Of a DNA stretch of 64,000 bases, positions 1 to 64,000 are shown one piece after another; the stretch's first letter is position 1; every line of letters starts with the position of its first letter. The notes under the pieces were generated by a model. It was not told where the DNA came from and made no database searches. It saw only the letters and a program-made list of their open reading frames with translations. Both the position numbers and the translations under genes were made by a program. The stretch comes from Solirubrobacterales bacterium (lineage in GTDB: Bacteria > Actinomycetota > Thermoleophilia > Solirubrobacterales > 70-9): assembly GCA_035940865.1 (NCBI GenBank), contig DASZEL010000002.1, forward strand, positions 75,592-139,591, read 5' to 3'.

Positions 1-1866
1 GCGCCGATGGCGATGCACGGCCGCCTCAGCCGGGTGATGCACGAAGGCAAGGGCCTGTTCAAAGGGGTTCCACAGGGTTTTTCGGTCGTCCGCTACCACT
101 CGCTCGCGATCACCACCCCGCCCGGCCCGGAAGGGAGCATCGTCGCCTGGTCTGACGATGGTGTCGTGATGGGGGTCGAGCACACGAAGCGGCCGATCTG
201 GGGCGTCCAGTTCCACCCGGAGTCGATCTCGACCGAGTACGGGCTGAAGATCGCCGAGAACTTCTTCGAGCTGGCGGCGCAGCACCGGCGCGAGGTCGAG
301 CGGCCCGCCGGTCGGGCGATGATCGCCCCCCGCAGCTCCCGCCGGGCGCCGGCGCCCGAGCCGGCCGAGTGCGGCGAGCTGGAGCTGCGGATGCGGACGA
401 TCGAGGGGCAGGCGCCGACCGAGCACGTCTACGAACGGCTCTTCGCCGACGCCGAGACCTCCTTCTGGCTCGACAGCGCCGACGCTCCGACCTGGCTCGC
501 CCAGTGCTCCTACATGGGCACCACCGGCGGCGCCGACCGCTGCGCCGTCACCTACGACGTCGACAGTGGCGAGCTCGCGATCGACCGCGGCGGTGTCGAG
601 ACGATCGAGCGCAAGTCGATCTTCGACTACCTCGACCGCGAGCTGAAGCGGATCGCGGTCGAGCCGCCGGAGGGCGTCGACCGCGGCCTCGTCGGCGGCT
701 ACGTCGGCTATCTCGGCTACGAGCTGAAGGCCGACTGCGGCTCGACCAACGTCCACAGCTCCGACATGCCCGACGCGGCGATGATGCTCGCCAACCGGGT
801 CGTCGCCGTCGACCACACCAAGAACCTCACCTACGTCTTTGCCCTCTGTCGCGGCGAGGATCCCGAGGCGGAGCTTTGGCTGGAGGCGGCGCGTGACCTG
901 ATCGAGGCGGCGATCGCCAACCCGCCGGCCGAGCGGCCGCTGGCGCCGCCGGTGGATCCCGGCGGTCACGTCTGCTTCCAGTCCGGCCGCGGTCGCGAGC
1001 GCTACCTCGCAGACATCGCCAAGTCGCAGGCCGAACTGCTCGCCGGCGAGTCCTACGAGGTCTGCCTCACCGACCAGTTCTCGACCGACGCCAGCCCGGA
1101 GCCGTTCGACCTCTACCGGCAGCTGCGCCGCAGCAACCCCTCGCCGTTCGCCGCCTTCCTGCGCTTCGGCGAGTACGCGGTCGTCAGCTCCTCGCCCGAG
1201 CGCTTCCTCTCGGTCGATCGCGAGCGCCAGGTGATGGCGCGGCCGATCAAGGGAACGATCTCGCGGGTCGAAGACCCGGCCGAGGACGCCGCCCGCCGCC
1301 AGGAGCTGGAAGGGGACGAGAAGACCTACGCCGAGCACCTGATGATCGTCGATCTGCTCCGCAACGACCTCGGCGTCGTCTGCGACGTCGACAGCGTCGC
1401 GGTGCCGGACCTGATGGTGGTCGAGCCTTACGCGACCGTGCACCAGATGGTCTCGACGATCGTCGGCCGCCTCGAGGACGGCCGCAGCCCGGTCGACTGC
1501 GTCCGCGCCACCTTCCCCGGCGGCTCGATGACCGGCGCCCCGAAGCAGCGGACGATGGAGATCATCGACGACCTCGAGGAGGAGGCGCGCGGCGTCTACT
1601 CGGGATCGATCGGCTACTTCGGCGCCGACGGCTCGACCGACCTCAACATCGTCATCCGCACGATCGTGATGCGGCCCGGCCGGACGACGATCGGCGCCGG
1701 CGGCGCCATCGTCATGCAGTCAGACCCGCAGGACGAGTTCGACGAGATCCTGCTGAAGGCGCGTGCCCCGATGGCGGCGGTCGCCCGCACCGTCACCGGC
1801 AGCGTGTCTCCCGACGCTTGGAGCGTCGAGCTGGAGCCCGCTGCTCGGCACGCGGAGGCGGCGTGA
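1..1866 (+). CDS. pabAB: Aminodeoxychorismate synthase, fused glutamine amidotransferase + chorismate-binding component (PabA-PabB fusion). The 5' end lies upstream of the window.
   Basis: The frame is open to base 1. The N-terminal part (VVRYHSLAI, GVQFHPES) is the C-terminal half of a class-I GATase. The remainder carries chorismate-utilising motifs: SPERFL, PIKGT (Lys as in PabB, not the Ala of TrpE), FPGGSMTGAPK, GVYSGSIGY. Confidence 0.85.
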   Translation, partial: APMAMHGRLSRVMHEGKGLFKGVPQGFSVVRYHSLAITTPPGPEGSIVAWSDDGVVMGVEHTKRPIWGVQFHPESISTEYGLKIAENFFELAAQHRREVERPAGRAMIAPRSSRRAPAPEPAECGELELRMRTIEGQAPTEHVYERLFADAETSFWLDSADAPTWLAQCSYMGTTGGADRCAVTYDVDSGELAIDRGGVETIERKSIFDYLDRELKRIAVEPPEGVDRGLVGGYVGYLGYELKADCGSTNVHSSDMPDAAMMLANRVVAVDHTKNLTYVFALCRGEDPEAELWLEAARDLIEAAIANPPAERPLAPPVDPGGHVCFQSGRGRERYLADIAKSQAELLAGESYEVCLTDQFSTDASPEPFDLYRQLRRSNPSPFAAFLRFGEYAVVSSSPERFLSVDRERQVMARPIKGTISRVEDPAEDAARRQELEGDEKTYAEHLMIVDLLRNDLGVVCDVDSVAVPDLMVVEPYATVHQMVSTIVGRLEDGRSPVDCVRATFPGGSMTGAPKQRTMEIIDDLEEEARGVYSGSIGYFGADGSTDLNIVIRTIVMRPGRTTIGAGGAIVMQSDPQDEFDEILLKARAPMAAVARTVTGSVSPDAWSVELEPAARHAEAA

Positions 1867-2366
1867 CCGAACCGGTGGCAACTCAATCAACCGTGCGGGA
1901 GGCTGACAACGGGGACGTCGAGGAGGTCACGACCGCGGTCGGGAGCCTCCTCCTCGAGCTCGGCGGTCGTACGCCTGCGCGGGCGGAGATGGAGGCGGAG
2001 GTACAAGCTTTGCTCGACGACCCGCAGGGCGGGTCGGTGCTGATCGCGGAGGCCGACGAGAAGATCGTCGGCGTCCTCACCGCGAGCTGGCAGCGGGCGA
2101 TACACGTTCCCGGCGTCTACGCGACGATCCAAGACCTCTGGGTCGATGAGGTTTGGCGCAGTCGCGGCGTCGGAGCGGAACTGGTCGAGGCGATCGCGTC
2201 CCAGGCGCGAACCCGCGGTGTCAGCCGGCTTGAGGTCGGCCTGCCGCGGGAGACCTTCGCGGCGATCGCTTCGACCGAGTCCTTCTACCGCCGCAACGGC
2301 TTCGAGCACCTCGGGCCGCGGATGCGGAGGCTGCTCGACGCGGAAGAAAGCGAAGCGCAGGCATGA
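1863..2366 (+). CDS. GNAT-family N-acetyltransferase
   Basis: An in-frame GTG at 1863 overlaps the pabAB stop (GTGA). The acetyl-CoA-binding-like motif WVDEVWRSRGVGAELVE and the C-terminal FYRRNGF are typical of GNAT proteins. Confidence 0.75.
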   Translation: MTEPVATQSTVREADNGDVEEVTTAVGSLLLELGGRTPARAEMEAEVQALLDDPQGGSVLIAEADEKIVGVLTASWQRAIHVPGVYATIQDLWVDEVWRSRGVGAELVEAIASQARTRGVSRLEVGLPRETFAAIASTESFYRRNGFEHLGPRMRRLLDAEESEAQA

Positions 2367-3325
2367 GTGAGCTCCTGATGGTGGAGCAGCGGCAGGGTTG
2401 CGACGACGACGCCTTCTGGGTGCGGGAAGGCGACCGCAAGATCCCGGGGCAGGACGGCAACCGGCGCCTGGTCGAGCTGCGCGCCGGGCTGGTGCGCCAC
2501 TCGCGGGTGCGGTCGGTCGCCGCCGATGCTCCCGACGAGGAGGTCGAGCGGACGCTGGCGGCGCTGCACGAGGCCGCCTACCTGCAGGCGCTGGCCGAAG
2601 TTCGCTCTGCCGAGCCGGTGGTGATGACGGACTTCGCCCCGCCCGGCCTCGAGCCCGACATCCCCGTCAACGCCAACCTCGTCGCCGCCGCCCGCGAGGG
2701 CATCCGCACCTCGATCACCGCCGCCGAGCGCCTGCTCGGAGGGGCCCGCTTCACCTACGCCGTCTGCCGTCCCCCCGGCCACCACGCCGGCCCGGCCTTC
2801 CAGGCGGGCTACTGCTACCTCAACAACGCCGCCGCCGCGGTCCGCCGCCTCTCCGACGGCGGTGTGAAGCCGGTCGGGATCATCGACCTCGACCTCCACT
2901 ACCCGAACGGGACCTCGGCGCTGGTCGAGCGGATGGGCCCCTTCGTCGCCCTGCACTCGCTGCACGCCGCACCGGTGACCAACCTGCCCCCGGGCACGCC
3001 GCTGCCGCGCTTGGCCGGCGAACGCGCCGTCGCCTTCCTCGAGAGCCCTACGGAAGAGACCTACCTGGAGGAGGTCGCGCACTCGATCCACGACCTCTCC
3101 GAGATCGCCCGGGCGCTGGTCGTCTCGCTCGGCTACGACACGGTCGCCGGCGATCCCCACGGCGGCTGGAGCTTCCGGCCGGAGATCTTCGCCGAGGTCG
3201 GGCGCTTGCTCGCCCGCTCCGGGTTGCCGGTCTGCGTGATCCAGGAGGGCGGCTACGCGCTCGATGAGCTCGCCGCTTGCAGCCACGCCTTCGCCACCGG
3301 GCTGCTGGGGGAGGAGGACCGATGA
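2363..3325 (+). CDS. Histone-deacetylase/acetylpolyamine-amidohydrolase family deacetylase (arginase-deacetylase superfamily)
   Basis: ATGA overlap with the GNAT stop. It carries the classical HDAC active-site block CRPPGHHAGPAFQAGYCYLNNAAAA, then IIDLDLHYPNGT and SLGYDT..GDP. Confidence 0.85.
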   Translation: MSELLMVEQRQGCDDDAFWVREGDRKIPGQDGNRRLVELRAGLVRHSRVRSVAADAPDEEVERTLAALHEAAYLQALAEVRSAEPVVMTDFAPPGLEPDIPVNANLVAAAREGIRTSITAAERLLGGARFTYAVCRPPGHHAGPAFQAGYCYLNNAAAAVRRLSDGGVKPVGIIDLDLHYPNGTSALVERMGPFVALHSLHAAPVTNLPPGTPLPRLAGERAVAFLESPTEETYLEEVAHSIHDLSEIARALVVSLGYDTVAGDPHGGWSFRPEIFAEVGRLLARSGLPVCVIQEGGYALDELAACSHAFATGLLGEEDR

Positions 3326-3657
3326 GTAGCGGCACCGCAGCCGGCGCCAGCGCAGAGGGGCTCGAGCCCTACCGCCGCCGCCTCGACGAGATCGATGAGG
3401 CGATCGCGAAGCTGTTCGGCGAGCGTTTGCAGATCTGCCGCGAAGTCGCGGTCTATAAGCATGAGCACGAGATCCCGATGATGCAGCCCGACCGGGTGAA
3501 GATCGTCCGCGAGCGCTACCTCAGCCGCGGCGCCGCATACGACCTGCCGGAAGAGTTCAGCTCCGACCTCTTCGAGCTGCTGATCGCCACCACCTGCAGG
3601 CTCGAGGACGAGCTGATGGACGAACTGGCGGCGCAGGAGGGGAGGGAGGCCGCATGA
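3322..3657 (+). CDS. AroQ-type chorismate mutase-like protein (a possible 4-amino-4-deoxychorismate mutase, PapB-like)
   Basis: ATG at 3322 overlaps the HDAC stop (ATGA) and follows GGGGGAGGAGGA. The sequence YRRRLDEIDEAIAKLFGERLQICREVAVYKHEH..PMMQPDRV matches the AroQ helical chorismate mutase pattern. Confidence 0.8.
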   Translation: MSSGTAAGASAEGLEPYRRRLDEIDEAIAKLFGERLQICREVAVYKHEHEIPMMQPDRVKIVRERYLSRGAAYDLPEEFSSDLFELLIATTCRLEDELMDELAAQEGREAA

Positions 3658-4994
3658 GCCACCCCAAGGGCAAGTTGCCGCCTGGCCCGAAGATGCCGCG
3701 CGCCCTGCAGGCGGTCGGCTGGACGCAGCGGCCTCTGCCCTGGCTCGAGCGCTGCCACCGTCGCTACGGCGACACCTTCAGCTTGCGCATCCGCCACTAC
3801 GGCGACTGGGTTCTGCTCGCCGACCCCGACGACGTCAAAAAGGTCTTCACCGCCGGCCGGGCGGTCGGTGCCGCCACCGCCAACCCGCTGCTGGGGCCGC
3901 TGCTCGGCCCGCGTTCGGTGATGCTGCTGGAAGAACCCGAGCACTTGACCCGGCGCAAACTGATGCTGCCTTCCTTTCACGGCCAAGCGGTGCAGGCGGA
4001 CTCGGAGATGATGGCCCAGGTGGCGCGGCAGGAGATCGCCCGCTGGCCGGCGGGGGAGCCGTTCGCGCTCTGGCCGCGGATGCAGGACATCACCCTCGAC
4101 GTGGTCATGCGCGCCGTCTTCGGCCCCGATTCGGATTCGCCGCGCCTGCAGCCGCTGCGCGAACGGCTGCGTGGGCTCACCACCTGGATGAACGAACCGC
4201 GCAACCTGGCGATGCTCGCCGCCTTCGGTCCCGGCTGGGTGATCCGCAGCCGTGGCTACCGCGAGGCGATGGGAGCGGTCGAGGAGGCGGTGATGGAGGA
4301 GGTGCGGCGGCGCAAGGGGGAAGCGGAAGGCGGCGCGCTCGGGGTCGTCTCGATGCTGGTCGGTGCCGAATACGAGGACGGCTCGCCGCTCTCTGACCAG
4401 GACCTGCGCGACGAACTGGTGACGCTGCTCTCCGACGGGCCGACCTCGAGCACGCTCGCCTGGACCTTCGAGCGCCTCCTGCGCAACCCGGACAAACTCG
4501 AGCTGCTGCGCGACGACATCCTCGGCGGCGACGGCACCTACCTCGACGCGGTGGTGAAGGAGACGCTGCGGCTGCGGCCGCCGGTCCCGGTGGTGGTCCG
4601 CACCCTGCTGGAGCCGATGACGCTCGGCGGGTACCACCTCCCGGCGGGGACCACGGTCGCGCCCTGCATCCACCTGATCCACCGCGACGGGCGCTGGTAT
4701 CAAGAGCCGCACCGCTTTCTGCCGGAGCGCTTCGTCGGCAAACAGCCCGGCACCTACACCTGGATCCCGTTCGGCGGCGGCGTCCGGCGCTGCCTTGCCG
4801 CCAGCTACGCGGAAATGGAGATGAAGCGGGTGCTGCGGATCGTCCTCGAGTCGACCGAACTGCGCGCGGTCGAGAGCGACTCCGAGCGCGCCCGCAAAAG
4901 CGCGATCGCCTTCGCCCCGGACCAGAAGGGGCTGGTGATCGCCGAACCGAGAGAGACCGATACGGCCGGGGACAAGACCCTGGCGCCCGTCTAG
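3654..4994 (+). CDS. Cytochrome P450
   Basis: ATGA overlap with the upstream stop. It has the EXXR motif (ETLRLRPP) and the heme-Cys loop FGGGVRRCLAASYAEME. Confidence 0.9.
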   Translation: MSHPKGKLPPGPKMPRALQAVGWTQRPLPWLERCHRRYGDTFSLRIRHYGDWVLLADPDDVKKVFTAGRAVGAATANPLLGPLLGPRSVMLLEEPEHLTRRKLMLPSFHGQAVQADSEMMAQVARQEIARWPAGEPFALWPRMQDITLDVVMRAVFGPDSDSPRLQPLRERLRGLTTWMNEPRNLAMLAAFGPGWVIRSRGYREAMGAVEEAVMEEVRRRKGEAEGGALGVVSMLVGAEYEDGSPLSDQDLRDELVTLLSDGPTSSTLAWTFERLLRNPDKLELLRDDILGGDGTYLDAVVKETLRLRPPVPVVVRTLLEPMTLGGYHLPAGTTVAPCIHLIHRDGRWYQEPHRFLPERFVGKQPGTYTWIPFGGGVRRCLAASYAEMEMKRVLRIVLESTELRAVESDSERARKSAIAFAPDQKGLVIAEPRETDTAGDKTLAPV

Positions 4995-5004
4995 GAGAGC
5001 ACGA

Positions 5005-6372
5005 ATGAGTTCTCCGAGCGACAGCGACATCCTCATCGTCGGCGCCGGCGCCAAGGCTGCGGCCCTGGCGGCGAAGGTGCACACGATCAACACCCTCGGC
5101 CTCGCCGAGATCTCGATGACGGTGATCGAGAAAACCGAGCCGGCCGCCTCCTGGCTGGGACGCAACGGGATGACTTCAGGCGAGGAGCCGCTGGCGATCC
5201 CGCCGATCAAGGACGTCGGCTTCCCGTACCAGAGCTCACGCCAGTTCGGCGAGCGCGGCGACGAAATCGACGCGGCGCTGCTGCCGCTGACCTGGCAGCG
5301 CTTCGCGATGGAACGCCACGAATACGCAGCCTGGGTTAACTCGGGTTCTCCCTCGGTGCTGCACCGCGACTACGGCGAGTACCTGGGCTGGGTGCTGGAG
5401 CGGGCGACGGAGGGGGTGACCCTCTACGACGGCAGGGTGACCGAGGTTTCGCTGGCCGAGGGGCACGATCGCTGGCAGGTGGAGGTCGCCGAGCGCGGCC
5501 GCCCGGAGGACCCCGAGCGCCACCTCGGCCGCTCCCTCGTCCTCACCGGTCCCGGCGTCCACCGCCACTTCCCCCACGACCCCGAGATCGAGTCGCGCGT
5601 CTTCCACTGCGACAGCCGCCGCGAGGAGTTCGCCCGGGTACCCGAGGACGAGGCGGTCGAGATCGCGATCATCGGGGGAGGGGAGAGCGCCCTCAGCGCC
5701 CTCGTCTTCCTTCGCGCCCTGCGGCCGCAGGCCCACCTCATCGTCTACACCCCGACCCTGCCGCTGAGTCGCGGCGAGAGCTTTCTCGAGAACCGGGTCT
5801 TCGCCGACCCCGACAACGTCGAATGGGAACACCTCGACATCGAAACGAGGCGCGACTTCGTCAAGCACTGCGACCGCGGCGTCTTCGACATGACGGTGCT
5901 CGAGCGGATCGCCGACGACACCCACTGCTCCTTCGTCACCGGCCGCGCTGTCCACGTCTCGCTCGCCGGCGATGGCGAGAGCGCCCTGCTCGAATTCGAG
6001 AGCCCCTCCCAGGGGCCCAGCTCCCAGCGCTACGACTTCGTCATCAACTGCACTGGCTTCGATTTGCTGCGCCAGCTGCGCGGCCTCTTCCCCGACGCAG
6101 TGCGCGACCAGGTTGAAGAACAGTGCGGCCCGCTGTGGGATGGTCCGCCTAAGACCGAGGTCCCGATCGGCCGTGGACTCGAACTGGAAGGCGTGCGCCC
6201 GCGGCTGCACATGCCCGGCCTCGGCGGCCTCCGCCAGGGCCCCGGCTTCGCCAACCTCGGCAGCCTCGGCCTGCTCGCCAACCGCGTCCTGCAACCGCTT
6301 CTAAGTGAACTGGATCCCTCTTTTGCAGGGATTTCTGAAACGATGGAAGACAAATCCTTATTACTCGATTAG
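5005..6372 (+). CDS. FAD/NAD(P)-binding oxidoreductase, SidA/IucD/PvdA-like (class B flavin N-hydroxylase-like)
   Basis: AGGAGAG lies upstream of the ATG. There are two dinucleotide-binding motifs (ILIVGAGAKAAA near the N-terminus, IAIIGGGESALS mid-protein) and a late FVINCTGF motif. The overall layout matches two-Rossmann flavin monooxygenases. Confidence 0.6.
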   Translation: MSSPSDSDILIVGAGAKAAALAAKVHTINTLGLAEISMTVIEKTEPAASWLGRNGMTSGEEPLAIPPIKDVGFPYQSSRQFGERGDEIDAALLPLTWQRFAMERHEYAAWVNSGSPSVLHRDYGEYLGWVLERATEGVTLYDGRVTEVSLAEGHDRWQVEVAERGRPEDPERHLGRSLVLTGPGVHRHFPHDPEIESRVFHCDSRREEFARVPEDEAVEIAIIGGGESALSALVFLRALRPQAHLIVYTPTLPLSRGESFLENRVFADPDNVEWEHLDIETRRDFVKHCDRGVFDMTVLERIADDTHCSFVTGRAVHVSLAGDGESALLEFESPSQGPSSQRYDFVINCTGFDLLRQLRGLFPDAVRDQVEEQCGPLWDGPPKTEVPIGRGLELEGVRPRLHMPGLGGLRQGPGFANLGSLGLLANRVLQPLLSELDPSFAGISETMEDKSLLLD

Positions 6373-6385
6373 GGAGAGGAGTTGG

Positions 6386-7915
6386 ATGTCGATGTTGTCC
6401 AAAATGAAGGGGTCGCTGCTGCTCACCGTGGCGCTCGTCGTCGGAGCGCTGGTGGTGGGGTGCGGCTCCTCTTCCTCATCCTCCTCGTCCTCGTCGGGTG
6501 ACCACAACTTCACCGGCGATGGTCAGCCGAACATCGATCTGGCCGGTAACCGCGAAGCCGAAAGCGAGATCAACAGCGGCAACGTCAGCCAGCTGAAAGA
6601 AGCCTGGTCGATCCCGGTCGAAGGCCAGGGGATCTACGGCAGCTACGCCTCGACCCCGATCATCGTCAACGGCGTCATCTACTCCCAAGACCTCGAATCC
6701 AACGTCTCGGCGATCGACCTCGAAAGCGGCGACGTCCTCTGGGACACCAAATTCGAATCGCCCAGCCACGGCCCCAACGGCCTCGCGGTGGCCGAAGGCC
6801 GCGTCTACGGCGCGACCAACGGCGGCGCCTTCGCGCTCGACCAGAAAACCGGCAAGGAACTTTGGCTGACCCAGTTGAACGGGCCGGTCGACATGGCGCC
6901 GGGCGTGAACGAAGGCAAGGTCTATGTCTCGACCGTCCCCGAGAACACCAGCGCCGAATACGAAGCCGGCGCGGTCGGCACGCTCTGGGCGATGGACGGC
7001 AAAAGCGGCAAAAAACTCTGGCACTTCGACACCGTGCCGAAAGACCTCTGGGGTGAACCGAACGTCAATTCCGGCGGCGGCCTCTGGTACCCGCCCTCCT
7101 TCGACAAAGCCGGCAACGTCTACGCCGGCACCGGCAACCCGGCGCCGCTGCCGGGGACGCCGAACAAACCCTGGGGCGAGAGCCGCCCCGGCGACAACCG
7201 CTACGCGGATTCGCTGGTCAAGCTCGACCCGAACACCGGCAAGCTCGACTGGTTCTACCAAGAGACCCCGCACAACATCTACGACTGGGACTTCCAGAAC
7301 TCCCCGATCATCACCAAATCGGGAGGCAAGGAAGTGGCGATCGGCTCCGGCAAGTCCGGCTACGTCGTCGCCGTCGACGTGAAGAGCGGCAAGGTCGTCT
7401 GGCGGACTCCGGTCGGCACCCACAACGGCCACGACAAAGACCCGCTCTACGCGATGAAAGGCGAATACAACAAGATCAAGAAGGGTGAAGCCTTCCCCGG
7501 TGCCTTGGGTGGAGTGATCGCGGCGATGGCCAGCGACGGCAAGCGCGTCTACGTGCCGATCGTCAACCACTCGATGACCGTGCGCAACGGCTATGAAGTG
7601 AGCGAAGAAAGCACCGCCACGGGCGAAGTCGCGGCAATCGACTTGCGCACCGGCAAGGTGGTCTGGAAAGCGCAGGTCCCGAGCCCCGCCTACGGCTCAC
7701 TCATCGTCAGCAACGACGTCGTCTTCGCGACCTCGGCCGAAGGCGTGATCCACGCCTTGAGCGCCAACAGCGGCGGTGAAATTTGGCAGGCGGCGCTGCC
7801 GTCAGGGACCAACGCCGGCGTGATGGTCAGCGGTGACATGCTCGTCACCGGCGCCGGCCTGCCGGTCGCCGAAGGGCAGACGGCGAAACTGGTCGCCTAC
7901 AAGCTCGGCGGGTAG
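6386..7915 (+). CDS. PQQ-like beta-propeller repeat lipoprotein (paralog 1)
   Basis: ATG at 6386 follows AGGGAGAGGA. The lipobox LVVGC is followed by a poly-Ser linker. Propeller-blade patterns repeat (VYGAT.., KVYVST.., GKxxW) as in quinoprotein/BamB-like propellers. Confidence 0.7.
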   Translation: MSMLSKMKGSLLLTVALVVGALVVGCGSSSSSSSSSSGDHNFTGDGQPNIDLAGNREAESEINSGNVSQLKEAWSIPVEGQGIYGSYASTPIIVNGVIYSQDLESNVSAIDLESGDVLWDTKFESPSHGPNGLAVAEGRVYGATNGGAFALDQKTGKELWLTQLNGPVDMAPGVNEGKVYVSTVPENTSAEYEAGAVGTLWAMDGKSGKKLWHFDTVPKDLWGEPNVNSGGGLWYPPSFDKAGNVYAGTGNPAPLPGTPNKPWGESRPGDNRYADSLVKLDPNTGKLDWFYQETPHNIYDWDFQNSPIITKSGGKEVAIGSGKSGYVVAVDVKSGKVVWRTPVGTHNGHDKDPLYAMKGEYNKIKKGEAFPGALGGVIAAMASDGKRVYVPIVNHSMTVRNGYEVSEESTATGEVAAIDLRTGKVVWKAQVPSPAYGSLIVSNDVVFATSAEGVIHALSANSGGEIWQAALPSGTNAGVMVSGDMLVTGAGLPVAEGQTAKLVAYKLGG

Positions 7916-7944
7916 CGGCTCCGGCGAGGGCGGGGAGGAAGAAG

Positions 7945-9456
7945 ATGTCCCGGCATCGAGCCGTGTCGCTGGCGGCTCTGATCCTGGTCGTGGGAGCTTT
8001 GGCGACCGGATGCGGCTCTTCTTCCTCCTCCTCTTCGCCGAGCCACAGCTTCACCGGCGACGCCTACCCCGGGGTGGACGCCGCCGCCACCCGCCACGTG
8101 GAGAGTCCGATCTACAGCGGCAACGTCAACCGGCTGAAGGTCGCCTGGTCGATCCCGATCGCAGGCAAAGGCGCGAACGGCAGCTACGCCTCGACCCCGG
8201 CGATCGTCAACGGCGTCGTCTACTCGCAGGACCTCGAATCCAACGTCCAGGCGATCGACCTCGAAAGCGGCGACGTCCTCTGGGAGAAGATGTACGAATC
8301 TCCGAGCCACGGTCCTAACGGGCTGGCGATCGCCGACGGCCGCGTCTACGGCGCCACCGCCTCGGAGGCCTTCGCCCTCGACCAGAAGAGCGGCAAGGGG
8401 CTCTGGAAGGTGTCGCTCGGCGGGACGGTTGACATGGCGCCGGGGGTGGACGGAGGCAGGGTCTACGCGTCCACGGTGCCGCAAACGCCCGACGGAGAGG
8501 AAAAGCCGGGGGCGGTCGGCACTCTGTGGGCCTTGGACGGCAAGACCGGGAAGAAGCTGTGGCACTTCGACACCGCTCCCGAAGGCCTCTGGGGTAAACC
8601 TAAGATCAACTCGGGCGGCGGCATCTGGTACCCGCCGAGCTTCGACGAGAAAGGCGATGCCTACGTCGGCACCGGCAGCCCTGCTCCGGCGCCCGGCACC
8701 GCTGAGCATCCGTGGGGATCGAGCCGGCCGGGGCGCAACCTCTACACCGATTCGATGCTCAAGCTCGACCCCGACACCGGGAAGTTGCTCTGGTACTACC
8801 AGGAGACGCCGCACGACATCTATGGGTGGGACTTCCAGAACTCGCCGATCGTCACCGAGTCGGGCAACAGGGAAGTCGCGATCGGCTCTGGCAAGGCCGG
8901 CTTCGTCGTCGCGGTCGACGTCAAGACGGGGAAACTGGTCTGGCGGATGCACGTCGGCATCCACAACGGCCACGACAAAGACCCGCTCTACGCGCTACGC
9001 GGCGAAGACGACAGGATCAGGACGGGGAGGGTCGAACCGGGGCTGCTGGGCGGTGTGATCGCGCCGCTGGCAAGCGACGACGAGCGCGTCTACGTGCCGA
9101 TCGTCGACCGTGCGATGACCCTCCGATCGGGCTCGGAGGTCGCCGAAGGCAATGCCGACACCGGGGAAGTCACGGCCCTCGATCTGGAGACGGGGGGCAT
9201 TCTCTGGGAGTCGAGCCTCAATTCCCCGATCTACGGCGCGCTGCTGGCCGTCAACGATCTCGTCTTCGCCACCTCGGCGGAAGGCTTCATCCACGCCCTC
9301 AACGTCAACAGCGGTAGCGAAGTGTGGGGGGCGAAGCTGCCGTCGGGGAGCAACGCCGGCGTGATGATCAGCGGCGACATGCTGGTCACCGGCGCCGGCC
9401 GGCCGACCGCCGATGGGCGGCCGGCGAGGCTGGTCGCCTACAAGCTCGGCGGTTAG
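7945..9456 (+). CDS. PQQ-like beta-propeller repeat lipoprotein (paralog 2)
   Basis: Lipobox LATGC plus a poly-Ser linker. It is collinear with, and highly similar to, the upstream gene (e.g. SYASTP.IVNGV.YSQDLESNV.AIDLESGDVLW is shared). Confidence 0.7.
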   Translation: MSRHRAVSLAALILVVGALATGCGSSSSSSSPSHSFTGDAYPGVDAAATRHVESPIYSGNVNRLKVAWSIPIAGKGANGSYASTPAIVNGVVYSQDLESNVQAIDLESGDVLWEKMYESPSHGPNGLAIADGRVYGATASEAFALDQKSGKGLWKVSLGGTVDMAPGVDGGRVYASTVPQTPDGEEKPGAVGTLWALDGKTGKKLWHFDTAPEGLWGKPKINSGGGIWYPPSFDEKGDAYVGTGSPAPAPGTAEHPWGSSRPGRNLYTDSMLKLDPDTGKLLWYYQETPHDIYGWDFQNSPIVTESGNREVAIGSGKAGFVVAVDVKTGKLVWRMHVGIHNGHDKDPLYALRGEDDRIRTGRVEPGLLGGVIAPLASDDERVYVPIVDRAMTLRSGSEVAEGNADTGEVTALDLETGGILWESSLNSPIYGALLAVNDLVFATSAEGFIHALNVNSGSEVWGAKLPSGSNAGVMISGDMLVTGAGRPTADGRPARLVAYKLGG

Positions 9457-9517
9457 CGCGACTGGGCAGTGTCGGCGGACCCCAGCCACCGGCCCGAATC
9501 GATATGACTCCGGGCCG

Positions 9518-9991
9518 ATGGCCGCCATGCGCAGCGCCGGCATCCTTCTCTTCCGCCGCAATGGCGGCGAGACGGAGTTCCTCCTCGTCCATCCGGGCGG
9601 GCCGTTTTGGGCAAAAAAGGACGCCGGCGCCTGGTCGATCCCAAAGGGCCAGATCGAGGGCGAGGAGGAGCCGCGCGCCTGCGCGATCCGCGAGCTCGAA
9701 GAGGAGCTGGGGGAGGCGCCCGAACTCGACCCCGAACAGCTGATCGAGCTCGGCTCGATCCGCCAGCGGGCCGGCAAAGTGGTCGAAGCGTGGGCCGTCG
9801 AGGCCGAATTCGACCCTGCGGTTCTGGCTAGCAACACTTTCGCGATGGAGTGGCCGCCCCGCAGCGGCAGGCAGCAGGAGTTCCCGGAGGTCGACCGGGC
9901 GGAGTGGTTCGACCTGGAGACGGCTCGGGAGAAGATCCTGCCGGCGCAGGCGGAGTTTCTCGATCGGTTGCTTGAGCATCTGGACGGCTGA
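9518..9991 (+). CDS. NUDIX hydrolase
   Basis: In-frame ATG at 9518. It carries the Nudix box PKGQIEGEEEPRACAIRELEEELG (GX5EX7REUXEEXGU). Confidence 0.85.
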   Translation: MAAMRSAGILLFRRNGGETEFLLVHPGGPFWAKKDAGAWSIPKGQIEGEEEPRACAIRELEEELGEAPELDPEQLIELGSIRQRAGKVVEAWAVEAEFDPAVLASNTFAMEWPPRSGRQQEFPEVDRAEWFDLETAREKILPAQAEFLDRLLEHLDG

Positions 9992-10012
9992 GGGACGGAG
10001 GTTTGCTTGTAG

Positions 10013-10128
10013 GGAGGGGTGGGTGTCCCCTGACCTCCCTGGGTTGCTGGCCTCTAAGTAGCCGTCTCTCGCCGAGTGGTCTGTGCCAGCAACAGGACGC
10101 CGGTCGGCCAGGGGACACCCACCCCTCC
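10013..10128. repeat. Perfect 20-bp inverted repeat (GGAGGGGTGGGTGTCCCCTG / CAGGGGACACCCACCCCTCC) enclosing a 76-nt spacer with an inner stem
   Basis: Read directly from the sequence: arms at 10013-10032 and 10109-10128, inner complementary 8-mers GTTGCTGG (10043-10050) and CCAGCAAC (10086-10093). It sits in the convergent intergenic region between the NUDIX and DUF389 genes. Confidence 0.8.
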
Positions 10129-10227
10129 GAGCAACACGTCTTGGCAGACGCTCTTCCACGAATCCGCGAGAAGTCGTGCTCTACCCGACCTGTCGCGGAC
10201 TCGCGGGTGAGCAGCTCCCCCGCAGCC

Positions 10228-11136
10228 CTAGATCGGGGTGCCGGAGCGGTTCGGGAGGAAGCGCTGGACGAGCAGGGTCAGGGTGCCGCCGACGATCAGG
10301 AGGGCGACGTTGATGGCGAGGACGACGAGGGCACCGAGGGCGTGCTCGATGCCGCCGCCGCCGATCGCGACGCCGAGGTAGGCGGAGGCGGGGATCGTCG
10401 TTACCGAGATCGCCACTCCGACCGCCGTGCTCGCCCGGGTCTCGAAGGAGAGCATGCCGGCGACGCCGGCAGCGAGGGCGATCAGGACCGTCGAGTAGTC
10501 GGTCTTGGCGAGGGTGCTGAGGCTGCTCTGCTCGACCGCGAAGTCGTCGGGCAGGAAGCCGGTCAGGTTGAGCAGCCCGCTCAGCACCGCGGCGGTGACG
10601 ACCACCAGGCCGAGGCCGAGGGTGAGGGTGACGAAGGCGCGGCGGGCGAGGTCGGAGTTGCCGCGGACGAGGCCGACCGAGGTGGCGCAGATCGGCAGCA
10701 GGTCGGGGCTGACCGCCATCGCGCCGACGATCAGGATCGAGCTGCTGGTGATGACGCCGAGGGCGGCGATCACGGCGGCGACGTTGATCAGCGCCAGGTA
10801 GCGCGCCAGCGGCCGCGAGTTGGCCCGCGCCTGGCCGAGGATTTCGACCCAGGCGAACCCGTCGACGCCGCCTTCGCCGTGTTCGTGGTGGTGCTGGGGG
10901 GCGACCACGTCGACCCTGGTGAGGACGTAGTCGTCGACGCCGATGCCGAGCCGGTGGATCTCCTCGACGAGCCGGTCGGCGCAGCTCGGCTCGACGTCGG
11001 CGACGAAGACGTGGGCCTCGTGGCCGACAGCTTCGTCGGCCTGCTGGACGACTCGCCGCACTCCCTTCAGCTCCCGCAGCAGCGCTCCGAACTCGTCGGC
11101 CCGGTGATGGGCGACCGAGGAGCGCAGCCTCAGCAT
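10228..11136 (-). CDS. DUF389 family membrane protein
   Basis: A soluble N-terminal domain is followed by multiple TM segments with the DUF389-like motif ILIVGAMAVSPDLLPI. It starts 7 nt after the greA stop. Confidence 0.6.
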   Translation of the reverse strand: MLRLRSSVAHHRADEFGALLRELKGVRRVVQQADEAVGHEAHVFVADVEPSCADRLVEEIHRLGIGVDDYVLTRVDVVAPQHHHEHGEGGVDGFAWVEILGQARANSRPLARYLALINVAAVIAALGVITSSSILIVGAMAVSPDLLPICATSVGLVRGNSDLARRAFVTLTLGLGLVVVTAAVLSGLLNLTGFLPDDFAVEQSSLSTLAKTDYSTVLIALAAGVAGMLSFETRASTAVGVAISVTTIPASAYLGVAIGGGGIEHALGALVVLAINVALLIVGGTLTLLVQRFLPNRSGTPI

Positions 11137-11143
11137 CCCTGGG

Positions 11144-11629
11144 TCACGCGAGGAGCTTGACGACCTTGAAGGAGCGGTCGCCTTTCGGCGTCTCGACGGT
11201 CACCGTTGAGCCCACCCTGGCGTCCATCAGCGCCCGCCCGATCGGCGACTCGGCCGAGAGCCGGCCCTCGGCGAGGTTGGCCTCGGTCGAGCCGACCAGG
11301 GTCCACTCGTTGGTCTCGCCTTTGGACTCGTCGAGCACCTCGGCGGTCCGGCCGAAGGAGAAGACGTCTGAGTCGAGCTCGGAGACCTCGACGACGACGG
11401 CGTTGCGCAGTCGTTCCTGGAGCCGCTTGATCCGCGTCTCCATGTGCGCCTGGTCCTCTTTGGCGACGTGATACTCGGCGTTCTCCTTGAGGTCGCCCTC
11501 CTCGCGGGCGACCTTGATCCGCTCGGCCATCCGCTGCCGGGCCGGGCCTTCCAGCTCGGCCAGTTCCGCTTTCAGCTCTTCGATTCCGGCCTGCGTGATC
11601 GGCTCGCCGGTCTGCTCCTGAGGGGTCAC
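11144..11629 (-). CDS. greA: Transcription elongation factor GreA
   Basis: N-terminal coiled coil (GIEELKAELAELE..., EGDLKENAEYHVAKEDQAHMETRIKRLQERL) and a C-terminal FKBP-like domain (SPIGRALM...VGSTVTVETPKG). Confidence 0.92.
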   Translation of the reverse strand: MTPQEQTGEPITQAGIEELKAELAELEGPARQRMAERIKVAREEGDLKENAEYHVAKEDQAHMETRIKRLQERLRNAVVVEVSELDSDVFSFGRTAEVLDESKGETNEWTLVGSTEANLAEGRLSAESPIGRALMDARVGSTVTVETPKGDRSFKVVKLLA

Positions 11630-11649
11630 AGGCCGAAGCGTGCCAGATA

Positions 11650-12990
11650 TCAGTCTCCGGACGCGGTTTCGGTGGCGATGAAGGCCGAGGCGAAGGAGCG
11701 GACCTTCTTCCCTTCGGCCTCGCCCAGCGGCGTCAACCCGAACAGCTCGTCGATCGAGCGCAGCAGGGAGTAGGGCGTATAGAGAGCGCCGTCGGTTCCG
11801 CCCGGCGTCAGCAGGGGCGAGACCAGCAGCGCGCCGACCTTCAGCGGGTCGACCGGCGCCGCGGCGGGGTCAGCCGGGGGCGCCCCCACTTCGGGCTGGG
11901 CCGCGCCGAAGCTGACGATCAGCAGGCCGTCCTGCTTGTAGGCGGGGGAGGAGAGGATCCCCGGCACTACCTCGCCGAGCCAGGCGTCGGCTGCGGCGGC
12001 GCCGTCCGCGGTCCCTTCCGGGCACTGGCCGCGGAAGCCGCTGTCGCAGAGGTTCGGGGCGATGTAGCTGAAGTTGGCGGTCGAGTCGGGTTTCTTCAGA
12101 TCGCTTGCCAGCTCGCTCAGCGGCACGTCGTTGGTGGCGCAGTCGCCGAGGTCGAGCAGCGAGTGGAAGTAGACGAAGGGGTTGAGCTTCGCCGCGTAGC
12201 CGCCGGTCGGTGGCGCTTCCGCCGCGTCGGGTTCGGGGTGGACGCAGCTGCCCGGTTTGCCTTCGGAGTCGGCCATGTCCCCGAGGTAGGCGTGCCAGGT
12301 GAAGCGGCCGGCGCTGAGCTGGTCGGCGAGGCTCAGCGTTTCGACCGGGAACAGGCACTTTTCGTACTCCGGGCAATCGGCTTCCGAAGCGGCGCCGGGT
12401 CTCTGCCCCCCGATCGCCGCGAACCCGTTGGCGAGCGAGGCCTCGTCGAGAAGCGAGTAACCGGTCAGCAGCACGCCCTGCTGGCGCAGCGCCCCGGAGA
12501 GGTACGGCATCTGCGAGGTCGCGCCGAAGGCGGCCTCGTAGCCGGGGCTCGCCAGCGAGATCAGGAAGACGTGCTCGACCGGGCCGGCTTCCGGCAGTTC
12601 CGGTTCGCTCGGCGGCGGCGCCACCGGCGTTTCCGGCCTGGAGCTGGGGAGGGATTCGGGCGCTGCCGAGGGAGCCGATGCGGGAAGCGGTTCGGAGGAG
12701 GTCGTTTCCGCGCTCGGTGCCGGTTCCGGGGAGGGTGAGGGGGAGAAGGATTCTTCCGGCGCGGCCGCGGGAGCTTGCGCCGTCGTCACCGCCGCCGGCT
12801 GCTGGTCGAACAGGCCGGCCACCGCGGCGGCGGCGACCGGGCCGATGCCGCCGGAGCCGGTCAGCGCCGAGGCGACGATGCCGCTGGTCGCGATCAGCGA
12901 GGAGGCGACCAGGAGGCCGAATTTCTTGCCGGTGACGGTCGCCGCACCGGCGATCAGCTTCTGCAGGGAGGCGTAGAAGGCGACCTTCAT
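11650..12990 (-). CDS. Membrane-anchored secreted phosphoesterase-like protein (PLC/AcpA phosphoesterase family-like)
   Basis: ATG at 12990 shares one base with the upstream stop (TGATG). An N-terminal TM segment and an Ala/Pro-rich linker precede a catalytic-domain-like region (VFLISLASPGYEAAFG, NPFVYFHSL, NFSYIAPNLCDSG). The family call is by eye and only moderately certain. Confidence 0.5.
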   Translation of the reverse strand: MKVAFYASLQKLIAGAATVTGKKFGLLVASSLIATSGIVASALTGSGGIGPVAAAAVAGLFDQQPAAVTTAQAPAAAPEESFSPSPSPEPAPSAETTSSEPLPASAPSAAPESLPSSRPETPVAPPPSEPELPEAGPVEHVFLISLASPGYEAAFGATSQMPYLSGALRQQGVLLTGYSLLDEASLANGFAAIGGQRPGAASEADCPEYEKCLFPVETLSLADQLSAGRFTWHAYLGDMADSEGKPGSCVHPEPDAAEAPPTGGYAAKLNPFVYFHSLLDLGDCATNDVPLSELASDLKKPDSTANFSYIAPNLCDSGFRGQCPEGTADGAAAADAWLGEVVPGILSSPAYKQDGLLIVSFGAAQPEVGAPPADPAAAPVDPLKVGALLVSPLLTPGGTDGALYTPYSLLRSIDELFGLTPLGEAEGKKVRSFASAFIATETASGD

Positions 12991-13346
12991 CAGGCGCTCA
13001 CCACCAGGGAGCTGCCGCACTGCGGGCAGAAGCGGTCGGCCCGGCCGAAGGGGGCGTTGCAGGTGGGGCAGTGGCCGGCGGCGTCGGTGCGTTCGAGCTC
13101 GAGCAGGCGCTCGACCGTAAGCAGCTCGGCGTCGACCCGCTGCAGCTCGGCCGCCTTGCGGGTGAGGACGTCCAGCCGCACGTGGTCGCGGATCGCCATC
13201 TCGTAGAAGGCGCCGCCGAGGTCGGCCTGCATCACCGTGAACTTCTCCAGTAGGCGGTCGCGCTGGGTCTGCAGCTCCCTGCTCTCGGCGGATATCTCCG
13301 GAACGGGTTTCGGCTCCTCTTTGCGCGGCAGCTTCAGCTTGATCAC
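12990..13346 (-). CDS. Coiled-coil protein with a C-terminal zinc ribbon
   Basis: GTG at 13346 overlaps the upstream stop (GTGA). The C-terminal CPTCNAPFGRADRFCPQCG is a CxxC...CxxC zinc ribbon. This is only the last 118 codons of the 713-aa track ORF. Confidence 0.6.
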   Translation of the reverse strand: MIKLKLPRKEEPKPVPEISAESRELQTQRDRLLEKFTVMQADLGGAFYEMAIRDHVRLDVLTRKAAELQRVDAELLTVERLLELERTDAAGHCPTCNAPFGRADRFCPQCGSSLVVSA

Positions 13347-14011
13347 GGTTCCACCCCCGACGGGCTCGGCGCCGTGCTGCCGCCTTCGCCGCCGACGACG
13401 ATCACGTCCGGCAGGTTCTGCTGGGCCTTGATGTAGTTTTCGCCCGTCTGTTCGGGGTTTTCTTCGACCAGCTTGGTGTCTTCGGCTTCCTTCTCCTCGG
13501 ACGCTTTGAAGTTGGTCACTTCGTGGACGTCGCCGTTGGAGGTGTGGGCAACCACTTTTTCCTCGGGCTTGGCGTTGGCTTTCTCGCCTTTGGCCGCTTT
13601 TTTCTTCGTCCCTTTCGGGGTGGCGGTCGTTGCGGCGGCCGTCGTCGGTCCCGCGGCGACGCTGGCGGTCGTCGCCTGCCGTTCCCGCAGCGCCTTCAGC
13701 AGCGCCTCTTCGTCGCCGCCAGAGCCGTTGTGGCCGATCATGACGCCGATCGCAACCGCGACCGGCAGCAGGGCGAAGAAGCCGACCGCCGCGGCGCGGC
13801 TGGTCGGGCTCTGCTTCGCCGCCGGTCGCACCAGCGGCGGCCGTGCCCGTTTGCTCATCGTCGCGAAGTAGCGCGAGGAGGGGTTGGCGCCGTTGCCGCG
13901 TCGGGCCGCGCAGTGGACGCAGTAGCGCTGCTGCGGGTCCATCGGCGCCCCGCACTCCTCGCATGGTTCGTGCGCCTGCGGCCTGCGTACTTCCTCCATC
14001 TGCGCGCTCAT
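13343..14011 (-). CDS. Zinc-ribbon membrane protein with a Lys/Glu-rich extracytoplasmic tail
   Basis: N-terminal CEECGAPMDPQQRYCVHC zinc ribbon, a single TM segment (AAVGFFALLPVAVAIGVMIG), and an ATGA overlap with the upstream small gene. Confidence 0.55.
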   Translation of the reverse strand: MSAQMEEVRRPQAHEPCEECGAPMDPQQRYCVHCAARRGNGANPSSRYFATMSKRARPPLVRPAAKQSPTSRAAAVGFFALLPVAVAIGVMIGHNGSGGDEEALLKALRERQATTASVAAGPTTAAATTATPKGTKKKAAKGEKANAKPEEKVVAHTSNGDVHEVTNFKASEEKEAEDTKLVEENPEQTGENYIKAQQNLPDVIVVGGEGGSTAPSPSGVEP

Positions 14012-14220
14012 CCCTTCCCCTTCTCGTGCTTGTGGTGGTGCTTTTGGGTGTGCTTCTTCTTGGCCTGGCGCTTGGCGCGGGCGTCGAGGATGCGTTCGGA
14101 TTCGGCCCGCTGGGCGGCGGCTTTTTCCTGGGTCGTCTCGCAGCCGGCGAGGCTGCCGGCTGCGAGGGCGCCGCAGAGAACGAGGACCGCGAGCTGGGGG
14201 GCGCGCTTAGCCGAAGGCAC
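14008..14220 (-). CDS. Small lipoprotein with a His/Lys-rich tail
   Basis: Signal peptide plus lipobox (LAGC) and a C-terminal KKKHTQKHHHKHEKGKG. It overlaps the pstB stop by 14 nt. Confidence 0.45.
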   Translation of the reverse strand: MPSAKRAPQLAVLVLCGALAAGSLAGCETTQEKAAAQRAESERILDARAKRQAKKKHTQKHHHKHEKGKG

Positions 14221-15124
14221 CGCTCACGTACTCCTGGGTCCGTTGCTCGCGGGGCGAGCCGAAGAGCGCGGTGGCGCTGTTGTACTCGACCAGGTCGCCG
14301 AGGTACATGAAGGCGACGTGGTCGGCGATCCGGTAGGCCTGCTGCAGGTTGTGGGTGACGATCACGACCGCAACCTGGTCGCGCAGCCGCACGATCAGGT
14401 CCTCGATCACCTGCGTCGATTTCGGGTCCAGAGCCGAGCAGGGCTCGTCGAGCAGCAGCACCTCGGGCTCTGCCGCCAGCGCCCGGGCGATGCAGAGCCG
14501 CTGCTGCTGGCCGCCGGAGAGTTTCAGCGCCGGATGGTCGAGGTTGTCTTTGACCTCCTCGAAGAGGCCGGCGCGGTCGAGAGCGCTGTGGACGGCGGGC
14601 TCCAGCGCCTTCTTGCGTGCCCGCCGCGAGCCCTGCTCGCGCAGGACGTAGGCGATGTTGTCGAAGACGCTCATCGGGAACGGGTTCGGCTGCTGGAAGA
14701 CCATCGTCACCCGGCGCCGCAGCAGGGTCGGCTCGATCTCGGTGATGTCGACGTCGTCGAGCAGGATGCGACCGCTGAGGGTGGCGCTCGAGGTCAGCTC
14801 GGTGAGGCGGTTGAGCGAGCGCAGCAGCGTCGTCTTGCCGCAGCCCGAGGGGCCGATCAGCGAGAGGACCTCGCCCTGGCGGACCGGCAGCGAGACGCGT
14901 TTGACGGCTTCTTTGGCCCCGTAGTGGACGGAGACGTCGTCGATCTCCATTCGCCGGATCGAGAACTGCGGCGCCTTGATCGAGCGTTTGGCGGCGGTGA
15001 AGCCGCTTCCCTGCTGCGGCGCATGGCCGTTGCCGTTGGTAGCCGGCGGCAGGACCTCCGTTGCCGCCGCGGGGTCCTCGAGCGGGATCCGCCGGATCGG
15101 CGGCGGGTAGATCAGTGGCTCCAC
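14207..15124 (-). CDS. pstB: Phosphate ABC transporter ATP-binding protein PstB (with an N-terminal extension)
   Basis: Walker A GPSGCGKTT, signature LSGGQQQR, Walker B LLLDEP, and the PstB-typical TLLRSLNRL. The GTG at 15124 overlaps the pstA stop. An alternative ATG at 14950 would remove the roughly 58-aa extension. Confidence 0.9.
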   Translation of the reverse strand: MEPLIYPPPIRRIPLEDPAAATEVLPPATNGNGHAPQQGSGFTAAKRSIKAPQFSIRRMEIDDVSVHYGAKEAVKRVSLPVRQGEVLSLIGPSGCGKTTLLRSLNRLTELTSSATLSGRILLDDVDITEIEPTLLRRRVTMVFQQPNPFPMSVFDNIAYVLREQGSRRARKKALEPAVHSALDRAGLFEEVKDNLDHPALKLSGGQQQRLCIARALAAEPEVLLLDEPCSALDPKSTQVIEDLIVRLRDQVAVVIVTHNLQQAYRIADHVAFMYLGDLVEYNSATALFGSPREQRTQEYVSGAFG

Positions 15125-16077
15125 GTTCCAACCTTTCTGGCGCGGCGGTGGACGACGTCGACGGCCGCGTTCAGGGCCAGGACCATCAGCAGCAGGACGA
15201 AAGCCGCCGCGTAGGCTTTCTGCGGCTGGTTGAGGTTCCCGGTGGGGGAGGCCTCGTAGACGAAGTTGGTGAGGGTGGTGCCGGCGCCGCGCAGGTAGTC
15301 GAGCGGGAAGCCGACGCCTTCGACCGGGGCGAAGTTCTGGGTGGCGCCGAGAAGGACGACGATGATCGCGGTGTCGCCGATGATCCGGCCGAGGCCGAGC
15401 ATGGCGCCGGTCGCGACCTGCGGGCGGCAGGTCGGCAGCAGGATCCGCCGCGTCGTCGCCGCTTTCGTCTTGCCGACTGCGTAGGAGGCCTCGCGCACGT
15501 GGCGCGGGATCGAGTTCAGCCCCTCGCGGACGCTGGCGACGATCAGCGGCAGCGCCACCAGCGAGAGCATCGCCGAGGCGGCGAAGAAGGAGCGGCCGAA
15601 GACGACGCCTTCAGAGGTGCGGCTGAGGAAGCCGAGGGCGGTCGAGGAGAAGATCACCGTGCCGAAGAGGGCGAGAACGATCGAGGGGATGCCGGCGATC
15701 GCCTCGATCGTCGATTCGGTGATCCGCGCCAGCGCCGTCGGGCGGCCGTACTCGACCAGCCAGACCGCGATCGCGATCCCGGTCGGGAGCGCGATCGCGA
15801 TCCCCATCAGGGCGACGATCATCGTCCCGAAGAGGGCGTCGGAGAAGCCGCCGGTTTCGGTCTCGTCGAAGCCGGCGGCCGCCGGCGTCCAGAGCATCTC
15901 CGGGCGCAGGAACTTGATCCCCTGGACCAGCAGGTAGACGACGATTGCCACCGCGATCGCGCAGAAGAGCAGCCCGAGCGCCCAGCAGATCGCCAGGCCG
16001 ATGCGGTCGCTGAGGCTCCAGGTGGCGCTGCCCTCGACCGCGCCCTTCTCCTTGCTCTTGTCCTTCAACAGCAGCAT
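15112..16077 (-). CDS. pstA: Phosphate ABC transporter permease PstA
   Basis: ATG at 16077 shares one base with the pstC stop. It is a six-TM permease with the EAA-like loop (VREASYAVGKTKAATTRRILLP). It is the 3' third of a 640-aa track ORF. Confidence 0.88.
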   Translation of the reverse strand: MLLLKDKSKEKGAVEGSATWSLSDRIGLAICWALGLLFCAIAVAIVVYLLVQGIKFLRPEMLWTPAAAGFDETETGGFSDALFGTMIVALMGIAIALPTGIAIAVWLVEYGRPTALARITESTIEAIAGIPSIVLALFGTVIFSSTALGFLSRTSEGVVFGRSFFAASAMLSLVALPLIVASVREGLNSIPRHVREASYAVGKTKAATTRRILLPTCRPQVATGAMLGLGRIIGDTAIIVVLLGATQNFAPVEGVGFPLDYLRGAGTTLTNFVYEASPTGNLNQPQKAYAAAFVLLLMVLALNAAVDVVHRRARKVGTWSH

Positions 16078-17069
16078 CAGGGGGCCAGGTACTTCCGCAT
16101 CGCTCGCCGCGCGGTCCAGCCGGCGAAGGAGAACATCGCCGCCGAGAAGAGCAGCACCGCGGCGATCGAGAACAGGGTTGCGTTGAAGGGGGGTGAGCTG
16201 AGCTGGTCGATGTTCTTGACGATCGTCGGGCCCAGCGGCCGCGAGGGCTCGTAGATGAAGATCAGCCCGTCGGCGGGGTTGGGCGCGAAGGCGACCGAGC
16301 CGGAGATCATCGCCAGCATCACCGCCTCGCCGATCGCCCGGGCGATCGCCAGCACGGTGCCGGCGACGATCGCCGGGCGGGCGCTGCGGACGCCGATCTT
16401 CCACATCGTCCGCCAGCGGTTGACGCCGAGGCCGAGCGAGCCCTCGATCCAGCCCGGTTTCACCGCCCGCAGTCCGTCGCTGAAGATCGAGACCATGATC
16501 GGGGCGATCATCAGCGTCAGCACGAGGACCGCCGCCAGGAGGCTGTAGCCGGTCAGCGAGATGACCCCGGCGACCGAGGCCTTCTGCTCCTCGGTGACCA
16601 GGTGGTTGCCGATGAACGGCACCAGGACCAGGACCCCCAGCAGGCCGTAGATGACCGAGGGGACGCTGGCCAGGAAGCGGATCACCGGCTGGAGGATGTT
16701 GCTCATCCACTCCGGCGCGAACTCGACGATGAAGACGGCAACGAAGAGCGCCGAGGCGAGGGCGATCAGGACCGCCCCGCCGGTGATCAGCAGCGTGCTC
16801 CAGATCAGTGGCCAGGCATGGAAGGTGTAGACGAATTCGCCGCTGGTCTGGGCCGAGAGTGAGATCTCGTTGAGCTGCTCTTCGACATCGCCGCCGGCGC
16901 TGAACCAGGCGAGGCCGTTGTGGGCGAACGACGGCCAGGCGTGGACGAAGACGGTGACGATCAGCGCCAGCAGCAGCGCGACGACGCCGCAAACCAGCGC
17001 GCCGAGCATCCGCTCGACGCGCTGGTCGGACCACTTCGGCCCGTACTCCTCGGTGAACTGCTCGTCCAA
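16077..17069 (-). CDS. pstC: Phosphate ABC transporter permease PstC
   Basis: Permease with the EAA loop (GSLGLGVNRWRTMWKIGVRSARPAI). I prefer the TTG at 17069, preceded by GAAGGA, just downstream of the pstS stop. The track start at 17156 would overlap pstS by 80 nt. Confidence 0.85.
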   Translation of the reverse strand: MDEQFTEEYGPKWSDQRVERMLGALVCGVVALLLALIVTVFVHAWPSFAHNGLAWFSAGGDVEEQLNEISLSAQTSGEFVYTFHAWPLIWSTLLITGGAVLIALASALFVAVFIVEFAPEWMSNILQPVIRFLASVPSVIYGLLGVLVLVPFIGNHLVTEEQKASVAGVISLTGYSLLAAVLVLTLMIAPIMVSIFSDGLRAVKPGWIEGSLGLGVNRWRTMWKIGVRSARPAIVAGTVLAIARAIGEAVMLAMISGSVAFAPNPADGLIFIYEPSRPLGPTIVKNIDQLSSPPFNATLFSIAAVLLFSAAMFSFAGWTARRAMRKYLAP

Positions 17070-17076
17070 CGTCCTT

Positions 17077-17904
17077 CTACTTCTTGTTGAACGCGGGGAC
17101 GCCGCCGGCTTTGAGGATCGTCGCCCCGGCGAGCGGGCTGCGACGCGCCCAGTCAATGAACTTGAGCAGCGCTTTCGGGCTCGAGCTTCCGTCGCCGGGG
17201 AGGACGAGGAAGATGTAGCGCGAGAGCGGGTACTTCAGCGGCTCGACGCTGATCTTGCTGGCTTTGCAAGGGACGCCGTTGACCTTGAGCGGCTTCAGCC
17301 CCTTCTTCTGCCAGGCGAGACCGGCGTAGCCGATCGCGTTCGGGTCCTGCTTGACCGCGTTGACAACGAGGCCGTCGGCGGTCAGGGCGTTGACGTTGGA
17401 CGCGGGCGGCTCGTTGTTGAGCACGGCCTGGAGGAAGAAGTTGTAGGTCCCTCCGTTGGTGTCGCGGCCGACCGGGTCGATCGTCGTGGTCAGGTTCGAG
17501 CCGCCGACCTGGCTCCAGTTGGTCAGCAGGCCGCGGTAGATGTCGTGGGTCTGCTGGACCGAGATGTTGCTGAGGCTGTTCTTCGGGTTGACGTCGAGGC
17601 AGAGCCCGTCGAGGTAGAACTTGATGTAGGTCGTACCGGCGTCGCTGGGGAGGGGGGTACGAGCCTGCCCGGCGAACTGGCTGGTCCCGTTCTGGACGTC
17701 TTTGACGCCGGCGTTGCCGCCGTTGGCGGTGTAGACGAAGTGAACCTTCTTGTTGACCTTCTTCGAGTAGGTCGCGAAGAGGGCCTGCAGCACGGGCTGC
17801 GCGGCCACGGAGCCGGAACCGATCAGGGTCACAGCTCCGGCCGACGCCGGCGCAGCGAGCCCCAGGAGGGAGATCGCCGCTATGGCGAGGGTCTTGATTC
17901 TCAT
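17077..17904 (-). CDS. pstS: Phosphate-binding protein PstS
   Basis: ATG at 17904 is preceded by AGGAAAGGA. A signal peptide is followed by TLIGSGSVAAQP, typical of PstS-family periplasmic binding proteins. Confidence 0.85.
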   Translation of the reverse strand: MRIKTLAIAAISLLGLAAPASAGAVTLIGSGSVAAQPVLQALFATYSKKVNKKVHFVYTANGGNAGVKDVQNGTSQFAGQARTPLPSDAGTTYIKFYLDGLCLDVNPKNSLSNISVQQTHDIYRGLLTNWSQVGGSNLTTTIDPVGRDTNGGTYNFFLQAVLNNEPPASNVNALTADGLVVNAVKQDPNAIGYAGLAWQKKGLKPLKVNGVPCKASKISVEPLKYPLSRYIFLVLPGDGSSSPKALLKFIDWARRSPLAGATILKAGGVPAFNKK

Positions 17905-18060
17905 GCGGGGTTGAGTCCTTTCCTGCCGGGTAGGGTAGTGCAAAAAGCACTTTGTTGACCAACTTGATCGCGAAACCGTAGCAGCTTCTGTAGTTTATTG
18001 ACCTCCTTAGTAAAGAAAGGCCTGCCGAAGGGCACCGGCAGCCGGGCGCGGGCCGCAGAC

Positions 18061-18747
18061 ATGGAGGATCAATTGCTGAAGAAGAGACTGTCCACCCCTC
18101 GAGCCGCGACGGTGGTCGTGCTGGCGGCGGCGGTTGCCGTCTCGGTGACGGTGGTGCCCTCGGTCGCCCAGTCGTTCCTGACCAACCAGCAGGCGACGAA
18201 GCAGTTCGTCAGTAACAAGAAGGCGTCGAAGCTCTACCTGAAGAAAAAGGCCGCCTCGAACCTCTACGTGGCGAAGGCGACGGCCCCGAAGCCGCCGGTC
18301 GTCGGCATCGCCGCCGGCAGCGCCCAGTTCGACGCGTTTTCGACCACGGCCGGGTACATCCCGACCGCGTTCACCTCGTTCGCGACCAAGGCCGAAGTCA
18401 GCTCGGTCGTGATCGAGTTCTCAGGCCAGGCCATCTGCACCTCGGCCAAACCGGGCCCGGATCAGGCCTGCCCGATCCAGATCCTGGTCGACGGCCAGGC
18501 GACCGGGAAAGTCAACTTCGCCCCGGCGACGGCGTCGAGCCCGACCCCGGTGCCGGTCGTCCACACCGTGGTCCAGACCGCGGTGCTGACCAAAGGCGGC
18601 CACACGGTGGCCGTCCAGTACGCGGGTGCGAAAAACGTGACGTTCACGCTGAAAGGCTGGAACCTCGCTGTGCAGGCCTACCCGCAGCCCGACGAACCGC
18701 TGCAGGTCGAAGAACCGTCCCAGGGCGGCTCTAAAGGCAGCAAGTAG
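18061..18747 (+). CDS. Secreted/membrane-anchored hypothetical protein
   Basis: ATG at 18061. An N-terminal hydrophobic segment is followed by a beta-rich Thr/Val/Ala sequence. No family was recognised. Confidence 0.5.
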   Translation: MEDQLLKKRLSTPRAATVVVLAAAVAVSVTVVPSVAQSFLTNQQATKQFVSNKKASKLYLKKKAASNLYVAKATAPKPPVVGIAAGSAQFDAFSTTAGYIPTAFTSFATKAEVSSVVIEFSGQAICTSAKPGPDQACPIQILVDGQATGKVNFAPATASSPTPVPVVHTVVQTAVLTKGGHTVAVQYAGAKNVTFTLKGWNLAVQAYPQPDEPLQVEEPSQGGSKGSK

Positions 18748-18763
18748 GGAGCCGGAAGGACTC

Positions 18764-18799
18764 GAGCCCGGACCTCGTCTGCCGACGGGGTCCGGGCTC
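18764..18799. terminator. GC-rich hairpin, likely an intrinsic terminator in a convergent gap
   Basis: Perfect 11-bp arms GAGCCCGGACC (18764-18774) and GGTCCGGGCTC (18789-18799) with a 14-nt loop, 17 nt after the 18747 stop. The downstream U-tract is weak (AGGTTTC). Confidence 0.5.
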
Positions 18800-18841
18800 A
18801 GGTTTCACAGGCAGGGCATTCAGCGCCTTCGTCGCTCACGG

Positions 18842-19045
18842 CTAGCGCTGGGGGCGGGGGAGGGTGTCGCCGAGGATCAGACGGGCGCGGTAGAAGAGCG
18901 CCTCGTCGGCCCCTCGCAACTCCGACTCCCGGTTGTCGGTCTGGGTGGTCCGATTCTGCCCGATCCCAGCCGGGCTCTCATCCCGCACCAACCCGGTCAG
19001 CCGACCCCGCGACCGGAACCTCGTCTGCTCAACGCGTCTGGTCAC
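18842..19045 (-). CDS. Small hypothetical protein (67 aa)
   Basis: The GTG start is preceded by a strong SD (AAAGGAGACATC-GTG). No family was recognised. Confidence 0.4.
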   Translation of the reverse strand: MTRRVEQTRFRSRGRLTGLVRDESPAGIGQNRTTQTDNRESELRGADEALFYRARLILGDTLPRPQR

Positions 19046-19191
19046 GATGTCTCCTTTCTGTATTTGTTGATCATCTAACTCAAGAATAGCAGGAGCAGCT
19101 ATAGGCTCGAGGGGAGGGGAGAGAATCGACCCTCAGATCCTTAGGTCCCAGTGGAGAAGGATCTGCTCACCAAGTCGCCTATGACGAGGCG

Positions 19192-19479
19192 GTGCGAGCG
19201 TTGACCGAGCAGCACGCGGTAATCGAGAGCTTCCGGAGTCGAGCGGGCCTGCTTTTCTCGGCGGCCGCCATCACGACTTCGATCGTTGCGATCTACATCG
19301 AGTCTGAACATCCTGCGGCGATCGACTCCCTTCACCGTGAACTCATCCACCACATGCACGCGAGCTACCTGCAGAACAGGGAAGGCCTCAATCTGTTGGC
19401 CGTCCTCCTCCAACTGGCAAGCGGTTTGCTGGTGTTCGAGATCGCCCTCTGGATCGTCGCCATCGCGATTAAGTCCTAG
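19192..19479 (+). CDS. Small hypothetical membrane protein (95 aa)
   Basis: Two hydrophobic segments and a GTG start with a weak SD. It lies in a lower-G+C patch. Confidence 0.25.
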   Translation: MRALTEQHAVIESFRSRAGLLFSAAAITTSIVAIYIESEHPAAIDSLHRELIHHMHASYLQNREGLNLLAVLLQLASGLLVFEIALWIVAIAIKS

Positions 19480-19682
19480 ACTTTCAGCCAATGACGCGAC
19501 CCTCTACTCCTCCGTTCGAGCCAAAACGGCCCAGTCCTATGCAGTCAGAAATGCTGGGATGGGCAGCGGCGCTGCGGACGTTGAGATCGAAACTGCGACT
19601 CCGGCGATCGAAGCAAGAGCGCTAGGTGGCGAAGTGGGGCGGGGCGTCACCCGGCAAGAAGACGCCCCACCCCGTCGCCCCT

Positions 19683-20717
19683 TCAAACGGCTGCAGGTAT
19701 CTCTGCGTCGCCGCCGTCGTGGGAACCATGGGGAGTCGAGGCCCCATGGTCTGACGGCGACGAACCGTTGAAGCTTTTGGCCTGGACCGGGCGGAGGTAG
19801 GCGATTTGGCCCTCACGCAGCTCGAGCCGCTGTAGCTCAGGGCGGGTCAGCTGCGCCCAGACCTCGGTCCCGTCGGAGAGCACGAACTCGACGCGGATCT
19901 CGAATCCGAGGGCGACGATCCGCTGCACTAGTCCCTCCTGGGTGCGGTCGTCGGGGTCGAGGACGACCTCCATGTCGTGCGGGCGCACGAAGTGCTCACC
20001 GAGCTGGTTGACCTCGCCGACGAAGCTCATCACGAACTCGTTGGCCGGGTGCTCGTAGAGCTCGTCGGCGCTGCCCGACTGCTCGACCCGCCCCTCGTTC
20101 ATCACCACCAGCTGGCCGGCGACGTCCATCGCCTCCTCCTGGTCGTGGGTGACGAAGATCGTCGTCACGTGCATCTCCTCATGGAGGCGCCGCAGCCAAG
20201 TCCGCAGGTCCTTGCGCACCTTCGCGTCGAGCGCACCGAAAGGCTCGTCGAGTAGCAGCACCTGCGGTTGCACCGCCAGCGCCCGCGCCAGCGCCATCCG
20301 CTGGCGCTGTCCGCCGGAGAGCTGGGAGGGAAAGCGCCCGGCGAGACCGTCGAGCTGAACCAGTTCGAGGAGCTCGTGGACCCGCTGGGACGTCTTCCGC
20401 TTGTCCCACTTGCGGATCTTCAGCCCGAAGGCGACGTTGTCGTACACGGTCATGTGCTTGAAGGCGGCGTAGTGCTGGAAGACGAAGCCGACGCCCCGCT
20501 TCTGGGCGGGTTTGCCAGTGGCGTCCTCACCGTTGATCGTCACCACCCCGGCATCGAGATCCTCGAGCCCGGCGATCGCCCGCAACAGCGTCGACTTGCC
20601 GCTGCCGCTGGGGCCCAGCAGGGCGGTGAGGGACCCGTCGGGCACCTCGATCGATACGTCGTCGAGCGCCTGAAAGTCACCGAAGCGCTTGCTTGCTCCC
20701 TCGACTGAGATTCCCAT
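19683..20717 (-). CDS. cysA: Sulfate/thiosulfate ABC transporter ATP-binding protein CysA
   Basis: Walker [10 protein letters not shown], signature LSGGQRQR, Walker B LLLDEPF, and a C-terminal TOBE-like regulatory domain. It is the last gene of the cysPTWA order. Confidence 0.88.
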
Positions 20718-21517
20718 CAGGCGTCCTCCTTTCGTTTCAGTAGGTTCATTGCGAAGAGGGTGATCAGGGCCAGGAGCGCCAGTACCAGCGCGGCCCCGTA
20801 GGCGCCGGGCGAGTTGAAGTTCGCGTACTGCTTCTCGACGAAGAGGGGCAGGGTCTGGGTCTGCCCGCTGATCGAACCGGAGACGATCGTCACCGCGCCG
20901 AACTCGCCGAGCACGCGGGCGGTGGTGAGGACGACGCCATAGGCGACGCCCCAGCGGATCGAGGGCAGGGTGATCTTCCAGAACGTCTGCCAGCCGTTTG
21001 CCCCTAGGGTCGAGGCCGCCATCTCCTGGTCGGTGCCGATCTCCTGCAGGACCGGGACCGTCTCGCGGACGACGAACGGCAGCGAGACGAAGATGCTGGC
21101 CAGGACCATCCCCGGAACCGAGAAGAGCACTTTGATCCCGTTGTCGGCGAGGAACCCGAGCCAGCCGTCGGTCCCGTAGAGGAGGAAGAGCGAGAGGCCG
21201 ATGACGATCGGCGAGACCGCGAACGGGAGGTTGATGATCGCGTCGATCATTCCGTTGGCCTTCGACTTGTGGCGGACCAGCAGCAGCGCGCAGACGACCC
21301 CGAAGATCGTGTTCAGCGGCACCGCGATCGCAACCATCAGCAGCGTCAGCTTCAGAGCGTGCAGGCCGTCGGGCGAGGTGACCGCGTCGAGAGGAGGACT
21401 GATCCCTTCTTCGAAGGTCTTGTAGAAGATCATCACCAGCGGGATTAGCAGCAGCATCGTCAGGTAGCCGAGCCCGAGCACCCGTAGACCCCAGCGACTG
21501 GCGGGATTGGAGGTCAC
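20717..21517 (-). CDS. cysW: Sulfate ABC transporter permease CysW
   Basis: Six-TM permease with an EAA loop ([26 protein letters not shown]). It is start/stop coupled on both sides. Confidence 0.85.
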
Positions 21518-22407
21518 AGTGCGCCTCCGTCTCCGCTGACGTCCTTGGCGATCGTCGGGATGAACTCGCTCGAGCTGCGGTCGTGGCGGATCGCCCAGCG
21601 CTGGATTAGCGAGACGACGCCGAGCAGCAGCAGCGAGGCGACCAGCAGGACCACCGAGACGGCGGAGGCGCCGACGTCATTGCCGGACTCCACCTGGTTG
21701 CGGATGAAGACCGAGGTGACCGTCGTGTCCGGCAGGCCGCCGGCGAAGAGCAGGACCGAGCCGAACTCGCCGAGGGCGCGGGCGAACGCAAGCGCGACGC
21801 CGGCGGCGAGGCCGGGGAGAAGGTTGGGGAAGATGATGCGGCGGAAGATCGTGAAGCTGCCCGCCCCCAGCGAGGCCGCCGCGGCCTCCATCTCCCGGTC
21901 CATCTCCAGCAACAGCGGCTGCACGGCGCGGACGACGAAGGGGAGGGTGACGAACATCAGGGCGACGACGACGGCGGCGCGGGTCGCTGCCAGGTGGATC
22001 CCGAGCGGGCTGTCGTTGCCGTAAAGCGTCAGCAGGGTGAGGCTGGCGACGATCGTCGGCAGCGCGAACGGCAGGTCGATCACGGCGTTGACCGCGCCCT
22101 TGCCCGGGAAGTCGTCACGGACCAGGAGCCAGGCCAAGATGGTGCCAAAGATCGCGTTGATGACGACGACGATCAGCGAGCAGACCACCGTCAGCTTCAG
22201 GCTCTTCGCCGCGAGGGGGGAAGTGACCTGGTCCCAGAAGGTTCCGAGGCCGCCGGCGAACGCTTCGCTGCCTACCGCGGCCAGCGGCAGCAGCACGATC
22301 AGGCTCAGGTAGAGCACGACGACGCCGTAGCCGGAGCCGACGCCCAACCCGGGCAGGCGCAAGCCTGCCCGGGGGGCGCGAGAGCGGGTGAGGGTTCCTG
22401 CCTCCAT
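21514..22407 (-). CDS. cysT: Sulfate ABC transporter permease CysT
   Basis: Permease with an EAA loop ([26 protein letters not shown]), located between the binding protein and CysW. Confidence 0.85.
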
Positions 22408-22410
22408 CGA

Positions 22411-23472
22411 TCAGCCGGAGGTGGAGACCCCGAGTTCGGTCTCGATCTGGGCGACCGAGCCGGATTCTTCGTCGAAGAATTCGTCGTTGACCTTGCCCCA
22501 GCCGCCGAATTTGCTGATCTTGAACAGCTGTTTCGGGGTCGGGAACTGCTTCGGGTCGACCAGCTTCGGGTTGACAGGGCGGTAGCCGTTTTCAGCCCAC
22601 AGTTCCTGGGCTTCGTCGGACCAGAGCCAGTTGAGGAAGTCTTCCGCTGCCGGCTCCGGCGCGTCTTTGGTGACCGCGATTGGGGTTTCGATCTGCAGCG
22701 TCGCAGGCGGAATCACGTATTCCACGTCTTCGCCTTCTTTTTCGGCCTTGATCGCTTCGTTCTCGTAGGTGAGGAGCACGTCGCCCTGGCCCTGGGCGAA
22801 GGCCGAGAAGGCATCGCGTCCGCTGCCCGGCTGGGCGGCGGTCTTTTCGAGCACGGTCTTGACCGCCTCGAGCGCCTGCTCGGGCGAGTCGCCTTCTTCC
22901 AGCGCCGAGCCGTAGACGGCCATGATGTTCCAGCGGGCCGAGCCGGAGCTGAACGGGTTCGGGGTGATCACCTCGACGTCTTTGTCCTCGATGTCCTTGA
23001 AGGACTTGATCCCCTCCGGGTTGCCCGAGCGGGTGAGGATGACGACGACCGAGTTGGTGGCGATGCCCTTGTATTTGTTCGCTTCCCAGTTCTTGGCGAC
23101 GAGTTCGCCTTCCTCGACGAGCCGTTCCATGTCGCCGGCCTGGGAGAAGTGGACGATCGACGCGGGCTGGCCCGCAACCACGGCGCGGCTCTGGTCGCCG
23201 GAGGCACCGAAAGAGTTGCTGAAGCTGACGCCCGCGCCCTGCGAGGTTTCTTCGAAGGCGGGCTCGAGGGTTTCGGCGTAGACGGATTCCGGAGTGGAGT
23301 AGCCGACCACGTCGAGCTTCCCGCCCCCGGAGGAGCTGGAGCCGGTGTCCGAGCCGGTGGCGCTGCTGTCACTGCCTCCGCAGCCGGCGGCGACGATTGC
23401 GACTAGCAGGGTGAGGGCGGCGAGGAGGCCGACCGTCACGCTGCGCCGCCGGGTAGTGCGAGCGTTCCGCAT
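22411..23472 (-). CDS. cysP: Sulfate-binding lipoprotein (Sbp/CysP)
   Basis: ATG at 23472 follows AAGGAAGGA. Lipobox VAAGC. Sulfate-binding-protein-like blocks are present (VVILTRSGNPEGIKSFKDI, SGSARWN, LLTYENEAI). Confidence 0.85.
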   Translation of the reverse strand: MRNARTTRRRSVTVGLLAALTLLVAIVAAGCGGSDSSATGSDTGSSSSGGGKLDVVGYSTPESVYAETLEPAFEETSQGAGVSFSNSFGASGDQSRAVVAGQPASIVHFSQAGDMERLVEEGELVAKNWEANKYKGIATNSVVVILTRSGNPEGIKSFKDIEDKDVEVITPNPFSSGSARWNIMAVYGSALEEGDSPEQALEAVKTVLEKTAAQPGSGRDAFSAFAQGQGDVLLTYENEAIKAEKEGEDVEYVIPPATLQIETPIAVTKDAPEPAAEDFLNWLWSDEAQELWAENGYRPVNPKLVDPKQFPTPKQLFKISKFGGWGKVNDEFFDEESGSVAQIETELGVSTSG

Positions 23473-23635
23473 CAAGTTGATTCCTTCCTTTTTCGACTTA
23501 CTTACTTTCTTGAGCGTCTTACTGCTCAATCAGTGGCGCGGCAGCCTAGCACAAAGTCGATCAGAAAAGTCTGGAATCCTGATCCGAATTCCGGGATTCG
23601 AGGTCAACAATCCCTTCGCGGCTTAGACTGCGGCG

Positions 23636-24523
23636 ATGCCTATCGACGCCGTCCGCACCCCGGACGAGCTCCTGGAAGGGCTGCCGGATTATCCCTTCGC
23701 GTCCCGCTACCGCGAGGTCGACGGGCTGCGTCTGGCCCATCTGGACGAGGGGGAGGGGCCGCCGGTGGTCTTCTTCCATGGCGAGCCGACCTGGTCATTC
23801 CTCTGGCGCAAGGTGATCCCGCCGGTGCGCGAGGCCGGCTACCGCTGCATCGCTCCCGACTACGCCGGCTTCGGCCGCTCCGACAAGCCCACCGATCTCG
23901 GCTGGTACACGTACGACCGCCACGTCGAGCTGATGGCGGCGCTGCTGGAGGAACTGGACCTGCGCGACGCCACCGCGGTCGTCCACGACTGGGGAGGGCC
24001 GATCGGGCTGCGGCTGGGGGTCGAGCACCCCGACCGCATCTCCCGCCTGGTGATCATGGAGACCGGCCCGTTCACCGGCCGCCAGAAGATGAGCGACGCC
24101 TGGTTCGCTTTCCGCGACTTCGTCCGCGACAACGAGGACGTGCCGGTCGGGTTCCTGATCAAAGGCGGCTGTAGGAACGATCCGGGCGACGAGGTGATTG
24201 CCGCCTACGACGCTCCTTATATAGACGGCGCTTCGAAGGCCGGCGTCCGCGCCTTTCCGCTGATCCTGCCGACGACCCCCGATGCGGTCGGTGCAGCCGA
24301 GGGCAAACGCGTCGCCGACTCGCTGCGGGAGGACGACCGGCCCGCGCTCGTCCTCTGGGCGGACTCCGACCCGATCCTGCCGTTCTCGGTCGGCGAGCGC
24401 GTCTCCAGCGAGCTCAACTTCCCACCGCCGCGCCCGGTCGCAAACGCTTCGCACTTCCTGCAAGAGGATGCGGGCGCGGAGATCGGCGCGACGATTGCCG
24501 AGTGGCTTCAGGCCGACGCCTGA
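23636..24523 (+). CDS. Haloalkane dehalogenase-family alpha/beta hydrolase
   Basis: LPDYPF...YREVDGLRLAHLDEG, HGEPTWSFLWRKVIP, APDYAGFGRSDKP and the nucleophile-elbow block VVHDWGGPIGL match the HLD-I (DhlA/DhmA-like) pattern. Confidence 0.8.
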   Translation: MPIDAVRTPDELLEGLPDYPFASRYREVDGLRLAHLDEGEGPPVVFFHGEPTWSFLWRKVIPPVREAGYRCIAPDYAGFGRSDKPTDLGWYTYDRHVELMAALLEELDLRDATAVVHDWGGPIGLRLGVEHPDRISRLVIMETGPFTGRQKMSDAWFAFRDFVRDNEDVPVGFLIKGGCRNDPGDEVIAAYDAPYIDGASKAGVRAFPLILPTTPDAVGAAEGKRVADSLREDDRPALVLWADSDPILPFSVGERVSSELNFPPPRPVANASHFLQEDAGAEIGATIAEWLQADA

Positions 24524-25611
24524 GCCCGCGCGATCAGGTTCGTCATCTGCTCATGGGAATGCTCGCGTAGGAGCTGGACGCGCCGTGGGGGCTGGTCGTC
24601 CTCGACCCAGGTGACGGTCCCGGGCCAGTAGGGGCTGGGGGGTCGTCCGGGGTGGTGGAAGGCGGTGGCGAAGACCCAGCTGCCGGTGTTGTGGAGCCGC
24701 CCGCCGCGCGGCAGCTCCCACTCGGGTTCCTCGGGCAGCGGGCCGCCGCGGTGAGTATGGCCGGTAATCACGTGGACGTCGTCGATCCCGAGGCGGACTG
24801 CCAGCTCGATCCCGGCGGCGACGCCGCTGCGGAAGATCGCGGCCGGGGTGACGTCGGGGTCGAAGTCGGCGCGCAGGAGCTTGTTGAGGCCACGGATCGC
24901 GGTCGGGAAGCCTGCGCGGCCGGCCCGTGCGCGCCAGCTCAGGCCCTTGGCGTCGCCGGCGAGAACCTCCCACCAGTGCTCGAAGGGGCCGTTGCGGCGG
25001 CGCTTCGCCGGCAGCACCTGCGCCAGGCCGTAGGCGAATCCGTAGAGGGGACGGAGCACCCGCTCGTAGTCGGTCGGCGTGGCGGGTTGCGGCGGCGGAC
25101 CGAGCAGGCGCATCATCAGCGCCGCCGCTACGCACTCTGCCCGCGGCAGCGCCAGATGGGCGTCGACGTAATGCCCGTGGGTCGCGTAGACGTCGTCGCG
25201 CAGCCAAATCCCCGGGTAGGCGGCCTGCAGGCGCGCCGGTCCGAGCCACTCGTCGAGCATCGCCAGCGGCCCCGGCGCCGGCGCGTAGACCTGCTCGAGG
25301 CCAAGCGCAGGCTCGCCGGCGATCGAGAGCTGGTCGAGCAGCGGCTCGGCGAGGCGGGCGTCGTGGTTGCCGGGGACGAGCGTGACCTCGATCTCGCCGA
25401 TCGCTTCCCCCAGCTCCTCGAAGAACGGGCGGGCTCGCTCCATGGAGGGGCCGAGCGGAAGGTTCCGCAGCTCGACCACGTCCCCGAGCAGCAGCAAGCG
25501 GTCGGCCCCCGCGATCTCCGCGAAGAGGACGCGGCGGACCGCGGCGTCGCGGAGGACGTCCTCGTCGCTGGCCACGCCGAGGTGGAGGTCGGAGATGATC
25601 GCCGTCCGCAC
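24508..25611 (-). CDS. Metallophosphoesterase
   Basis: IISDLHLG, LLLLGDVVE and TLVPGNHD motifs, plus a late GHTHR. It overlaps the convergent dehalogenase gene by 16 nt. Confidence 0.8.
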   Translation of the reverse strand: MRTAIISDLHLGVASDEDVLRDAAVRRVLFAEIAGADRLLLLGDVVELRNLPLGPSMERARPFFEELGEAIGEIEVTLVPGNHDARLAEPLLDQLSIAGEPALGLEQVYAPAPGPLAMLDEWLGPARLQAAYPGIWLRDDVYATHGHYVDAHLALPRAECVAAALMMRLLGPPPQPATPTDYERVLRPLYGFAYGLAQVLPAKRRRNGPFEHWWEVLAGDAKGLSWRARAGRAGFPTAIRGLNKLLRADFDPDVTPAAIFRSGVAAGIELAVRLGIDDVHVITGHTHRGGPLPEEPEWELPRGGRLHNTGSWVFATAFHHPGRPPSPYWPGTVTWVEDDQPPRRVQLLREHSHEQMTNLIARAQASA

Positions 25612-25688
25612 CCGACCGTTCTACCGAACCAACGTCAACCTCTGCGCGTCGGGTTTGGCTGCCCAGCCAGGCTGGGTAACCTTCCGGG

Positions 25689-26603
25689 ATGCACAAGTTT
25701 TCCGCGGAAACGATGGCGCCCGCCAACGGAATCGAGCTCTGCTACCAGGAGATGGGCGACCCGGACGGTGAGCCGCTGCTCCTGATCATGGGCCTGGCGA
25801 CGCAGATGATCGCCTGGGACGAGGAGTTCTGTCGGATGCTGGCGGAGCGCGGCTTCCGCGTCGTCCGCTTCGACAACCGCGACATCGGCCGTTCGACCAA
25901 GGTCGGCAGAGCCGGGGTGCCGAACGTGCTCGACCTTCTCGTCGGCCGTGGTCAACCCGAGTACCGGCTGCGCGACATGGCCGACGACACCATCGGGCTG
26001 ATGGACCATCTCGGGATCGAGGCCGCCCACGTCGTCGGCGCCTCGATGGGCGGGATGATCGCCCAGTGCACCGCGATCGGCCACCCCGAGCGGGTGCGCT
26101 CGCTCTGCTCGATCATGTCGACGACCGGCAGCCGCCGCGTCGGCCACCCCAGCTACAAGACCTTCGGCCTCCTGCTCGGCAAACCGCCGCGCGAGCGCGA
26201 GGCCGCGATCGAGCGCGCCGTCAAAACCTTCAAGACGATCGGCTCGCCCGGCTACCCCTTCGAGGAAGAGCGGATCCGGGCGATCGCTGCCCGCTCCTTT
26301 GCCCGCGGCCACAGCCAGGCCGGCATCGCCCGCCAGCTGCACGCGATCACCGCCTCCGGCGACCGCACCTCCCACCTGCGCAAGCTCAACCTGCCGACGG
26401 TCGTCATCCACGGCAAGAGCGACGTCCTCGTCAACCCCTCCGGCGGCCGCGCCACCGCTCGCGCCATCCCCGCCGCCCGCCTGAAGATGATCGACGGCAT
26501 GGGCCACGACATGCCCCGTGCCCTCTGGCCGACCTTCGTCGAGGGGATCTCCTGCAACGCCGCCCGAGCGCCGCAGGAGAAACCGGCCGCCCAAGCGGCC
26601 TAG
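25689..26603 (+). CDS. Alpha/beta hydrolase
   Basis: Oxyanion region LLLIMG, nucleophile elbow GASMGG, and a C-terminal GHDMP with the catalytic His. Confidence 0.8.
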   Translation: MHKFSAETMAPANGIELCYQEMGDPDGEPLLLIMGLATQMIAWDEEFCRMLAERGFRVVRFDNRDIGRSTKVGRAGVPNVLDLLVGRGQPEYRLRDMADDTIGLMDHLGIEAAHVVGASMGGMIAQCTAIGHPERVRSLCSIMSTTGSRRVGHPSYKTFGLLLGKPPREREAAIERAVKTFKTIGSPGYPFEEERIRAIAARSFARGHSQAGIARQLHAITASGDRTSHLRKLNLPTVVIHGKSDVLVNPSGGRATARAIPAARLKMIDGMGHDMPRALWPTFVEGISCNAARAPQEKPAAQAA

Positions 26604-26614
26604 TCATCAGGGGA

Positions 26615-26698
26615 TGCGGCTGAGAGGAGTCGAACCTCCACGAGCTTTCGCCCACACGGACCTGAACCGTGCGCGTCTACCAGTTCCGCCACAGCCGC
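26615..26698 (-). tRNA. tRNA-Leu (anticodon CAG), class II with a long variable arm; CCA is not encoded
   Basis: Hand-folded. Acceptor GCGGCTG/CAGCCGC, D-arm GCGGAACTGGTAGACGC, anticodon stem CACGG/CCGTG with loop TTCAGGT, a 15-nt variable arm, and T-arm GGAGG-TTCGACT-CCTCT. Confidence 0.9.
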
Positions 26699-26791
26699 GC
26701 GGAGCAGGCAATTTACCGGTTGGCGTCCCGCGGCCCATCCCCGGCCTCATCGCGCCTCCCGCCGGCGGATCGCTAAAATGGACGCATCCTC

Positions 26792-26864
26792 GCCGCTATC
26801 GTCTAGGGGACTAGGACGCCGGATTCTCAGTCCGGAAACCGGGGTTCGAATCCCCGTAGCGGTA
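26792..26864 (+). tRNA. tRNA-Glu (anticodon CUC); CCA is not encoded
   Basis: Hand-folded. Acceptor GCCGCTA/TAGCGGT, D-arm GTCTAGGGGACTAGGAC, anticodon stem CCGGA/TCCGG with loop TTCTCAG, and T-arm CGGGG-TTCGAAT-CCCCG. Confidence 0.9.
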
Positions 26865-26951
26865 TAGCTGGGGTCCGCCGAGGGTAATTCCCACCACTAA
26901 GTTCCTTTGTTTCTGGTAGGAATTGTTCTGTGTGCGGCAGGAGGGTCGGCG

Positions 26952-27452
26952 ATGGGTGCCCTTGAGGTGCCAGAGTTACGGAGCGCCTTTGAGCGCGCCA
27001 ACATCGACTCGGGCGAGTGGGCTAACTCGGCGAAGCTGGTTGACGACATGTGCCTGGAGCAAGGCATTAGTGCCAGCACGCTGGGGAGATTCACCGAGCT
27101 CTCTCAAGTCGAGGTCTATCGCGACCCAGACGGGGCTTCGCCAACGAAGACCCATCTGTTGGCAGTCCTCGACGTCGGACTCGTCCTCATGCGGGAAGTG
27201 GGCATTCTCAAGAAGCGCACGGATGCCCAGTTCCTGTTCTTCTCGGAGTTCGGGAATGGATCATTTTCCCCACAGGAGAGTGTGGGCGGGCGCGGATGGG
27301 GCCACATGGACATCCAGGCTGCACAGGGTTCGCTCCCACTCTTCCGTCTCGGCTGGTACTTCGACGAACGTTCGTCGGATCCACGCCACGCGATCAACGC
27401 CGCGGCGGCCGAGCGGGACCGGATTCTCGTGGCAATCGAGCGCTGGACCTAG
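26952..27452 (+). CDS. Hypothetical protein (islet cargo)
   Basis: I prefer the ATG at 26952, preceded by AGGAGGG, over the TTG at 26907. No family was recognised. Confidence 0.45.
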   Translation: MGALEVPELRSAFERANIDSGEWANSAKLVDDMCLEQGISASTLGRFTELSQVEVYRDPDGASPTKTHLLAVLDVGLVLMREVGILKKRTDAQFLFFSEFGNGSFSPQESVGGRGWGHMDIQAAQGSLPLFRLGWYFDERSSDPRHAINAAAAERDRILVAIERWT

Positions 27453-27492
27453 TCGACGACCCGACGCGGGTCATTTGGATCTCCCAGCTATT

Positions 27493-27843
27493 TCAGCTCG
27501 TCAGCAGGAGTTCAATCGCGGCGATGAACTCGGCGGCGCCTTTAACGAATCCGGCGGCTTCCTCAGGACTGGCCGGGGCAGCCTCGTAGTCGCCTTCCTC
27601 GCGGGCGGCTTTGGCCCGGCGGGCAAGGGCGCTGAGATGTTGGTCGAACTCACCAGGGGCAACGAAGACTTGGCTGAACAGCGTCCAGATGCCGCTATGA
27701 GTCTTGGCGTACTCGCCTCTCTCAGAGAGAGCGGCTCGGGCTGCGTAGAGCATTCCGTAGTAGGCGGCGCTGACTACAACCGCTGGATGGGCGGTTCCCA
27801 GAATTGCTTCGGCATCGGCCAATCGGTCGCGCGCCTGTTCCAT
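27493..27843 (-). CDS. HEPN-domain toxin (HEPN/MNT type VII TA module)
   Basis: ATG at 27843 follows GAGGAG. The protein is all-helical and immediately downstream of the nucleotidyltransferase gene. It is the 3' part of a 213-aa track ORF. Confidence 0.6.
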   Translation of the reverse strand: MEQARDRLADAEAILGTAHPAVVVSAAYYGMLYAARAALSERGEYAKTHSGIWTLFSQVFVAPGEFDQHLSALARRAKAAREEGDYEAAPASPEEAAGFVKGAAEFIAAIELLLTS

Positions 27844-27863
27844 GAACTCCTCGGAACGGGGAC

Positions 27864-28262
27864 TCAATCCAGGGCGCTCCCGGCGAGGACAATCTTGTCG
27901 CGGTCGACCTCTTGGATGAAGAAAGACTCGATCGCGCGGCGGCGGTCCAGCCACGCGGGGTCGTGGACATGGACCGAGTAGTTGAATGGGCTCTCGCCCT
28001 CGGAGATCGCGGCTTCTTCGCTGAGGTCGCCGGCGATCCGCCCATAGCGGTCCCGCCCGCCCTCGGCGATCACCAGCAAATCGACGTCGGACTCTGGATG
28101 TGCGGTTCCGCGAGCGCGGGAGCCGTAGAGCCAAAGGGCGCGAAGATCGCTGCCGAGCTCGCTATTCAAGCGCGCCGCGAATTGCTCGACCGTCCGCCGC
28201 TCGCTCTCGGTGAGTTGCGCTGCGTTCAGCTGATTGGCCGTTGCGTGCTGCATTGCCGTCAA
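27864..28262 (-). CDS. Minimal nucleotidyltransferase (MNT) antitoxin
   Basis: Pol-beta-type NTase motif LYGSRARGTAHPESDVDLLV (GSxxxG...DxD). Confidence 0.75.
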   Translation of the reverse strand: MTAMQHATANQLNAAQLTESERRTVEQFAARLNSELGSDLRALWLYGSRARGTAHPESDVDLLVIAEGGRDRYGRIAGDLSEEAAISEGESPFNYSVHVHDPAWLDRRRAIESFFIQEVDRDKIVLAGSALD

Positions 28263-28303
28263 GGATAGGACGGAAGGTAGCGAGGGACGTGAATTTTCCC
28301 TAC

Positions 28304-28337
28304 TCCGGAACCCGGGTTCGAATCCCCGTAGCGGTAT
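28304..28337 (+). repeat. Orphan copy of the tRNA-Glu 3' half (att-like direct repeat)
   Basis: See the islet entry above. There is no matching 5' half, so this is not a tRNA gene. Confidence 0.8.
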
Positions 28338-28348
28338 GAGCGGTAGCC

Positions 28349-29233
28349 TTGCTCACTCTGCAGGATCGGAATACATCTGTTGGTCCCGACCGAACGTCGC
28401 TTCGGCGGAGGCGCTTTTGGCTCTTCGGTGTCGGGCTTGCGACCCTGATCCTCCTGTTTGTCGTCTTCGCTTCCCAGCAGGGGAGTGGGGATGGCACCGG
28501 CGGTCCTCTGAACGCGATCGCGGAGGCTGCTGTGAAGACGCAGCGGCAAGGCGGCGGGCGCGCCGTCGTGCGGGGGGTCATCTCGGAGCCGGGGCGCTTC
28601 AAGTCACTCACCGTCACCGGTCATCTGGCTTATGACGGCTCGGGGCTGAGTCGCGGGACCGTGACTATGCCTGATCCGAATTCGAACGATCTCGTCAAGG
28701 TGGACATGGTGCAGGACGGGGCGAAGATGTACATGCGGTCGAGCCGGTTCGGCACGCTGCCGGACGGGCGCGAGTGGCTGGGGCTCGACCTCTCGCTGGG
28801 GGATGACGTCAGCTCCTCGTTTCCGGCCAGCGGGGACGCAAGGGAAGAACTGGAGCTGCTCGAACAGACCGCTGGTGGCGTGGACGAGATCGGGAAGGAA
28901 GATGTACGCGGCGTAGCGACGACGCGTTACCGCAGCGAGATCAGCGTCTCCGAGAGCGCCAACCGGCTGCGAGAAGAGGGCGCGGACACGATGGCGTCGG
29001 CCGTCGAAGAGCGGGGCGGGCCCGCTCAAGTCGAAGCATGGATCGACGCCAAGGGTCTGGTTCGACGAATGAGGATCGTCCAGTCGATGCCGGGGGAAGA
29101 AGGTGAGGGACCGCAAACCACCGATATGCGCATCGATTTCTTCGACTTCGGCCTCGAACCCGAGATCGACGTGCCCGACTCGAACGAAGTCTTCGACGCC
29201 ACCTCCCTCGCCAAGGAAGAGCTCGACGGCTAG
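28349..29233 (+). CDS. Membrane-anchored extracytoplasmic protein of unknown function (paralog of 42585..43589)
   Basis: TTG start, an N-terminal Arg-rich stretch plus TM segment, and blocks shared with the 42585 gene (e.g. TTRYR, GLVRRMRIV / GMLRRMRTV, DFFDFGLEPEIDVPD / DLFDYGIHPEIQLPD). Confidence 0.6.
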   Translation: MLTLQDRNTSVGPDRTSLRRRRFWLFGVGLATLILLFVVFASQQGSGDGTGGPLNAIAEAAVKTQRQGGGRAVVRGVISEPGRFKSLTVTGHLAYDGSGLSRGTVTMPDPNSNDLVKVDMVQDGAKMYMRSSRFGTLPDGREWLGLDLSLGDDVSSSFPASGDAREELELLEQTAGGVDEIGKEDVRGVATTRYRSEISVSESANRLREEGADTMASAVEERGGPAQVEAWIDAKGLVRRMRIVQSMPGEEGEGPQTTDMRIDFFDFGLEPEIDVPDSNEVFDATSLAKEELDG

Positions 29234-29275
29234 TCAGATTGCGCGCAACGAAATACGTTGCGCTAGACTCTCTCC

Positions 29276-29608
29276 ATGCCAGTTGCCACGGCGGAGAAGA
29301 TCACCGCGCTCAGCCACGACCTCGGCTCGCAGCGGCGCCTTGCGGAGCTGCTGGGCGTCAGCCCTGCACAAGTGACCCGCTGGCGGCGCGGCGGCGGGAT
29401 CGACTTGCAGAACGCCGAGCGGGTGGATCTGCTGGAGCTGCTCGTGGCCAGCCTGCTGCGGCTTTATCCGGCTGAGGCGGCGGAGCAGTGGCTGCTGGGG
29501 GTAAATCCGCACTTGGGGGATCGACGGCCGGTTGATCTAGTGCGAGCGGGCCGGGCGCAGGAGCTGCTCGGGGCCCTGGCGGCCGAGCGCGCCGGCGGGT
29601 TTGCTTGA
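29276..29608 (+). CDS. Xre/ParS/MbcA-like antitoxin (HTH + DUF2384-like C-terminal domain)
   Basis: HTH RRLAELLGVSPAQVTRWRRG and C-terminal WLLGVNPHLGDRRPVDLV, typical of antitoxins paired with RES toxins. Confidence 0.75.
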   Translation: MPVATAEKITALSHDLGSQRRLAELLGVSPAQVTRWRRGGGIDLQNAERVDLLELLVASLLRLYPAEAAEQWLLGVNPHLGDRRPVDLVRAGRAQELLGALAAERAGGFA

Positions 29609-30165
29609 GGCTTTGGCGGGCGCTGCCGCTCGATCGGCGGGCGAAGGCTAAGGAGGCGGGCGGGGCGCTGTGGTTCCCGCGCTTGCAGCAGGGAGGGGGA
29701 AGGCACGACAACCCCGATCTCTACGGCTGCCTCTACGTCGCCGAGGATCCCGTCTCGGCGGTGGCGGAGTTGCTGGCCCCGTTCCGGGGGACCGGGAAGC
29801 TGCTGCCGTCGATGCTGATCCGGTACGGGGAGCCGCTCTCGCTCGCCGCTCTCGACCTCGATGACGGGATCACGGTCGTCGATCTGGACGACCCAGCGAC
29901 CCTGCTCGCGACCGGGCTGCGTCCTTCGCAGGTGGCCACCCGTCACCGACAGCTGACGCAGCGCCAGGCGGCAGAGGTATACGAAGCCCATCCGAACGCT
30001 TTCGGTCTGCGCTGGTGGTCGACTCTGGAGTCCTCCTGGATCAACTGGACGATCTTCGACCGCGCCGCGCGATCGCTCGAGGTTGCCGCAACGGAGGAGC
30101 TGACGGTCGACCATCCGGTCGTGCACGAGGCCGCTGACCTGCTGGGGCTGCAGGCGGCTGGTTAG
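29605..30165 (+). CDS. RES-domain toxin (NAD+-targeting ParT/MbcT-like family)
   Basis: The TTG start overlaps the antitoxin stop (TTGA). It has a GGRHDNP..YGCLYVAEDPVSAVAE core and RES-type spacing of Arg/Glu/Ser. Confidence 0.7.
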   Translation: MRLWRALPLDRRAKAKEAGGALWFPRLQQGGGRHDNPDLYGCLYVAEDPVSAVAELLAPFRGTGKLLPSMLIRYGEPLSLAALDLDDGITVVDLDDPATLLATGLRPSQVATRHRQLTQRQAAEVYEAHPNAFGLRWWSTLESSWINWTIFDRAARSLEVAATEELTVDHPVVHEAADLLGLQAAG

Positions 30166-30175
30166 AGCGCGCCCC

Positions 30176-31873
30176 TCAGGGGCGGGCGACGATGAAGCGG
30201 TAGGTCACCACTGGGGATGCCGCGCCGGCGGCGGCAAGCGCTTTGACGCGGAAGACGTGGCTGCCGAAACGGAGCTTGTGCAGGGTCAGCGGCGAGTGGC
30301 ACGGCCGCCAAGGCCGGCGGTCGATCTTGCACTGGAACGTGCTGCCGGCGATGCTGGAGACGAAGCGGAAGGTCGGGGTCCGATCGTGGCCGTGATGGAC
30401 CGGGTGCCGGCGCAGCTTCACGATCGGGTTCTGGGCGGGTGCCGGAAGGGCCGGGGCCGACGGTTTGGGGGTTGAGGTCGCCTTGTCGGCCGGGCTCGGG
30501 CAGGGACCGCTGCCTGGCCCCGAGTCGATCGTGAAAGGCGTCGGCATGACGAAGGCGAAGTCCGACCGGCTCCAGTCGAACGCTTCGGTGAGGGCTTCGA
30601 ACGTGCCGCACTGCGGCGGGGTGAGGAAGAGAGAGGCGGCGGGGTCGACCTGGAGGTCGAGCTCTTCCAGCGGCAGCTGGGGCAGCTCCGGGATGACGAG
30701 TTCCGCTTCGCTTCCCGCGCTCACCAGCCAGGCCGGGAGCTTCAGTTCGGGCCCGGCGCCACCGGCGGCGAGGAAGAGGCGGTATTCGCTCGGAGATTCA
30801 GCGCCGCCAAAGTAGATGCCGCCTTCGAGGGCGCCGTCGCCGGCGGCCAGCGCCGTGCTGAAGGTGCCGATCTTCGAGGCCGCCGGACAGGCGGAAGGGT
30901 CTTCGGTGGCGAGGTTGGCCTCCGCGAGGGTGCAGGTCGCCTGCTGGGAGGCGGCTGCCTCGTTCACCGCCAGGCCCGGCAGGTAGAGCGCGATCGCTTC
31001 GGTATCCGAAGTGGCGAGGCCGTGGGGCGTCAGGTCCTGCGGGAGCTGGTATTCCATCCCGATCCCAGCCGCGCTGGCGGTCTCGGCGCTGCTGAGCGCG
31101 AACGCGGAGGCGGGCTCGAAAGCCAATTTGTCGCACCCGGTGACCGTCGGCCCGCTCGCCGTCGCCGTCGAGAATTCGTCCGGCTCCTCGTAGGAATTTG
31201 CGGTGACGCTGGCGCTGGTCGCCCCGCAGGCGGTGGGGTTGCGGGTGAACGGCGTCTGCGGGATGTTGGCCTGTCTGCCCCCGGGAATTTCGGAGGCGTG
31301 CGGGCCGCGTTCTTCGTCGTGGATCGGCGCCGGCGGCACCCCCCAGAGCGCGAGCTCGAGGCTCGCGATCGGCATCGCTTCGGGCAGTTCTTCGAACGCC
31401 AGCGAGAGCGAGTAACCGCTCGCGGCGCCGGCCCGCACCGGCACTTCCAGCGGTTCGGCGAAGCCGAGACTGTGGAAGGCGAGCCGCGCGACCTCGCCCG
31501 GCTCGGGTACGGCCAGGTAGACGGGGGTCTTTTCGAGGCTGCCGAAAGAGGCCACCTGGACGTCGACCACGCCAACCTGGGAGTCGATCGGGCATTCGTC
31601 GTCGGCGAGCTGCTGCGGTCCGCATCTGGGCAGGGTCCCGGGATAGAGGAAGAGCCCCGGAGGCAGCTGGACGACTGCGTCCTGCGCCGTTTCCGGCGCC
31701 CCGGGTTCGGCGAACGAGACGTGCACGGTCAGGTCCGGGTGGGCGCCAGCCTGCGCCGTCGAGGCATCGAACAAGAAGGATTCGACCTCGATCGCGGCCG
31801 CGGCCGATCCCGGCAGGGCGAGGATCCCTAGGCAGGCGAAGCAGAGAATGGTCGTGCGGAGCCCCCTGCGCAT
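30176..31873 (-). CDS. Large secreted hypothetical protein
   Basis: Signal peptide (ILALPGSAAAA) and a beta-rich body. The C-terminal Ig-like module carries paired Cys (STFQCKIDRRPWRPCHSPLT). Confidence 0.55.
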   Translation of the reverse strand: MRRGLRTTILCFACLGILALPGSAAAAIEVESFLFDASTAQAGAHPDLTVHVSFAEPGAPETAQDAVVQLPPGLFLYPGTLPRCGPQQLADDECPIDSQVGVVDVQVASFGSLEKTPVYLAVPEPGEVARLAFHSLGFAEPLEVPVRAGAASGYSLSLAFEELPEAMPIASLELALWGVPPAPIHDEERGPHASEIPGGRQANIPQTPFTRNPTACGATSASVTANSYEEPDEFSTATASGPTVTGCDKLAFEPASAFALSSAETASAAGIGMEYQLPQDLTPHGLATSDTEAIALYLPGLAVNEAAASQQATCTLAEANLATEDPSACPAASKIGTFSTALAAGDGALEGGIYFGGAESPSEYRLFLAAGGAGPELKLPAWLVSAGSEAELVIPELPQLPLEELDLQVDPAASLFLTPPQCGTFEALTEAFDWSRSDFAFVMPTPFTIDSGPGSGPCPSPADKATSTPKPSAPALPAPAQNPIVKLRRHPVHHGHDRTPTFRFVSSIAGSTFQCKIDRRPWRPCHSPLTLHKLRFGSHVFRVKALAAAGAASPVVTYRFIVARP

Positions 31874-31907
31874 CCCCGCCAGGGTACTGCGGGGCTCAGA
31901 GATGTGC

Positions 31908-33224
31908 CTATCGCTCAGCCGCGTTCGTCGGGTCGTTCGGGCTCGCCTGCGCCGGGTCGTTTGACCAGGCGCCCGGCGGCTCGGGGACCGGGCCGTTCAG
32001 CAACGGGTCCTCGGTGGCGCGCATCCACTCGAGCAGGCGCTCGCGCATTTCGCTGAGGATCTGCTGGCGGGTGGGGTCGGAGGAGAGGTCGTTGGCCTCA
32101 TTGGGGTCGAAGAGGAGGTCGTAGAGCTGCTCTTCGGGGACCCGTTGCTCGCCCCAGCCGGCCTCGACCAGGATCGACTTGCTGGCGCTGTCGTCGCAGT
32201 TGGCGAGGACGGGGCGGTCGTAGTCGTCGAAGCGGCGGATGTACTTGAAGCGCTCGGTGCGGACGGCGCGCAGAGGCTGGTAGGCGGCGTGGTAGGTCAT
32301 CTCGGCGAAGAGGGCGTCGTTGACCGCCGTCGTCTCGCCGCGGACCAGCGGCATCATGCTCGTGCCCTGGAGCCAGGGCGGCTCCTCGATCCCGGCCAGC
32401 TCGCAGATCGTCGGGTAGATATCGAGGTGGCTGACGATGCCGTCGAAGACGCGGCCGCCGAGGAAGCCCGGCCCTCGCATGATCAGCATCACCCCGATCC
32501 CACGGTCGTAGAGCGTCGCCTTCGAGTTGGGGAAGGCGAGGCCGTGATCGGTGGTGCAGATGATCAGCGTGCTGTCCTGGAGGCCGCACTGGTGGAGGCC
32601 GTTGAGGACGGCGCCGATCCCCTGGTCGAGCGAGCGGGCGCTGGCCTTGAAGGCGGCCATGTCGGCGCGGGTCTCCGGCGTGTCGGGCAGGTTCGCCGGC
32701 GGCAGCGAGTAGAGGGTGTCGCGGACCGAGGTCGGCACCCGGTAGGTGCGGTGGGTCTCGAAGAAGCCGACCGACATGAACCAGGGTTCAGCGGTCGCGC
32801 CGAGGCTCTCGATCGCGGTCGGGGCGATGTCGGCGGCGTGGTGGCTGTCGACCTCGATCACCTCGTCGTAGCCGATCACCTCCGGGTCCTCGGAGATGTG
32901 CTGCTCGCCGATCAGGACCGAGCGGTAGCCGGCCTCGCGGAGGGGATGCACGAGGTGCTGGCCGTAGTCGTTCAGCTCCCAGCCGCGGTGGGCGAGACCG
33001 AGCAGGCCGTTGTTGTGGCAGTACTGGCCGGTGAGGAGGGAGGCGCGGCTGCCCGAGCAGGTCGGGGCGGCGCAGAAGGCGTTGCGAAAGAGCACGCCCT
33101 GATCGGCCAGCAGCTGGATGTTCGGCGTCGGCACCGGGAACCCGTAGGGCTGGACGTAGCGCCCGGTGTCGTGGGAGTGGATGTAGAGGATGTTTGGCAG
33201 TTTGTTGATCCAATTAGTATACAA
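31908..33224 (-). CDS. Sulfatase-family hydrolase
   Basis: NILYIHSHD, the active-site block APTCSGSRASLLTG (a C-x-G-x-R variant of C-x-P-x-R), TTDHG and later sulfatase blocks. The apparent start is a TTG without an SD. Confidence 0.8.
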   Translation of the reverse strand: MYTNWINKLPNILYIHSHDTGRYVQPYGFPVPTPNIQLLADQGVLFRNAFCAAPTCSGSRASLLTGQYCHNNGLLGLAHRGWELNDYGQHLVHPLREAGYRSVLIGEQHISEDPEVIGYDEVIEVDSHHAADIAPTAIESLGATAEPWFMSVGFFETHRTYRVPTSVRDTLYSLPPANLPDTPETRADMAAFKASARSLDQGIGAVLNGLHQCGLQDSTLIICTTDHGLAFPNSKATLYDRGIGVMLIMRGPGFLGGRVFDGIVSHLDIYPTICELAGIEEPPWLQGTSMMPLVRGETTAVNDALFAEMTYHAAYQPLRAVRTERFKYIRRFDDYDRPVLANCDDSASKSILVEAGWGEQRVPEEQLYDLLFDPNEANDLSSDPTRQQILSEMRERLLEWMRATEDPLLNGPVPEPPGAWSNDPAQASPNDPTNAAER

Positions 33225-33232
33225 TTCGGCGA

Positions 33233-34120
33233 ATGCAGCTGCTCGGCATCGACCACGTCACCGCGATCACCGCCTCCCGCGAGGAGTGCCTCGACTTCTA
33301 CGCCGGGGTGCTTGACCTCGACCTGACGGGCTGCCCGCTGCCGGATTCGAGCGGCGGCGACCTCTGCTTCGGCGACGGGCGGGAGGGGCCAGCGGTGCTG
33401 CGCTTCGTCAACTCGCCCGAGGCGGCGACCGGGGCTCCCGGTCCCGGCATGGTCCACAGCATCCGCTGGTGGGTGCCAGGGCGCCGCGCGCTCGAGCAGT
33501 GGGCGGCGCGGTTCGAGCTCTTCGGCGTGCCGACCCGAATGACCTTCGACAGCAGCGGCGACCCCCTGGCCATGCATTTCTCCGATCCCGAGGGACTCGC
33601 CCATGAACTGATGCCGCAACCTGCGGCCGAGCGTTCGCGTCGCTTTGAGCCGACCCCCGGCCCGCCATCGGCGCTGAAGCTGGGCGGCGTCCGCGCCTTC
33701 GTCGCCGGCAGCGTCCAGAGCTTCGACCTGCTCGCCGGCCGGCTCGGGTTCAGCGCCGCTGGCGAGGGGGAGTGGCGGATCGGGCCGCCGCCCGCGCCCG
33801 CCCTCTATGCCTGCGACGCGCCGCCGCCGAACCGCCCCTTCCAAGGTGCCGGCACCGTCCACCACGTCGCCTGGCGCTGCGCGCCGGGGGAGGAGCGGGC
33901 CTGGCGCCAGCGGGTGATCGGGATGGGCGCGACCGTCAGCCGCCTCTCCGAGGAGCAGGGGATCAGGTGGTTCTTCTTCCGCGAGCCCGACGGCGTCCTC
34001 TTCTCGGTCGCCTCCGTCGCCCGCACTCTCTCGGCGTCGCCACCCACGTCGCTGCCGGCGCGGCCGCGCGAGCTGCCGGCGCGGATCGCGCGCCCGGTCG
34101 GCCTGCGCGCCGCCGCTTAG
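33233..34120 (+). CDS. VOC/glyoxalase-family ring-cleaving dioxygenase-like protein
   Basis: GIDHVTAIT...ECLDFYAGVLDL at the N-terminus and a second VOC module (VHHVAWRC...). Two tandem glyoxalase-fold halves. Confidence 0.7.
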   Translation: MQLLGIDHVTAITASREECLDFYAGVLDLDLTGCPLPDSSGGDLCFGDGREGPAVLRFVNSPEAATGAPGPGMVHSIRWWVPGRRALEQWAARFELFGVPTRMTFDSSGDPLAMHFSDPEGLAHELMPQPAAERSRRFEPTPGPPSALKLGGVRAFVAGSVQSFDLLAGRLGFSAAGEGEWRIGPPPAPALYACDAPPPNRPFQGAGTVHHVAWRCAPGEERAWRQRVIGMGATVSRLSEEQGIRWFFFREPDGVLFSVASVARTLSASPPTSLPARPRELPARIARPVGLRAAA

Positions 34121-34193
34121 CCCCGATTACCCGGAACTAGGATTTCTTCCGCGAAGTCTTCTGAGTACAGGGACAGCCGGTACGCTGCTGCGG

Positions 34194-35123
34194 ATGAGGC
34201 GAGCAGCGGTGTTCCTATTGCTCCTGGCGATTTGCGTCTGCGCTCCGGCTGGATCGGCCGCGGCGGCGAGCGCTCCGACGATCGAATACGGAGCGGCGGA
34301 CCCGATCCGCAACCACGAAGCGACGCTGCACTTCTCGATCGACCCGGGTGGCCTCGAAACCGAATACGAAGTCGAACACGCGCGGGTTGGCGAAAGCTTC
34401 CAGGACTGGCACATGCCGAACCTGGTTCCCGCCGGGGAAGAACCGGTGGCGCAGGAAGTCACGCTTCCTCGCTACTGGGAAGGCGGCCTGGCAGCCGGGT
34501 TCGAACACGAATGGCGGGTGCGGGCCTGGAACGCCGTAGGCGAAACGATCGGACCGGTACAGCACTTCATCACCCCGAATGGGCCGCGGCCGGCGATCGC
34601 CAACGGGACCGGGACCCAGATCGGGCCGGGCATGGCGGAACTGACTGCGACCGTCGATCCCGAAGGGTCGTCGCTCACCGGCTGTCGCTTCCGCTACCTC
34701 GACGAGGGCCTGTACAGCTGGCCCGGGTTCGACTGGCACGACGCGATCGGGCCGATCCGCATCGGCGAAACCGTCCCCTGCACCGAGAGCCTCGAAGGAA
34801 TCGGGTCCGGAACCGAACCGGTCACCGTCCATGGCGTCGTCACCGGCCTTGTCCCGGGCAGCTACTACTTCCGCATCGAGGCCGAGAACCAGTACGAAGA
34901 CGCAGAACTGATCCTCGGCGCGCCCTTCACCATCAGCTCCGTCGAGCAGCCGTCGCCGCCGGTGCCGCCCGTTGCCGGCGTGGACCCGCCGGGCATCGGT
35001 AAAGCACCCGGACTGGGCAAAGCGCCCGGCCTTCAGGCGGCCCCGGGCTTGAAGAAGGCGCGCAAGAAGTCGGGCCGCCGGCACCAGCTGCGTCGCAACG
35101 CGACGATCGCCGCTCCCCGCTAG
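34194..35123 (+). CDS. Secreted protein with fibronectin-III-like repeats
   Basis: Signal peptide, repeated beta-sandwich-like segments (TLHFSIDPGGLETEYEVEH; ELTATVDPEGSSLTGCRFRY) and a C-terminal GKAPGL short repeat with a basic tail. Confidence 0.55.
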   Translation: MRRAAVFLLLLAICVCAPAGSAAAASAPTIEYGAADPIRNHEATLHFSIDPGGLETEYEVEHARVGESFQDWHMPNLVPAGEEPVAQEVTLPRYWEGGLAAGFEHEWRVRAWNAVGETIGPVQHFITPNGPRPAIANGTGTQIGPGMAELTATVDPEGSSLTGCRFRYLDEGLYSWPGFDWHDAIGPIRIGETVPCTESLEGIGSGTEPVTVHGVVTGLVPGSYYFRIEAENQYEDAELILGAPFTISSVEQPSPPVPPVAGVDPPGIGKAPGLGKAPGLQAAPGLKKARKKSGRRHQLRRNATIAAPR

Positions 35124-37345
35124 TCGCTCTCCAACAGCGGCAGCGTCAGCTCGAAGGTCGCTCCTCCGCACTCAGGGTCGGTGCGGGCGTCGATCGTCCC
35201 GTCATGGGTTTCGACGATCGAGCGGGCGATCGCGAGGCCGAGGCCGGCGCCTGAGACCTGCAGCCGTTTGACGTCGTCGCCGCGGAAGAGCCGCTCGAAC
35301 AGACGCGCGCGCTCCTGCGGCTGGATCCCGGGGCCGGTGTCGGTGACTGTCAGCACCGCCTCCTCGGGGGTCGTCCTGAGTTGCACCGCGACGCGCCCCC
35401 CACGAGGGGTGAACTTGATCGCATTGGAAAGCAGGTTGGCGAGCACCTGGTCGAGGCGGTCGGCGTCACCGAGCACTCGCGCCGGACCGAGGCAATCGGA
35501 CTCGAGGCGCAGGCCCGCCTCCTTTGCCGCCGGCCGCATCGCCTCGACTCCGAGGCGGACGACCTCGGCGAGATCGACCGGGCAGCGGTGCACTTCGAAC
35601 TCGCCGGCCTGGATGCGGGCGATGCTGAGCAGGTCCTCGACCAGCCGCAGCTGGCGGCGGGCGTTGCGCTCGATCACGTCGATGTGGTTGCCGGCGTCGA
35701 TCACGCCTTCGGTGTCCTCGCGCAGCAGCGCCGCGTAGCCGAGGATCGAGGTCAGGGGCGTGCGCAGCTCGTGCGAGACCGAGCTGAGGAACTCCGACTT
35801 CGCCCGCTCCAGCTCGGCGGTCGCTTCGCGAGCGCGGCGCTCCTCGGTCACGTCCTGCTGCACCGCCACCCAGACGGTGCCGTAGCGGGGGTGCTCGAAG
35901 GTGGTCGTCGTCGTCCGGCACCAGATCGTCGTCCCGTCGCGCCGCACCCGCCGCCCTTCGTAAGCGCAGTGCCCCTGCTCCTGCAGGCAGCGTGCCGCCT
36001 CCTCGCGCTCCGCCTGTTCCTCCGGTGTCAGGTCCTCGGGCATCATCACCTCGACCGCGCGACGGCCGATCAGCTCGCCCGACCCGTAGCCGAGCATCCG
36101 CTCGAGGCTCGGGTTGGCGAAGACGATCCGTTGGTTGCCGGTGGTGACGAGGCAGACGCCCTCGCCCATGTTGGCGATCATCTCGCCGCGCAGGTCCAGC
36201 ACCTGTTCGATCGTCACCCGCTCATTGGCCTCGCGGACGGTGCAGGCGAGGCGCCCGTCGGGCTGGGTGATCGCCGACCAGATCAGCCAGGACCAGTTGC
36301 CGTTCCTGGTCCGCATGCGGTTGCGGAAGGTGCGCCAGCTGCCGCTCTCGCGCTGCAGCTCACTCAGCTCGGCCAGGGTCGCAGCCCGGTCCTCCGGGTG
36401 GACGTACTCGATCAGCTCACGGCCGCAGAGCTCCTCGCTGCCCCAGCCCAAGACCTCGCGCCAGCTGCCCTCCAGGCGCTCGATCCGGCTGCCGCCGCTG
36501 ACCATGCACATCAGGTCGCGGTCGACCGGAGCGCCGTGCGCCCCCCGCGCCAGGTCCTCTTCCATCCGTTTGCGCAGGGAGATGTCCTGGGCGTTGACGA
36601 TGTAGTGGACGGGCTCGCCGTCCTCTCCTCGCAACAGCCCGACGGCGATGCTGACCCAGATCGGCTCGCCGTCCTTGCGCAGGTAGCGCTTCTCCAACTC
36701 GTAGCCGCTGACCTCGCCGGTGAGCAGGCTCGCGTCCGCCTCCAGCGTCGCCTCGAGGTCGTCGGGGTGGGTGATGTCGGAAAAAGTGAGGTCGTAGAGC
36801 GCGTCCGCCTCGTAGCCGGTCAGCTCGCAGAAGGCCTGGTTGGCGCGCAGCCAGTGGCCGTCGATCCCGCAGAGCGCCATCCCCGCGGCCGCGTGAGAGA
36901 AGGCGGTCTCGAACTGGCGCTCGGCCTCGCGGCGGCGGCGCTCCTCGCGCGAGCGGGCGCTGAGGTCGGTGAGCCAGGCGATCCGGTAGAGCGGCTCGCC
37001 GTCCTCGTCGCGGATCAGCAGCCCCTCCGTCGCGGCGGGGAAGGTCGAGCCGTCGAGCCGAACGTATTCGGCGTCGAAGTAGGTGAACTCCTCGCGATCG
37101 AGCTGTTCGGCGAGCCGCGGCAGCTTGGCGGCGTCGCCGGGGGAGAGGTACGAGCGGAAGGGGCGGCCGACGAAGTCATCGGGGGCGCCGCCGTGCATGC
37201 GCGCGAAGGTGGGGTTGACGGCGACCAGCAACCCCTCGGCGTCGCCGATCGCGATCCCACGCGTCGTCTTCTGGAAGCCCAGCTGCCAGAGCTTCTGCAG
37301 CTCGGAGTCGGTGGCGGCGGCTTGCGCCTGGTTCTGGGTCGTCAT
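35120..37345 (-). CDS. Multi-PAS sensor histidine kinase
   Basis: I chose the ATG at 37345. Several PAS-like modules are followed by HisKA (FLSSVSHELRTPLTSI) and HATPase_c (NLLSNAIKFTP..., TDTGPGI, GAGLGLAI). Confidence 0.88.
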   Translation of the reverse strand: MTTQNQAQAAATDSELQKLWQLGFQKTTRGIAIGDAEGLLVAVNPTFARMHGGAPDDFVGRPFRSYLSPGDAAKLPRLAEQLDREEFTYFDAEYVRLDGSTFPAATEGLLIRDEDGEPLYRIAWLTDLSARSREERRRREAERQFETAFSHAAAGMALCGIDGHWLRANQAFCELTGYEADALYDLTFSDITHPDDLEATLEADASLLTGEVSGYELEKRYLRKDGEPIWVSIAVGLLRGEDGEPVHYIVNAQDISLRKRMEEDLARGAHGAPVDRDLMCMVSGGSRIERLEGSWREVLGWGSEELCGRELIEYVHPEDRAATLAELSELQRESGSWRTFRNRMRTRNGNWSWLIWSAITQPDGRLACTVREANERVTIEQVLDLRGEMIANMGEGVCLVTTGNQRIVFANPSLERMLGYGSGELIGRRAVEVMMPEDLTPEEQAEREEAARCLQEQGHCAYEGRRVRRDGTTIWCRTTTTTFEHPRYGTVWVAVQQDVTEERRAREATAELERAKSEFLSSVSHELRTPLTSILGYAALLREDTEGVIDAGNHIDVIERNARRQLRLVEDLLSIARIQAGEFEVHRCPVDLAEVVRLGVEAMRPAAKEAGLRLESDCLGPARVLGDADRLDQVLANLLSNAIKFTPRGGRVAVQLRTTPEEAVLTVTDTGPGIQPQERARLFERLFRGDDVKRLQVSGAGLGLAIARSIVETHDGTIDARTDPECGGATFELTLPLLESD

Positions 37346-37424
37346 GCCTGGGTCTTTATCGGCGCTCGCCCCCAGAGATTCGACCCGCGGCCGTTCCGAC
37401 CTTCCGATCGGGTATGGATTCGGC

Positions 37425-38126
37425 GTGGCCGAAGCGACGATCCTCGTGATCGAGGACGATCCCGACATCCGCGGCCTTGTCGTCGCCCTGGTCGAGCGGG
37501 CCGGCATGCGAGCTCGCGAGGCCGCCGACGGCCGCGCCGGCGTGCGCGTCTTCTTCGACGAGCGACCGGACCTGGTCGTGCTCGACCTCGGCCTGCCCGA
37601 GCTCGACGGCTGGCAGGTCCTGGAGCGGATCCGCGATCTCAGCGACGCGCCGGTGCTGCTGCTGACCGCGGAGGGCGAGCAGGTGCAGAAGGTGCGGGGG
37701 CTCGAGCTGGGCGCGGACGACTACGTCACCAAGCCTTTCGGGCGCGAGGAGCTGGTGGCCCGGATCCAGGCCCTGCTGCGCCGGCGCGAGCGGGGCCGTG
37801 GCGAGGAAGAGACACTCGACGACGGCACGGTCACACTCGACGGCGCCGGGCGTCGGGTCGAGGTCGGGGGCAAGGAGCTGGCGCTGACGCCGACCGAGTT
37901 CCGGCTGCTCGCCTTCCTGATGCGCAACCGCAACCAGGTGGTGAGCCAGCTGCAGCTGCTGGAGGAGGTCTGGGGAAACGCCGACGCCGATCCCAAGCAG
38001 GTGCGGCTCTACGTCAGCTACCTGCGGCGCAAGCTGAACGACGCGGGGGTCGACCCGATCGAGACGGTGCGCGGCTTCGGCTACCGCTACCGCATCGCAC
38101 ATCCGTCCAGACCGGGCTCGGTCTGA
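37425..38126 (+). CDS. OmpR/PhoB-family response regulator
   Basis: In-frame GTG at 37425. Receiver domain (ILVIEDD, DLVVLDLGLPELDG, KPF) and winged-helix output (LTPTEFRLLAFLM..., VRGFGYRY). Confidence 0.88.
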   Translation: MAEATILVIEDDPDIRGLVVALVERAGMRAREAADGRAGVRVFFDERPDLVVLDLGLPELDGWQVLERIRDLSDAPVLLLTAEGEQVQKVRGLELGADDYVTKPFGREELVARIQALLRRRERGRGEEETLDDGTVTLDGAGRRVEVGGKELALTPTEFRLLAFLMRNRNQVVSQLQLLEEVWGNADADPKQVRLYVSYLRRKLNDAGVDPIETVRGFGYRYRIAHPSRPGSV

Positions 38127-38237
38127 CGGATTCATACGCTTTTCAGACAAGAACCGGACGTACCTCCTACCTAAGTCTCCGATCCCCCGTGCAGCGGCCA
38201 ATGCCGCGCACGAGTGAACGAGCAAGGAGGTACCTGA

Positions 38238-38825
38238 ATGAAGACCAGCAGCAAAGTTCTACTGACGGCGCTCTGTGTGGGCGCGCTTGGCAGCCTCGCC
38301 GCGATGGGCGTCTTCGGCGCCTTCAGCGCCACCACCACCAATGCCGGCAACACGATCACCGCCGGCACCGTCGCGATCGCCGACAACGACGCCGGCGCCG
38401 CGATGTACAGCATCGCCAACGCCAAGCCCGGCGAATCGGTGAGCAGATGCATCAAGGTCACCTACACCGGCAGCATCGACGCCGACGTCCGCATCTACAC
38501 CACGAGCACGATCGGCTCGCTGGGCCAGTACGTGGATCTGACGATCACGCCCGGCACGCAGGCAACGCCGAGCTTTCCCAGCTGCACCGGGTTCACCGCT
38601 GACGCCAGCGGCGCCCTCTACTCGGGCACGCTGCAGAACTTCGGCAGCACCAAAAACAGCTACGCCACCGGCGTTGCCGACTACCCCGGCTCAGGCACCA
38701 AATGGGCGGCCAACGAAGCAGTCGTCTACCAGGTGACCGCGACGCTGCAGTCGAGCGCTCCGGATACCGCCCAGGGCCTGACCACCGGCTCCCACACGTT
38801 CACCTGGGAGGCCCGCAACCAGTAG
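38238..38825 (+). CDS. TasA/CalY-like exported protein with a SipW-dependent-type signal peptide
   Basis: Strong SD (AAGGAGG). The N-terminus LGSLAAMGVFGAFSATTTNAGNTITAGTV matches the alternate (SipW-cognate) signal pattern, and PGESVSRCIKVTYTGS plus the C-terminal TFTWEARNQ resemble TasA/camelysin-family blocks. Confidence 0.65.
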   Translation: MKTSSKVLLTALCVGALGSLAAMGVFGAFSATTTNAGNTITAGTVAIADNDAGAAMYSIANAKPGESVSRCIKVTYTGSIDADVRIYTTSTIGSLGQYVDLTITPGTQATPSFPSCTGFTADASGALYSGTLQNFGSTKNSYATGVADYPGSGTKWAANEAVVYQVTATLQSSAPDTAQGLTTGSHTFTWEARNQ

Positions 38826-38833
38826 CGGGGCGC

Positions 38834-39358
38834 ATGAGCACCCTCGCTACTGACAGGTTCACTCGTGCCATCGGCGCCGCGATCGGGCTCGTCCTGGTCG
38901 CGGCGCTGATCGTGGCGGCGCGCCCCGCCGGCGGACATGGCGGGGTGCTGCCGGCCTCGCTGCGTTTCACGGCGACCCTCGACGGGGCCGTGGCGGTGGA
39001 GCCGGCGGCGCCGAAGCCGCTGCTCGCGAGCGGGCCGATGCGCCCCGGCAGCCATGCCCGGGGAGAACTCACGCTTCGCAACCAGACCGGCGAGACGCTG
39101 GCGGTTCGGCTGCGGGCGAAGGCCAGCTCGACCGCACTTGACGGCACCGCGCGGGTGCGGATCGTGAGCCAGGGGGCGACCCTCGCTGACGGGACGCTGC
39201 AGGCGCTGCGCCAGGGCACGGCGGAGGCCGTGCGGCTGCAGCCGGGCGGCGCGGCGCGCGTCCGGGTGATCGTCTGGATTCCCGCCGAAGTGGAGACCGG
39301 CTACGAGGGCCGCAACGTCGCGGTCGCGCTCGAGCCGGTGGAGGAAGCGCAGCCATGA
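38834..39358 (+). CDS. Membrane-anchored/exported protein, TasA-operon accessory (related to 40859..41401)
   Basis: ATG at 38834, a TM/signal segment, and the block GELTLRNQTGETLAVRL similar to GRVTIRNRGAAARLLL in the last gene of the operon. Confidence 0.5.
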   Translation: MSTLATDRFTRAIGAAIGLVLVAALIVAARPAGGHGGVLPASLRFTATLDGAVAVEPAAPKPLLASGPMRPGSHARGELTLRNQTGETLAVRLRAKASSTALDGTARVRIVSQGATLADGTLQALRQGTAEAVRLQPGGAARVRVIVWIPAEVETGYEGRNVAVALEPVEEAQP

Positions 39359-39876
39359 TTGCGGCCGGCCGACGCCTGCGGATGCTTGTGCTCTGGATCG
39401 GGCTCGGGCTGCTGTTCGGGACCCTGCTGGCTGCGGTGGCGCCCCAGCTCGCCGGCTACCGCTCTTTCACGGTCCGCTCCGGCTCGATGACGCCGGCGAT
39501 CGAAACCGGCGACGTCGTCGTCACCAAGACGATTTCGCCGCTCGGCGCCCGCGTCGGCGACGTCGTCACCTTCGTCGACCCGGAAGGGACCGGCCGCCTC
39601 TTCTCCCACCGGGTGCAGTCGGTCCGCGCGCTCGGCGATGAGGTCGCCTTCGTCACCCGCGGCGACGCCAACACTTCCACCGAGCACTGGCGGGTCCCCG
39701 CCGACGGCAGCGTCGGCCGGGTCGCCTACCGGATCCCGAAGATCGGCTACGCCCTTTCCTGGATCGACAGCGGCCCGGCTCGTCTGGCCCTGGTCGCGAT
39801 TCCGGCGCTGCTGCTGCTCGGGGCGGCGCTGGTGCGGATCTGGCGGCCGACGCCGCCGGAGGTTAAATCCTCATGA
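39355..39876 (+). CDS. sipW: Signal peptidase I, SipW (ER/archaeal) type
   Basis: ATGA-coupled. Catalytic Ser box RSGSMTPAIETGDVV, His box LFSHRV, the GDAN motif (TRGDANTSTE), and a C-terminal TM segment. Confidence 0.8.
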   Translation: MIAAGRRLRMLVLWIGLGLLFGTLLAAVAPQLAGYRSFTVRSGSMTPAIETGDVVVTKTISPLGARVGDVVTFVDPEGTGRLFSHRVQSVRALGDEVAFVTRGDANTSTEHWRVPADGSVGRVAYRIPKIGYALSWIDSGPARLALVAIPALLLLGAALVRIWRPTPPEVKSS

Positions 39877-40859
39877 GCGCCACCCTGCGGCCGGCGATGA
39901 CGGCAGCGGCGATCGCGGCGGTCCTGCTCGGCGCCGCCGCGCTGGCGCGTCCGAGCGTCTGGGGCAACTTCACCGCGGCCACACCGAACGCCGGCAACTC
40001 GATCACCGCCGCCACCGACTTCCGCGCCCCGGCCGCGAGCGCGTCGGCGATCGGCAAGACCACCGGCGGCATCGTCGGGCAGATCAAGAAGAGCGGGACC
40101 TACTACGTCTACGCCAAAGTCAGCGACACCGGCAACCCGGCCAGCGGCGTCTCCACCGTCACCGCCGACGTCAGCTCGATCACCCCCGGCTCCACGGCCG
40201 TCGCGCTCGCGTCCGGCAGCTTCACCGCCGGCGGCGTCACCTACAACCGCCGCAGCGCCGCTCTCACCGCGGGCTCGACGCTGGCAGCCGGCAGCTACGG
40301 CTACTCGCTGACGCTGACCGATGTGGCGGGGAACTCGAAGACCCAGTCAGGTTTCACCGTCACCGTTGACAACACCGTCCCGAGCGGCACCGACGTGCAG
40401 ACCGCCAACGGCGGCACGAGCAGCGGCCTCGCCGAGGCAGGCGACACGTTCTCTTTCGCCTTCAGCGAGGCGCCGGATCCCAACTCGATTCTCGCCGGCT
40501 GGAGCGGCGCCGCGACCAACGTCGTCGTCCGCCTCAACAACGGCAGCACCACCAACGACACGGTGACGATCTTCAACTCCGCCAACACGACTCAGCTGCC
40601 GCTTGGCAGCGTCAACCTCGGCGCCGGCGACTACACCAGCGCCAACCTCACCTTCGGCGCCACCGGCACCGCCTCGAAGATGGTCCTCAGCGGCAGCACG
40701 GTGACGATCACCTTGGGGACGCAGTCGGCGGCGGCGATCAACGCCGCCGCCAACGGGACGATGACCTGGACGCCCTCGGCCTCGGCGACCGACGCCGCCG
40801 GCAACGGCGTCTCGACCACGGCCGTCACGGAGTCCGGGGCGGCCGACCGGGAGTTCTGA
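39873..40859 (+). CDS. Exported Ig-like-domain protein with a SipW-type signal
   Basis: ATGA-coupled. The N-terminus AALARPSVWGNFTAATPNAGNSITAATDF parallels the 38238 signal. The body is Thr/Ser/Gly-rich and beta-rich. Confidence 0.55.
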   Translation: MSATLRPAMTAAAIAAVLLGAAALARPSVWGNFTAATPNAGNSITAATDFRAPAASASAIGKTTGGIVGQIKKSGTYYVYAKVSDTGNPASGVSTVTADVSSITPGSTAVALASGSFTAGGVTYNRRSAALTAGSTLAAGSYGYSLTLTDVAGNSKTQSGFTVTVDNTVPSGTDVQTANGGTSSGLAEAGDTFSFAFSEAPDPNSILAGWSGAATNVVVRLNNGSTTNDTVTIFNSANTTQLPLGSVNLGAGDYTSANLTFGATGTASKMVLSGSTVTITLGTQSAAAINAAANGTMTWTPSASATDAAGNGVSTTAVTESGAADREF

Positions 40860-41401
40860 TGCGGGGGCGGGCTCGGCACGAGGCAGTGGTGTTGGCGAGC
40901 CTGGCGCTGACGCTCGCTCTCGCGGTGACGGCGCTCGCCTGGTCGGAGGGCAGGGCAGAGCCGCGTCACGACGCCGGGCTTCGGCTCTCCGCCGCCGGCG
41001 CGCTGCGGATCGGCGATTCCCGCGGGGGAGGGGCGATCCTCACGGCCCCCGCGCTGGCGCCCGGAAGCTCGGTGGGCGGGAGAGTGACGATCCGCAACCG
41101 TGGCGCGGCCGCTCGATTGCTGCTGTCCCGAGCCCATCTGCTGGAGAGGCCTGGAGCCGATGACGCCTCGCTGGCCAGGGCGCTTCGGCTGCGCATCCAC
41201 AACGTCACTCCCGGCTCGCGGACGCTCGTCTACCACGGCGCGCTTGCGGCGATGCCGACGCTGCACCTGGGCCTGCTGTCATCGGGAGCGAGGCGGGACT
41301 ACCGCTTCGTCGTCCGGCTGCCCGAGACGGGCTTCGTCGAAAACGGCCTGGCCGGCTCCCGGGTTCGCTTCGACTACCGCTGGCAGCTGAGACGCCAATA
41401 G
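40859..41401 (+). CDS. Exported accessory protein (related to 38834..39358)
   Basis: TGATG-coupled with an N-terminal signal/TM segment. See the block shared with the 38834 gene. Confidence 0.5.
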   Translation: MRGRARHEAVVLASLALTLALAVTALAWSEGRAEPRHDAGLRLSAAGALRIGDSRGGGAILTAPALAPGSSVGGRVTIRNRGAAARLLLSRAHLLERPGADDASLARALRLRIHNVTPGSRTLVYHGALAAMPTLHLGLLSSGARRDYRFVVRLPETGFVENGLAGSRVRFDYRWQLRRQ

Positions 41402-42562
41402 GTTCCGGCGGGCGAGGAGGAACGGCACCCCGAGCGCCGGAAGGGCCGCGGCGAGGATGACCCCGGCCCGCCAGCCACCCGCCTGCACGATCGGCCCGGC
41501 GATGGCAGAGCCGGCGCTGGCGCCGATCATCAACGAGAGCGAGAGCCAGGTGAAGACCTCGGTGCCGGTGCCCGGCGGCATCGCCTCGCGGCCGATCTGG
41601 GTGCGGGCGGTGATCGTCGGGGCAATGAAGGTGCCGGCGAGGACGCCGAGCACGAGCATTGCTCCGACCGTAGGCGCGAGCAGGAGCGGCAGGCAGATCA
41701 GCGGCTGGAAGAGCGCCAATCGCACGGTTGCCTGAGCGGGGGTGCCGAAGCGCTCTGGCGCCGCCCCGTAGATCAGCGCCCCGAGCGCGGACCCCAGCGC
41801 CAGCGAAGCGCCGAAGGGGCCGCCGAGGGCGGAGCTGCCGTGGGCGGCGCCGAACGCCGGGCCGGTGACGTCGAGGGCGCCGAAGGTCGAGCCGATCGGG
41901 AAGCCGGTGAAGACGAGCAGGCGGATCGTCGGCGAGGCGAGGGCACCCGCCCGGGTGCGGTGGTGCGCGGGCGCCGGCTCGACCCGGCCGAGCGGCGGCA
42001 GGGCGACGAACCAGACGGTGCCGAGCAGGCCGAGGCCGGCGGCGGCGAGGAGCGCCGCGGCCGGCCCCGTGGTCGCCGCCAGGAGGCCGGTCAGCAGCGG
42101 CCCGCTGACGAAGACCGCCTCGATCAGGATCGAGTCCAGCACGTAGGAGTTGACCAGCAGATCCTCGGCGACGAGGTCGGGCCAGAGGTGGCGCAGGATC
42201 CCGCCGACTGGGGGCATCGCCGCTCCCGAGAGGCCGGCGAGGACGACCAGCGCCGGGGTGCCGCCGCCCGCGTTGCCGACCAGGACCAGTGCCACCAGCG
42301 CTGCCGCGGCGAGCGCCGCCGCCGGCACCAGCACCGGCCGCGGCCCGCGCCGGTCGACCAGTCGCCCCAACACCGGCGCCGTCAGCGCCAGCCCGATCGT
42401 GCTGGCGCCGGCGACCGCGCCGGCGGCGGCGAAGGAGCCGGTGCGCTCGTGGACGTAGATGACGAGGGCGACCCCGGTCATCCCCACCGGCAGCCGCGCG
42501 ACGACCGAGGCGATCGTCAGCTGCAGGACGTGCGGGGAGGCGAGGATGCGGCGGTAGGCCAT
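41279..42562 (-). CDS. MFS transporter
   Basis: About 12 hydrophobic segments and the GRLVDRRGPRP loop motif (MFS D-R-x-G-R-[KR]-like). The C-terminal tail overlaps the convergent gene by 123 nt. Confidence 0.8.
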   Translation of the reverse strand: MAYRRILASPHVLQLTIASVVARLPVGMTGVALVIYVHERTGSFAAAGAVAGASTIGLALTAPVLGRLVDRRGPRPVLVPAAALAAAALVALVLVGNAGGGTPALVVLAGLSGAAMPPVGGILRHLWPDLVAEDLLVNSYVLDSILIEAVFVSGPLLTGLLAATTGPAAALLAAAGLGLLGTVWFVALPPLGRVEPAPAHHRTRAGALASPTIRLLVFTGFPIGSTFGALDVTGPAFGAAHGSSALGGPFGASLALGSALGALIYGAAPERFGTPAQATVRLALFQPLICLPLLLAPTVGAMLVLGVLAGTFIAPTITARTQIGREAMPPGTGTEVFTWLSLSLMIGASAGSAIAGPIVQAGGWRAGVILAAALPALGVPFLLARRNLLASQLPAVVEANPGAGQAVFDEARLGQPDDEAVVPPRSR

Positions 42563-42584
42563 CCCGCCCAGGGTTGCATGAGGC

Positions 42585-43589
42585 CTAGCTGGGCTGGCCC
42601 AGCGCTTCCATCTTTTCTCGCAGCTCCGGCCCTAGGTCGAGGACCTGGGAGTCGTCGGGAAGCTGGATCTCCGGATGGATGCCGTAGTCGAACAGGTCCG
42701 CGCGGATTTCCGTCGTCACGGCCTTGCCGTCTGAAAGCGCGGTCGAAACCGTGCGCATGCGACGCAGCATCCCGGCCGCGGTGATGAACACTTCGGCATG
42801 GACGGGTCCGACCAACTGCGACCCCGCCTGTTCGACCTGTTCGGCGAGTTCGTCCTTGCCCTGCGTGTGCAGTCCCTGCACGAGCTCTTCCCGCGACATG
42901 GTCACCCGGTAGCGGGTGGTCTGCACGCGGCCGATCTTCGTCTGACCGAGCTGGCGAACGCCACCGTTGGCGCGCAGCATCCCCAGCGATTCTTCGGGAC
43001 TGCCGACTCCGGGGGAGCTCAAGTCCTCCTGCCCCGGGAAGCCTTCGAGCTTGATCCATTCCTTCCCTTCGGGCATCTGGCCGGCGAACTGGGGGTAGCG
43101 GAAGTACCAGGCGTCTTCGCCGAGGAGGGCGTCGAACTTCATCTGCTGCCCCTCCATCGCGGCGTCGTAGGTGATTTCGGCGAGGTTGTCTTCGCCGTTG
43201 AAGGTGCCTTTCCCGGTGATGGTGACAGGGGGGCTGGATTCGGTCCTGAACTGCATCGTCAGGTTCATCCGCATCCCTGGGACTTCTTCGGCGCGTTGTG
43301 CCGCCGCCGCGACCGGGTTTGGGTTGAAGGGGCTTTCGCCGCCGCTGCCGTTGAGGAAGGAGTTGACGACGACGAGGAGCAGCAGCAGCGAGAGGATGCC
43401 TGCCGCCTGCAGCAGGCGCACGGAAAGGGGCTCGAGCGGCTGGTCGCCGAATAGGGCCTGTCGAGTTCCTCTCGCCTGGCGGGAGCTGTTCGACGCTGCC
43501 CCCGCCGCGGGCGCGGCTGGACCCGTGTGGGTGCCCCAGAGCGGCTTCGCGCCCGGCGGTGGAGTGGAGGTTGGCGGTGCTCCAGACAA
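42585..43589 (-). CDS. Membrane-anchored extracytoplasmic protein (paralog of 28349..29233)
   Basis: Pro-rich N-terminus, one TM segment (GILSLLLLLVVV), and blocks shared with the 28349 gene. Confidence 0.6.
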   Translation of the reverse strand: MSGAPPTSTPPPGAKPLWGTHTGPAAPAAGAASNSSRQARGTRQALFGDQPLEPLSVRLLQAAGILSLLLLLVVVNSFLNGSGGESPFNPNPVAAAAQRAEEVPGMRMNLTMQFRTESSPPVTITGKGTFNGEDNLAEITYDAAMEGQQMKFDALLGEDAWYFRYPQFAGQMPEGKEWIKLEGFPGQEDLSSPGVGSPEESLGMLRANGGVRQLGQTKIGRVQTTRYRVTMSREELVQGLHTQGKDELAEQVEQAGSQLVGPVHAEVFITAAGMLRRMRTVSTALSDGKAVTTEIRADLFDYGIHPEIQLPDDSQVLDLGPELREKMEALGQPS

Positions 43590-43650
43590 GACGTAGAGTC
43601 ATCGTCATCGCACGGGTCGAATTTGAGCACCGGTTGAAATCTTTGGACGC

Positions 43651-45354
43651 ATGGGCCTCCTAGACCCGGCGCCGCCGCCGTTCGAGATCGCCGAGTGGCG
43701 GCGTCTCCCGCACCTGCAGCGGATCAAGCCGCTCGCCCAGGACTGGGCGCTGAACGGCTTCGGGACGCCGGTCGCGGTCTACTTCCTCTACGTCTTCAAG
43801 GTCCTCGCCTACGCCGTCGGCGGTTTCCTGCTGATCGAGGCGACGAGCGGCTGGCCGCACTGGAGCGAGCCGATCGTCTTCGAGAAGGCGGTGATCTGGA
43901 CGATGCTCTGGGAGGTGCTCGGGCTCGGCGCCGGCTCGCTGCCGCTGACCCTGCGCTTCAGCCCGATGGTCGGCGGCTTCCTCTACTGGCTGCGGCCGGG
44001 GACGACGCGGCTGCCGCCCTGGCCGGAGCGGGTGCCGGGGACGCGGGGGACGACGCGGACCTGGCTCGACGTCGCCTTATATGGAGCGCTGCTGGCGGCC
44101 TTGCTCTTCAACTTGCTTTCTGGCGGGACGCCTGGGAGCGCTCCGTGGGCAGGTGGCGAGGTTGCCCGCCTCGACCCGCTCGCGGTCGGTGTGATGCTGG
44201 CGCTGCTCGCCGCCCTCGGCCTCCGCGACAAGGTCCCGTTCCTGGCAGCGCGAGCGGAGATCTACGGCAACCTGGCGCTGATCTTCCTCTTCCCGCTGAC
44301 GAACCTGGTCATCGCCGCCCAGCTCGTCTTCTTCTGTATCTGGTGGGGCGCAGCCTCCTCGAAGCTGAACCGCCATTTCCCCTTCGTGGTCACGGTGATG
44401 ATCAGCAACACGCCCTGGAACCGCTCGCGGGCGATGAAGCGCCGCCTCTACACCCGCCACCCGGAGGACCTGCTGCCCTCACGGCTCGGCGCCCTGACCG
44501 CGCACCTGGGGACGGTGATGGAGTTCAGCCTGCCGCTGGTGCTGCTTCTGACCAGCGGCGGCCTGCTCGGGACGATCGCCCTCGCCGGGATGGTGATCTT
44601 CCACGCCCACATCCTCTCGACCTTCCCGCTGGCGGTGCCGCTGGAGTGGAACGTCTTCATGATCTTCGGCCTGCTCTTCCTCTTCGGGCACTATGCCGAC
44701 GTCCCCTGGGCGACGATCGACGACCCGCTGCTGCTGGCGATCCTCGCCCTCACTTGCGTCGGGCTGCCGGTGCTGGGGAACTTCCGGCCCGACCTCATCT
44801 CTTTCCTGCCCTCGATGCGCTACTACGCCGGCAACTGGGCGACCAGCCAGTGGCTGTTCCGCAAGGAGGGCAGCGCCGAGGCCAAGCTCGACGCCGGGAT
44901 CGTGAAGTCGGCGCCGATCGTGGTCGAGCAGCTGCTGAAGTTCTACGAGCCCGAGATGATCGACGTGCTCGTCTACAAAGGGCTCGCCTTCCGCTCGATG
45001 CACTCGCACGGGCGCGCGCTCAACGGCCTCTCGGCGCGGGCGGTGGAGGATCTCGACGCCTACGACGTCCGCGACGGGGAGATCGTCGCCGGCGTCGTCC
45101 TCGGCTACAACTTCGGCGACGGCCACTTCCACGACCACCGCCTGCTGGCGGCGGTGCAGGAGCGGTGCCGATTCGAGCCGGGGGAGCTGCGGGTGGTGAC
45201 GCTGGAGTCCCAGCCAGCCCATGTGCAGCGCCAGCACTACCGAATCTGGGACGCGGCGGAGGGGCTGGTCGAGGAGGGCTACGTCGATGTCGCCGAGATG
45301 GCGAAGCGACAGCCGTGGCTGGACGAGCGGCCGTTCCCGGTGGCGAGCGCATGA
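43651..45354 (+). CDS. Polytopic membrane protein, possibly DUF3556 family
   Basis: About 10 hydrophobic segments followed by a soluble C-terminal domain. Length and layout match my recollection of DUF3556. Not verified. Confidence 0.5.
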   Translation: MGLLDPAPPPFEIAEWRRLPHLQRIKPLAQDWALNGFGTPVAVYFLYVFKVLAYAVGGFLLIEATSGWPHWSEPIVFEKAVIWTMLWEVLGLGAGSLPLTLRFSPMVGGFLYWLRPGTTRLPPWPERVPGTRGTTRTWLDVALYGALLAALLFNLLSGGTPGSAPWAGGEVARLDPLAVGVMLALLAALGLRDKVPFLAARAEIYGNLALIFLFPLTNLVIAAQLVFFCIWWGAASSKLNRHFPFVVTVMISNTPWNRSRAMKRRLYTRHPEDLLPSRLGALTAHLGTVMEFSLPLVLLLTSGGLLGTIALAGMVIFHAHILSTFPLAVPLEWNVFMIFGLLFLFGHYADVPWATIDDPLLLAILALTCVGLPVLGNFRPDLISFLPSMRYYAGNWATSQWLFRKEGSAEAKLDAGIVKSAPIVVEQLLKFYEPEMIDVLVYKGLAFRSMHSHGRALNGLSARAVEDLDAYDVRDGEIVAGVVLGYNFGDGHFHDHRLLAAVQERCRFEPGELRVVTLESQPAHVQRQHYRIWDAAEGLVEEGYVDVAEMAKRQPWLDERPFPVASA

Positions 45355-46769
45355 GCAGCGCGATCGTCGTCGGCTCCGGCCCCAACGGGCTCTCCTGCGC
45401 CGCGATCCTGGCCAAGCGCGGGGTGGAGGTGACGGTTATCGAGGCCGAGACCCGGATCGGCGGCGGCACCCGCAGCTCGGAGCTGACCGTTCCCGGGCTG
45501 CTGCACGACGAGTGCAGCGCCACCCACCCGATGGCGGTCACCGCGCCGGCGGCCGTCGAGCTCGAACTCGAGCGCTACGGGCTCTCCTGGGCCTGGCCCG
45601 AGGTCGACCTCGCCCACCCGCTCCCCGGTGGGAGCGGCAATTCCGGTGCCTCCTTCCTGCGCTCGATCGAGGCCACTGCGGCGGGGCTGGGAGAGGCGGG
45701 GGAGCGCTGGCGGCGGATCTTCGGCTCGCCCGCCAAGTCCTACGAGCCCCTGACCGCCGACATCTACCACCCGCTGCCGCACGTCCCGCGCCACCCGCTG
45801 CGCCTGGCGCGCTTCGGCCTGCCATCGGCGGCACCGGCGACGTTGCTGGCGCGGGCGCTGGGGAGTGAGGAGGCGGCGGCCCTCTGGGGCGGCATCGCCG
45901 CCCACTCCTACGCCGAGCTGCACTGGCCGCTCAGCTCGGCGATCGGGATGGCGCTGCTCTGCTCCGGCCACACCTACGGCTGGCCGGTTGCCAAGGGCGG
46001 CTCGGCGTCGATCGCGAGCGCCTACGCCGGCGTGATCGAAGAGCGCGGCGGCCGGATCGAAACCGGGCGGCGGGTCCGCTCGCTCGACGAGCTGCCGCCG
46101 GCCGACGCGGTCGTCCTCGACCTCTCACCCCGGCTCGTCCTCGATCTCGCAGGTGACCGCCTGCCGCCGCGCGTCGCCCGCGCCTACCGGCGCTTCAAGC
46201 ACGGCCCCGGCGCCTTCAAGCTCGACCTCGCCGTCGAGGGCGGCGTGCCCTGGAGCTACGAGCCCGCCCGCCGCGCCGGCACCGTCCACGTCGCCGGCTC
46301 CTTCGCCAGACTCGCCTTCGCCGAGCGGGAGATCAACCGCGGGCGGATGCCGGAGAAGCCGTTTGTCCTCGTCGCCCAGCAGTACCTCGCCGACCCCCAG
46401 CGCTCGCGGGGCGACCTGCACCCGGTCTGGGCCTACGCCCACGTCCCCAACGGCTACGGCGGCGACGCCACCGAGGCGATCCTCGACCAGATCCAGCGCT
46501 TCGCCCCCGGCTTCCGCGACCGCATCGTCGCCACCTCGACCCGTACCCCGGCCGAGGTCGAGGCCGCCGACGCCAACTTCATCGGCGGCGACATCCTCGG
46601 CGGCGCCAACACCCCGGTCCAGCTCTTCGCCCGCCCCCGCGCCACCCTGGTCCCGTACTGGACCGGCATCTCCGGCGTCTTCATCTGCTCGGCCTCGACG
46701 CCCCCCGGCGCCGGCGCCCACGGCATCTGCGGCTTCAACGCCGCCGAAGCGGTTCTGAAGACGCTCTAG
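45351..46769 (+). CDS. Phytoene-desaturase-family NAD(P)/FAD-dependent oxidoreductase
   Basis: ATGA-coupled to the upstream membrane protein. N-terminal IVVGSGPNGLSCAAILAKRGVEVTVIEA..IGGG dinucleotide fold and a C-terminal SASTPPGAGAHG motif typical of CrtI-like enzymes. Confidence 0.75.
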   Translation: MSSAIVVGSGPNGLSCAAILAKRGVEVTVIEAETRIGGGTRSSELTVPGLLHDECSATHPMAVTAPAAVELELERYGLSWAWPEVDLAHPLPGGSGNSGASFLRSIEATAAGLGEAGERWRRIFGSPAKSYEPLTADIYHPLPHVPRHPLRLARFGLPSAAPATLLARALGSEEAAALWGGIAAHSYAELHWPLSSAIGMALLCSGHTYGWPVAKGGSASIASAYAGVIEERGGRIETGRRVRSLDELPPADAVVLDLSPRLVLDLAGDRLPPRVARAYRRFKHGPGAFKLDLAVEGGVPWSYEPARRAGTVHVAGSFARLAFAEREINRGRMPEKPFVLVAQQYLADPQRSRGDLHPVWAYAHVPNGYGGDATEAILDQIQRFAPGFRDRIVATSTRTPAEVEAADANFIGGDILGGANTPVQLFARPRATLVPYWTGISGVFICSASTPPGAGAHGICGFNAAEAVLKTL

Positions 46770-48031
46770 TCCCCGGCTTCGATCGGCCGCGGCGGGGGAA
46801 CGGGGGTCGGGTCGGGGACCGTGGTTTCCAGCCTGCGCACGCTGGGCACCGCGATCACGGCCAGCAGGCAGAGCGTCATCGTCACGGCTCCCAGCCAGAG
46901 GGTGGTGCTGATCCCGAGCCCGGCGGCGACCGGGCCGATGAGGGCGAGGCCGATCGGCTGCAGGGCCAGGGAGCCGAACCAGTCGTAGGCGGTCACGCGG
47001 GAGAGCGCCTCCTGGGGGACATGCTGGGCGATGGTCGTCTCGTAGAGGACCTCGGCGAGGCTGACGGTGCTGCCGGCGAGGAGGGCGCCGAGCGCGATCA
47101 CCACGGTGGTGGAGGGGATCGCGAGCAGGACGATCGGCAGCGAGAAGATGAGGATGAAGCTCTCGCTGACGAGCAGCGGTCGGCGCGGGCGGATCCAGAA
47201 GGCGACGAGGCCGCCGAGCAGGCCGCCGACGCCCCAGAGGGCCGCGATCAGGGCCCAGGAGCTGGAGCCGTCGAGGGAGTCACGGGCGACGGTCGGGCCG
47301 AGGACCTGGAAGGCGGGAAAGAAGATTGCGTTGGTGGTCGCCGCCGAGAAGACCACCGCGACGAGCCAGCTGCGGCTCGAGAACTCGTGCCAGCCGTGGC
47401 GCAGCTCGGCGACGAAAGATTCGCCTTTTCCCTCGAGGCGCACCCCCGGCGCCCGCACCCCCCAGATGCAGGCGGCGCTGACGGCAAAGGTGGCGGCGTC
47501 GACGGCGAGCGCCGAGCCCGGTGAGCCGAGCGCCAGCAGCACCCCTGCCAGCGCCGGGCCCGCCACCTTCCCCATCCAGCGCGAGAAGGTGAGCATCGCG
47601 TTTGCCTCCTGCAGGCGGGAGGCGGGGACGATCTGCGGGACGATCGCGTTCGAGGCGGGGTTGAAGAAGGCGGTCGCGGCGCCGTCGACGGCGTAGAGGA
47701 GCGCCAGCTGCCAGATCTCCGCCGTCCCGGTCAGCAGCAGCACGGCGATAAGGCCCATCGAGACCGTCTGCGTTACGTCAGCGCCGAGCATCGCCCGCCG
47801 CGGCGAGATCCGATCGGCGATGACGCCGCCGACCAGCACCAGCGTGACCAGCACGAGGCCGTTGGCGGCGAGGACGATCCCCAGGTCGGTCGCCGAGCCG
47901 GTCAGGTCGAGGATCGCGAAGGCGAGGGCGATCGGCGAGATCCCGTCGCCGATCAGCGAGGCCGTACGCCCGAGGAAGAGCCGCCGGTAGGACGGTTCCC
48001 TGAGCACTTGGAATTTCCCTGCGGCGGTCAT
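46766..48031 (-). CDS. MFS transporter
   Basis: I chose the ATG at 48031. The N-terminal YRRLFLGRTASLIGDG is typical of the enterobactin-exporter-like MFS subfamily. Multiple TM segments. Confidence 0.8.
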   Translation of the reverse strand: MTAAGKFQVLREPSYRRLFLGRTASLIGDGISPIALAFAILDLTGSATDLGIVLAANGLVLVTLVLVGGVIADRISPRRAMLGADVTQTVSMGLIAVLLLTGTAEIWQLALLYAVDGAATAFFNPASNAIVPQIVPASRLQEANAMLTFSRWMGKVAGPALAGVLLALGSPGSALAVDAATFAVSAACIWGVRAPGVRLEGKGESFVAELRHGWHEFSSRSWLVAVVFSAATTNAIFFPAFQVLGPTVARDSLDGSSSWALIAALWGVGGLLGGLVAFWIRPRRPLLVSESFILIFSLPIVLLAIPSTTVVIALGALLAGSTVSLAEVLYETTIAQHVPQEALSRVTAYDWFGSLALQPIGLALIGPVAAGLGISTTLWLGAVTMTLCLLAVIAVPSVRRLETTVPDPTPVPPPRPIEAGD

Positions 48032-48086
48032 CCGGGCAGGATAAGAGGGGTTAAAGAAGCTCTGGGGTGGGGTAGCCGCCCACGGA

Positions 48087-49220
48087 ATGGGAACGTCGTC
48101 CAAAAGCGTCGGGGACGCGCGCCGGGCTGAGGGCGAAGGCCGACCCGAGCACAAGTTCGGCGCCACGGCGCCGCTGACGATGGGGGTCGAGGAGGAGCTG
48201 CTGCTGGTCGACGAGGGCTGCGGCCTGGTCGCCACCGGCGAGGAGGTGCTGGAGAAGATCGACTCCGAGCACGGCGACAGCGTCTCGACCGAGATCTTCG
48301 CCACCCAGATCGAGCTGAAGACCGGCATCTGCCACGACGCCGGCCAGGCCGCCCGCGAGCTGGCGGAGGTGCGGCGCGCGGTCGTCGCGACCGGGGTGCG
48401 GCTGATGGGCTCCGGCGTCTACCCGGGTGATGCCGGCGAGCCGCAGCTGGTCGAGAAGGCCCGCTACGAGACGGTGAAGAAAGACCTGGCGGGCCTGCTG
48501 GCGACGCCGCCCTGCGGGCTCCACGTCCACATCGGCATGCCCGATCCCGAAACCGCCGTCGCCGTTGCCAACGCGATGCGGCGGCACCTGCCGCTGCTGG
48601 CGGCGCTGACCGCCAACTCGCCCTTCCGCGAAGGCGCCGATACCGGCCTCGCCAGCGCCCGCGCCGCCGCCGTGCGCAGCTACCCGCGCTTCGAGCTCCC
48701 GCGCGCCTTCCGCGACTACGAAGACTTCCTCCGCGTCGCCGACCAGCTGATCGCCGCCGCCGGCGTCGACGACTACACCTACATCTGGTGGGACGTGCGC
48801 CCGCACCCGAACCTCGGCACCGTCGAGGTGCGGGGGATGGACATCCAGGCCGCGCCCGAGGCCAACGCTGCGATAGGGGCGCTGATCCAAGCCTTGGCGG
48901 CGAAGGAGATCGACCGCCCCGACGCTCCCAGCCTCGCCCGCGAGGCGATCGAGGAGTCCTACTTCCAGGCCGAGCGCTACGGCCTCGAGGCGCGCCTGAT
49001 GGTCGACGAGAGCTCCGCCGCTCCCGCCGCTGAGGTCGCCCGCGGCATCCTCAAAGAAGTCCGCTCCTACGCCGAGGAGCTCGGCGGCGCCGGCGCCCTC
49101 GAAGAGATCGAGCGGATCGTCAGCGAGGGTAACGGCGCCGACCACCAGCGCCGCGTCCACGAGCAGTGCGGGATGGATGGCCTGCTCAGCGATCTCGCCG
49201 AGCGGACGCGTGTGAGCTAG
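48087..49220 (+). CDS. Carboxylate-amine ligase, YbdK/GCS2 family
   Basis: TMGVEEELLLVD, EIFATQIELKT, GLHVHIGMPD and WWDVRPHPNLGTVEVRGMD are hallmark GCS2 blocks. Confidence 0.85.
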   Translation: MGTSSKSVGDARRAEGEGRPEHKFGATAPLTMGVEEELLLVDEGCGLVATGEEVLEKIDSEHGDSVSTEIFATQIELKTGICHDAGQAARELAEVRRAVVATGVRLMGSGVYPGDAGEPQLVEKARYETVKKDLAGLLATPPCGLHVHIGMPDPETAVAVANAMRRHLPLLAALTANSPFREGADTGLASARAAAVRSYPRFELPRAFRDYEDFLRVADQLIAAAGVDDYTYIWWDVRPHPNLGTVEVRGMDIQAAPEANAAIGALIQALAAKEIDRPDAPSLAREAIEESYFQAERYGLEARLMVDESSAAPAAEVARGILKEVRSYAEELGGAGALEEIERIVSEGNGADHQRRVHEQCGMDGLLSDLAERTRVS

Positions 49221-49558
49221 TTCGGAGCCGGCAGCTTCAGCCGTTTGCGCGCCGCCACTACGGCGGCGACGGAGGAACGGCAGGCTTTGGCGATCTCCCC
49301 GTTGCCGTGGCCGGGGCGGCGGCGGACCTCGAACTCGACGAGGGCGGCGCGGCGGAGCTTGGCGCGGTCCTCGAGCGAGCCGCTGGGGGCGGCGGCGAGG
49401 GCGGCTTGGGCGGCGCGCTCACGCCGGCAGAGCAGGCAGAAGGTGCCCTCTCCCGAGGTGGTCCAGCTTGCGGGCAGTTCGACCTTCTCGCCGCCGACGC
49501 GGCTGACGGTCACCCCGCACTGGTCGCAGGTCCATTTTTTCGCAGTAGAGACGCTCAT
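49217..49558 (-). CDS. Small zinc-ribbon protein (113 aa)
   Basis: ATG at 49558. WTCDQCG...FCLLCRR forms CxxC...CxxC. It is only the 3' part of a 253-aa track ORF. Confidence 0.45.
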   Translation of the reverse strand: MSVSTAKKWTCDQCGVTVSRVGGEKVELPASWTTSGEGTFCLLCRRERAAQAALAAAPSGSLEDRAKLRRAALVEFEVRRRPGHGNGEIAKACRSSVAAVVAARKRLKLPAPN

Positions 49559-49678
49559 AGGAGTTGGGCCGGCGAGAGAGCCCGCCGAACCCGTGTATCC
49601 ACGGTAGCAAAGCGGCCTATTCGGCCTGCTAAATCGCGGTTTTTGCGGTCCGTGAGCCGTCCCTCCTACACTTGATAT

Positions 49679-50050
49679 ATGTCCACCGAGGGAGCCCCGG
49701 AGCCGACCTACACGCTCTACCGCCGCGGCCTCGAGCTGCTCGAGGACGGCGACTTCGAGCACGCGACCGCGCCGCTCGCCGAGGCCGCCCGGCGCGCCCC
49801 CGAGAAGACTTCGATTCGAGAGGCGTTGGGCCGCGCCTACTTTCGCTCCGGCCGCTTCGCCCCGGCCGCAATCGAGTTCGAGGCGGTGGTCGAGTCCCAC
49901 CCGGTCAACGACTTCGCTCACTTCTGCCTCGGTCGGGCGCTCAGCAAGACCGGCCAAAAGCGCCGCGCCCGCCACCACCTCGCGCTCGCTTCGAACCTGC
50001 GACCCGACCGCCGCGACTATCGCTACTACCGCCGCCTGCTCGACGCCTAA
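49679..50050 (+). CDS. Tetratricopeptide-repeat protein
   Basis: TPR-like helices (YRRGLELLEDGDFEHATAPLAEAARRAP; ALGRAYFRSGRFAPAAIEFEAVV; HFCLGRALSKTGQ). Confidence 0.6.
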   Translation: MSTEGAPEPTYTLYRRGLELLEDGDFEHATAPLAEAARRAPEKTSIREALGRAYFRSGRFAPAAIEFEAVVESHPVNDFAHFCLGRALSKTGQKRRARHHLALASNLRPDRRDYRYYRRLLDA

Positions 50051-50103
50051 GCCGGGCTAGGGAGGCGGGGCAGGCCTAGCCGCCCCGCCGGTTGGTTCGG
50101 GCG

Positions 50104-50814
50104 TCAGCTGAGGAGCGGGATGACGCAGCGGAATCTCCTGGTGTTACTTGCAGGCGATGAGTTGATAGCTGCAGACGCCGACACGGTCGTCACCGCGTAA
50201 ACATTCGACCCGCTGACGACGGGTATATCTCCGGTCCACTCGTCTCCTGCCGCCAGCGTGATGCCCGGCTGCTGCGAAAAGGCAGCGAGCAGCAGCGGAC
50301 TTGGAAGCTCGCCGCCTTCATTGGCGCACGTCGCAGCGGCCGCTGCCGGGTTGAGGGCGCTGGAGTTTGCCGCGATCTGCCAGCAGGCCCCCGCAAAGAG
50401 TCGCGTCCCCGGTTTGCAGCCGACGTGGTAGCCGTTGACGGTCTGCGCGTTCACCGCGTTGGCGGCATTGAGCGCCGTTTCCGCGTCTTTGGCGGACTCA
50501 GCCGTCTCGGCGTGGAAGGCCGAGGGCACCTGGCCGAGGGTGGAGACGTCGACCTGCAGCCCCGTCACCGATCCAGGAGCCAGCCGGTCGCCCTGGATCG
50601 AGCCCGGAGCCAGCTGCACGTTCGGGATCGTCCCTGGCTTCAGCCGGTTCGCCGGCACCGAGTGCGGCGCCAACCGGTTACCCGGCAGCGACTTCACCTT
50701 GATCGCGTGCCCGTTGATCTTCGCGGCCGCGTACACCGTCCCCGCCAGCGCCGCCACCAGCGCCACCGCCGCAACCACCAGCGCCGGCGCCTGCCGCCAA
50801 ATAACCCTGCTCAT
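50104..50814 (-). CDS. Membrane-anchored hypothetical protein with short L-x-PGS repeats
   Basis: AAGGAGA SD, an N-terminal TM segment, repeated motifs (NRLAPHSVPANRLKPGTIPNVQLAPGSIQGDRLAPGSVTG) and a Cys-containing C-terminal domain. Confidence 0.55.
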   Translation of the reverse strand: MSRVIWRQAPALVVAAVALVAALAGTVYAAAKINGHAIKVKSLPGNRLAPHSVPANRLKPGTIPNVQLAPGSIQGDRLAPGSVTGLQVDVSTLGQVPSAFHAETAESAKDAETALNAANAVNAQTVNGYHVGCKPGTRLFAGACWQIAANSSALNPAAAAATCANEGGELPSPLLLAAFSQQPGITLAAGDEWTGDIPVVSGSNVYAVTTVSASAAINSSPASNTRRFRCVIPLLS

Positions 50815-50959
50815 CGTTTCTCCTTTGCTTCCGGTCGATTGGGCATCGCCCCATCACCGGACAGGCAATGAAGCGGCCGGCACCCTAGCCGCGAAACTCG
50901 CTGACTGGACGGATATCTGCACCGGCATTCGGCAAGAGTTCGAGGTATAGGCTTCGCAG

Positions 50960-51733
50960 ATGGAGAGGGATCCGGCGCGCATCACCTACGACGCCTTCGC
51001 GCCGATCTACAACGAGTTCAACCACCTCAACGACTACGAGATGTGGCTGGGCGAAGTACTGCTGCCCGAGCTCGAGAAGCACGGGTTGAAGCGGGGGAGG
51101 GCGCTCGACGTGGGCTGCGGCACCGGCCGCGCCTTTCAGCCGCTGTTGCGGCGCGGCTGGGAGGTGCGAGCCTGCGATCTCTCGCCAGGGATGCTGGAGC
51201 GGGCGCGGGAGGAGGGCGGTGAGCAGGTGCAGCTCGACGTCGTCGACATGCGCGAGCTGCCGACCTACGGCGAGTTCGAGCTTGTCCTCTCGCTCAACGA
51301 CGCCGTCAACTACCTGCTCAGCGAGGACGACCTCGAGCGAGCTCTGGCTCGGATGTGCGCCAACCTGGTCGCTGACGGCCTCCTCCTCTTCGACGTCAAT
51401 TCCAAAGGGACCTACGACTCGGGCTCTTGGTCGGGGGGCAGCCACGTCGTCGAACACGACGGCCGCAGCTGGACCTGGCATGGTCTCGGCGAAGTAGAGG
51501 GCGAACCGTCGGTCTTCGAAACCCGGATCGAGGGCGACGACATCGAGACGATCGTCCACCGCGAGCGCTTCCGCCCAGAGGCTGAGGTGCGAGCGGCGAT
51601 GAACGCTGCCGGCCTCGATTGCCTCGCCGTGCTCGGCATGCAGGAGATCGACGACAAGGTCGTTCTCTCCGACCCGGCGGACGAAGCCCGGGACTACAAG
51701 GTCGTCTACATCGGCGCCAAAGCCGACCGGTAG
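50960..51733 (+). CDS. Class I SAM-dependent methyltransferase
   Basis: Motif I ALDVGCGTGRA, an acidic post-I residue (ACDLSPGML), and a motif II-like region. Confidence 0.8.
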   Translation: MERDPARITYDAFAPIYNEFNHLNDYEMWLGEVLLPELEKHGLKRGRALDVGCGTGRAFQPLLRRGWEVRACDLSPGMLERAREEGGEQVQLDVVDMRELPTYGEFELVLSLNDAVNYLLSEDDLERALARMCANLVADGLLLFDVNSKGTYDSGSWSGGSHVVEHDGRSWTWHGLGEVEGEPSVFETRIEGDDIETIVHRERFRPEAEVRAAMNAAGLDCLAVLGMQEIDDKVVLSDPADEARDYKVVYIGAKADR

Positions 51734-51742
51734 TAGCGGCGC

Positions 51743-52936
51743 CTACTTGGCCCTGGAGGCCGAGGGCGAACGGAACGAAGCGAGCCCGACGGTCGTGGGG
51801 ATCAGAGCCTCGAACGCTCCCTGATTTCGCTGCAGCGATTCCGCCTCGAGCAGGGAGAGCCAACTGAGGATCTCGTCGAGGCGGCTTGAGACCTTGCTCC
51901 AAGCGGCGCGGTCGAGGGTCAGCGGGATCCAGCTCAGGTGACGATCGGGGTCGGCATCGAAGGTGCCGGCATGGATCGCCTCGGTCACCCGGGCCAGGTA
52001 GGAACCGAGGATCGAGTTGGAGAACTCGCTGCGCAGCAAGGGGGGCAGATCGGCCCAGGCCGCGGTGTCGAAATGGGCGCGCTGGGTGTTGCGGTAGACG
52101 AGTTCGACGCCGCCGCCATGCCGGCCCCCCGGGCGCTCTTCGATCACCTCGATGTAGCCCCACTCGGCGAGCTGACGGAAGCAGCGGGAGATGTGAGAGG
52201 GCGAGCCACCGACCTCCTCGATGAACTGGGAGGGGCTGAGCGGCCGGGCGTTCAGCTCCATCAGGATCCGGGACCGCCAGCGGTTGCGCATCGCCTTGGC
52301 CATCTCGATGCTGATCAGTTGGCGGGACGACGAGCGCCGTGGCTTCTTCGTATTCGAGCGCCGCCGTGGCGCGGTCAGCATCACGTCGGCCGGCTGGGGC
52401 GAGCGGAAGGCTGCGAGCCCGACCGTGGTCGGTATCTGCTCTTGCTCGGAGCCTGCCCGCTGCTCGACCGCCGCGGCCTCGAGAGTGGGCAGCCAGGAGA
52501 GGATTCGGTCGAGCTCGGCGCCAAGCTCGCGCCAGGCCTCCTGGTCAAGTACGGCTCCGTCCCAAGAAAGATGGCGATCTACCTCCTGGTCAAAGGTCCC
52601 AGCACTTATTGCCTCGGTGACGCGATGGAAGTAAGAGCCGAGGATGGAGTTGGAGACGACGTCGCGTTGGAAACGCGGCAGTCCTTCCCAGGTTGTGGTG
52701 TCGAAATGAGCGCGCTGAATCACCCGGTAGACGTGTTCGATCGAGGCTCCTCGCCGCCGCCCCGGACGTTCCTCGATCACTTCGAGGTAGTTCCAGGTCG
52801 CCAGCTGGCGAAAGCACCGGGAGATGTGCGTCAGGTCACCCCCTACCTGGTTGACGAACTGAGATGGGCTCATCGGACGCCCACTCAACTCCATCAAAAT
52901 TCGCGACCGCCAGGGGTCGGTAAGAGCCCCTGCCAT
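51743..52936 (-). CDS. Internally duplicated winged-helix (ArsR-like) transcription regulator: two tandem ~190-aa modules in one polypeptide
   Basis: I chose the ATG at 52936. Both halves start W/RSRILMEL..RP.SPSQF...VGG...HISRCFRQLA.W.Y.EVIEERPG and continue collinearly to IPTTVGLA.FRSP. Confidence 0.7.
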   Translation of the reverse strand: MAGALTDPWRSRILMELSGRPMSPSQFVNQVGGDLTHISRCFRQLATWNYLEVIEERPGRRRGASIEHVYRVIQRAHFDTTTWEGLPRFQRDVVSNSILGSYFHRVTEAISAGTFDQEVDRHLSWDGAVLDQEAWRELGAELDRILSWLPTLEAAAVEQRAGSEQEQIPTTVGLAAFRSPQPADVMLTAPRRRSNTKKPRRSSSRQLISIEMAKAMRNRWRSRILMELNARPLSPSQFIEEVGGSPSHISRCFRQLAEWGYIEVIEERPGGRHGGGVELVYRNTQRAHFDTAAWADLPPLLRSEFSNSILGSYLARVTEAIHAGTFDADPDRHLSWIPLTLDRAAWSKVSSRLDEILSWLSLLEAESLQRNQGAFEALIPTTVGLASFRSPSASRAK

Positions 52937-53156
52937 ACGAGGTCCTATCCATAAACCAACTGAGTGGTCGCTTACCGCAGGAAGCACTTCTTTCTCCCTT
53001 TAAGAACCCAAGAGCGTTTGAAAACACTAGTCCATTTTCGGAACTAGAGGTTTTTCACCCAAACTGGTGTCTCCGCTCTTGCAATTAGTGCCCTGAACTG
53101 CCAGCGATAAAGGAACCTTCATATATACGTTGATCTTGCGAAGGGGGGTGAGCAGG

Positions 53157-53216
53157 ATGAGGTTCGACGCGACTGAGGCAACGCTGCCCGCTGTCAGCAC
53201 TTCGAAGGGCGGCTGA
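53157..53216 (+). CDS. Candidate 19-aa precursor peptide MRFDATEATLPAVSTSKGG (C-terminal Gly-Gly)
   Basis: The ATG is preceded by GAAGGGGGGTGAGCAGG. It lies 71 nt upstream of, and co-oriented with, the E1-like gene and is followed by GC hairpins. Alternative in-frame starts TTG 53130/53136 and GTG 53148 would extend the N-terminus. Too short for codon statistics. Confidence 0.4.
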   Translation: MRFDATEATLPAVSTSKGG

Positions 53217-53219
53217 AAT

Positions 53220-53256
53220 AGACGGCGGCCCCTTGCCGTCTAGGTGAGGGGCCGCC
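53220..53256 (+). terminator. Two overlapping, mutually exclusive GC hairpins (possible partial terminator/attenuator)
   Basis: AGACGGC (53220-53226)/GCCGTCT (53235-53241), versus GGCGGCCCC (53224-53232)/GGGGCCGCC (53248-53256). The second is followed by TTAGTTCTTC. Confidence 0.4.
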
Positions 53257-53287
53257 TTAGTTCTTCAAAAATACTCGGAGTAACACT

Positions 53288-54385
53288 ATGCAATTGCACC
53301 CGCGCCTCAAGAGGACTATCGAACAGGTGGAAACTCCCGAGGGTCACCTGATTCTGATGCGTCCGAGTGCAAACGACATCCGCATCGAACAACCGGACGA
53401 TGGGGAACGCAAGCTTCTCGCCGCTTTGGACGGAACAAGGTCACGGGAGGATCTGCACGAGCAGTTTGGGGTGGAGGTGGTTGAAACGGTGATCGAGCAG
53501 ATGCAGGCGTTGGACCTGCTCGAGGACGCAAGCGACGACGTCCGGGTCCCGTTGAGAGAACGGGAGCGGTTTGACCGCCAGTTGCGCTACTTCAGCGATC
53601 TCAGCCACCACGACGGACCAACGCCCTCCGAATGTCAGGCGCGCCTGCGAGCCGCCCGCGTGGCGGTCCTGGGAGTCGGCGGCCTCGGCGGGCGCACTGC
53701 CTGGGAGCTTGCCTGCTGTGGAGTTGGGGAGCTGCTGCTGATCGATGGGGACCGAGTCGAGGAGAGCAACCTCAACCGCCAGATCCAGTACACGGAGGCG
53801 GACATCGGGCGGCTGAAGGTGGAGGCGATGGCCGCGCGGCTCCGTGCCTTCAACACGAACATAGATGTACACACGGTTCCACGACGGATCGAGAGTCAAG
53901 CCGAGCTGAAAGATGTGATCGCCGGTGCAGATCTGGTCGTCGACGCCGCCGACTGGCCGGCTTACGAGATCGAGCACTGGTGTAACGCGGCATGCTTCGA
54001 AGTTGGAGTGCCCTTCATCGCGATGAGTCATTACCCGCCTGTCGCCCGAGCCGGGCCGCTGTACGTGCCCGGGAAGACGGGCTGTTTCGAGTGTCAGACG
54101 ATCGCCTACCGGCGCGAATACCCCCTCTTTGACGTCGCCGTCGAGCAGCGACGGGCCAAGCCTTCACCGGCGGCGACCTTGGGACCGGCCTGTGGTTTAG
54201 TGGGAGGACTGGTTGGTGCCGAAGTCATGCACTTCCTCACCGAACTGCTTCCGCCGGCAATGTTGGGAGTCGGGTACCTCTATGACCTGAGGACAATGGC
54301 GGTCGAACGGTACGAAGTAGTGCCTGAGCCGGGGTGCCGTGTTTGTGCTCACCTACAAGAAGAAATCACTTCTCCGGTTAGCTAG
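53288..54385 (+). CDS. E1-like ThiF/MoeB/MccB-family adenylyltransferase with an N-terminal RRE-like (PqqD-like winged-helix) domain
   Basis: Residues ~15-80 (GHLILMRPSANDIRIEQP..ERKLLAALDGTRSREDLHEQF..VIEQMQALDLLED) have a beta-beta-helix RRE pattern. They are followed by RFDRQLRYF, the G-loop VAVLGVGGLGG, LIDGDRVEESNLNRQ, VVDAADW, and two CxxC pairs (CFEC, CRVC). Confidence 0.75.
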   Translation: MQLHPRLKRTIEQVETPEGHLILMRPSANDIRIEQPDDGERKLLAALDGTRSREDLHEQFGVEVVETVIEQMQALDLLEDASDDVRVPLRERERFDRQLRYFSDLSHHDGPTPSECQARLRAARVAVLGVGGLGGRTAWELACCGVGELLLIDGDRVEESNLNRQIQYTEADIGRLKVEAMAARLRAFNTNIDVHTVPRRIESQAELKDVIAGADLVVDAADWPAYEIEHWCNAACFEVGVPFIAMSHYPPVARAGPLYVPGKTGCFECQTIAYRREYPLFDVAVEQRRAKPSPAATLGPACGLVGGLVGAEVMHFLTELLPPAMLGVGYLYDLRTMAVERYEVVPEPGCRVCAHLQEEITSPVS

Positions 54386-54514
54386 CAACAATCGGCACAT
54401 TATTAGTGCCGCCATCTGCCTTCGTAACTACTGCGGGTTCCACATACGGTCTCGCAACAGTCCCTGATTGCTGCAGGGGCTACCGCAAGTAATTAAGCAG
54501 GAGGGCGGTGGGGC

Positions 54515-54985
54515 ATGGATGCTGTCGAAGCAGAGGACGGTCGCCTCTCGGCCGGCTTGGCGGCGACGCTCGAACCGAGCCTGCACCACGCCCTCGACCA
54601 TCCTTTTCGGCGCGAGGTACTGCGAATCCTCAATCGCGGCCCACATCCGCACAGCATCAGCGAGCTGCAAGCGGAGCTCCCGCCTTTCCAGCGCGGCCAA
54701 CTCAGCTACCACCTGCGGATTCTGCGGGAGGCGGGCCTTGTCGCCGCCGAGAGCAATGGCTCCGATCCCGCTGGGGATCACGCTCGCTATGCATCCGCGC
54801 TCGCCGACGACGGCAGGATCCGGGCCGTCCTTCGAGCGACCGAGCGCTGGGATCGCCAGCGGCGGGAAGCAATGGGATCCGGGCGGGCCACCACGCTGCT
54901 GACGATGTTTCGGACGCCCCGTCCCGTCCGCACGATCCGCCTCCGCGGGAGTGGGAAGAAGGACGGAGGCCGGGCGGACGAATAG
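54515..54985 (+). CDS. ArsR-like winged-helix transcription regulator
   Basis: SD GCAGGAGGG. HPFRREVLRILNRGPHPHSISELQAEL...LSYHLRILREAGLV is an ArsR/SmtB-type HTH. Confidence 0.65.
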   Translation: MDAVEAEDGRLSAGLAATLEPSLHHALDHPFRREVLRILNRGPHPHSISELQAELPPFQRGQLSYHLRILREAGLVAAESNGSDPAGDHARYASALADDGRIRAVLRATERWDRQRREAMGSGRATTLLTMFRTPRPVRTIRLRGSGKKDGGRADE

Positions 54986-55029
54986 GCCTGCTTCTTGGCG
55001 TATAAGTCAAGGCCGGATTTTGGTTCAAG

Positions 55030-55485
55030 GTGTATAACCGGTCGGGCGTGACCCGTCTGGCTGCTGAGATCAAGGAGATCCTCGACGCGGAGGCGCGGGA
55101 CGCGCTGGCGGCGGGATGGGCAGAGGTGCGGGAAGAGGAAGCCGAGATCGGCCTCACGCTCTACCTGGAGCCGATGAAGTTCTCGGCGGCGCCGCTCGAG
55201 GTCTACTTCGACTCCGACCAGCTGCTGGTCTGCTCGCCGGGTCGCAGCGACATGGTCTGCGAGTTCTTCTCCGAGGATCCGGAGGAGATCAAGCGGCAGG
55301 TGCAAGCGCTCGCGGCGGCGGTTGTCAGCGGCAGCTACTCGGAGCGGGTACAGGAAGGCACGACCGAGATCGTCGCCGAGTGGCCTGGTCCCGAGGGCAA
55401 GCAGGAGGCGACGCGGAGCCTGCTGGCGCTGAAGAGGCCGGGCGACGACGGCTGGCGCTCGATCAACTACGAGGCCTATAGCTAG
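55030..55485 (+). CDS. Hypothetical acidic protein (151 aa)
   Basis: GTG start, reasonable codon bias, no family recognised. Confidence 0.4.
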   Translation: MYNRSGVTRLAAEIKEILDAEARDALAAGWAEVREEEAEIGLTLYLEPMKFSAAPLEVYFDSDQLLVCSPGRSDMVCEFFSEDPEEIKRQVQALAAAVVSGSYSERVQEGTTEIVAEWPGPEGKQEATRSLLALKRPGDDGWRSINYEAYS

Positions 55486-55519
55486 AGGACGTCAGCGCCG
55501 CGGCGGGATAGACTCGCCG

Positions 55520-55695
55520 CGTACATATCGGTCGGTGGTCAAGGGAAGTCCGGTGCAAGTCCGGCGTGGTCCCGCCACTGTGACCGGGTGGAGGAGTTCG
55601 CGGGCGCCCTCGGCGCCAGCCACTGGAGGCGACACAGAGCCCCCGGGAAGGCGCGTCCTCCCTGATCCCGGAAGCCAGGAGACCTGTCCCCGGCC
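55520..55695 (+). promoter_or_regulatory. Cobalamin (adenosylcobalamin/B12) riboswitch
   Basis: Conserved core read directly from the sequence: GGTGGTCAAGGGAAGTCCGGTGCAAGTCCGGCGTGGTCCCGCCACTGTGACCGGG ... GCCACTGG ... GGGAAGGCG ... and the B12 box GAAGCCAGGAGACCTGTCC (55671-55689). It lies about 40 nt upstream of the 55730 ATG. The boundaries are approximate. Confidence 0.85.
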
Positions 55696-55729
55696 CAGCC
55701 AATTCAACCCTCGAGGAAAGGGTGGCGTA

Positions 55730-56485
55730 ATGCCAAGAATCACCCCGTTCCGGCTGGCGGCTTTCTGCGCGCTGGCTCTCACTCTGACCCTGGCTCTCGC
55801 CGCAGGCGCTTCGGCCAAGGGCTTCAAGGCCGAGCTGCGCGTGGTCGGCGCCGGCAGCAAGGTCCTGGTCGAAAAGCCGATCGCGACGGCGACCACCACG
55901 GTTAAGACCAGTCCCAAGGCCGAATGCTTCGGCAAGGGTTCCGGCGGCAGTGGCGACCCGGTGACGATCAAGGGCAACACCGCGATGGGCGTGCTCGCCC
56001 GCGCCTCCAAAGCAGTCGCTTCGCTGCGGCCGCTGCTGATCAGCGACAGCTTCGACTTCGGGCTGGCGCTGTGCGGGATCGGGAAGAGCATCGCCAAGGG
56101 CAGCTCGTCCTGGTACCTGAAGGTCAACCATAAGTCGCTGCCGGTCAGCGGCGACGCGGCGGTCATCCACCCGGGCGACGAAGTGCTCTGGACGCTGGCG
56201 AAGACCGAAGCGCCCGCCTACAAGTACCCGACCGAGCTGGTGCTGTCGGCTCCCGCCAACGTCAAGCCCGGGGTGCCGTTCACGGTGCGCGTCTTCTCCT
56301 ACGACGAAAAGGGGAAGGGCACGCCCGCGGCCGACGTCAAGGTGACCGGGGCCACGATCGCCACCGGCCCTGACGGTCGCACCAAGGTGACGCTGAGGAA
56401 GCCGGCGCGGCTGATCGCGCGGGCGGACGCTCAGATCCCCTCGGCCCGCGAGCCGGTCTGCGTGGGGGGCAAGTGCCCGAAGTAA
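55730..56485 (+). CDS. Secreted DUF4430-like protein (putative cobalamin-binding accessory) + Ig-like domain
   Basis: ATG at 55730 follows GAAAGGGTGG. A signal peptide is followed by the DUF4430-like pattern (SSWYLKVNHKSLPVSGDAAVIHPGDEVLW) and then a beta-sandwich region (PFTVRVFSYDEKG). Confidence 0.6.
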   Translation: MPRITPFRLAAFCALALTLTLALAAGASAKGFKAELRVVGAGSKVLVEKPIATATTTVKTSPKAECFGKGSGGSGDPVTIKGNTAMGVLARASKAVASLRPLLISDSFDFGLALCGIGKSIAKGSSSWYLKVNHKSLPVSGDAAVIHPGDEVLWTLAKTEAPAYKYPTELVLSAPANVKPGVPFTVRVFSYDEKGKGTPAADVKVTGATIATGPDGRTKVTLRKPARLIARADAQIPSAREPVCVGGKCPK

Positions 56486-56510
56486 CGGGACGCCGAGCCG
56501 GCTCCGTCAG

Positions 56511-57419
56511 ATGACCGGACGCCGCAGCATGGCGGTCGCGATCGCGCTGCTCCTAGCGGCGCTCGCGGCCGCCGGCTGCGGTCTCGGCCCCGGCGCGGAC
56601 GTCGGCTCGGTGGGGCTGAGGGTGACGCGCGAATTCGGCGCGGTACCGGCGCTGCAGCGCTCGCTCGAGGCGAAGGAATCCGACACCGTGATGCGGGTGC
56701 TGGAAGCGAGCGCCGAGGTCGAGACCCGCTTCGGCGGTGGCTTTGTCCACTCGATCGACGGTGTCGCCGAGGGAGAACGCGGTGGCGACCCCTACGACTG
56801 GTTCTTCTTCGTCGACGGGGTCGAGTCGCCGGTCGGGGCGGCGGAGGTCGATCTGAAAAGTGACGAGCGCATCTGGTGGGACTACCGCGACTGGTCGGCG
56901 GCCAACCACGTCCCCGCGGTCGTCGGTTCGTGGCCGGCGCCTTTCGTGGACGGGGTGGCTGGGAAGCGCTATCCGGTGGTGCTCGAATGCGACGCCGGTG
57001 GCAGCGCCTGCGCGACGGCTCGGCAGGCGTTGGAGAGAGAAGGCGTGAAGCCGTCTTCTGGCTCCCCCAAGGGAGCGATCCGAATGCTCGTCGGTCCCTG
57101 GGATCGTCTGCGGCAGGACCCGACCGCGCAGCTGCTCGAAGCAGGCCCCGGCGAAAGCGGCGTCTATGCGAAGTTCGAAGCCTCCGAGCTTGTGGCCCTC
57201 GACGAGGATGGTGCTCCAGGCAGGCGCTTCGGATCGGACGTGGGCCTGGTTGCGGCCACCAGCCGCTACGGCGGGCCGCCGGTCTGGCTGGTCACCGGCG
57301 AGACGGCTGCGGGGGTGCGCGCCGCCGCCGACGCCCTCGACGAGGAGCACCTGCGCGACCATTACGCGGTGGCGATCGAGAACGGACAGGAGACGGCGCT
57401 GCCGGAACCGGGGCGATGA
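56511..57419 (+). CDS. DUF4430-like lipoprotein (putative cobalamin-binding accessory)
   Basis: Lipobox AAAGC. GGFVHSIDGVAEGERGGDPYDWFFFVDGVESPVGAAEVDLKSDERIWWDY fits the DUF4430 signature. Confidence 0.6.
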   Translation: MTGRRSMAVAIALLLAALAAAGCGLGPGADVGSVGLRVTREFGAVPALQRSLEAKESDTVMRVLEASAEVETRFGGGFVHSIDGVAEGERGGDPYDWFFFVDGVESPVGAAEVDLKSDERIWWDYRDWSAANHVPAVVGSWPAPFVDGVAGKRYPVVLECDAGGSACATARQALEREGVKPSSGSPKGAIRMLVGPWDRLRQDPTAQLLEAGPGESGVYAKFEASELVALDEDGAPGRRFGSDVGLVAATSRYGGPPVWLVTGETAAGVRAAADALDEEHLRDHYAVAIENGQETALPEPGR

Positions 57420-58369
57420 GGTCGCCCTTCGCTTACAAGCCGAGGCGCGGGCCGCTGCAAGACGCTCCGCCCGGGGCCGCGGTCGCCTATCTCGGTGCGA
57501 TCGTCGTCGTCGCCTTCCTCTACTTCAACCCGCTGATCCTGCTGGCCGCCGGCGCGGCAGCGACCCTGGCCGGGATCCTCGCCGGCGCCCGCACCGCCGT
57601 CCGCTCAGCCCTGAAGATGGGGCTCTCGCTGGCGCTGCTGATCGCTGTGGTGAACGCTTTCGTCACCAGCCGCGGCGAGACCGTGGTGGCGCGACTCGGC
57701 CACTGGCCGCTGCTGGGGCGGGTCGACGTCACCCTCGAGGCGATCATCGCCGGCGTCTCCTATGGACTCATCGCCGCCGCAACGATCGTCGCCTTCGCCG
57801 TCTACTCGGCCTGCGTCGACCCCGACCGCGTCCTGCGCGCGCTGCGGCCGATCGCGGGGCGCTCGGCGTTGACGGCGACGCTGGTCTCGCGCCTGGTCCC
57901 GGTCGCCGCCGCCGATGCCGCCCGCCTTCGCGACGCGGCTGCTCTCCGCGGCCCCGGCGCGGCACCTGTCGGCAAGGCTCCTCTGGCCCGCCGCCTGCTC
58001 GCCGGCTCCCTCGACCGCGCCGTCGACGTCGCCGCCACCCTCGAGCTACGCGGCTACAGCCTCGAAGGCCCGCGAGTCCGTACCCGCCGCACCTCGTCCC
58101 GCTACGACCGCCGCTTCTACGCCACCGCCGCCCTCGTCCTCGTCACCGCGATCGCCGGCAAGCTCCTCGGCGCCGATGACTTCCAGGCCTACCCGACCGT
58201 CTCCATCGGCCTCAACTTCGCCACGATCGCCGTGGCCGCGATCGTCACCCTCAGCGGCCTCGTCCCCTTTCGCCGCCCGGTGAGGCGCCGCGCCCCAGAT
58301 GCCGACGGGATGAAAGTACCCCCATATGGAGGGAAATCGTCCCGTCAGCAGGGGGTGGCGGGTGTCTGA
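57416..58369 (+). CDS. ecfT: ECF transporter T component (EcfT/CbiQ family)
   Basis: ATGA-coupled. Five or six TM segments and the paired Arg-Gly coupling helices (AAALRGPG; LELRGY). Confidence 0.75.
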   Translation: MRSPFAYKPRRGPLQDAPPGAAVAYLGAIVVVAFLYFNPLILLAAGAAATLAGILAGARTAVRSALKMGLSLALLIAVVNAFVTSRGETVVARLGHWPLLGRVDVTLEAIIAGVSYGLIAAATIVAFAVYSACVDPDRVLRALRPIAGRSALTATLVSRLVPVAAADAARLRDAAALRGPGAAPVGKAPLARRLLAGSLDRAVDVAATLELRGYSLEGPRVRTRRTSSRYDRRFYATAALVLVTAIAGKLLGADDFQAYPTVSIGLNFATIAVAAIVTLSGLVPFRRPVRRRAPDADGMKVPPYGGKSSRQQGVAGV

Positions 58370-60029
58370 GCTGGCGATCAGGCGGGGGGTGGCGCCGGCG
58401 CTTGCGGTCGAGAGTCTCAGCTACTCCTATCCGCAAGCCGCGGAGCGGGCGCTCGTGGACGTGTCGCTCAAGGTCGCCCCTGGGGAGTTCGTGCTCCTCG
58501 CCGGACGTTCTGCCTCGGGCAAGTCGACCCTGCTCAAAGCCGCCTGCGGGCTGGTGCCGCATTTCCATGGCGGGGAGATCGAGGGGGAGGTCCGCGTTGC
58601 CGAGCTCGACGCGGTTGAGGCAGGGCCAGGCGAGCTCGCCGCTGCTGTCGGCTATCTCGCCCAGGACCCGGAGACGCAGGTCGTCTCGACCACCGTCGCC
58701 GCCGAGATCGAGCTGCCGCTGGAGATGCGCGGCGACCAACCGAGCGACCGCGCCCGCGCGGTCGAGGAGGTGGCGCTGGCGCTGGCGATCCCGCACCTGC
58801 TCGATCGCGCCGTCGACACCCTCTCCGGCGGCGAGCTGCAGCGCGTGGCCCTCGCTGCCGCCCTCGTCACCCGCCCGCGCCTGATCCTCCTTGACGAGCC
58901 GACCTCACAGCTCGACCCGGTTGCCGGCGACGAGCTGATCTGGCTGCTGCGGCGCCTGAACGAGGAGTGGGGAGTGGCGGTGCTGCTGGCCGAACATCGG
59001 CTGGAGCGGTGCCTCGCTGCGGCGGACCGGGTTGTGGCGATGGAGGCGGCGACGGTCGCTTTCGACGGCGCGCCGGCCGATTTCTTGTTGTGGTCCAGTG
59101 AGAGCGACGCCGCGCTCTCGACTCCCGCGGCCAAGCTCTTCTCCCTCGCCGGGTTGACGCCCCTGCCTGTGGGTGTCCGCGACGCGAAACAGATGCTTCG
59201 CGGGATGGGGGTCGCGCACCCTCCTGCTTGCAATGTGGGGAGGGTGCGCGACCTCCATTCCGGCGAGCCTGTGCTGGAGGCGAAGAACCTCTGGGTCGAG
59301 CTGGATCGGGGCGAGGAGCTGCGGGACGTGTTGCGCGGGATCGACCTCGAGGTGCGCCCCGGCGAACGGATCGCGCTGATGGGCCGCAACGGTGCCGGCA
59401 AGTCGACGCTGCTGCGCACGGCTGCGGGATTGCACGAGCCCGTCGCCGGCAAGCTCGAAGTCGGCTCGATCGCGCTCCTCACCCAGAACCCGAGCGACTA
59501 CCTGGTCCGCGAGCGCGTCGGCGACGAGCTGCCGGGCGCCGAGGGCATGGCAGCACTGCGGGTGGTCGGTCTAGAGCACGCTGTCGAGGCCGACCCGCGC
59601 GACCTCTCGGGCGGTGAGCGGCAGCGCCTGGCGCTGGCGATCGCGCTGGCGGGGCGGATGGAGGGCGAGCAGCTCCCAGCGGTCGTTGCCCTCGACGAGC
59701 CGACCCGCGGCATGGACCGTGCTCGCAAGGACGAGTTGGTCGCGTTGATCCGGAGCCTGGCCGGTGATGTCGACTTTGTTACCGATGAGGTAACTAAGTC
59801 GACACGTAGGGCCGCGGTCGTCGTCGCCACTCATGACGTCGAGTTCGCCTCCGCGTTCGCCGAGCGGGTGGTGCTGCTCGGCGAAGGGGTGGTGATCGCC
59901 GACGGGCCGATGGAGGAGATCCTCTCCGGCGGCTGGTACTTCGCTACCGAGGTCGCGCGGGTGCTCGACTTGCCGGGAGTGGTGACGCCGGAGCAGGGGG
60001 CGGCGGTGCTGGAGGACGGGCTCGGATGA
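58362..60029 (+). CDS. ecfA: Fused ECF transporter ATPase (EcfA-EcfA' tandem ABC domains)
   Basis: Two complete ABC cassettes: GRSASGKST/LSGGELQR/ILLDEP and GRNGAGKST/LSGGERQR/VALDEP. I prefer the GTG at 58362 (an 8-nt overlap with ecfT). The track ATG at 58326 is an alternative. Confidence 0.85.
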   Translation: MSELAIRRGVAPALAVESLSYSYPQAAERALVDVSLKVAPGEFVLLAGRSASGKSTLLKAACGLVPHFHGGEIEGEVRVAELDAVEAGPGELAAAVGYLAQDPETQVVSTTVAAEIELPLEMRGDQPSDRARAVEEVALALAIPHLLDRAVDTLSGGELQRVALAAALVTRPRLILLDEPTSQLDPVAGDELIWLLRRLNEEWGVAVLLAEHRLERCLAAADRVVAMEAATVAFDGAPADFLLWSSESDAALSTPAAKLFSLAGLTPLPVGVRDAKQMLRGMGVAHPPACNVGRVRDLHSGEPVLEAKNLWVELDRGEELRDVLRGIDLEVRPGERIALMGRNGAGKSTLLRTAAGLHEPVAGKLEVGSIALLTQNPSDYLVRERVGDELPGAEGMAALRVVGLEHAVEADPRDLSGGERQRLALAIALAGRMEGEQLPAVVALDEPTRGMDRARKDELVALIRSLAGDVDFVTDEVTKSTRRAAVVVATHDVEFASAFAERVVLLGEGVVIADGPMEEILSGGWYFATEVARVLDLPGVVTPEQGAAVLEDGLG

Positions 60030-62011
60030 GCTGGCAGCTGACGAGCTTCGTCATCCTCGGCCTCGTCCTTCTCGGCGGCTTCGTCTGGTATGAGCGTTCG
60101 CGGCCGCCTTCGCAGGTCGTCGCCCTGGTGGCTGCGCTGGCCGCGCTGGCAATCGTCGGCCGGATCGCCTTCGCCGCTTTCCCCAACGTCAAGCCGACCA
60201 CCGACATCGTCATCTTCGCCGGCTACGCCCTCGGCGGCGCCCCTGGATTCGCCGTCGGCGCCCTCGCCGGCCTCGTCTCCAACTTCTGGTTCGGCCAAGG
60301 TCCGTGGACGCCGTGGCAAATGGCGGCCTGGGGTCTCTGCGGGGTGCTCGGAGCGCTCCTCGCGCTCGGCGCGCGTAACGCCAGCCGCTTCGTCCTCGCC
60401 GGCGTTTGCGGCATTGCAGGCATTTTGTACGGAGCTCTGATGAACTTCTCCTTGATGGCGACCTATGGGGGAGACCTATCGTGGAAGCACTTCTGGGTGC
60501 TTGAGGGGCGCGCGGTCCCGTTTGAAATCGCCCACGTCCTCGGCAACGTCGTGCTTGCGCTGGTGGCGGGCCCGGCGATGGTGCGGATGCTCGTCCGCTT
60601 TCGCCAACGCTTCGAATGGCAGCGACGGGGGACGAAAGAGAGCTTCGGGGGGTCAGGCGGGAAGTGGGGCGGCGCCCTCCGCGGCGGTATTGCGCTCCTG
60701 CTCGTGGCGATGGCGGCGGCCCTCGCGGCACCCGCCGCCCAAGCCTCCGACGTCAGCCGTGCCGCCGATTGGCTCGCATCCCAGCAGCGCCCCAGCGGCG
60801 GCTTTGCCGCCGACTCCGGTCGCGAGGCCGGTGCGGAAATGACCTCCTGGGCGATGCTCGCCCTCGCTGCCGCCGGGCGCAATCCGCTCGACGTAACCGC
60901 CGCCGGCAAATCTCCCGTCGATTTCCTTCGCTCGCACGCCGCCGAGATCAAGGACGCCGGCGACGTCGCCCGGACGATCCTCGCGCTGGAGGCGGCTGGG
61001 GTCGATTCGCGCGAATTCGCCGGCGAAAACTTCGTCGACCGGCTGCTCGCGCAGCGGCGCCAGAGCGGCTCCTACCAGGGCTGGCCCGCCACCAGCGCCT
61101 ACGCGGTGCTGGCGTTGCGGGCGGCCGGAGCCAACGACGCGACCGCGAAGACGGTCGAGTGGCTGCGCAAGGTGCAGGGCAAGGACGGCGGCTGGGGGAA
61201 CCTGCCTGGCGACGCGAGCACCCCTGAGATCACCGGCGCCGTCTTGCAGGTGCTCTCGCCTGGATCCGAGGCCAGCGATCGCGCGCTCGCCTACCTGCGC
61301 AAGGCGAAGCGCCCCAACGGCGGCTTCGCTCCCGCCAACAACCTTGCCGCCAACGCCCAGGCGACTGCTTGGGCCTCAGAGGGCCTGCTTGCAGCGGACA
61401 AAGACCCGGCCGGGTTCGGCACCGGCAAGAGCTCACTCGCCTACCTGCGCGATCTGCAGGCAGACGATGGCCACTTCCTCCAGGCGCCGGGGCAAGAGTC
61501 CTCGCCCGTCTGGGTAACCGCCGACGCGATCGTCCCCCTCTCCAGCCACTTCCTCCCGATCTCCGCTCCGCCACGCGAGCCCAAGCCGAAGCCGGCCTCG
61601 CCGCCCAACAGCAGCTCTCCGGACTACAGCGGCGGCCTTCCGTCCTCGAGCGTTCCGCCGCCGGACCCGGGCGAATCGCCCCTCGAAACCCTGGAACGGT
61701 TCGAAGACAGCCCGACGGGCGAATCTCCTGCCGGACAGCCGGCTTCACCGGGGGGACGGGGCAAAGGGGTGAAGCCCTCGGGCGGCTCGATCGGGAGCCC
61801 GCTGCCGCAGGGCTCGCCTGTCTCTCCAGCGCCCGCCCCGGAAACGCCGTTGTTGCCCAGCGACGCCGCCGGAGAACCAGCCTCCGAATCGACGGACGAT
61901 TCCAGCAGCACCGCCGGCGCGATCCTCCTCGGCCTGCTCAGCGGCTGCATCCTCTTCGGTCTCGGACTCGCCGGCCGCCGCGGCTGGATGCGCTGGCGCT
62001 ACGGCCTCTAG
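60026..62011 (+). CDS. Fusion protein: ECF S-component-like membrane domain + extracytoplasmic prenyltransferase/terpene-cyclase-like alpha/alpha-toroid repeats + Pro-rich linker + C-terminal TM anchor
   Basis: ATGA-coupled. The N-terminal ~200 aa have 5-6 TM segments with FPNVKPTTDIVIFAG. Then come five QW-like repeats (LASQQRPSGGF, LLAQRRQSGSYQGW, LRKVQGKDGGWGN, LRKAKRPNGGF, LRDLQADDGHF), a Pro/Ser-rich segment and a final TM segment. Confidence 0.65.
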   Translation: MSWQLTSFVILGLVLLGGFVWYERSRPPSQVVALVAALAALAIVGRIAFAAFPNVKPTTDIVIFAGYALGGAPGFAVGALAGLVSNFWFGQGPWTPWQMAAWGLCGVLGALLALGARNASRFVLAGVCGIAGILYGALMNFSLMATYGGDLSWKHFWVLEGRAVPFEIAHVLGNVVLALVAGPAMVRMLVRFRQRFEWQRRGTKESFGGSGGKWGGALRGGIALLLVAMAAALAAPAAQASDVSRAADWLASQQRPSGGFAADSGREAGAEMTSWAMLALAAAGRNPLDVTAAGKSPVDFLRSHAAEIKDAGDVARTILALEAAGVDSREFAGENFVDRLLAQRRQSGSYQGWPATSAYAVLALRAAGANDATAKTVEWLRKVQGKDGGWGNLPGDASTPEITGAVLQVLSPGSEASDRALAYLRKAKRPNGGFAPANNLAANAQATAWASEGLLAADKDPAGFGTGKSSLAYLRDLQADDGHFLQAPGQESSPVWVTADAIVPLSSHFLPISAPPREPKPKPASPPNSSSPDYSGGLPSSSVPPPDPGESPLETLERFEDSPTGESPAGQPASPGGRGKGVKPSGGSIGSPLPQGSPVSPAPAPETPLLPSDAAGEPASESTDDSSSTAGAILLGLLSGCILFGLGLAGRRGWMRWRYGL

Positions 62012-62093
62012 GTCACAGAAACGGCACGAAACCGGCACGCAAATTTTGCGATAGCGCCTTGTTTCGTTACAGCTAAAACATTACGCTAGGATC

Positions 62094-62324
62094 ATGGTGG
62101 TGATGACGCCAAGGCAGACCTGGACCGACGAGCGCCTCGACGAGTTCAAAGCGAGCGTCAACCACCGCTTCGACGAAGTCGACAGGCGCCTCGACCGTTT
62201 CGAAGCGCAGATGCATGCCGATATCCGCGAACTCCGTCAGACCGTCGAGCGGATGAACGCGAGGATGACCAGCGGTTTCATCGGTCTCGCCGGGTTGATC
62301 GTCTCGGCGCAGATCTTCTTCTAG
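62094..62324 (+). CDS. Small coiled-coil protein with a C-terminal TM segment (76 aa)
   Basis: A heptad-like charged helix is followed by GFIGLAGLIVSAQIFF. No family was recognised. Confidence 0.4.
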   Translation: MVVMTPRQTWTDERLDEFKASVNHRFDEVDRRLDRFEAQMHADIRELRQTVERMNARMTSGFIGLAGLIVSAQIFF

Positions 62325-62354
62325 AGAGGAGGTCCCTCCCTATACCCTCGACGC

Positions 62355-62864
62355 ATGGACGTCGAGACCGCGATCCGCACCCGGCGCACGCACAAGGCGT
62401 TCGCGGCGGAGCCGCTGCCGCGGGAGCAGATCGACGAGCTACTCGAGCTGGCAAGCTGGGCGCCGAACCACAACCTCACCGTTCCCTGGCGCTTCCGGGT
62501 GATCGGGCCGGAGACGCTGCGGCGGCTGAAGGAGGTGGCGGGGCCGGAGGGCGCCGCAAAGCTCGACCGGGCGCCGACGCTGATCGTTGTCTCCTGCGTC
62601 CTCAGCGGCGACCCAGTGGAAGAGGAAGAGGACCTGCACGCAACCGCCGCCGCCTCCTACATCGTCCTGCTAGCCGCTCATGACCGCGGCTTCGCCGGCT
62701 ACTGGCGCACGCCCGGCATCCTCCGCAGCGCCAACGGCCGCGCCGCCGTCGGCCTGCCCGAGGAGGAGCGCTTCGTCGGCCTCCTCCACCTTGGCTACCC
62801 GCGCCAGGAGAAGCCGGCGCCGGAGCGCCCTGGCGCCGACCGCACGACGACCTACCTCGACTGA
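62355..62864 (+). CDS. Nitroreductase-family protein
   Basis: AIRTRRTHKAF...EQIDELLELASWAPNHNLTVPWRF is the canonical nitroreductase N-terminal FMN-binding pattern. Confidence 0.8.
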   Translation: MDVETAIRTRRTHKAFAAEPLPREQIDELLELASWAPNHNLTVPWRFRVIGPETLRRLKEVAGPEGAAKLDRAPTLIVVSCVLSGDPVEEEEDLHATAAASYIVLLAAHDRGFAGYWRTPGILRSANGRAAVGLPEEERFVGLLHLGYPRQEKPAPERPGADRTTTYLD

Positions 62865-64000
62865 TGCTGACCCGCTCCCGTGCCATCGAGGAGATCGCCG
62901 GCAAGCACTTCGAGGTGGTGGTGATCGGCGGCGGCATCACCGGCGCCGGCGTCGCCCTCGACGCCGCCTCGCGCGGCTACTCGGTCGCCTTGCTGGAGCG
63001 TGGCGACTACGCCGCCGGCACCTCCAGCCGCTCCTCGAAGATGGTCCACGGCGGCCTTCGCTACCTGCAGAACTTCGACCTCGGCCTGGTCCGCGAGGCC
63101 CTGCTTGAGCGGGCGCTGATGGTCCACCTGGCGCCGCACCTCGTCTACCCGACCCCCTTCCTCGTCGCCGCCCTCGGGGAGGAGCGGCGCGACCGCAAGC
63201 TCGGTCTCGGGCTGAACATGTACGACGTGATGGCGACCACCCGCGCCGGCCGCAGCCGCCGCGAGCGCCGCGTCGCTCGCGCCGAGGAAGAAGACAGCTA
63301 CTGGTCCCCCGACCGCCATCGCACGATCGACCGCGACGAGGTTCTGGACCTGGTCCCGGCGCTGGCGGCGCGCGAACCGAACGATGCCTACCTCTTCTAC
63401 GACTGCCAGACCGACGACGTCCGCCTCGTCCTCACCGTGCTCGGCGAGGCCGAGCGCTTCGGCGCGGTGATGCTGAACGGGGCCGAGGTGACCGAGGTTC
63501 TCTCCGCCAACGGCAAAGCGACCGGCGTCGCCTTCGTCGAGGAGGAGTCGGGCGAGCGGATGGAGGTGACCGCCGACCACGTCGTCAACGCCACCGGCGT
63601 CTTCGCCGACCGGATCCGGCCCGAGGAGCTGCTGGGCGAGGAGGACGTGCCACGGATCGCGCCCAGCCGCGGCACCCACTTGCTGATCGACCAGGCCGAC
63701 CTGCCGATGGGCAAGGCCGCCTGCATCGTCCCGGCAGGAGAAGGGCGGATGATCTTCTCCCTTCCCTGGTACGGGCGCACCCTCGTCGGCACTACCGACA
63801 ATGACTTCGAGGGCGACACCGCGCACCCCCGCCCGGCCGAGGAGGACGTCGCCTATCTACTCGAGGCAGTTAATGACTTCTTCGGGACCTCGCTCGGCGA
63901 GTCGAACCTGGTCGGCGCTTACGCCGGGGTGCGGCCGCTGATCTCCACCGGCGACCCGCGCAAGTCGGTCGACATCTCCCGCAAAGCCGAGCTCTATGAG
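62864..64000 (+). CDS. glpD: FAD-dependent glycerol-3-phosphate dehydrogenase (3' end beyond the window)
   Basis: The ATG at 62864 shares one base with the upstream TGA. FEVVVIGGGITGAGVALDAASRGYSVALLERGDYAAGTSSRSSKMVHGGLRYL is the GlpD signature. The frame is open to the window end, so it is absent from the ORF track. Confidence 0.85.
   Translation, partial: MLTRSRAIEEIAGKHFEVVVIGGGITGAGVALDAASRGYSVALLERGDYAAGTSSRSSKMVHGGLRYLQNFDLGLVREALLERALMVHLAPHLVYPTPFLVAALGEERRDRKLGLGLNMYDVMATTRAGRSRRERRVARAEEEDSYWSPDRHRTIDRDEVLDLVPALAAREPNDAYLFYDCQTDDVRLVLTVLGEAERFGAVMLNGAEVTEVLSANGKATGVAFVEEESGERMEVTADHVVNATGVFADRIRPEELLGEEDVPRIAPSRGTHLLIDQADLPMGKAACIVPAGEGRMIFSLPWYGRTLVGTTDNDFEGDTAHPRPAEEDVAYLLEAVNDFFGTSLGESNLVGAYAGVRPLISTGDPRKSVDISRKAELYE

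Follow-up and report, generated by a model that had tools for sequence, protein, structure and literature searches.

An MccB-like RRE-ThiF enzyme and a conserved 19-residue peptide as the putative core of a RiPP-like gene cluster in Solirubrobacterales

Results

Gene content of the locus

The locus described here lies within a stretch of 64,000 nucleotides from a Solirubrobacterales bacterium, which is referred to as the window. Its features are listed below, with the basis of each assignment in parentheses.

50960..51733, plus strand: class-I SAM-dependent methyltransferase (MT), conserved partner of the E1 and peptide genes (identity to MTs at homologous loci; synteny)
51743..52987, minus strand: tandem-duplicated ArsR-like winged-helix protein, two units of wHTH plus alpha/beta C-domain (internal repeat; divergent from the precursor gene)
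52988..53140, no strand assigned: divergent intergenic control region, GC about 0.50 (10-locus alignment; composition profile)
53141..53151, plus strand: Shine-Dalgarno (SD) sequence AAGGGGGGTGA of the predicted precursor gene (5 nt before its ATG; conserved)
53157..53216, plus strand: predicted precursor peptide gene, 19 codons plus stop, translation MRFDATEATLPAVSTSKGG (HMM E value 5.9e-9; coding-frame selection; position frequencies)
53224..53266, plus strand: 14-bp G+C-rich hairpin (53224-53256) followed by a T-rich tail, between the precursor and E1 genes (terminator-like site; folding energy)
53288..53572, plus strand: N-terminal peptide-clamp or RRE-like domain of the E1 enzyme, about residues 1-95 (AF2, Foldseek and phmmer)
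53576..54385, plus strand: ThiF/MoeB-type adenylation domain of the E1 enzyme, with intact ATP site and Cys4 zinc site (PF00899; closest to MccB)
54515..54985, plus strand: second ArsR/HTH_20 protein, 156 aa, downstream of E1 (Pfam HTH_20, 2.6e-10)

The metagenome scan for related loci was built on a 7-sequence alignment of the enzyme; the broad 36-sequence alignment held no sufficiently conserved stretch.

The candidate precursor gene

An SD-led mini-ORF upstream of the E1 gene and on the same strand had been pointed out in an earlier note on this DNA, and the coordinates agree: as read from the sequence, it starts at ATG 53157, stops at TGA 53216 and encodes MRFDATEATLPAVSTSKGG, with exactly 71 nt between its stop and the E1 ATG. 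The start coordinate given in that note, 53130, includes the SD region. ORFs of 18-21 codons with the same SD lie beside E1 homologues in many independent loci. Checking homologous loci for such an upstream ORF, as had been proposed, revealed a conserved precursor-like gene: short homologous ORFs were present at 36 of 63 E1-bearing loci, where 2-5 copies are frequent, and yielded 44 distinct homologous peptides from 35 loci, in addition to loci L095-L097. The SD is kept as A.GGGGGTGA in an alignment of 10 loci and reads GGAGGTGA in distant loci. Across 10 close loci, codon differences in the frame of the mini-ORF numbered 248 synonymous to 283 non-synonymous, compared to 73:443 and 49:470 in the two other frames, and third positions accumulated 393 changes versus 184 at position 1 and 156 at position 2. 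These substitution patterns argue strongly that the mini-ORF is a genuine gene whose coding frame is under purifying selection.

The precursor genes were not called in any gene table retrieved for homologous loci, and no NCBIfam model matched the peptides. At about 10 clade-B loci (e.g., L013, L018, L019, L021, L022, L026 and L031), no recognizable peptide was found within 4 kb of E1. At other loci the genes form arrays, with five copies in L008 and three each in L051 and L096, and in L014, L004, L029 and L074 copies are encoded on the strand opposite to E1 or at a distance of 1-1.5 kb from it. Such off-strand or distant copies fit a trans-acting substrate rather than a cis-acting leader peptide.

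Counted from the C-terminus, the core motif of the window peptide is P(-9)-x-x-S(-6)-T(-5)-x-K(-3)-G-G. Among the 44 peptides, which are 18-21 aa long, K(-3) is present in all, P(-9) in 42 and S(-6) in 37; the search itself accounts for part of the invariance of K(-3) and P(-9), as the seed regex demanded both, although a later HMM search for peptides recovered no variants without K(-3) or P(-9). The last two residues vary, giving 20 different C-terminal dipeptides. Peptides of the window clade end in Gly-Gly, an ending found in only 11 of the 44; the others end in GN, GR, SR, NR, TG, GA, GL, AS and so on. The comparison of these sequences indicates that the conserved feature of the peptide is the Lys three residues from its end, and not the ubiquitin-like Gly-Gly tail on which the earlier note had placed weight. 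Its expectation of a conserved upstream ORF with a conserved C-terminus was thus borne out for the ORF and failed for the Gly-Gly end, with K(-3) conserved instead.

Asp and Glu are absent from 10 of the 44 peptides, in which the C-terminus is consequently the only carboxylate, and no acidic position is conserved. Cys occurs in two. Four peptides end in Asn, as does a further copy in L096, and none of the 44 ends in Thr. The Arg-ending peptides all fall within one clade. The N-terminal half of the peptide has an alternating pattern, MK-hydrophobic-x and onward.

Downstream of the peptide gene, the hairpin has a minimum free energy of -35.7 kcal/mol (z -4.6), and 24 of 37 peptide genes are followed by a hairpin (z < -2), with sequences that differ between loci. 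The element at 53224..53266 looks like an intrinsic terminator, an attenuator or a transcript stabilizer; a search of 52700-54700 against Rfam at permissive thresholds gave no match. In the divergent control region, the 10-locus alignment contains blocks conserved among close loci, such as TTTTTCACCCAAACTGGTG (53051-53069) and GCCAGCGATAAAGGAACCTT (53100-53119), and a promoter scan found no sigma-70 consensus promoter there.

The E1 enzyme

The E1 ORF (53288..54385, plus strand) encodes a ThiF-family adenylyltransferase of 365 aa that matches Pfam ThiF (PF00899) at 3.5e-48 over residues 97-351. The motifs listed for it in the earlier note are present in the translation, which carries LGVGGLGG, IDGDRVEESNLNRQ and VVDAADW together with two CxxC pairs, C266/C269 and C350/C353. 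In a 36-sequence family alignment, GxGxxG, D-D, NLNRQ, K, D and four Cys are invariant or nearly so, and the four Zn ligands are the only Cys conserved family-wide. Q165 and K177, equivalent to Q167 and K179 of IndF, are also conserved. The family is large, with thousands of database matches and 371 clusters at 50% identity (E<=1e-30).

The AF2 model of the enzyme (pLDDT 87.7) begins with four short strands (E5-7, E12-15, E21-24, E31-33) followed by three helices (H38-46, H53-60, H62-74). Foldseek aligned 354-367 of 365 residues of this model to MccB and 346 to PaaA (TM 0.68-0.77), and the best structural match was MccB (E 5e-23, about 360 columns, identity about 24%). The same proteins are its closest sequence relatives in the PDB (MccB 3h5a, 5.6e-37; PaaA, 2.9e-24), and the phmmer alignment to PaaA spans residues 27-262, N-domain included. 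Of the two Pfam models suggested earlier for checking, ThiF matched and PqqD gave no match to the N-domain, so the RRE assignment rests on structure and on the PaaA and MccB alignments. By these, the N-domain is modeled as the peptide clamp (RRE) of MccB and PaaA, in line with the RRE-like domain and strand-helix order that had been proposed.

Relatives of E1 are named "TOMM precursor leader peptide-binding protein" in public databases, which implies a non-catalytic docking protein of a TOMM/LAP thiazole/oxazole pathway. NCBIfam TIGR03882 (cyclo_dehyd_2) does score above its cutoff (45.1 versus 36.9 bits), with a match at residues 248-360 that is confined to the C-terminal portion of the ThiF fold. 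Docking E1-like proteins are non-catalytic (PMC12596934), whereas the ATP-binding residues are invariant here, and neither the YcaO partner nor a dehydrogenase was found in Pfam-annotated neighborhoods or shared gene families. The peptides have almost no Cys (2/44) and, at 18-21 aa, leave no room for both a leader and an azole core; none presents a Cys/Ser/Thr-rich core behind a long leader. A docking role for E1 is therefore extremely improbable in our estimation, and the public name is a systematic annotation that the present analysis corrects.

Could the enzyme instead serve sulfur transfer, as a ThiS/MoaD-type or other housekeeping adenylyltransferase, with the mini-ORF being a cis leader, an attenuator or a chance ORF? 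A strong terminator-like hairpin behind a short ORF, immediately 5' of E1, is what a leader would look like, and E1 gives generic matches to ThiF/MoeB models. Yet all ThiF/MoeB equivalog models score 2-4 times below their cutoffs (e.g., 122 versus 275), there is no rhodanese domain or ThiS/MoaD neighbor, and the extra N-domain, as modeled, is a peptide clamp. The candidate substrate is a 19-mer, in a family in which Gly-Gly ends 11 of 44 members, whereas the substrate of a sulfur-carrier E1 is a beta-grasp protein with a conserved C-terminal Gly-Gly. Leader and chance ORFs are also at odds with conservation at the amino acid level accompanied by synonymous drift, and a leader with arrays of up to 5 copies and copies on the opposite strand or next to MT rather than E1. 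We regard this combination of roles as very improbable.

Conserved partner genes

The earlier note described an orphan, minimal system with no other tailoring gene nearby. This description does not hold: the SAM-dependent MT at 50960..51733 and ArsR-like wHTH regulators are conserved partners. The window MT is 42-49% identical to MTs located directly 3' of E1 in L003-L007, L010 and L012, 91% identical to the syntenic copy in L095 and 75% identical to the copy in L096. In the distant clade the gene order is MT, peptide, E1, and overall MT is linked to peptide and E1 in three different gene orders, as is the ArsR-like regulator. Clade-B loci have no MT, indicating that it is accessory.

Seven representative proteins of 625-681 aa join MT and RRE-ThiF. 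We rejected these as a "Rosetta-stone" fusion, as the linker looks like the SD and precursor gene read in another frame. In most cases the MT stop codon falls within the SD of the peptide (GGAGGTGA), and no genuine fused MT-E1 ORF occurs among 80 metagenome loci. The synteny of MT and E1, rather than fusion, is therefore taken as evidence.

The MT is of the generic Methyltransf_11/25 type. Its best NCBIfam match, nearly full length, is the daptide-type RiPP MTase (NF041820; 4.5e-16, 59 bits, cutoff 175), and its PDB relatives are TylM1/DesVI and glycine-sarcosine N-MT; in sequence it resembles amine N-methyltransferases. No resemblance to carboxy-SAM or carboxymethyl-transfer enzymes of the CmoA/CmoB type was seen, and its sole tRNA-related match is a weak one to CmoM.

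These properties bear on a microcin-C-like reading, in which E1 would attach a nucleotide to the C-terminus and the MT would act on that nucleotide; the models are the McC variants of Bacillus and Yersinia, with a methyltransferase-type domain in their MccB. A hairpin behind the precursor gene, comparable to a terminator of the mcc operon, would suit such a system, as would MccB being the closest characterized enzyme and the Asn ending of four of the 44 peptides and the further L096 copy. MccB enzymes that include a carboxymethyl-transferase domain have been described (PMC12596934); the MT here, as noted, showed no resemblance to enzymes of that type. The phosphoramidate mechanism requires a C-terminal Asn (PMC12596934), which 40 of the 44 peptides do not have. 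No MccC/D/E/F-like genes, which would provide for export, aminopropylation and immunity, and no MccS-like genes were found in annotated neighborhoods or recurrent gene clusters. A peptidyl-nucleotide product is accordingly highly unlikely.

An ArsR-like wHTH protein, of one or two units, lies beside the peptide, E1 or MT genes in 39 of 94 loci. The tandem protein of the window (AF2 pLDDT 79.7) has weak Foldseek matches to PH1932/1uly, Kfla_6221 and Phr and no sequence relative in the PDB; it is the presumed regulator of the cluster, so called by fold class only. The second ArsR/HTH_20 protein is conserved in the close clade, with homologues at the same position in L001, L003, L010, L095 and L096, and loci of the distant sister clade encode an ECF sigma factor. 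No protease or dedicated exporter is conserved across the loci.

The MT and the Gly-Gly ending of the window clade could also be accommodated by intermolecular ligation, which is close to the idea of a "mini-ubiquitin". The activated C-terminus of the peptide would be passed to an external amine, either a small-molecule amine that is then N-methylated or a protein lysine. The E1 family activates C-terminal carboxylates (PMC12596934), an engineered MccB is reported to be capable of driving C-terminal ligation (PMC11118369), and the MT is similar to primary-amine dimethyltransferases (daptide MT, 4.5e-16; TylM1/DesVI). We nevertheless consider tagging unlikely. Pfam-annotated neighborhoods contain no E2, JAB or deconjugating peptidase, and no E2- or JAB-like family is common to the loci. 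Conservation of the Zn-ligand Cys only argues against a thioester relay, the 20 different C-terminal dipeptides (x-Arg among them) do not amount to a conserved tail, and a function within the peptide itself accounts better for the invariant Lys(-3). Bacterial ubiquitin-like conjugation systems (CBASS Cap2, Bil and Bub) have an E2 and/or JAB partner and a catalytic Cys, features that the annotated neighborhoods and the family alignment do not show, and the PADLOC matches reflect generic Rossmann-region similarity to Cap2 and BilD.

Membership in a defense system was rejected, as PADLOC gave only generic E1 Rossmann similarity.

Discussion

Each ThiF-like RRE enzyme characterized so far carries out a different reaction, yielding a phosphoramidate, an indolizidone, a thiolactone, a cyclic imide or an indolylamide. 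These enzymes make up a small RiPP class, the greater part of which is unexplored according to recent reviews (PMC12596934, PMC12250964). An intact nucleotide site, a fused N-terminal RRE and a co-conserved short precursor are all found at the locus described here. Judged by its genes, the E1/peptide pair appears to belong to the RRE-ThiF RiPP kind (MccB, PaaA, GrcB, EnfB and IndF), with an ATP-dependent covalent modification of the peptide predicted. The earlier note had not recognized this combination from described systems; RRE-ThiF enzymes acting on short free peptides that do not end in Asn have been published, namely IndF, EnfB and GrcB (PMC12596934, PMC12150305, PMC12250964). Our literature search found no paper on the Solirubrobacterales E1/peptide family.

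The anatomy, homology and conservation of the cluster are direct observations. Our preferred interpretation, which we hold to be probable, is that the locus constitutes the core of a small RiPP-like cluster in which the 19-mer is the substrate of an MccB-like enzyme and undergoes C-terminal adenylation, intramolecular capture and methylation. We infer these steps from characterized relatives and from the conserved peptide positions. The N-terminal half of the peptide would dock as a strand on the RRE domain, and the segment from Pro(-9) onward would thread into the adenylation site, where E1 and ATP would adenylate the C-terminal alpha-carboxylate. The acyl-adenylate would then be captured, most likely intramolecularly, with Lys(-3) the favored nucleophile. 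Capture by its epsilon-amine would give a 3-residue C-terminal macrolactam; with the near-invariant Ser(-6) as nucleophile, the product would be a lactone. The conserved MT would add one or more methyl groups, probably on an amine. If Lys(-3) is the nucleophile, a methyltransferase of the amine type would lose its most obvious target. The hairpin after the precursor gene may set the ratio of precursor to enzyme transcripts, and the divergent tandem wHTH protein, with the ECF sigma factor in the distant clade, may control the locus and possibly sense the product.

We also put forward a bolder and rather doubtful proposal, that the linkage is new for ThiF-type RiPPs: a macrolactam between the epsilon-nitrogen of Lys(-3) and the alpha-carboxylate, or else a lactone through Ser(-6), on a leaderless 19-mer that stays uncleaved and is further N-methylated. 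This product would be a signal rather than an exported antibiotic, read by the single-chain, pseudo-dimeric wHTH protein or, in the sister clade, by a pair of wHTH and ECF sigma factor. If the signal reading is true, it would represent a RiPP-based regulatory circuit widespread in soil Solirubrobacterales.

The E1/peptide family forms a large, coherent branch from uncultured actinobacteria with a clear substrate motif and a dedicated MT and regulators. Its three small genes could provide a testable system for a new C-terminal peptide modification, and possibly for regulatory signaling by a peptide in a lineage abundant in soil.

Comparison with known systems

The architecture of PaaA (pantocin A) and GrcB (GRC peptides), RRE-ThiF, is common to the E1 enzyme described here. 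Those enzymes activate Glu side chains (in the EEN core of one, and in Glu35 joined to Cys39 in the other), whereas 10 of the 44 peptides have no acidic residue, and neither a PaaB-type oxygenase nor a radical-SAM partner is present here. Daptides have a precursor ending in Thr and enzymes for oxidative decarboxylation and amino transfer, none of which are found among the annotated or shared neighbors; no peptide here ends in Thr, and the MT resembles the daptide MT (NF041820) and TylM1/DesVI but scores 59 bits against a cutoff of 175.

MccB of microcin C7 (E. coli; PDB 3H5A, 3H9G, 6OM4) has the same two domains, a clamp/RRE and a ThiF domain with a Zn tetrad. As at our locus, the gene just upstream of the enzyme encodes a very short precursor that has no leader. 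The mcc operon reportedly has a terminator or hairpin between the precursor and enzyme genes, comparable to the hairpin here. The microcin C precursor has 7 residues compared to 19, and its C-terminal Asn is needed for the succinimide and phosphoramidate, while 40 of the 44 peptides here end in other residues. In place of mccC/D/E/F, the present loci have a class-I MT and wHTH regulators.

IndF of S. pneumoniae and EnfB of E. faecium, which macrocyclize the C-terminus of their peptides, are, like the system described here, RRE-ThiF enzymes with short precursors in minimal clusters. The relationship is distant: E1 is 34% identical to IndF over 120 aa, the motif of their peptides is NWYFI or WWIxI compared to P-x2-S-T-x-K-x2, and their hosts are Firmicutes rather than Solirubrobacterales. 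Their clusters encode a peptidase and/or transporters and, unlike ours, no MT or wHTH partners. IndF links the C-terminal carboxylate to Trp(-4) (PMC12596934), and with EnfB the partner of the carboxylate is the residue at -3 (PMC12150305). In both cases the adenylated carboxylate is captured by a nucleophile located 2-3 residues upstream; in the Solirubrobacterales peptides the invariant Lys occupies position -3, and a corresponding reaction is predicted.

An adenylyltransferase with a peptide clamp

The locus combines an MccB-type adenylyltransferase bearing a peptide-clamp N-domain (RRE) with a co-evolving 19-mer peptide, a linked methyltransferase and linked regulators.

Features of the locus and its flanks
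46766..48328, minus strand: MFS_3-type transporter, 5' of the cluster
48087..49220: GCS2 carboxylate-amine ligase, 5' of the cluster
49679..50050: TPR protein, 5' of the cluster
50104..50814, minus strand: secreted-looking protein, 236 aa, 5' of the cluster
50960..51733, plus strand: class-I SAM methyltransferase (MT), beside the regulator
51743..52987, minus strand: 414-aa tandem-duplicated ArsR-like winged-helix (wHTH) protein, a presumed regulator, divergent from the peptide gene
53141-53151, plus strand: Shine-Dalgarno (SD) AAGGGGGGTGA of the mini-ORF, read in the sequence
53157..53216, plus strand: mini-ORF (ATG 53157 to TGA 53216) encoding MRFDATEATLPAVSTSKGG, read in the sequence
53224-53266, between mini-ORF and E1: 14-bp G+C hairpin with T-rich tail (MFE -35.7 kcal/mol, z = -4.6 against shuffles)
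53288..54385, plus strand: 365-aa ThiF-family adenylyltransferase (E1), read in the sequence
within 55535..60029: proteins of 316 and 302 aa, 3' of the cluster
within 55535..60029: membrane protein, then duplicated ABC ATPase (58326..60029), 3' of the 316- and 302-aa proteins

The translated E1 has the motifs LGVGGLGG, IDGDRVEESNLNRQ and VVDAADW and the pairs C266-x2-C269 and C350-x2-C353, as the earlier note had read them. Of the two Pfam models that the note proposed as a check, ThiF matches residues 97-351 (3.5e-48) but PqqD does not match. Among solved structures, the best sequence matches are to E. coli MccB (5.6e-37, residues 100-355) and then to PaaA (2.9e-24, residues 27-262), the latter match taking in part of the N-domain. 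AF2, run on 26 sequences of the family, gave a model (pLDDT 87.7, pTM 0.86) in which the first 80 residues fold into four short strands and then three helices. With this model, Foldseek against the PDB placed chains of MccB at the top (E 5e-23, TM 0.70-0.76, 354-367 columns of 365 aligned) and PaaA second (346 columns), whereas ThiF and MoeB aligned over just ~268 columns. As modelled, therefore, the extra N-domain is the MccB/PaaA clamp, which bears out the RRE-like domain suggested earlier.

Scores against the ThiF, MoeB and UbaA equivalog models fall 2-4 times below cutoffs, ruling out a housekeeping sulfur-carrier E1. Across 36 aligned family members (down to about 40% identity), the ATP-site residues are conserved, three Zn cysteines are invariant and the fourth is kept in 90% of members or more. 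Beyond these ligands the alignment shows no conserved cysteine, which makes a thioester relay appear unlikely. The family is large: clustering at 50% identity gives 371 clusters with E<=1e-30, and the best 120 database matches are all about 360 aa and 64-87% identical. Public records name the enzyme "TOMM precursor leader peptide-binding protein" or "molybdopterin-synthase adenylyltransferase".

A conserved precursor gene

The SD-led mini-ORF stands 71 nt 5' of the E1 ATG, as the earlier note stated. Loci retrieved for an E1 like the window's, nine from genomes and many from metagenomes, repeatedly show SD-led ORFs of the same kind, with 18-21 codons. We collected 44 distinct precursor peptides from 35 loci, with further ones in L095-L097, and a recognisable peptide gene is present in 36 of 63 E1-containing loci. 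Multiple copies are frequent (two in L001 and L003, three in L051 and L096, five in L008). The gene lies on the opposite strand in L014, L074 and L096, and 1-1.5 kb from E1, with other genes between, in L004, L029, L030 and L043. Among ten close loci, codon differences number 248 synonymous to 283 non-synonymous in frame, compared to 73:443 and 49:470 in the other two frames, and changes number 393 at third codon positions, 184 at first and 156 at second; the DNA alignment displays this coding-frame drift directly. Most loci have a stable hairpin after the final peptide copy (z < -2 in 24 of 37; median z -3.0), the hairpin sequences being mutually unrelated, and Rfam has no family match in the precursor/E1 region.

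A conserved, multi-copy, strand-variable short ORF fits a trans-acting RiPP precursor. Recurrence, arrays, opposite-strand and distant placement and the codon signature count against both a chance ORF and a leader peptide acting in cis. A leader peptide beside a housekeeping E1 is opposed by the multiple, distant and opposite-strand copies and by the equivalog scores. Some array members are decaying: the second copy in L003 (3849..3902) has ATC in place of ATG, and one copy in L008 (3758..3838) has no stop codon and runs into the next SD.

Counting from the C-terminus, Lys(-3) occurs in all 44 peptides and Pro(-9) in 42, a near-invariance on which the seed search bears, as it demanded both residues. 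A subsequent HMM search found no variants without them, and one sub-clade (L023, L091) retains Lys(-3) with the Pro shifted. Ser(-6) is found in 37 of 44 and Thr/Ile(-5) in 34; position -10 is hydrophobic, and the N-terminal half follows an alternating M-K/R/Q-hydrophobic pattern. The conserved upstream ORF that the earlier note proposed to look for thus exists, but the last two residues vary, with 20 different dipeptides (GN, GR, SR, NR, TR, LR, VR, TG, SG, AG, GA, GL, GS, AS and IS among them). Because GG ends just 11 of the 44, the supposed ubiquitin-like hallmark characterises the window's clade but not the family at large. Ten of the 44 contain no Asp or Glu, and there the C-terminus is therefore the sole carboxylate that E1 could adenylate.

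Partner genes and regulators

The pair is not the orphan it was taken for, since an MT is linked to it in three arrangements of differing gene order and 39 of 94 loci encode an ArsR-like wHTH protein whose C-domain is alpha/beta. The MT lies directly 3' of E1 with overlapping stop and start (L003-L007, L010, L012); 5' in a distant clade ordered MT, peptide, E1, where the peptide's SD contains the stop codon of the MT; or beside the regulator, as in the window, L095 (91% identical MT, fully syntenic) and L096 (75%, encoded on the minus strand and preceded there by an extra copy of the peptide gene). Its best NCBIfam match is a daptide-type RiPP methyltransferase (4.5e-16, under cutoff). Among its relatives of known structure are glycine-sarcosine N-MT and two amine N,N-dimethyltransferases, TylM1 and DesVI.

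The tandem wHTH of the window clade is modelled by AF2 as two equivalent units (pLDDT 79.7), in effect a single-chain pseudo-dimer; other clades have the unit as a lone ~200-aa protein, sometimes two per locus. It has no sequence relative in the PDB, and its fold matches (PH1932/1uly, Kfla_6221, Phr) are weak. The NCBI gene model (376 aa) appears to begin 38 codons late, within the first wHTH. GC is 0.50 in the divergent intergenic region, compared to about 0.66 in its surroundings. Two blocks there, 53051..53069 (TTTTC.C.CAAA.TGG) and 53100..53119 (GCCAGCGATAAAG.AACCTTG), are conserved in ten close loci and are candidate operator or promoter elements.

Annotated neighbourhoods and recurrent gene families of the loci held no conserved protease, YcaO, E2 or JAB, and the loci examined no exporter conserved family-wide; PADLOC returned generic E1 similarity only. 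The absence of YcaO argues against E1 being a TOMM docking protein. The genes at 46766..50814 are probably outside the system, since L095, the closest relative, is alone in sharing their synteny (GCS2 is also shared by L004). Downstream, the membrane protein and ABC ATPase resemble a transporter operon of the ECF or cobalt type, one without connection to the peptide system. L096 has a DUF4430 gene at a position comparable to that of the 316- and 302-aa proteins.

Variation among clades

The distant clade has a gene for an ECF-type sigma factor, apparently co-transcribed with that of the wHTH protein, and 26 loci carry it (L015, L017, L035, L041, L046, L052, L058, L060, L061, L066, L079, L082, L091 and others). 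The two are adjacent on the same strand in most, divergent from the biosynthetic genes. The pairing is a hint that these genes form a regulatory circuit and not an antibiotic cluster. The third clade, clade B (L013, L018-L022, L026, L027, L029-L031, L043), has no MT, and an MMPL transporter and a TMEM175-like membrane protein flank its E1. A uracil-DNA-glycosylase-like gene lies between peptide gene and E1 in L029, and immediately 5' of E1 in L013, a locus lacking any recognisable peptide. About ten clade B loci have none within 4 kb; five keep peptides, which end in K-x-Arg in four cases and in K-N-G in L020.

Database proteins of 625-681 aa (P0124, P0127, P0128, P0138, P0147, P0159, P0170), tied to loci L017, L033, L035, L037, L040, L041 and L046, resemble MT-RRE-ThiF fusions. 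The linker in them is of low complexity and looks like what the SD and precursor gene would give if translated in another frame. A real fusion is rejected, since in every fetched locus the genes are separate and the TGA that ends the MT falls within the peptide's SD (GGAGGTGA); these records may hide unannotated precursor genes. At more distant RRE-ThiF loci (L081, L085, L086, L087, L088, L093, L094; E1 30-34% identical to the window's), an SD-led short ORF lies just 5' with a sequence unrelated to the window peptide (for example MKLSLQKRSASIAGASARG, MAMNIFSFKASSSSLSDEG, ...RSFPGGG, MRFKKHTTSVAGLALPS, MKIRKVTVAKTFSNPR, MEITITTREVSTASGAWEG), which suggests further uncharted precursor families.

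Proposed mechanism

We hold with considerable confidence that this is a RiPP-type precursor/enzyme pair. All ThiF-like RiPP enzymes activate a carboxylate by nucleotidylation, and a nucleophile then attacks it (PMC12596934); by analogy, the peptide's N-terminal half would dock on the RRE and E1 would adenylate its C-terminal carboxylate. Peptide conservation suggests that the acyl-adenylate would be captured within the peptide, and we lean towards such activation with intramolecular capture over its rival, intermolecular tagging by the activated peptide. Lys(-3) would be the favoured nucleophile because it is in every peptide found and shares the register of the EnfB (-3) and IndF (-4) nucleophiles, with Ser(-6) as an alternative; a Lys lactam specifically is a tentative, rather doubtful assignment. 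The MT would then methylate an amine.

Comparison with known systems

The earlier observation was real and reproducible, but its interpretation was right only in part: a short free peptide with an RRE-bearing E1, which it did not recognise, is a described RiPP kind that includes MccB, PaaA, GrcB, EnfB and IndF (PMC12250964, PMC12596934, PMC12150305, PMC11256085). The locus differs from microcin C in having neither a C-terminal Asn nor mccC-F, which also speaks against a McC-like nucleotide conjugate as product. It has no EEN core, which defines pantocin, and no YcaO, which defines TOMMs, and it lacks the defining features of sulfur-carrier E1s and of ubiquitin-like systems. IndF, a characterised C-terminal macrocyclase, is distant from the window E1 (34% over 120 aa). 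The literature searched makes no mention of the Solirubrobacterales E1/peptide family, its motif or its partner set. The locus is an uncharacterised variant, with predicted chemistry, inside the described RRE-ThiF RiPP kind.

Follow-up and report, generated by a model that had tools for sequence, protein, structure and literature searches.

Background

The transport of cobalamin and cobinamide by an ECF importer has been described for ECF-CbrT of Lactobacillus delbrueckii (Santos et al. 2018, PMC5997447; PDB 6FNP), in which CbrT is a free subunit of 182 aa that relies on a general ECF module which also serves seven further S-components (group II). Burroughs, Balaji, Iyer and Aravind predicted in 2007 that operons with a transcobalamin-like SLBB clade serve B12 scavenging in Gram-positive bacteria (PMC1796856). 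These operons combine SLBB/DUF4430 surface proteins, a second SLBB paralogue and an alpha/alpha toroid with CbiO-like and CbiQ-like genes, in hosts without B12 synthesis, and the role proposed for them was the scavenging of B12 or its precursors. The only experimentally studied operon of such a layout, lsa1836-1840 of Lactobacillus sakei, has been linked to heme and not to B12, in a 2019 preprint that modelled a split transcobalamin alpha/beta heterodimer for heme (bioRxiv 10.1101/864751); it encodes ECF S, A-A' and T subunits together with two separate exported proteins that were modelled as the beta half and the alpha half of transcobalamin. In the animal carriers transcobalamin, intrinsic factor and haptocorrin (2bb6, 2pmv, 4kkj), an (alpha/alpha)6 toroid and a DUF4430 beta-grasp domain are joined in one soluble chain. 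The DUF4430 domain is found at the C-terminus of transcobalamins (PMC4350170), and it is the family of the domain that contacts B12 in transcobalamin (PMC1796856).

The operon described here lies in a 64,000-nucleotide stretch of DNA (the window, from whose first letter all positions are counted) of a soil, Thermoleophilia-type actinobacterium. Like ECF-CbrT, it encodes a homologous S-component, EcfT and two ATPase domains, and is tied to B12-dependent metabolism in a host that appears not to make B12. It differs in that a dedicated ECF module is present in the same operon (group I layout) with fused ATPases, that the S-component is followed in its chain by one more helix, a toroid ectodomain of 285 aa, a Pro-rich stalk and another anchor, and that the unit also includes two DUF4430 proteins (one of them by distant resemblance) and a riboswitch. 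In the operons predicted in 2007 the toroid is fused to an SLBB domain, on either side, whereas here its fusion partner is the S-component and each SLBB protein is a separate chain; the clade was reported from low-GC Gram-positives, planctomycetes and some euryarchaea, and that description includes neither a riboswitch nor the identification of the membrane subunit as CbrT. The alpha-like protein of L. sakei is free and not fused to the S-component. The idea of a modular, transcobalamin-like capture is not new, having been predicted in 2007 (PMC1796856) and modelled as a split heterodimer in 2019 (bioRxiv 10.1101/864751). A preliminary description of this DNA had presented that idea as its central point; its B12-riboswitch-controlled ECF importer and its toroid fold stand, but the modular capture had already been published as a prediction (PMC1796856), and the element that looks new is the fusion of S-component and toroid. 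The features of the locus are as follows.

55519..55705 (+): cobalamin riboswitch aptamer RF00174, 69.8 bits, full model
55706..55729 (+): expression platform, with a short hairpin at about 55707-55723 that contains the Shine-Dalgarno sequence (MFE and centroid folds)
55730..56485 (+): gene 1, 251 aa, secreted protein with distant DUF4430-like and Ig-like (MG4-like) domains and a Cys-rich tail (sub-threshold Pfam matches, Atlas neighbours)
56511..57419 (+): gene 2, 302 aa, lipoprotein with a DUF4430 (transcobalamin beta-type) domain at residues 58-125 and an alpha/beta C-terminal domain at residues 134-295 (PF14478)
57416..58369 (+): gene 3, 317 aa, EcfT (CbiQ family) transmembrane coupling subunit (PF02361)
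58326..60029 (+): gene 4, 567 aa, fused EcfA-EcfA' double ABC ATPase (two ABC_tran domains)
60026..60625 (+): gene 5, residues 1-200, CbrT-like ECF S-component of six helices (phmmer to 6FNP chain A)
60665..60748 (+): gene 5, residues 214-241, seventh membrane helix, a probable former signal peptide that keeps an Ala-x-Ala motif (hydropathy, alignment)
60731..61585 (+): gene 5, residues 236-520, extracytoplasmic (alpha/alpha)6 toroid with five QW-like repeats (PF13243, PF00432, AF2)
61586..61900 (+): gene 5, residues 521-625, Pro/Ser/Gly-rich stalk (composition)
61901..61978 (+): gene 5, residues 626-651, C-terminal membrane anchor (hydropathy)

Operon organization and regulatory leader

The five genes follow each other on one strand in the order DUF4430-like secreted protein, DUF4430 lipoprotein, EcfT, fused EcfA-A' and S-component-toroid fusion, with a gap of 25 nt between genes 1 and 2, ATGA overlaps at the 2/3 and 4/5 junctions, and an overlap of 8 or 44 nt between genes 3 and 4, where a GTG at 58362 is a possible alternative start of gene 4. 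The coupling noted in the preliminary description is borne out by the junctions, and also by synteny of all five genes in each related locus that has enough flanking sequence. Operon and riboswitch are conserved within Solirubrobacterales and likewise in other actinobacterial families, there with split genes. Gene 3 matches PF02361 (CbiQ/EcfT) with 41.2 bits and E 2e-10 (Pfam cut-off 25), and gene 4 contains two ABC_tran domains in a single chain (E 1.1e-45, Pfam), in agreement with the EcfT and fused EcfA-EcfA' first assigned to them; the best NCBIfam models for gene 4 are ECF_ATPase_1 (E 1e-71) and ECF_ATPase_2 (E 8e-67), both below their equivalog cut-offs.

The cobalamin riboswitch, which had been recognized from the sequence, was recovered in a covariance search with RF00174 at 69.8 bits (E 3.7e-15; positions 1-189 of the 189 in the model), against a gathering threshold of 31.5 bits. 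It lies 25 nt upstream of gene 1, and no second RF00174 match occurs in the genome of 2.58 Mb. The same upstream place is occupied by RF00174 in all nine orthologous loci tested, and in other actinobacterial families a match is present upstream in 10 of the 14 loci fetched. The Shine-Dalgarno sequence of gene 1 is located 7-14 nt upstream of the ATG and falls within the short hairpin, which is contained in both the MFE and the centroid fold of the leader. The SD-containing hairpin is invariant, and a 20-nt block of this platform does not vary in nine loci, even though the proteins encoded there share only 52-76% identity. No terminator-like site was found downstream of the aptamer, and we infer that the riboswitch acts on translation by hiding the ribosome-binding site.

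The fusion of S-component and toroid

Gene 5 (661 aa, 60026-62011, + strand) unites two proteins in one chain, as the preliminary description had claimed. Residues 28-200 align with residues 8-180 of 6FNP chain A over about 173 residues (phmmer E 7.6e-14); this chain is deposited as 'Membrane protein', and we read it as CbrT from its length of 182 aa. The Pfam ECF S-component profile PF12822 scores 26.4 bits, under its cut-off of 30.7, and the AF2 model of this part is a helical bundle with pLDDT of about 90. The assignment of the second part as a QW-repeat alpha/alpha toroid was confirmed by PF13243 (SQHop_cyclase_C) and PF00432 (Prenyltrans), both above their Pfam cut-offs, and its AF2 model has pLDDT 92-98. 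The region that follows is of low complexity, with 27 Pro, 23 Ser and 14 Gly among the 115 residues 516-630.

In several actinobacterial families the S-component and toroid genes lie side by side or form one gene. Where the toroid is its own gene, in other families, it has its own signal peptide; the separate toroid protein of L096 has an anchor equivalent to the C-terminal one of gene 5, and in one relative an in-frame stop codon occupies the position that corresponds to residue 214. These arrangements suggest that neighbouring cbrT-like and toroid genes became one when the stop codon that separated them was lost, through which the signal peptide of the toroid would have become helix 7. Helix 7 may still be cut by signal peptidase, in which case the toroid would be held by the C-terminal anchor.

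When the toroid is compared with known structures, it superposes on the alpha domains of all three B12 carriers with an rmsd of 2.8 to 3.6 A over 232 to 245 residues: intrinsic factor (2pmv_A; Z 21.7, rmsd 2.8 A, 232 residues), haptocorrin (4kkj_A; Z 18.6) and transcobalamin (2bb6_A; Z 18.2). The structural check against the transcobalamin alpha domain that had been suggested is thus positive, but squalene cyclase scores above every carrier (Z 26.1, 22% identity) and many unrelated glycosidase toroids reach Z of about 20, so that the likeness to carriers is not specific. The resemblance to transcobalamin is at the level of the fold and is common to many glycosidase toroids. By sequence, the toroid is assigned to the prenyltransferase/squalene-cyclase repeat family and not to Cobalamin_bind, which sets it apart from the animal carriers; PF01122 (Pfam) gave no match to gene 5 at E up to 1. 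Class II terpene cyclases have a catalytic DxDD motif and prenyltransferases a Zn-binding Cys. Residues 236-522 contain no D-x-D-D, no D-x-D-E and no Cys, with only the QW-like repeats retained, and because DxDD and Cys are absent the toroid is probably neither a cyclase nor a prenyltransferase.

The DUF4430 proteins

Of the two secreted DUF4430-like proteins first proposed, gene 2 is a member of the family and gene 1 is not by its family score. Gene 2 matches PF14478 with 51 bits (E 2e-13; Pfam cut-off 23.8), begins with a hydrophobic stretch and a lipobox-like motif with its Cys, and has more than 5,300 relatives. Its AF2 model is confident in the C-terminal domain, which finds weak structural matches only (Z about 9, to BcsB and GH84 accessory domains), and has pLDDT below 50 in the DUF4430 part (residues 54-137). 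As the DUF4430 domain has no confident model, the likeness of gene 2 to the transcobalamin beta domain is one of family membership. Gene 1 encodes a signal peptide and scores 16.4 bits (E 0.013) against DUF4430, below the cut-off of 23.8, and E 0.0056 against MG4, also below cut-off (both Pfam). In an hhalign comparison of genes 1 and 2, the DUF4430 C-terminal motif lines up weakly (E 0.01, probability 4%), and the nearest structural neighbours of the ESM Atlas model of gene 1 are DUF4430 clusters (TM 0.85 and 0.82), in which 27% of the members carry DUF4430. The DUF4430 label of gene 1 hence denotes a distant resemblance without a family hit, and is the one weak element in the description of the operon. 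The claim that both transcobalamin folds occur here as separate proteins holds in part: the toroid superposes (Z 18.2-21.7) and gene 2 belongs to DUF4430, but Cobalamin_bind is not matched.

Proposed function

We consider that the operon is most probably a system for the scavenging and import of vitamin B12 (cobamides) that is switched off by B12, and the ECF importer under B12 control proposed earlier is upheld by the riboswitch score and by the homology of the S-component to CbrT. At high cellular adenosylcobalamin, the aptamer would fold and the invariant hairpin would hide the ribosome-binding site; under B12 shortage, translation of the operon would proceed. The DUF4430 proteins and the toroid would bind cobamides outside the membrane, within the wall of the single-membrane cell, with the ligand perhaps held between the beta-grasp domain and the toroid face as in transcobalamin. 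The covalent tether would keep the caught ligand beside the CbrT-like subunit for uptake, ATP hydrolysis by EcfA-A' would then make the S-component topple in the membrane and free B12 on the inner side, and the imported vitamin would be adenosylated by PduO.

The proposed sandwich of toroid and DUF4430 around B12 is drawn by analogy with the animal carriers. That the toroid and its DUF4430 partner form a split transcobalamin, which closes on a cobamide and hands it directly to the tethered CbrT subunit, is a tentative proposal to which we give clearly less than even chances, and in such an arrangement the CbrT subunit must still topple despite its extra helix and second anchor. ECF transporters are usually described as working without soluble binding proteins. 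If the proposal is true, the fusion is a natural ECF transporter with a covalently attached extracytoplasmic capture domain. It would then reveal the route by which a large vitamin passes a thick wall to reach an ECF importer, and would make the bacterial origin of the animal B12 carriers accessible to experiment.

Host requirement and alternative explanations

The genome of the host (2.58 Mb, 94.7% complete) encodes MetH, methylmalonyl-CoA mutase and further B12-binding proteins as users of B12, together with a PduO adenosyltransferase. Neither CbiB nor CobS was matched in it, and it contains just two TP_methylase (tetrapyrrole-methylase) genes; given its completeness of 94.7%, absent biosynthesis genes are to be read as not found and not as proven missing. 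The data support a host that uses B12 with no sign of making or remodelling it, and which, for want of a CbiB or CobS match, must import complete cobamides.

An unlikely alternative, though one that deserves some weight, is that B12 is imported by the transporter but is not bound by the toroid or the DUF4430 proteins, which would serve the cell envelope, with no transcobalamin-like sandwich; they might fasten the importer to the wall, have a glycan or lipid as ligand or substrate, or be chaperones. Such roles would fit the terpene cyclases and glycoside hydrolases that the toroid matches best in structure, and also the weak likeness of the gene 2 C-terminal domain to BcsB and glycosidase accessory domains, and CbrT by itself binds B12 with high affinity (PMC5997447). 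However, the toroid has neither DxDD nor Cys, and DUF4430 is the family that contacts B12 in transcobalamin (PMC1796856). Several actinobacterial families also keep the toroid and DUF4430 genes beside the S-component under a B12 riboswitch, and there are prokaryotic clusters in which DUF4430 is combined with squalene-cyclase-type or Cobalamin_bind domains.

Two further readings concern the substrate. The similar layout of the L. sakei operon, which contributes to heme uptake (preprint, bioRxiv 10.1101/864751), would suggest heme or another tetrapyrrole in place of B12, but we regard this as highly improbable: a high-scoring cobalamin riboswitch is present here and in relatives from other families, while the word riboswitch does not appear in the main text of the preprint (bioRxiv 10.1101/864751), the S-component matches CbrT, hemin did not inhibit ECF-CbrT (PMC5997447), and the host needs imported B12. 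The least probable reading of all is the import of cobalt or of incomplete corrinoids (cobinamide, cobyric acid) for salvage, in place of complete cobamides. In its favour, cobalt transport is where components of the CbiQ and CbiO type were originally described. In addition, cobinamide is also carried by ECF-CbrT (PMC5997447), and the wording 'B12 or its precursors' of Burroughs et al. (PMC1796856) leaves room for it. Nevertheless, with no CbiB or CobS match and two TP_methylase genes only, cobalt or precursors could not become B12 in this host, and profile searches found no CbiM- or CbiN-type component in the operon.

Elsewhere in the genome there is one Peripla_BP_2 protein, which could serve another B12 route.

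Organization and control of the operon

The operon consists of a cobalamin riboswitch followed by five genes on the forward strand, the last of which joins a CbrT-like S-component to an extracytoplasmic toroid.

Features of the operon (window coordinates)
55519-55705, +, cobalamin riboswitch (RF00174)
55730-56485, +, gene 1: 251 aa, signal peptide
56511-57419, +, gene 2: 302 aa, lipoprotein-type N-terminus; Pfam DUF4430, 51 bits
57416-58369, +, gene 3: Pfam CbiQ/EcfT, 41 bits
58326-60029, +, gene 4: two Pfam ABC_tran domains
60026-62011, +, gene 5: 661 aa; Pfam ECF S-component slightly below cut-off, SQHop_cyclase_C and Prenyltrans above cut-off

From gene 1 to gene 5 the junctions are, in order, a 25-nt gap, an ATGA overlap, an overlap of 8 or 44 nt depending on the start, and a further ATGA overlap. 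The preliminary description had named two DUF4430-like proteins, EcfT, a fused EcfA-EcfA' and an S-component fused to a toroid, and the Pfam calls, taken with the structural neighbours of gene 1, indicate that it was correct, with gene 1 as its weakest element. Gene 1 scores 16.4 bits against DUF4430, below the cut-off, and the closest structural neighbours of its ESM Atlas model are DUF4430-bearing clusters (TM 0.85 and 0.82); an hhalign comparison of genes 1 and 2 aligned the correct motif, yet too weakly to be counted (probability 4%, E 0.01).

The riboswitch, also part of that description, was recovered in the Rfam model search at 69.8 bits, against a gathering threshold of 31.5 bits (E 3.7e-15, 189/189 model positions), and the genome search returned no other RF00174 match in 2.58 Mb. 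It is present in all nine related loci tested, and RF00174 matches 10 of the 14 fetched loci of other families, a contig end cutting three of the four negative ones. The 20 nt between aptamer and start codon hold a small 5-bp hairpin with the Shine-Dalgarno sequence (window 55706-55729), and in alignment A4 this block is invariant across nine loci whose proteins are just 52-76% identical. Because the Shine-Dalgarno hairpin is invariant and no terminator-like site was found 3' of the aptamer, we infer that control is translational, through B12-dependent hiding of the ribosome-binding site. The invariant block may be the kissing-loop partner of the riboswitch. Folding the leader as a single sequence gave a z-score of +0.82, with shuffles equally good, and thus does not settle the expression platform.

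The CbrT-like membrane part and its fusion to the toroid

Residues 28-200 of gene 5 match PDB 6FNP chain A with E 7.6e-14. This chain, 182 aa long and deposited as 'Membrane protein', we read from its length as CbrT; the entry is a crystal structure of the Lactobacillus delbrueckii ECF-CbrT complex, for which ATP-dependent uptake of cobalamin and cobinamide was shown, with hemin not competing (PMC5997447). Since gene 5 matches this chain, the importer is, as far as homology can tell, a CbrT-type B12 ECF transporter of the dedicated kind, encoded within its own operon and with the A and A' ATPases fused. CbrT-like matches also lie inside open frames of 770-1151 aa in some other genomes of the phylum (G131:C1:134802-135359, G155:C2:82685-83239 and G100:C23:97024-97581), which hints at other S-component fusions, with subunits of the ECF module as possible partners.

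Both halves of gene 5 were matched in 11/11 sampled genomes of the window's order (families f1-f3). On re-alignment, ten of ten gave a single unbroken alignment; in the eleventh (G045) the match breaks near residue 290 into two neighbouring pieces that lie in different frames. Among 1.84 billion cluster representatives, 418 proteins are related to gene 5 at E <1e-30, many of them full-length fusions with 37-50% identity, which shows that the fusion is genuine and occurs commonly within its clade. One distant fusion, P0197, is encoded on a contig of 2.8 kb. Outside the order, S-component and toroid are adjacent separate genes, translationally coupled in one such locus (L096), and the toroid proteins encoded separately have a signal peptide of their own, together with a C-terminal anchor and a stalk of low complexity. 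In a genome of another family (G224, L106:6983-8578), an in-frame stop falls exactly at the equivalent of residue 214, the S-component/toroid junction, and is one mutation from fusion. Because separate toroids carry a signal peptide and one relative has this stop, helix 7 of gene 5 (residues 214-241) is best read as a former signal peptide. An Ala-x-Ala-type motif stands at its end in most fused homologues, and the linker preceding it, rich in Gly, is modelled as disordered (pLDDT <50 for 200-217). In two genomes of one genus (L088 and L090), the fused genes end directly after the toroid, without the Pro-rich stalk and second anchor.

Folds of the extracytoplasmic domains

The AF2 model of gene 5 (residues 1-530) has a mean pLDDT of 89, and 92-98 in the toroid blocks. 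An exhaustive VIA-align search with this model covered 48,161 PDB chains.

Structural matches of the gene 5 ectodomain (residues 236-519)
Squalene cyclase 1gsz: Z 26.1
Human intrinsic factor 2pmv, alpha domain: Z 21.7, rmsd 2.8 A over 232 residues
Many glycosidase toroids: about Z 20
Haptocorrin 4kkj: Z 18.6
Bovine transcobalamin 2bb6: Z 18.2

On the strength of the Z-scores against carriers and cyclases, the ectodomain is predicted to be an (alpha/alpha)6 toroid, a fold shared with the carrier alpha domains, the likeness being at fold level. The proposed resemblance to B12 carriers holds to that extent, but squalene cyclase scores higher than any carrier and Pfam gives no PF01122 match in the toroid. 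The top 50 Foldseek hits of the model in the PDB are terpene cyclases and prenyltransferases only, and the B12 carriers surfaced solely in VIA-align. By its sequence the toroid, with five QW-like repeats, is assigned to the prenyltransferase/squalene-cyclase repeat family; it contains neither a DxDD motif nor any cysteine, which favours a role as a putative binding module over one as an enzyme.

DUF4430, the Pfam family that covers the C-terminal domain of transcobalamins (PMC4350170), is the counterpart of the transcobalamin-like SLBB clade of beta-grasp domains described by Burroughs et al. (PMC1796856). PDB sequence searches with gene 1, gene 2 and the gene 2 profile retrieved no transcobalamin, intrinsic factor or haptocorrin chain. 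The AF2 model of gene 2, built from 24 close orthologues, has pLDDT <50 in the DUF4430 half and is confident for the C-terminal alpha/beta domain alone (residues 134-295, window 56910-57395, pLDDT 77-97). PDB matches of this domain are weak (Z ~9), to the C-terminal region of BcsB and the N-terminal accessory domains of GH84, GH67 and GH115. It also holds the most conserved stretch of the protein, directly after the DUF4430 domain. BtuH of Bacteroides was considered as a DUF4430 protein and dropped, having been published as DUF4465.

Conservation across relatives

Relatives of gene 5 were found in 334 stretches of species-representative genomes, the best 80 of which all come from Solirubrobacterales or unclassified Actinomycetota MAGs. 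Wherever a locus extends far enough upstream, genes 1-5 are all there and their order is unchanged. Across the phylum sample of 301 genomes, the window's own (G000) among them, 64 have a match, a tally that includes two unpublished genomes (G048 and G120) to which no particular statement here is tied. The 14 loci fetched from other families share the order P0002-like gene, EcfT, EcfA-A', S-component and toroid. The first gene was scanned in one other-family locus, from another actinobacterial family (L096:759-3362), and there the first gene after the riboswitch encodes an 867-aa protein with a PQQ_2 beta-propeller and DUF5719 in place of the small DUF4430-like gene 1, which suggests that the first capture modules of the operon are interchangeable.

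B12 requirement of the host

Many microbes depend on B12 although few produce it, which is why the communities of soil and gut are shaped by uptake systems. To our knowledge, the only routes studied at the bench in single-membrane bacteria are ECF-CbrT and the BtuFCD and BacA types. The assembly (2.58 Mb, 94.7% complete), whose nearest relatives are soil Solirubrobacterales MAGs, encodes a cobalamin-dependent methionine synthase (1194 aa), a methylmalonyl-CoA mutase (664 aa), three more proteins with a B12-binding domain and a PduO-type adenosyltransferase. It has two TP_methylase genes only. These B12 enzymes, together with the failure to find CbiB and CobS at this level of completeness, suggest that the organism depends on importing complete cobamides. 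DUF4430 scores above threshold in the operon alone. A Peripla_BP_2 (BtuF/siderophore-type) binding protein encoded elsewhere (G000:C14:248434-249105) could belong to an iron-siderophore system or to a second B12 route.

Proposed mechanism and relation to earlier work

These data establish which parts the operon has, the families to which they belong, how they are linked, the presence of the riboswitch and the dependence of the host on B12, and a working sequence can be proposed from them. The ribosome-binding site, hidden when B12 is plentiful, would be exposed under cobamide scarcity. Cobamide would then be captured by the DUF4430 proteins and the toroid and handed over to the tethered CbrT-like subunit, which, like those of other ECF transporters, would topple and release it in a step driven by ATP. 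The analogy with transcobalamin makes it plausible that B12 would be clamped between the toroid and a DUF4430 domain (PMC1796856). A complex prediction for gene 1 (28-251), the gene 2 DUF4430 region (27-150) and the toroid (236-522) gave 0.00 against a mark of 0.32, which speaks neither for nor against binding.

Burroughs, Balaji, Iyer and Aravind described in 2007 transcobalamin-like SLBB surface proteins in Gram-positive bacteria, often fused to an alpha/alpha toroid and often with a second paralogue, in operons with CbiO and CbiQ genes and in hosts without B12 synthesis; they proposed B12 scavenging and the acquisition of animal transcobalamin from such bacteria (PMC1796856). For L. sakei, a preprint of 2019 presented a model in which two separate proteins, one beta-like and one alpha-like, form a heterodimer that supplies an ECF transporter; the substrate assigned there, however, is heme (bioRxiv 10.1101/864751). 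The modular transcobalamin-like capture put forward in the preliminary description is therefore a rediscovery, since both the prediction and the heterodimer model came first. What looks new, within a kind of system predicted before, is the CbrT-toroid fusion, its signal-peptide origin and, for operons of this actinobacterial type, the direct homology between membrane subunit and CbrT; we found no published description of any of the three.

The B12 role of the 2007 surface proteins is still at the level of prediction, and this locus offers a clear example: the genome is small, depends on B12 and shows no sign of making it, and the one B12 riboswitch found there governs a system of this kind. 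It gives a direct sequence link between SLBB-type operons and the proven B12 subunit CbrT, and the fusion, by tying the toroid physically to the importer, provides 'Rosetta-stone' evidence that toroid and transporter cooperate. By itself the locus leaves current understanding unchanged, and it is a reasonable choice for a first biochemical test.

Neighbouring genes

Downstream of the operon, beyond an AT-richer gap, lies a nitroreductase-family gene of 169 aa with a weakly BluB-like N-terminus (window 62355-62864), which is probably outside the operon; nitroreductase as BluB was rejected (37 bits against a cut-off of 150). Elsewhere in the window, two divergent tRNA genes stand 93 nt apart, at 26615-26698 (-) and 26792-26864 (+).
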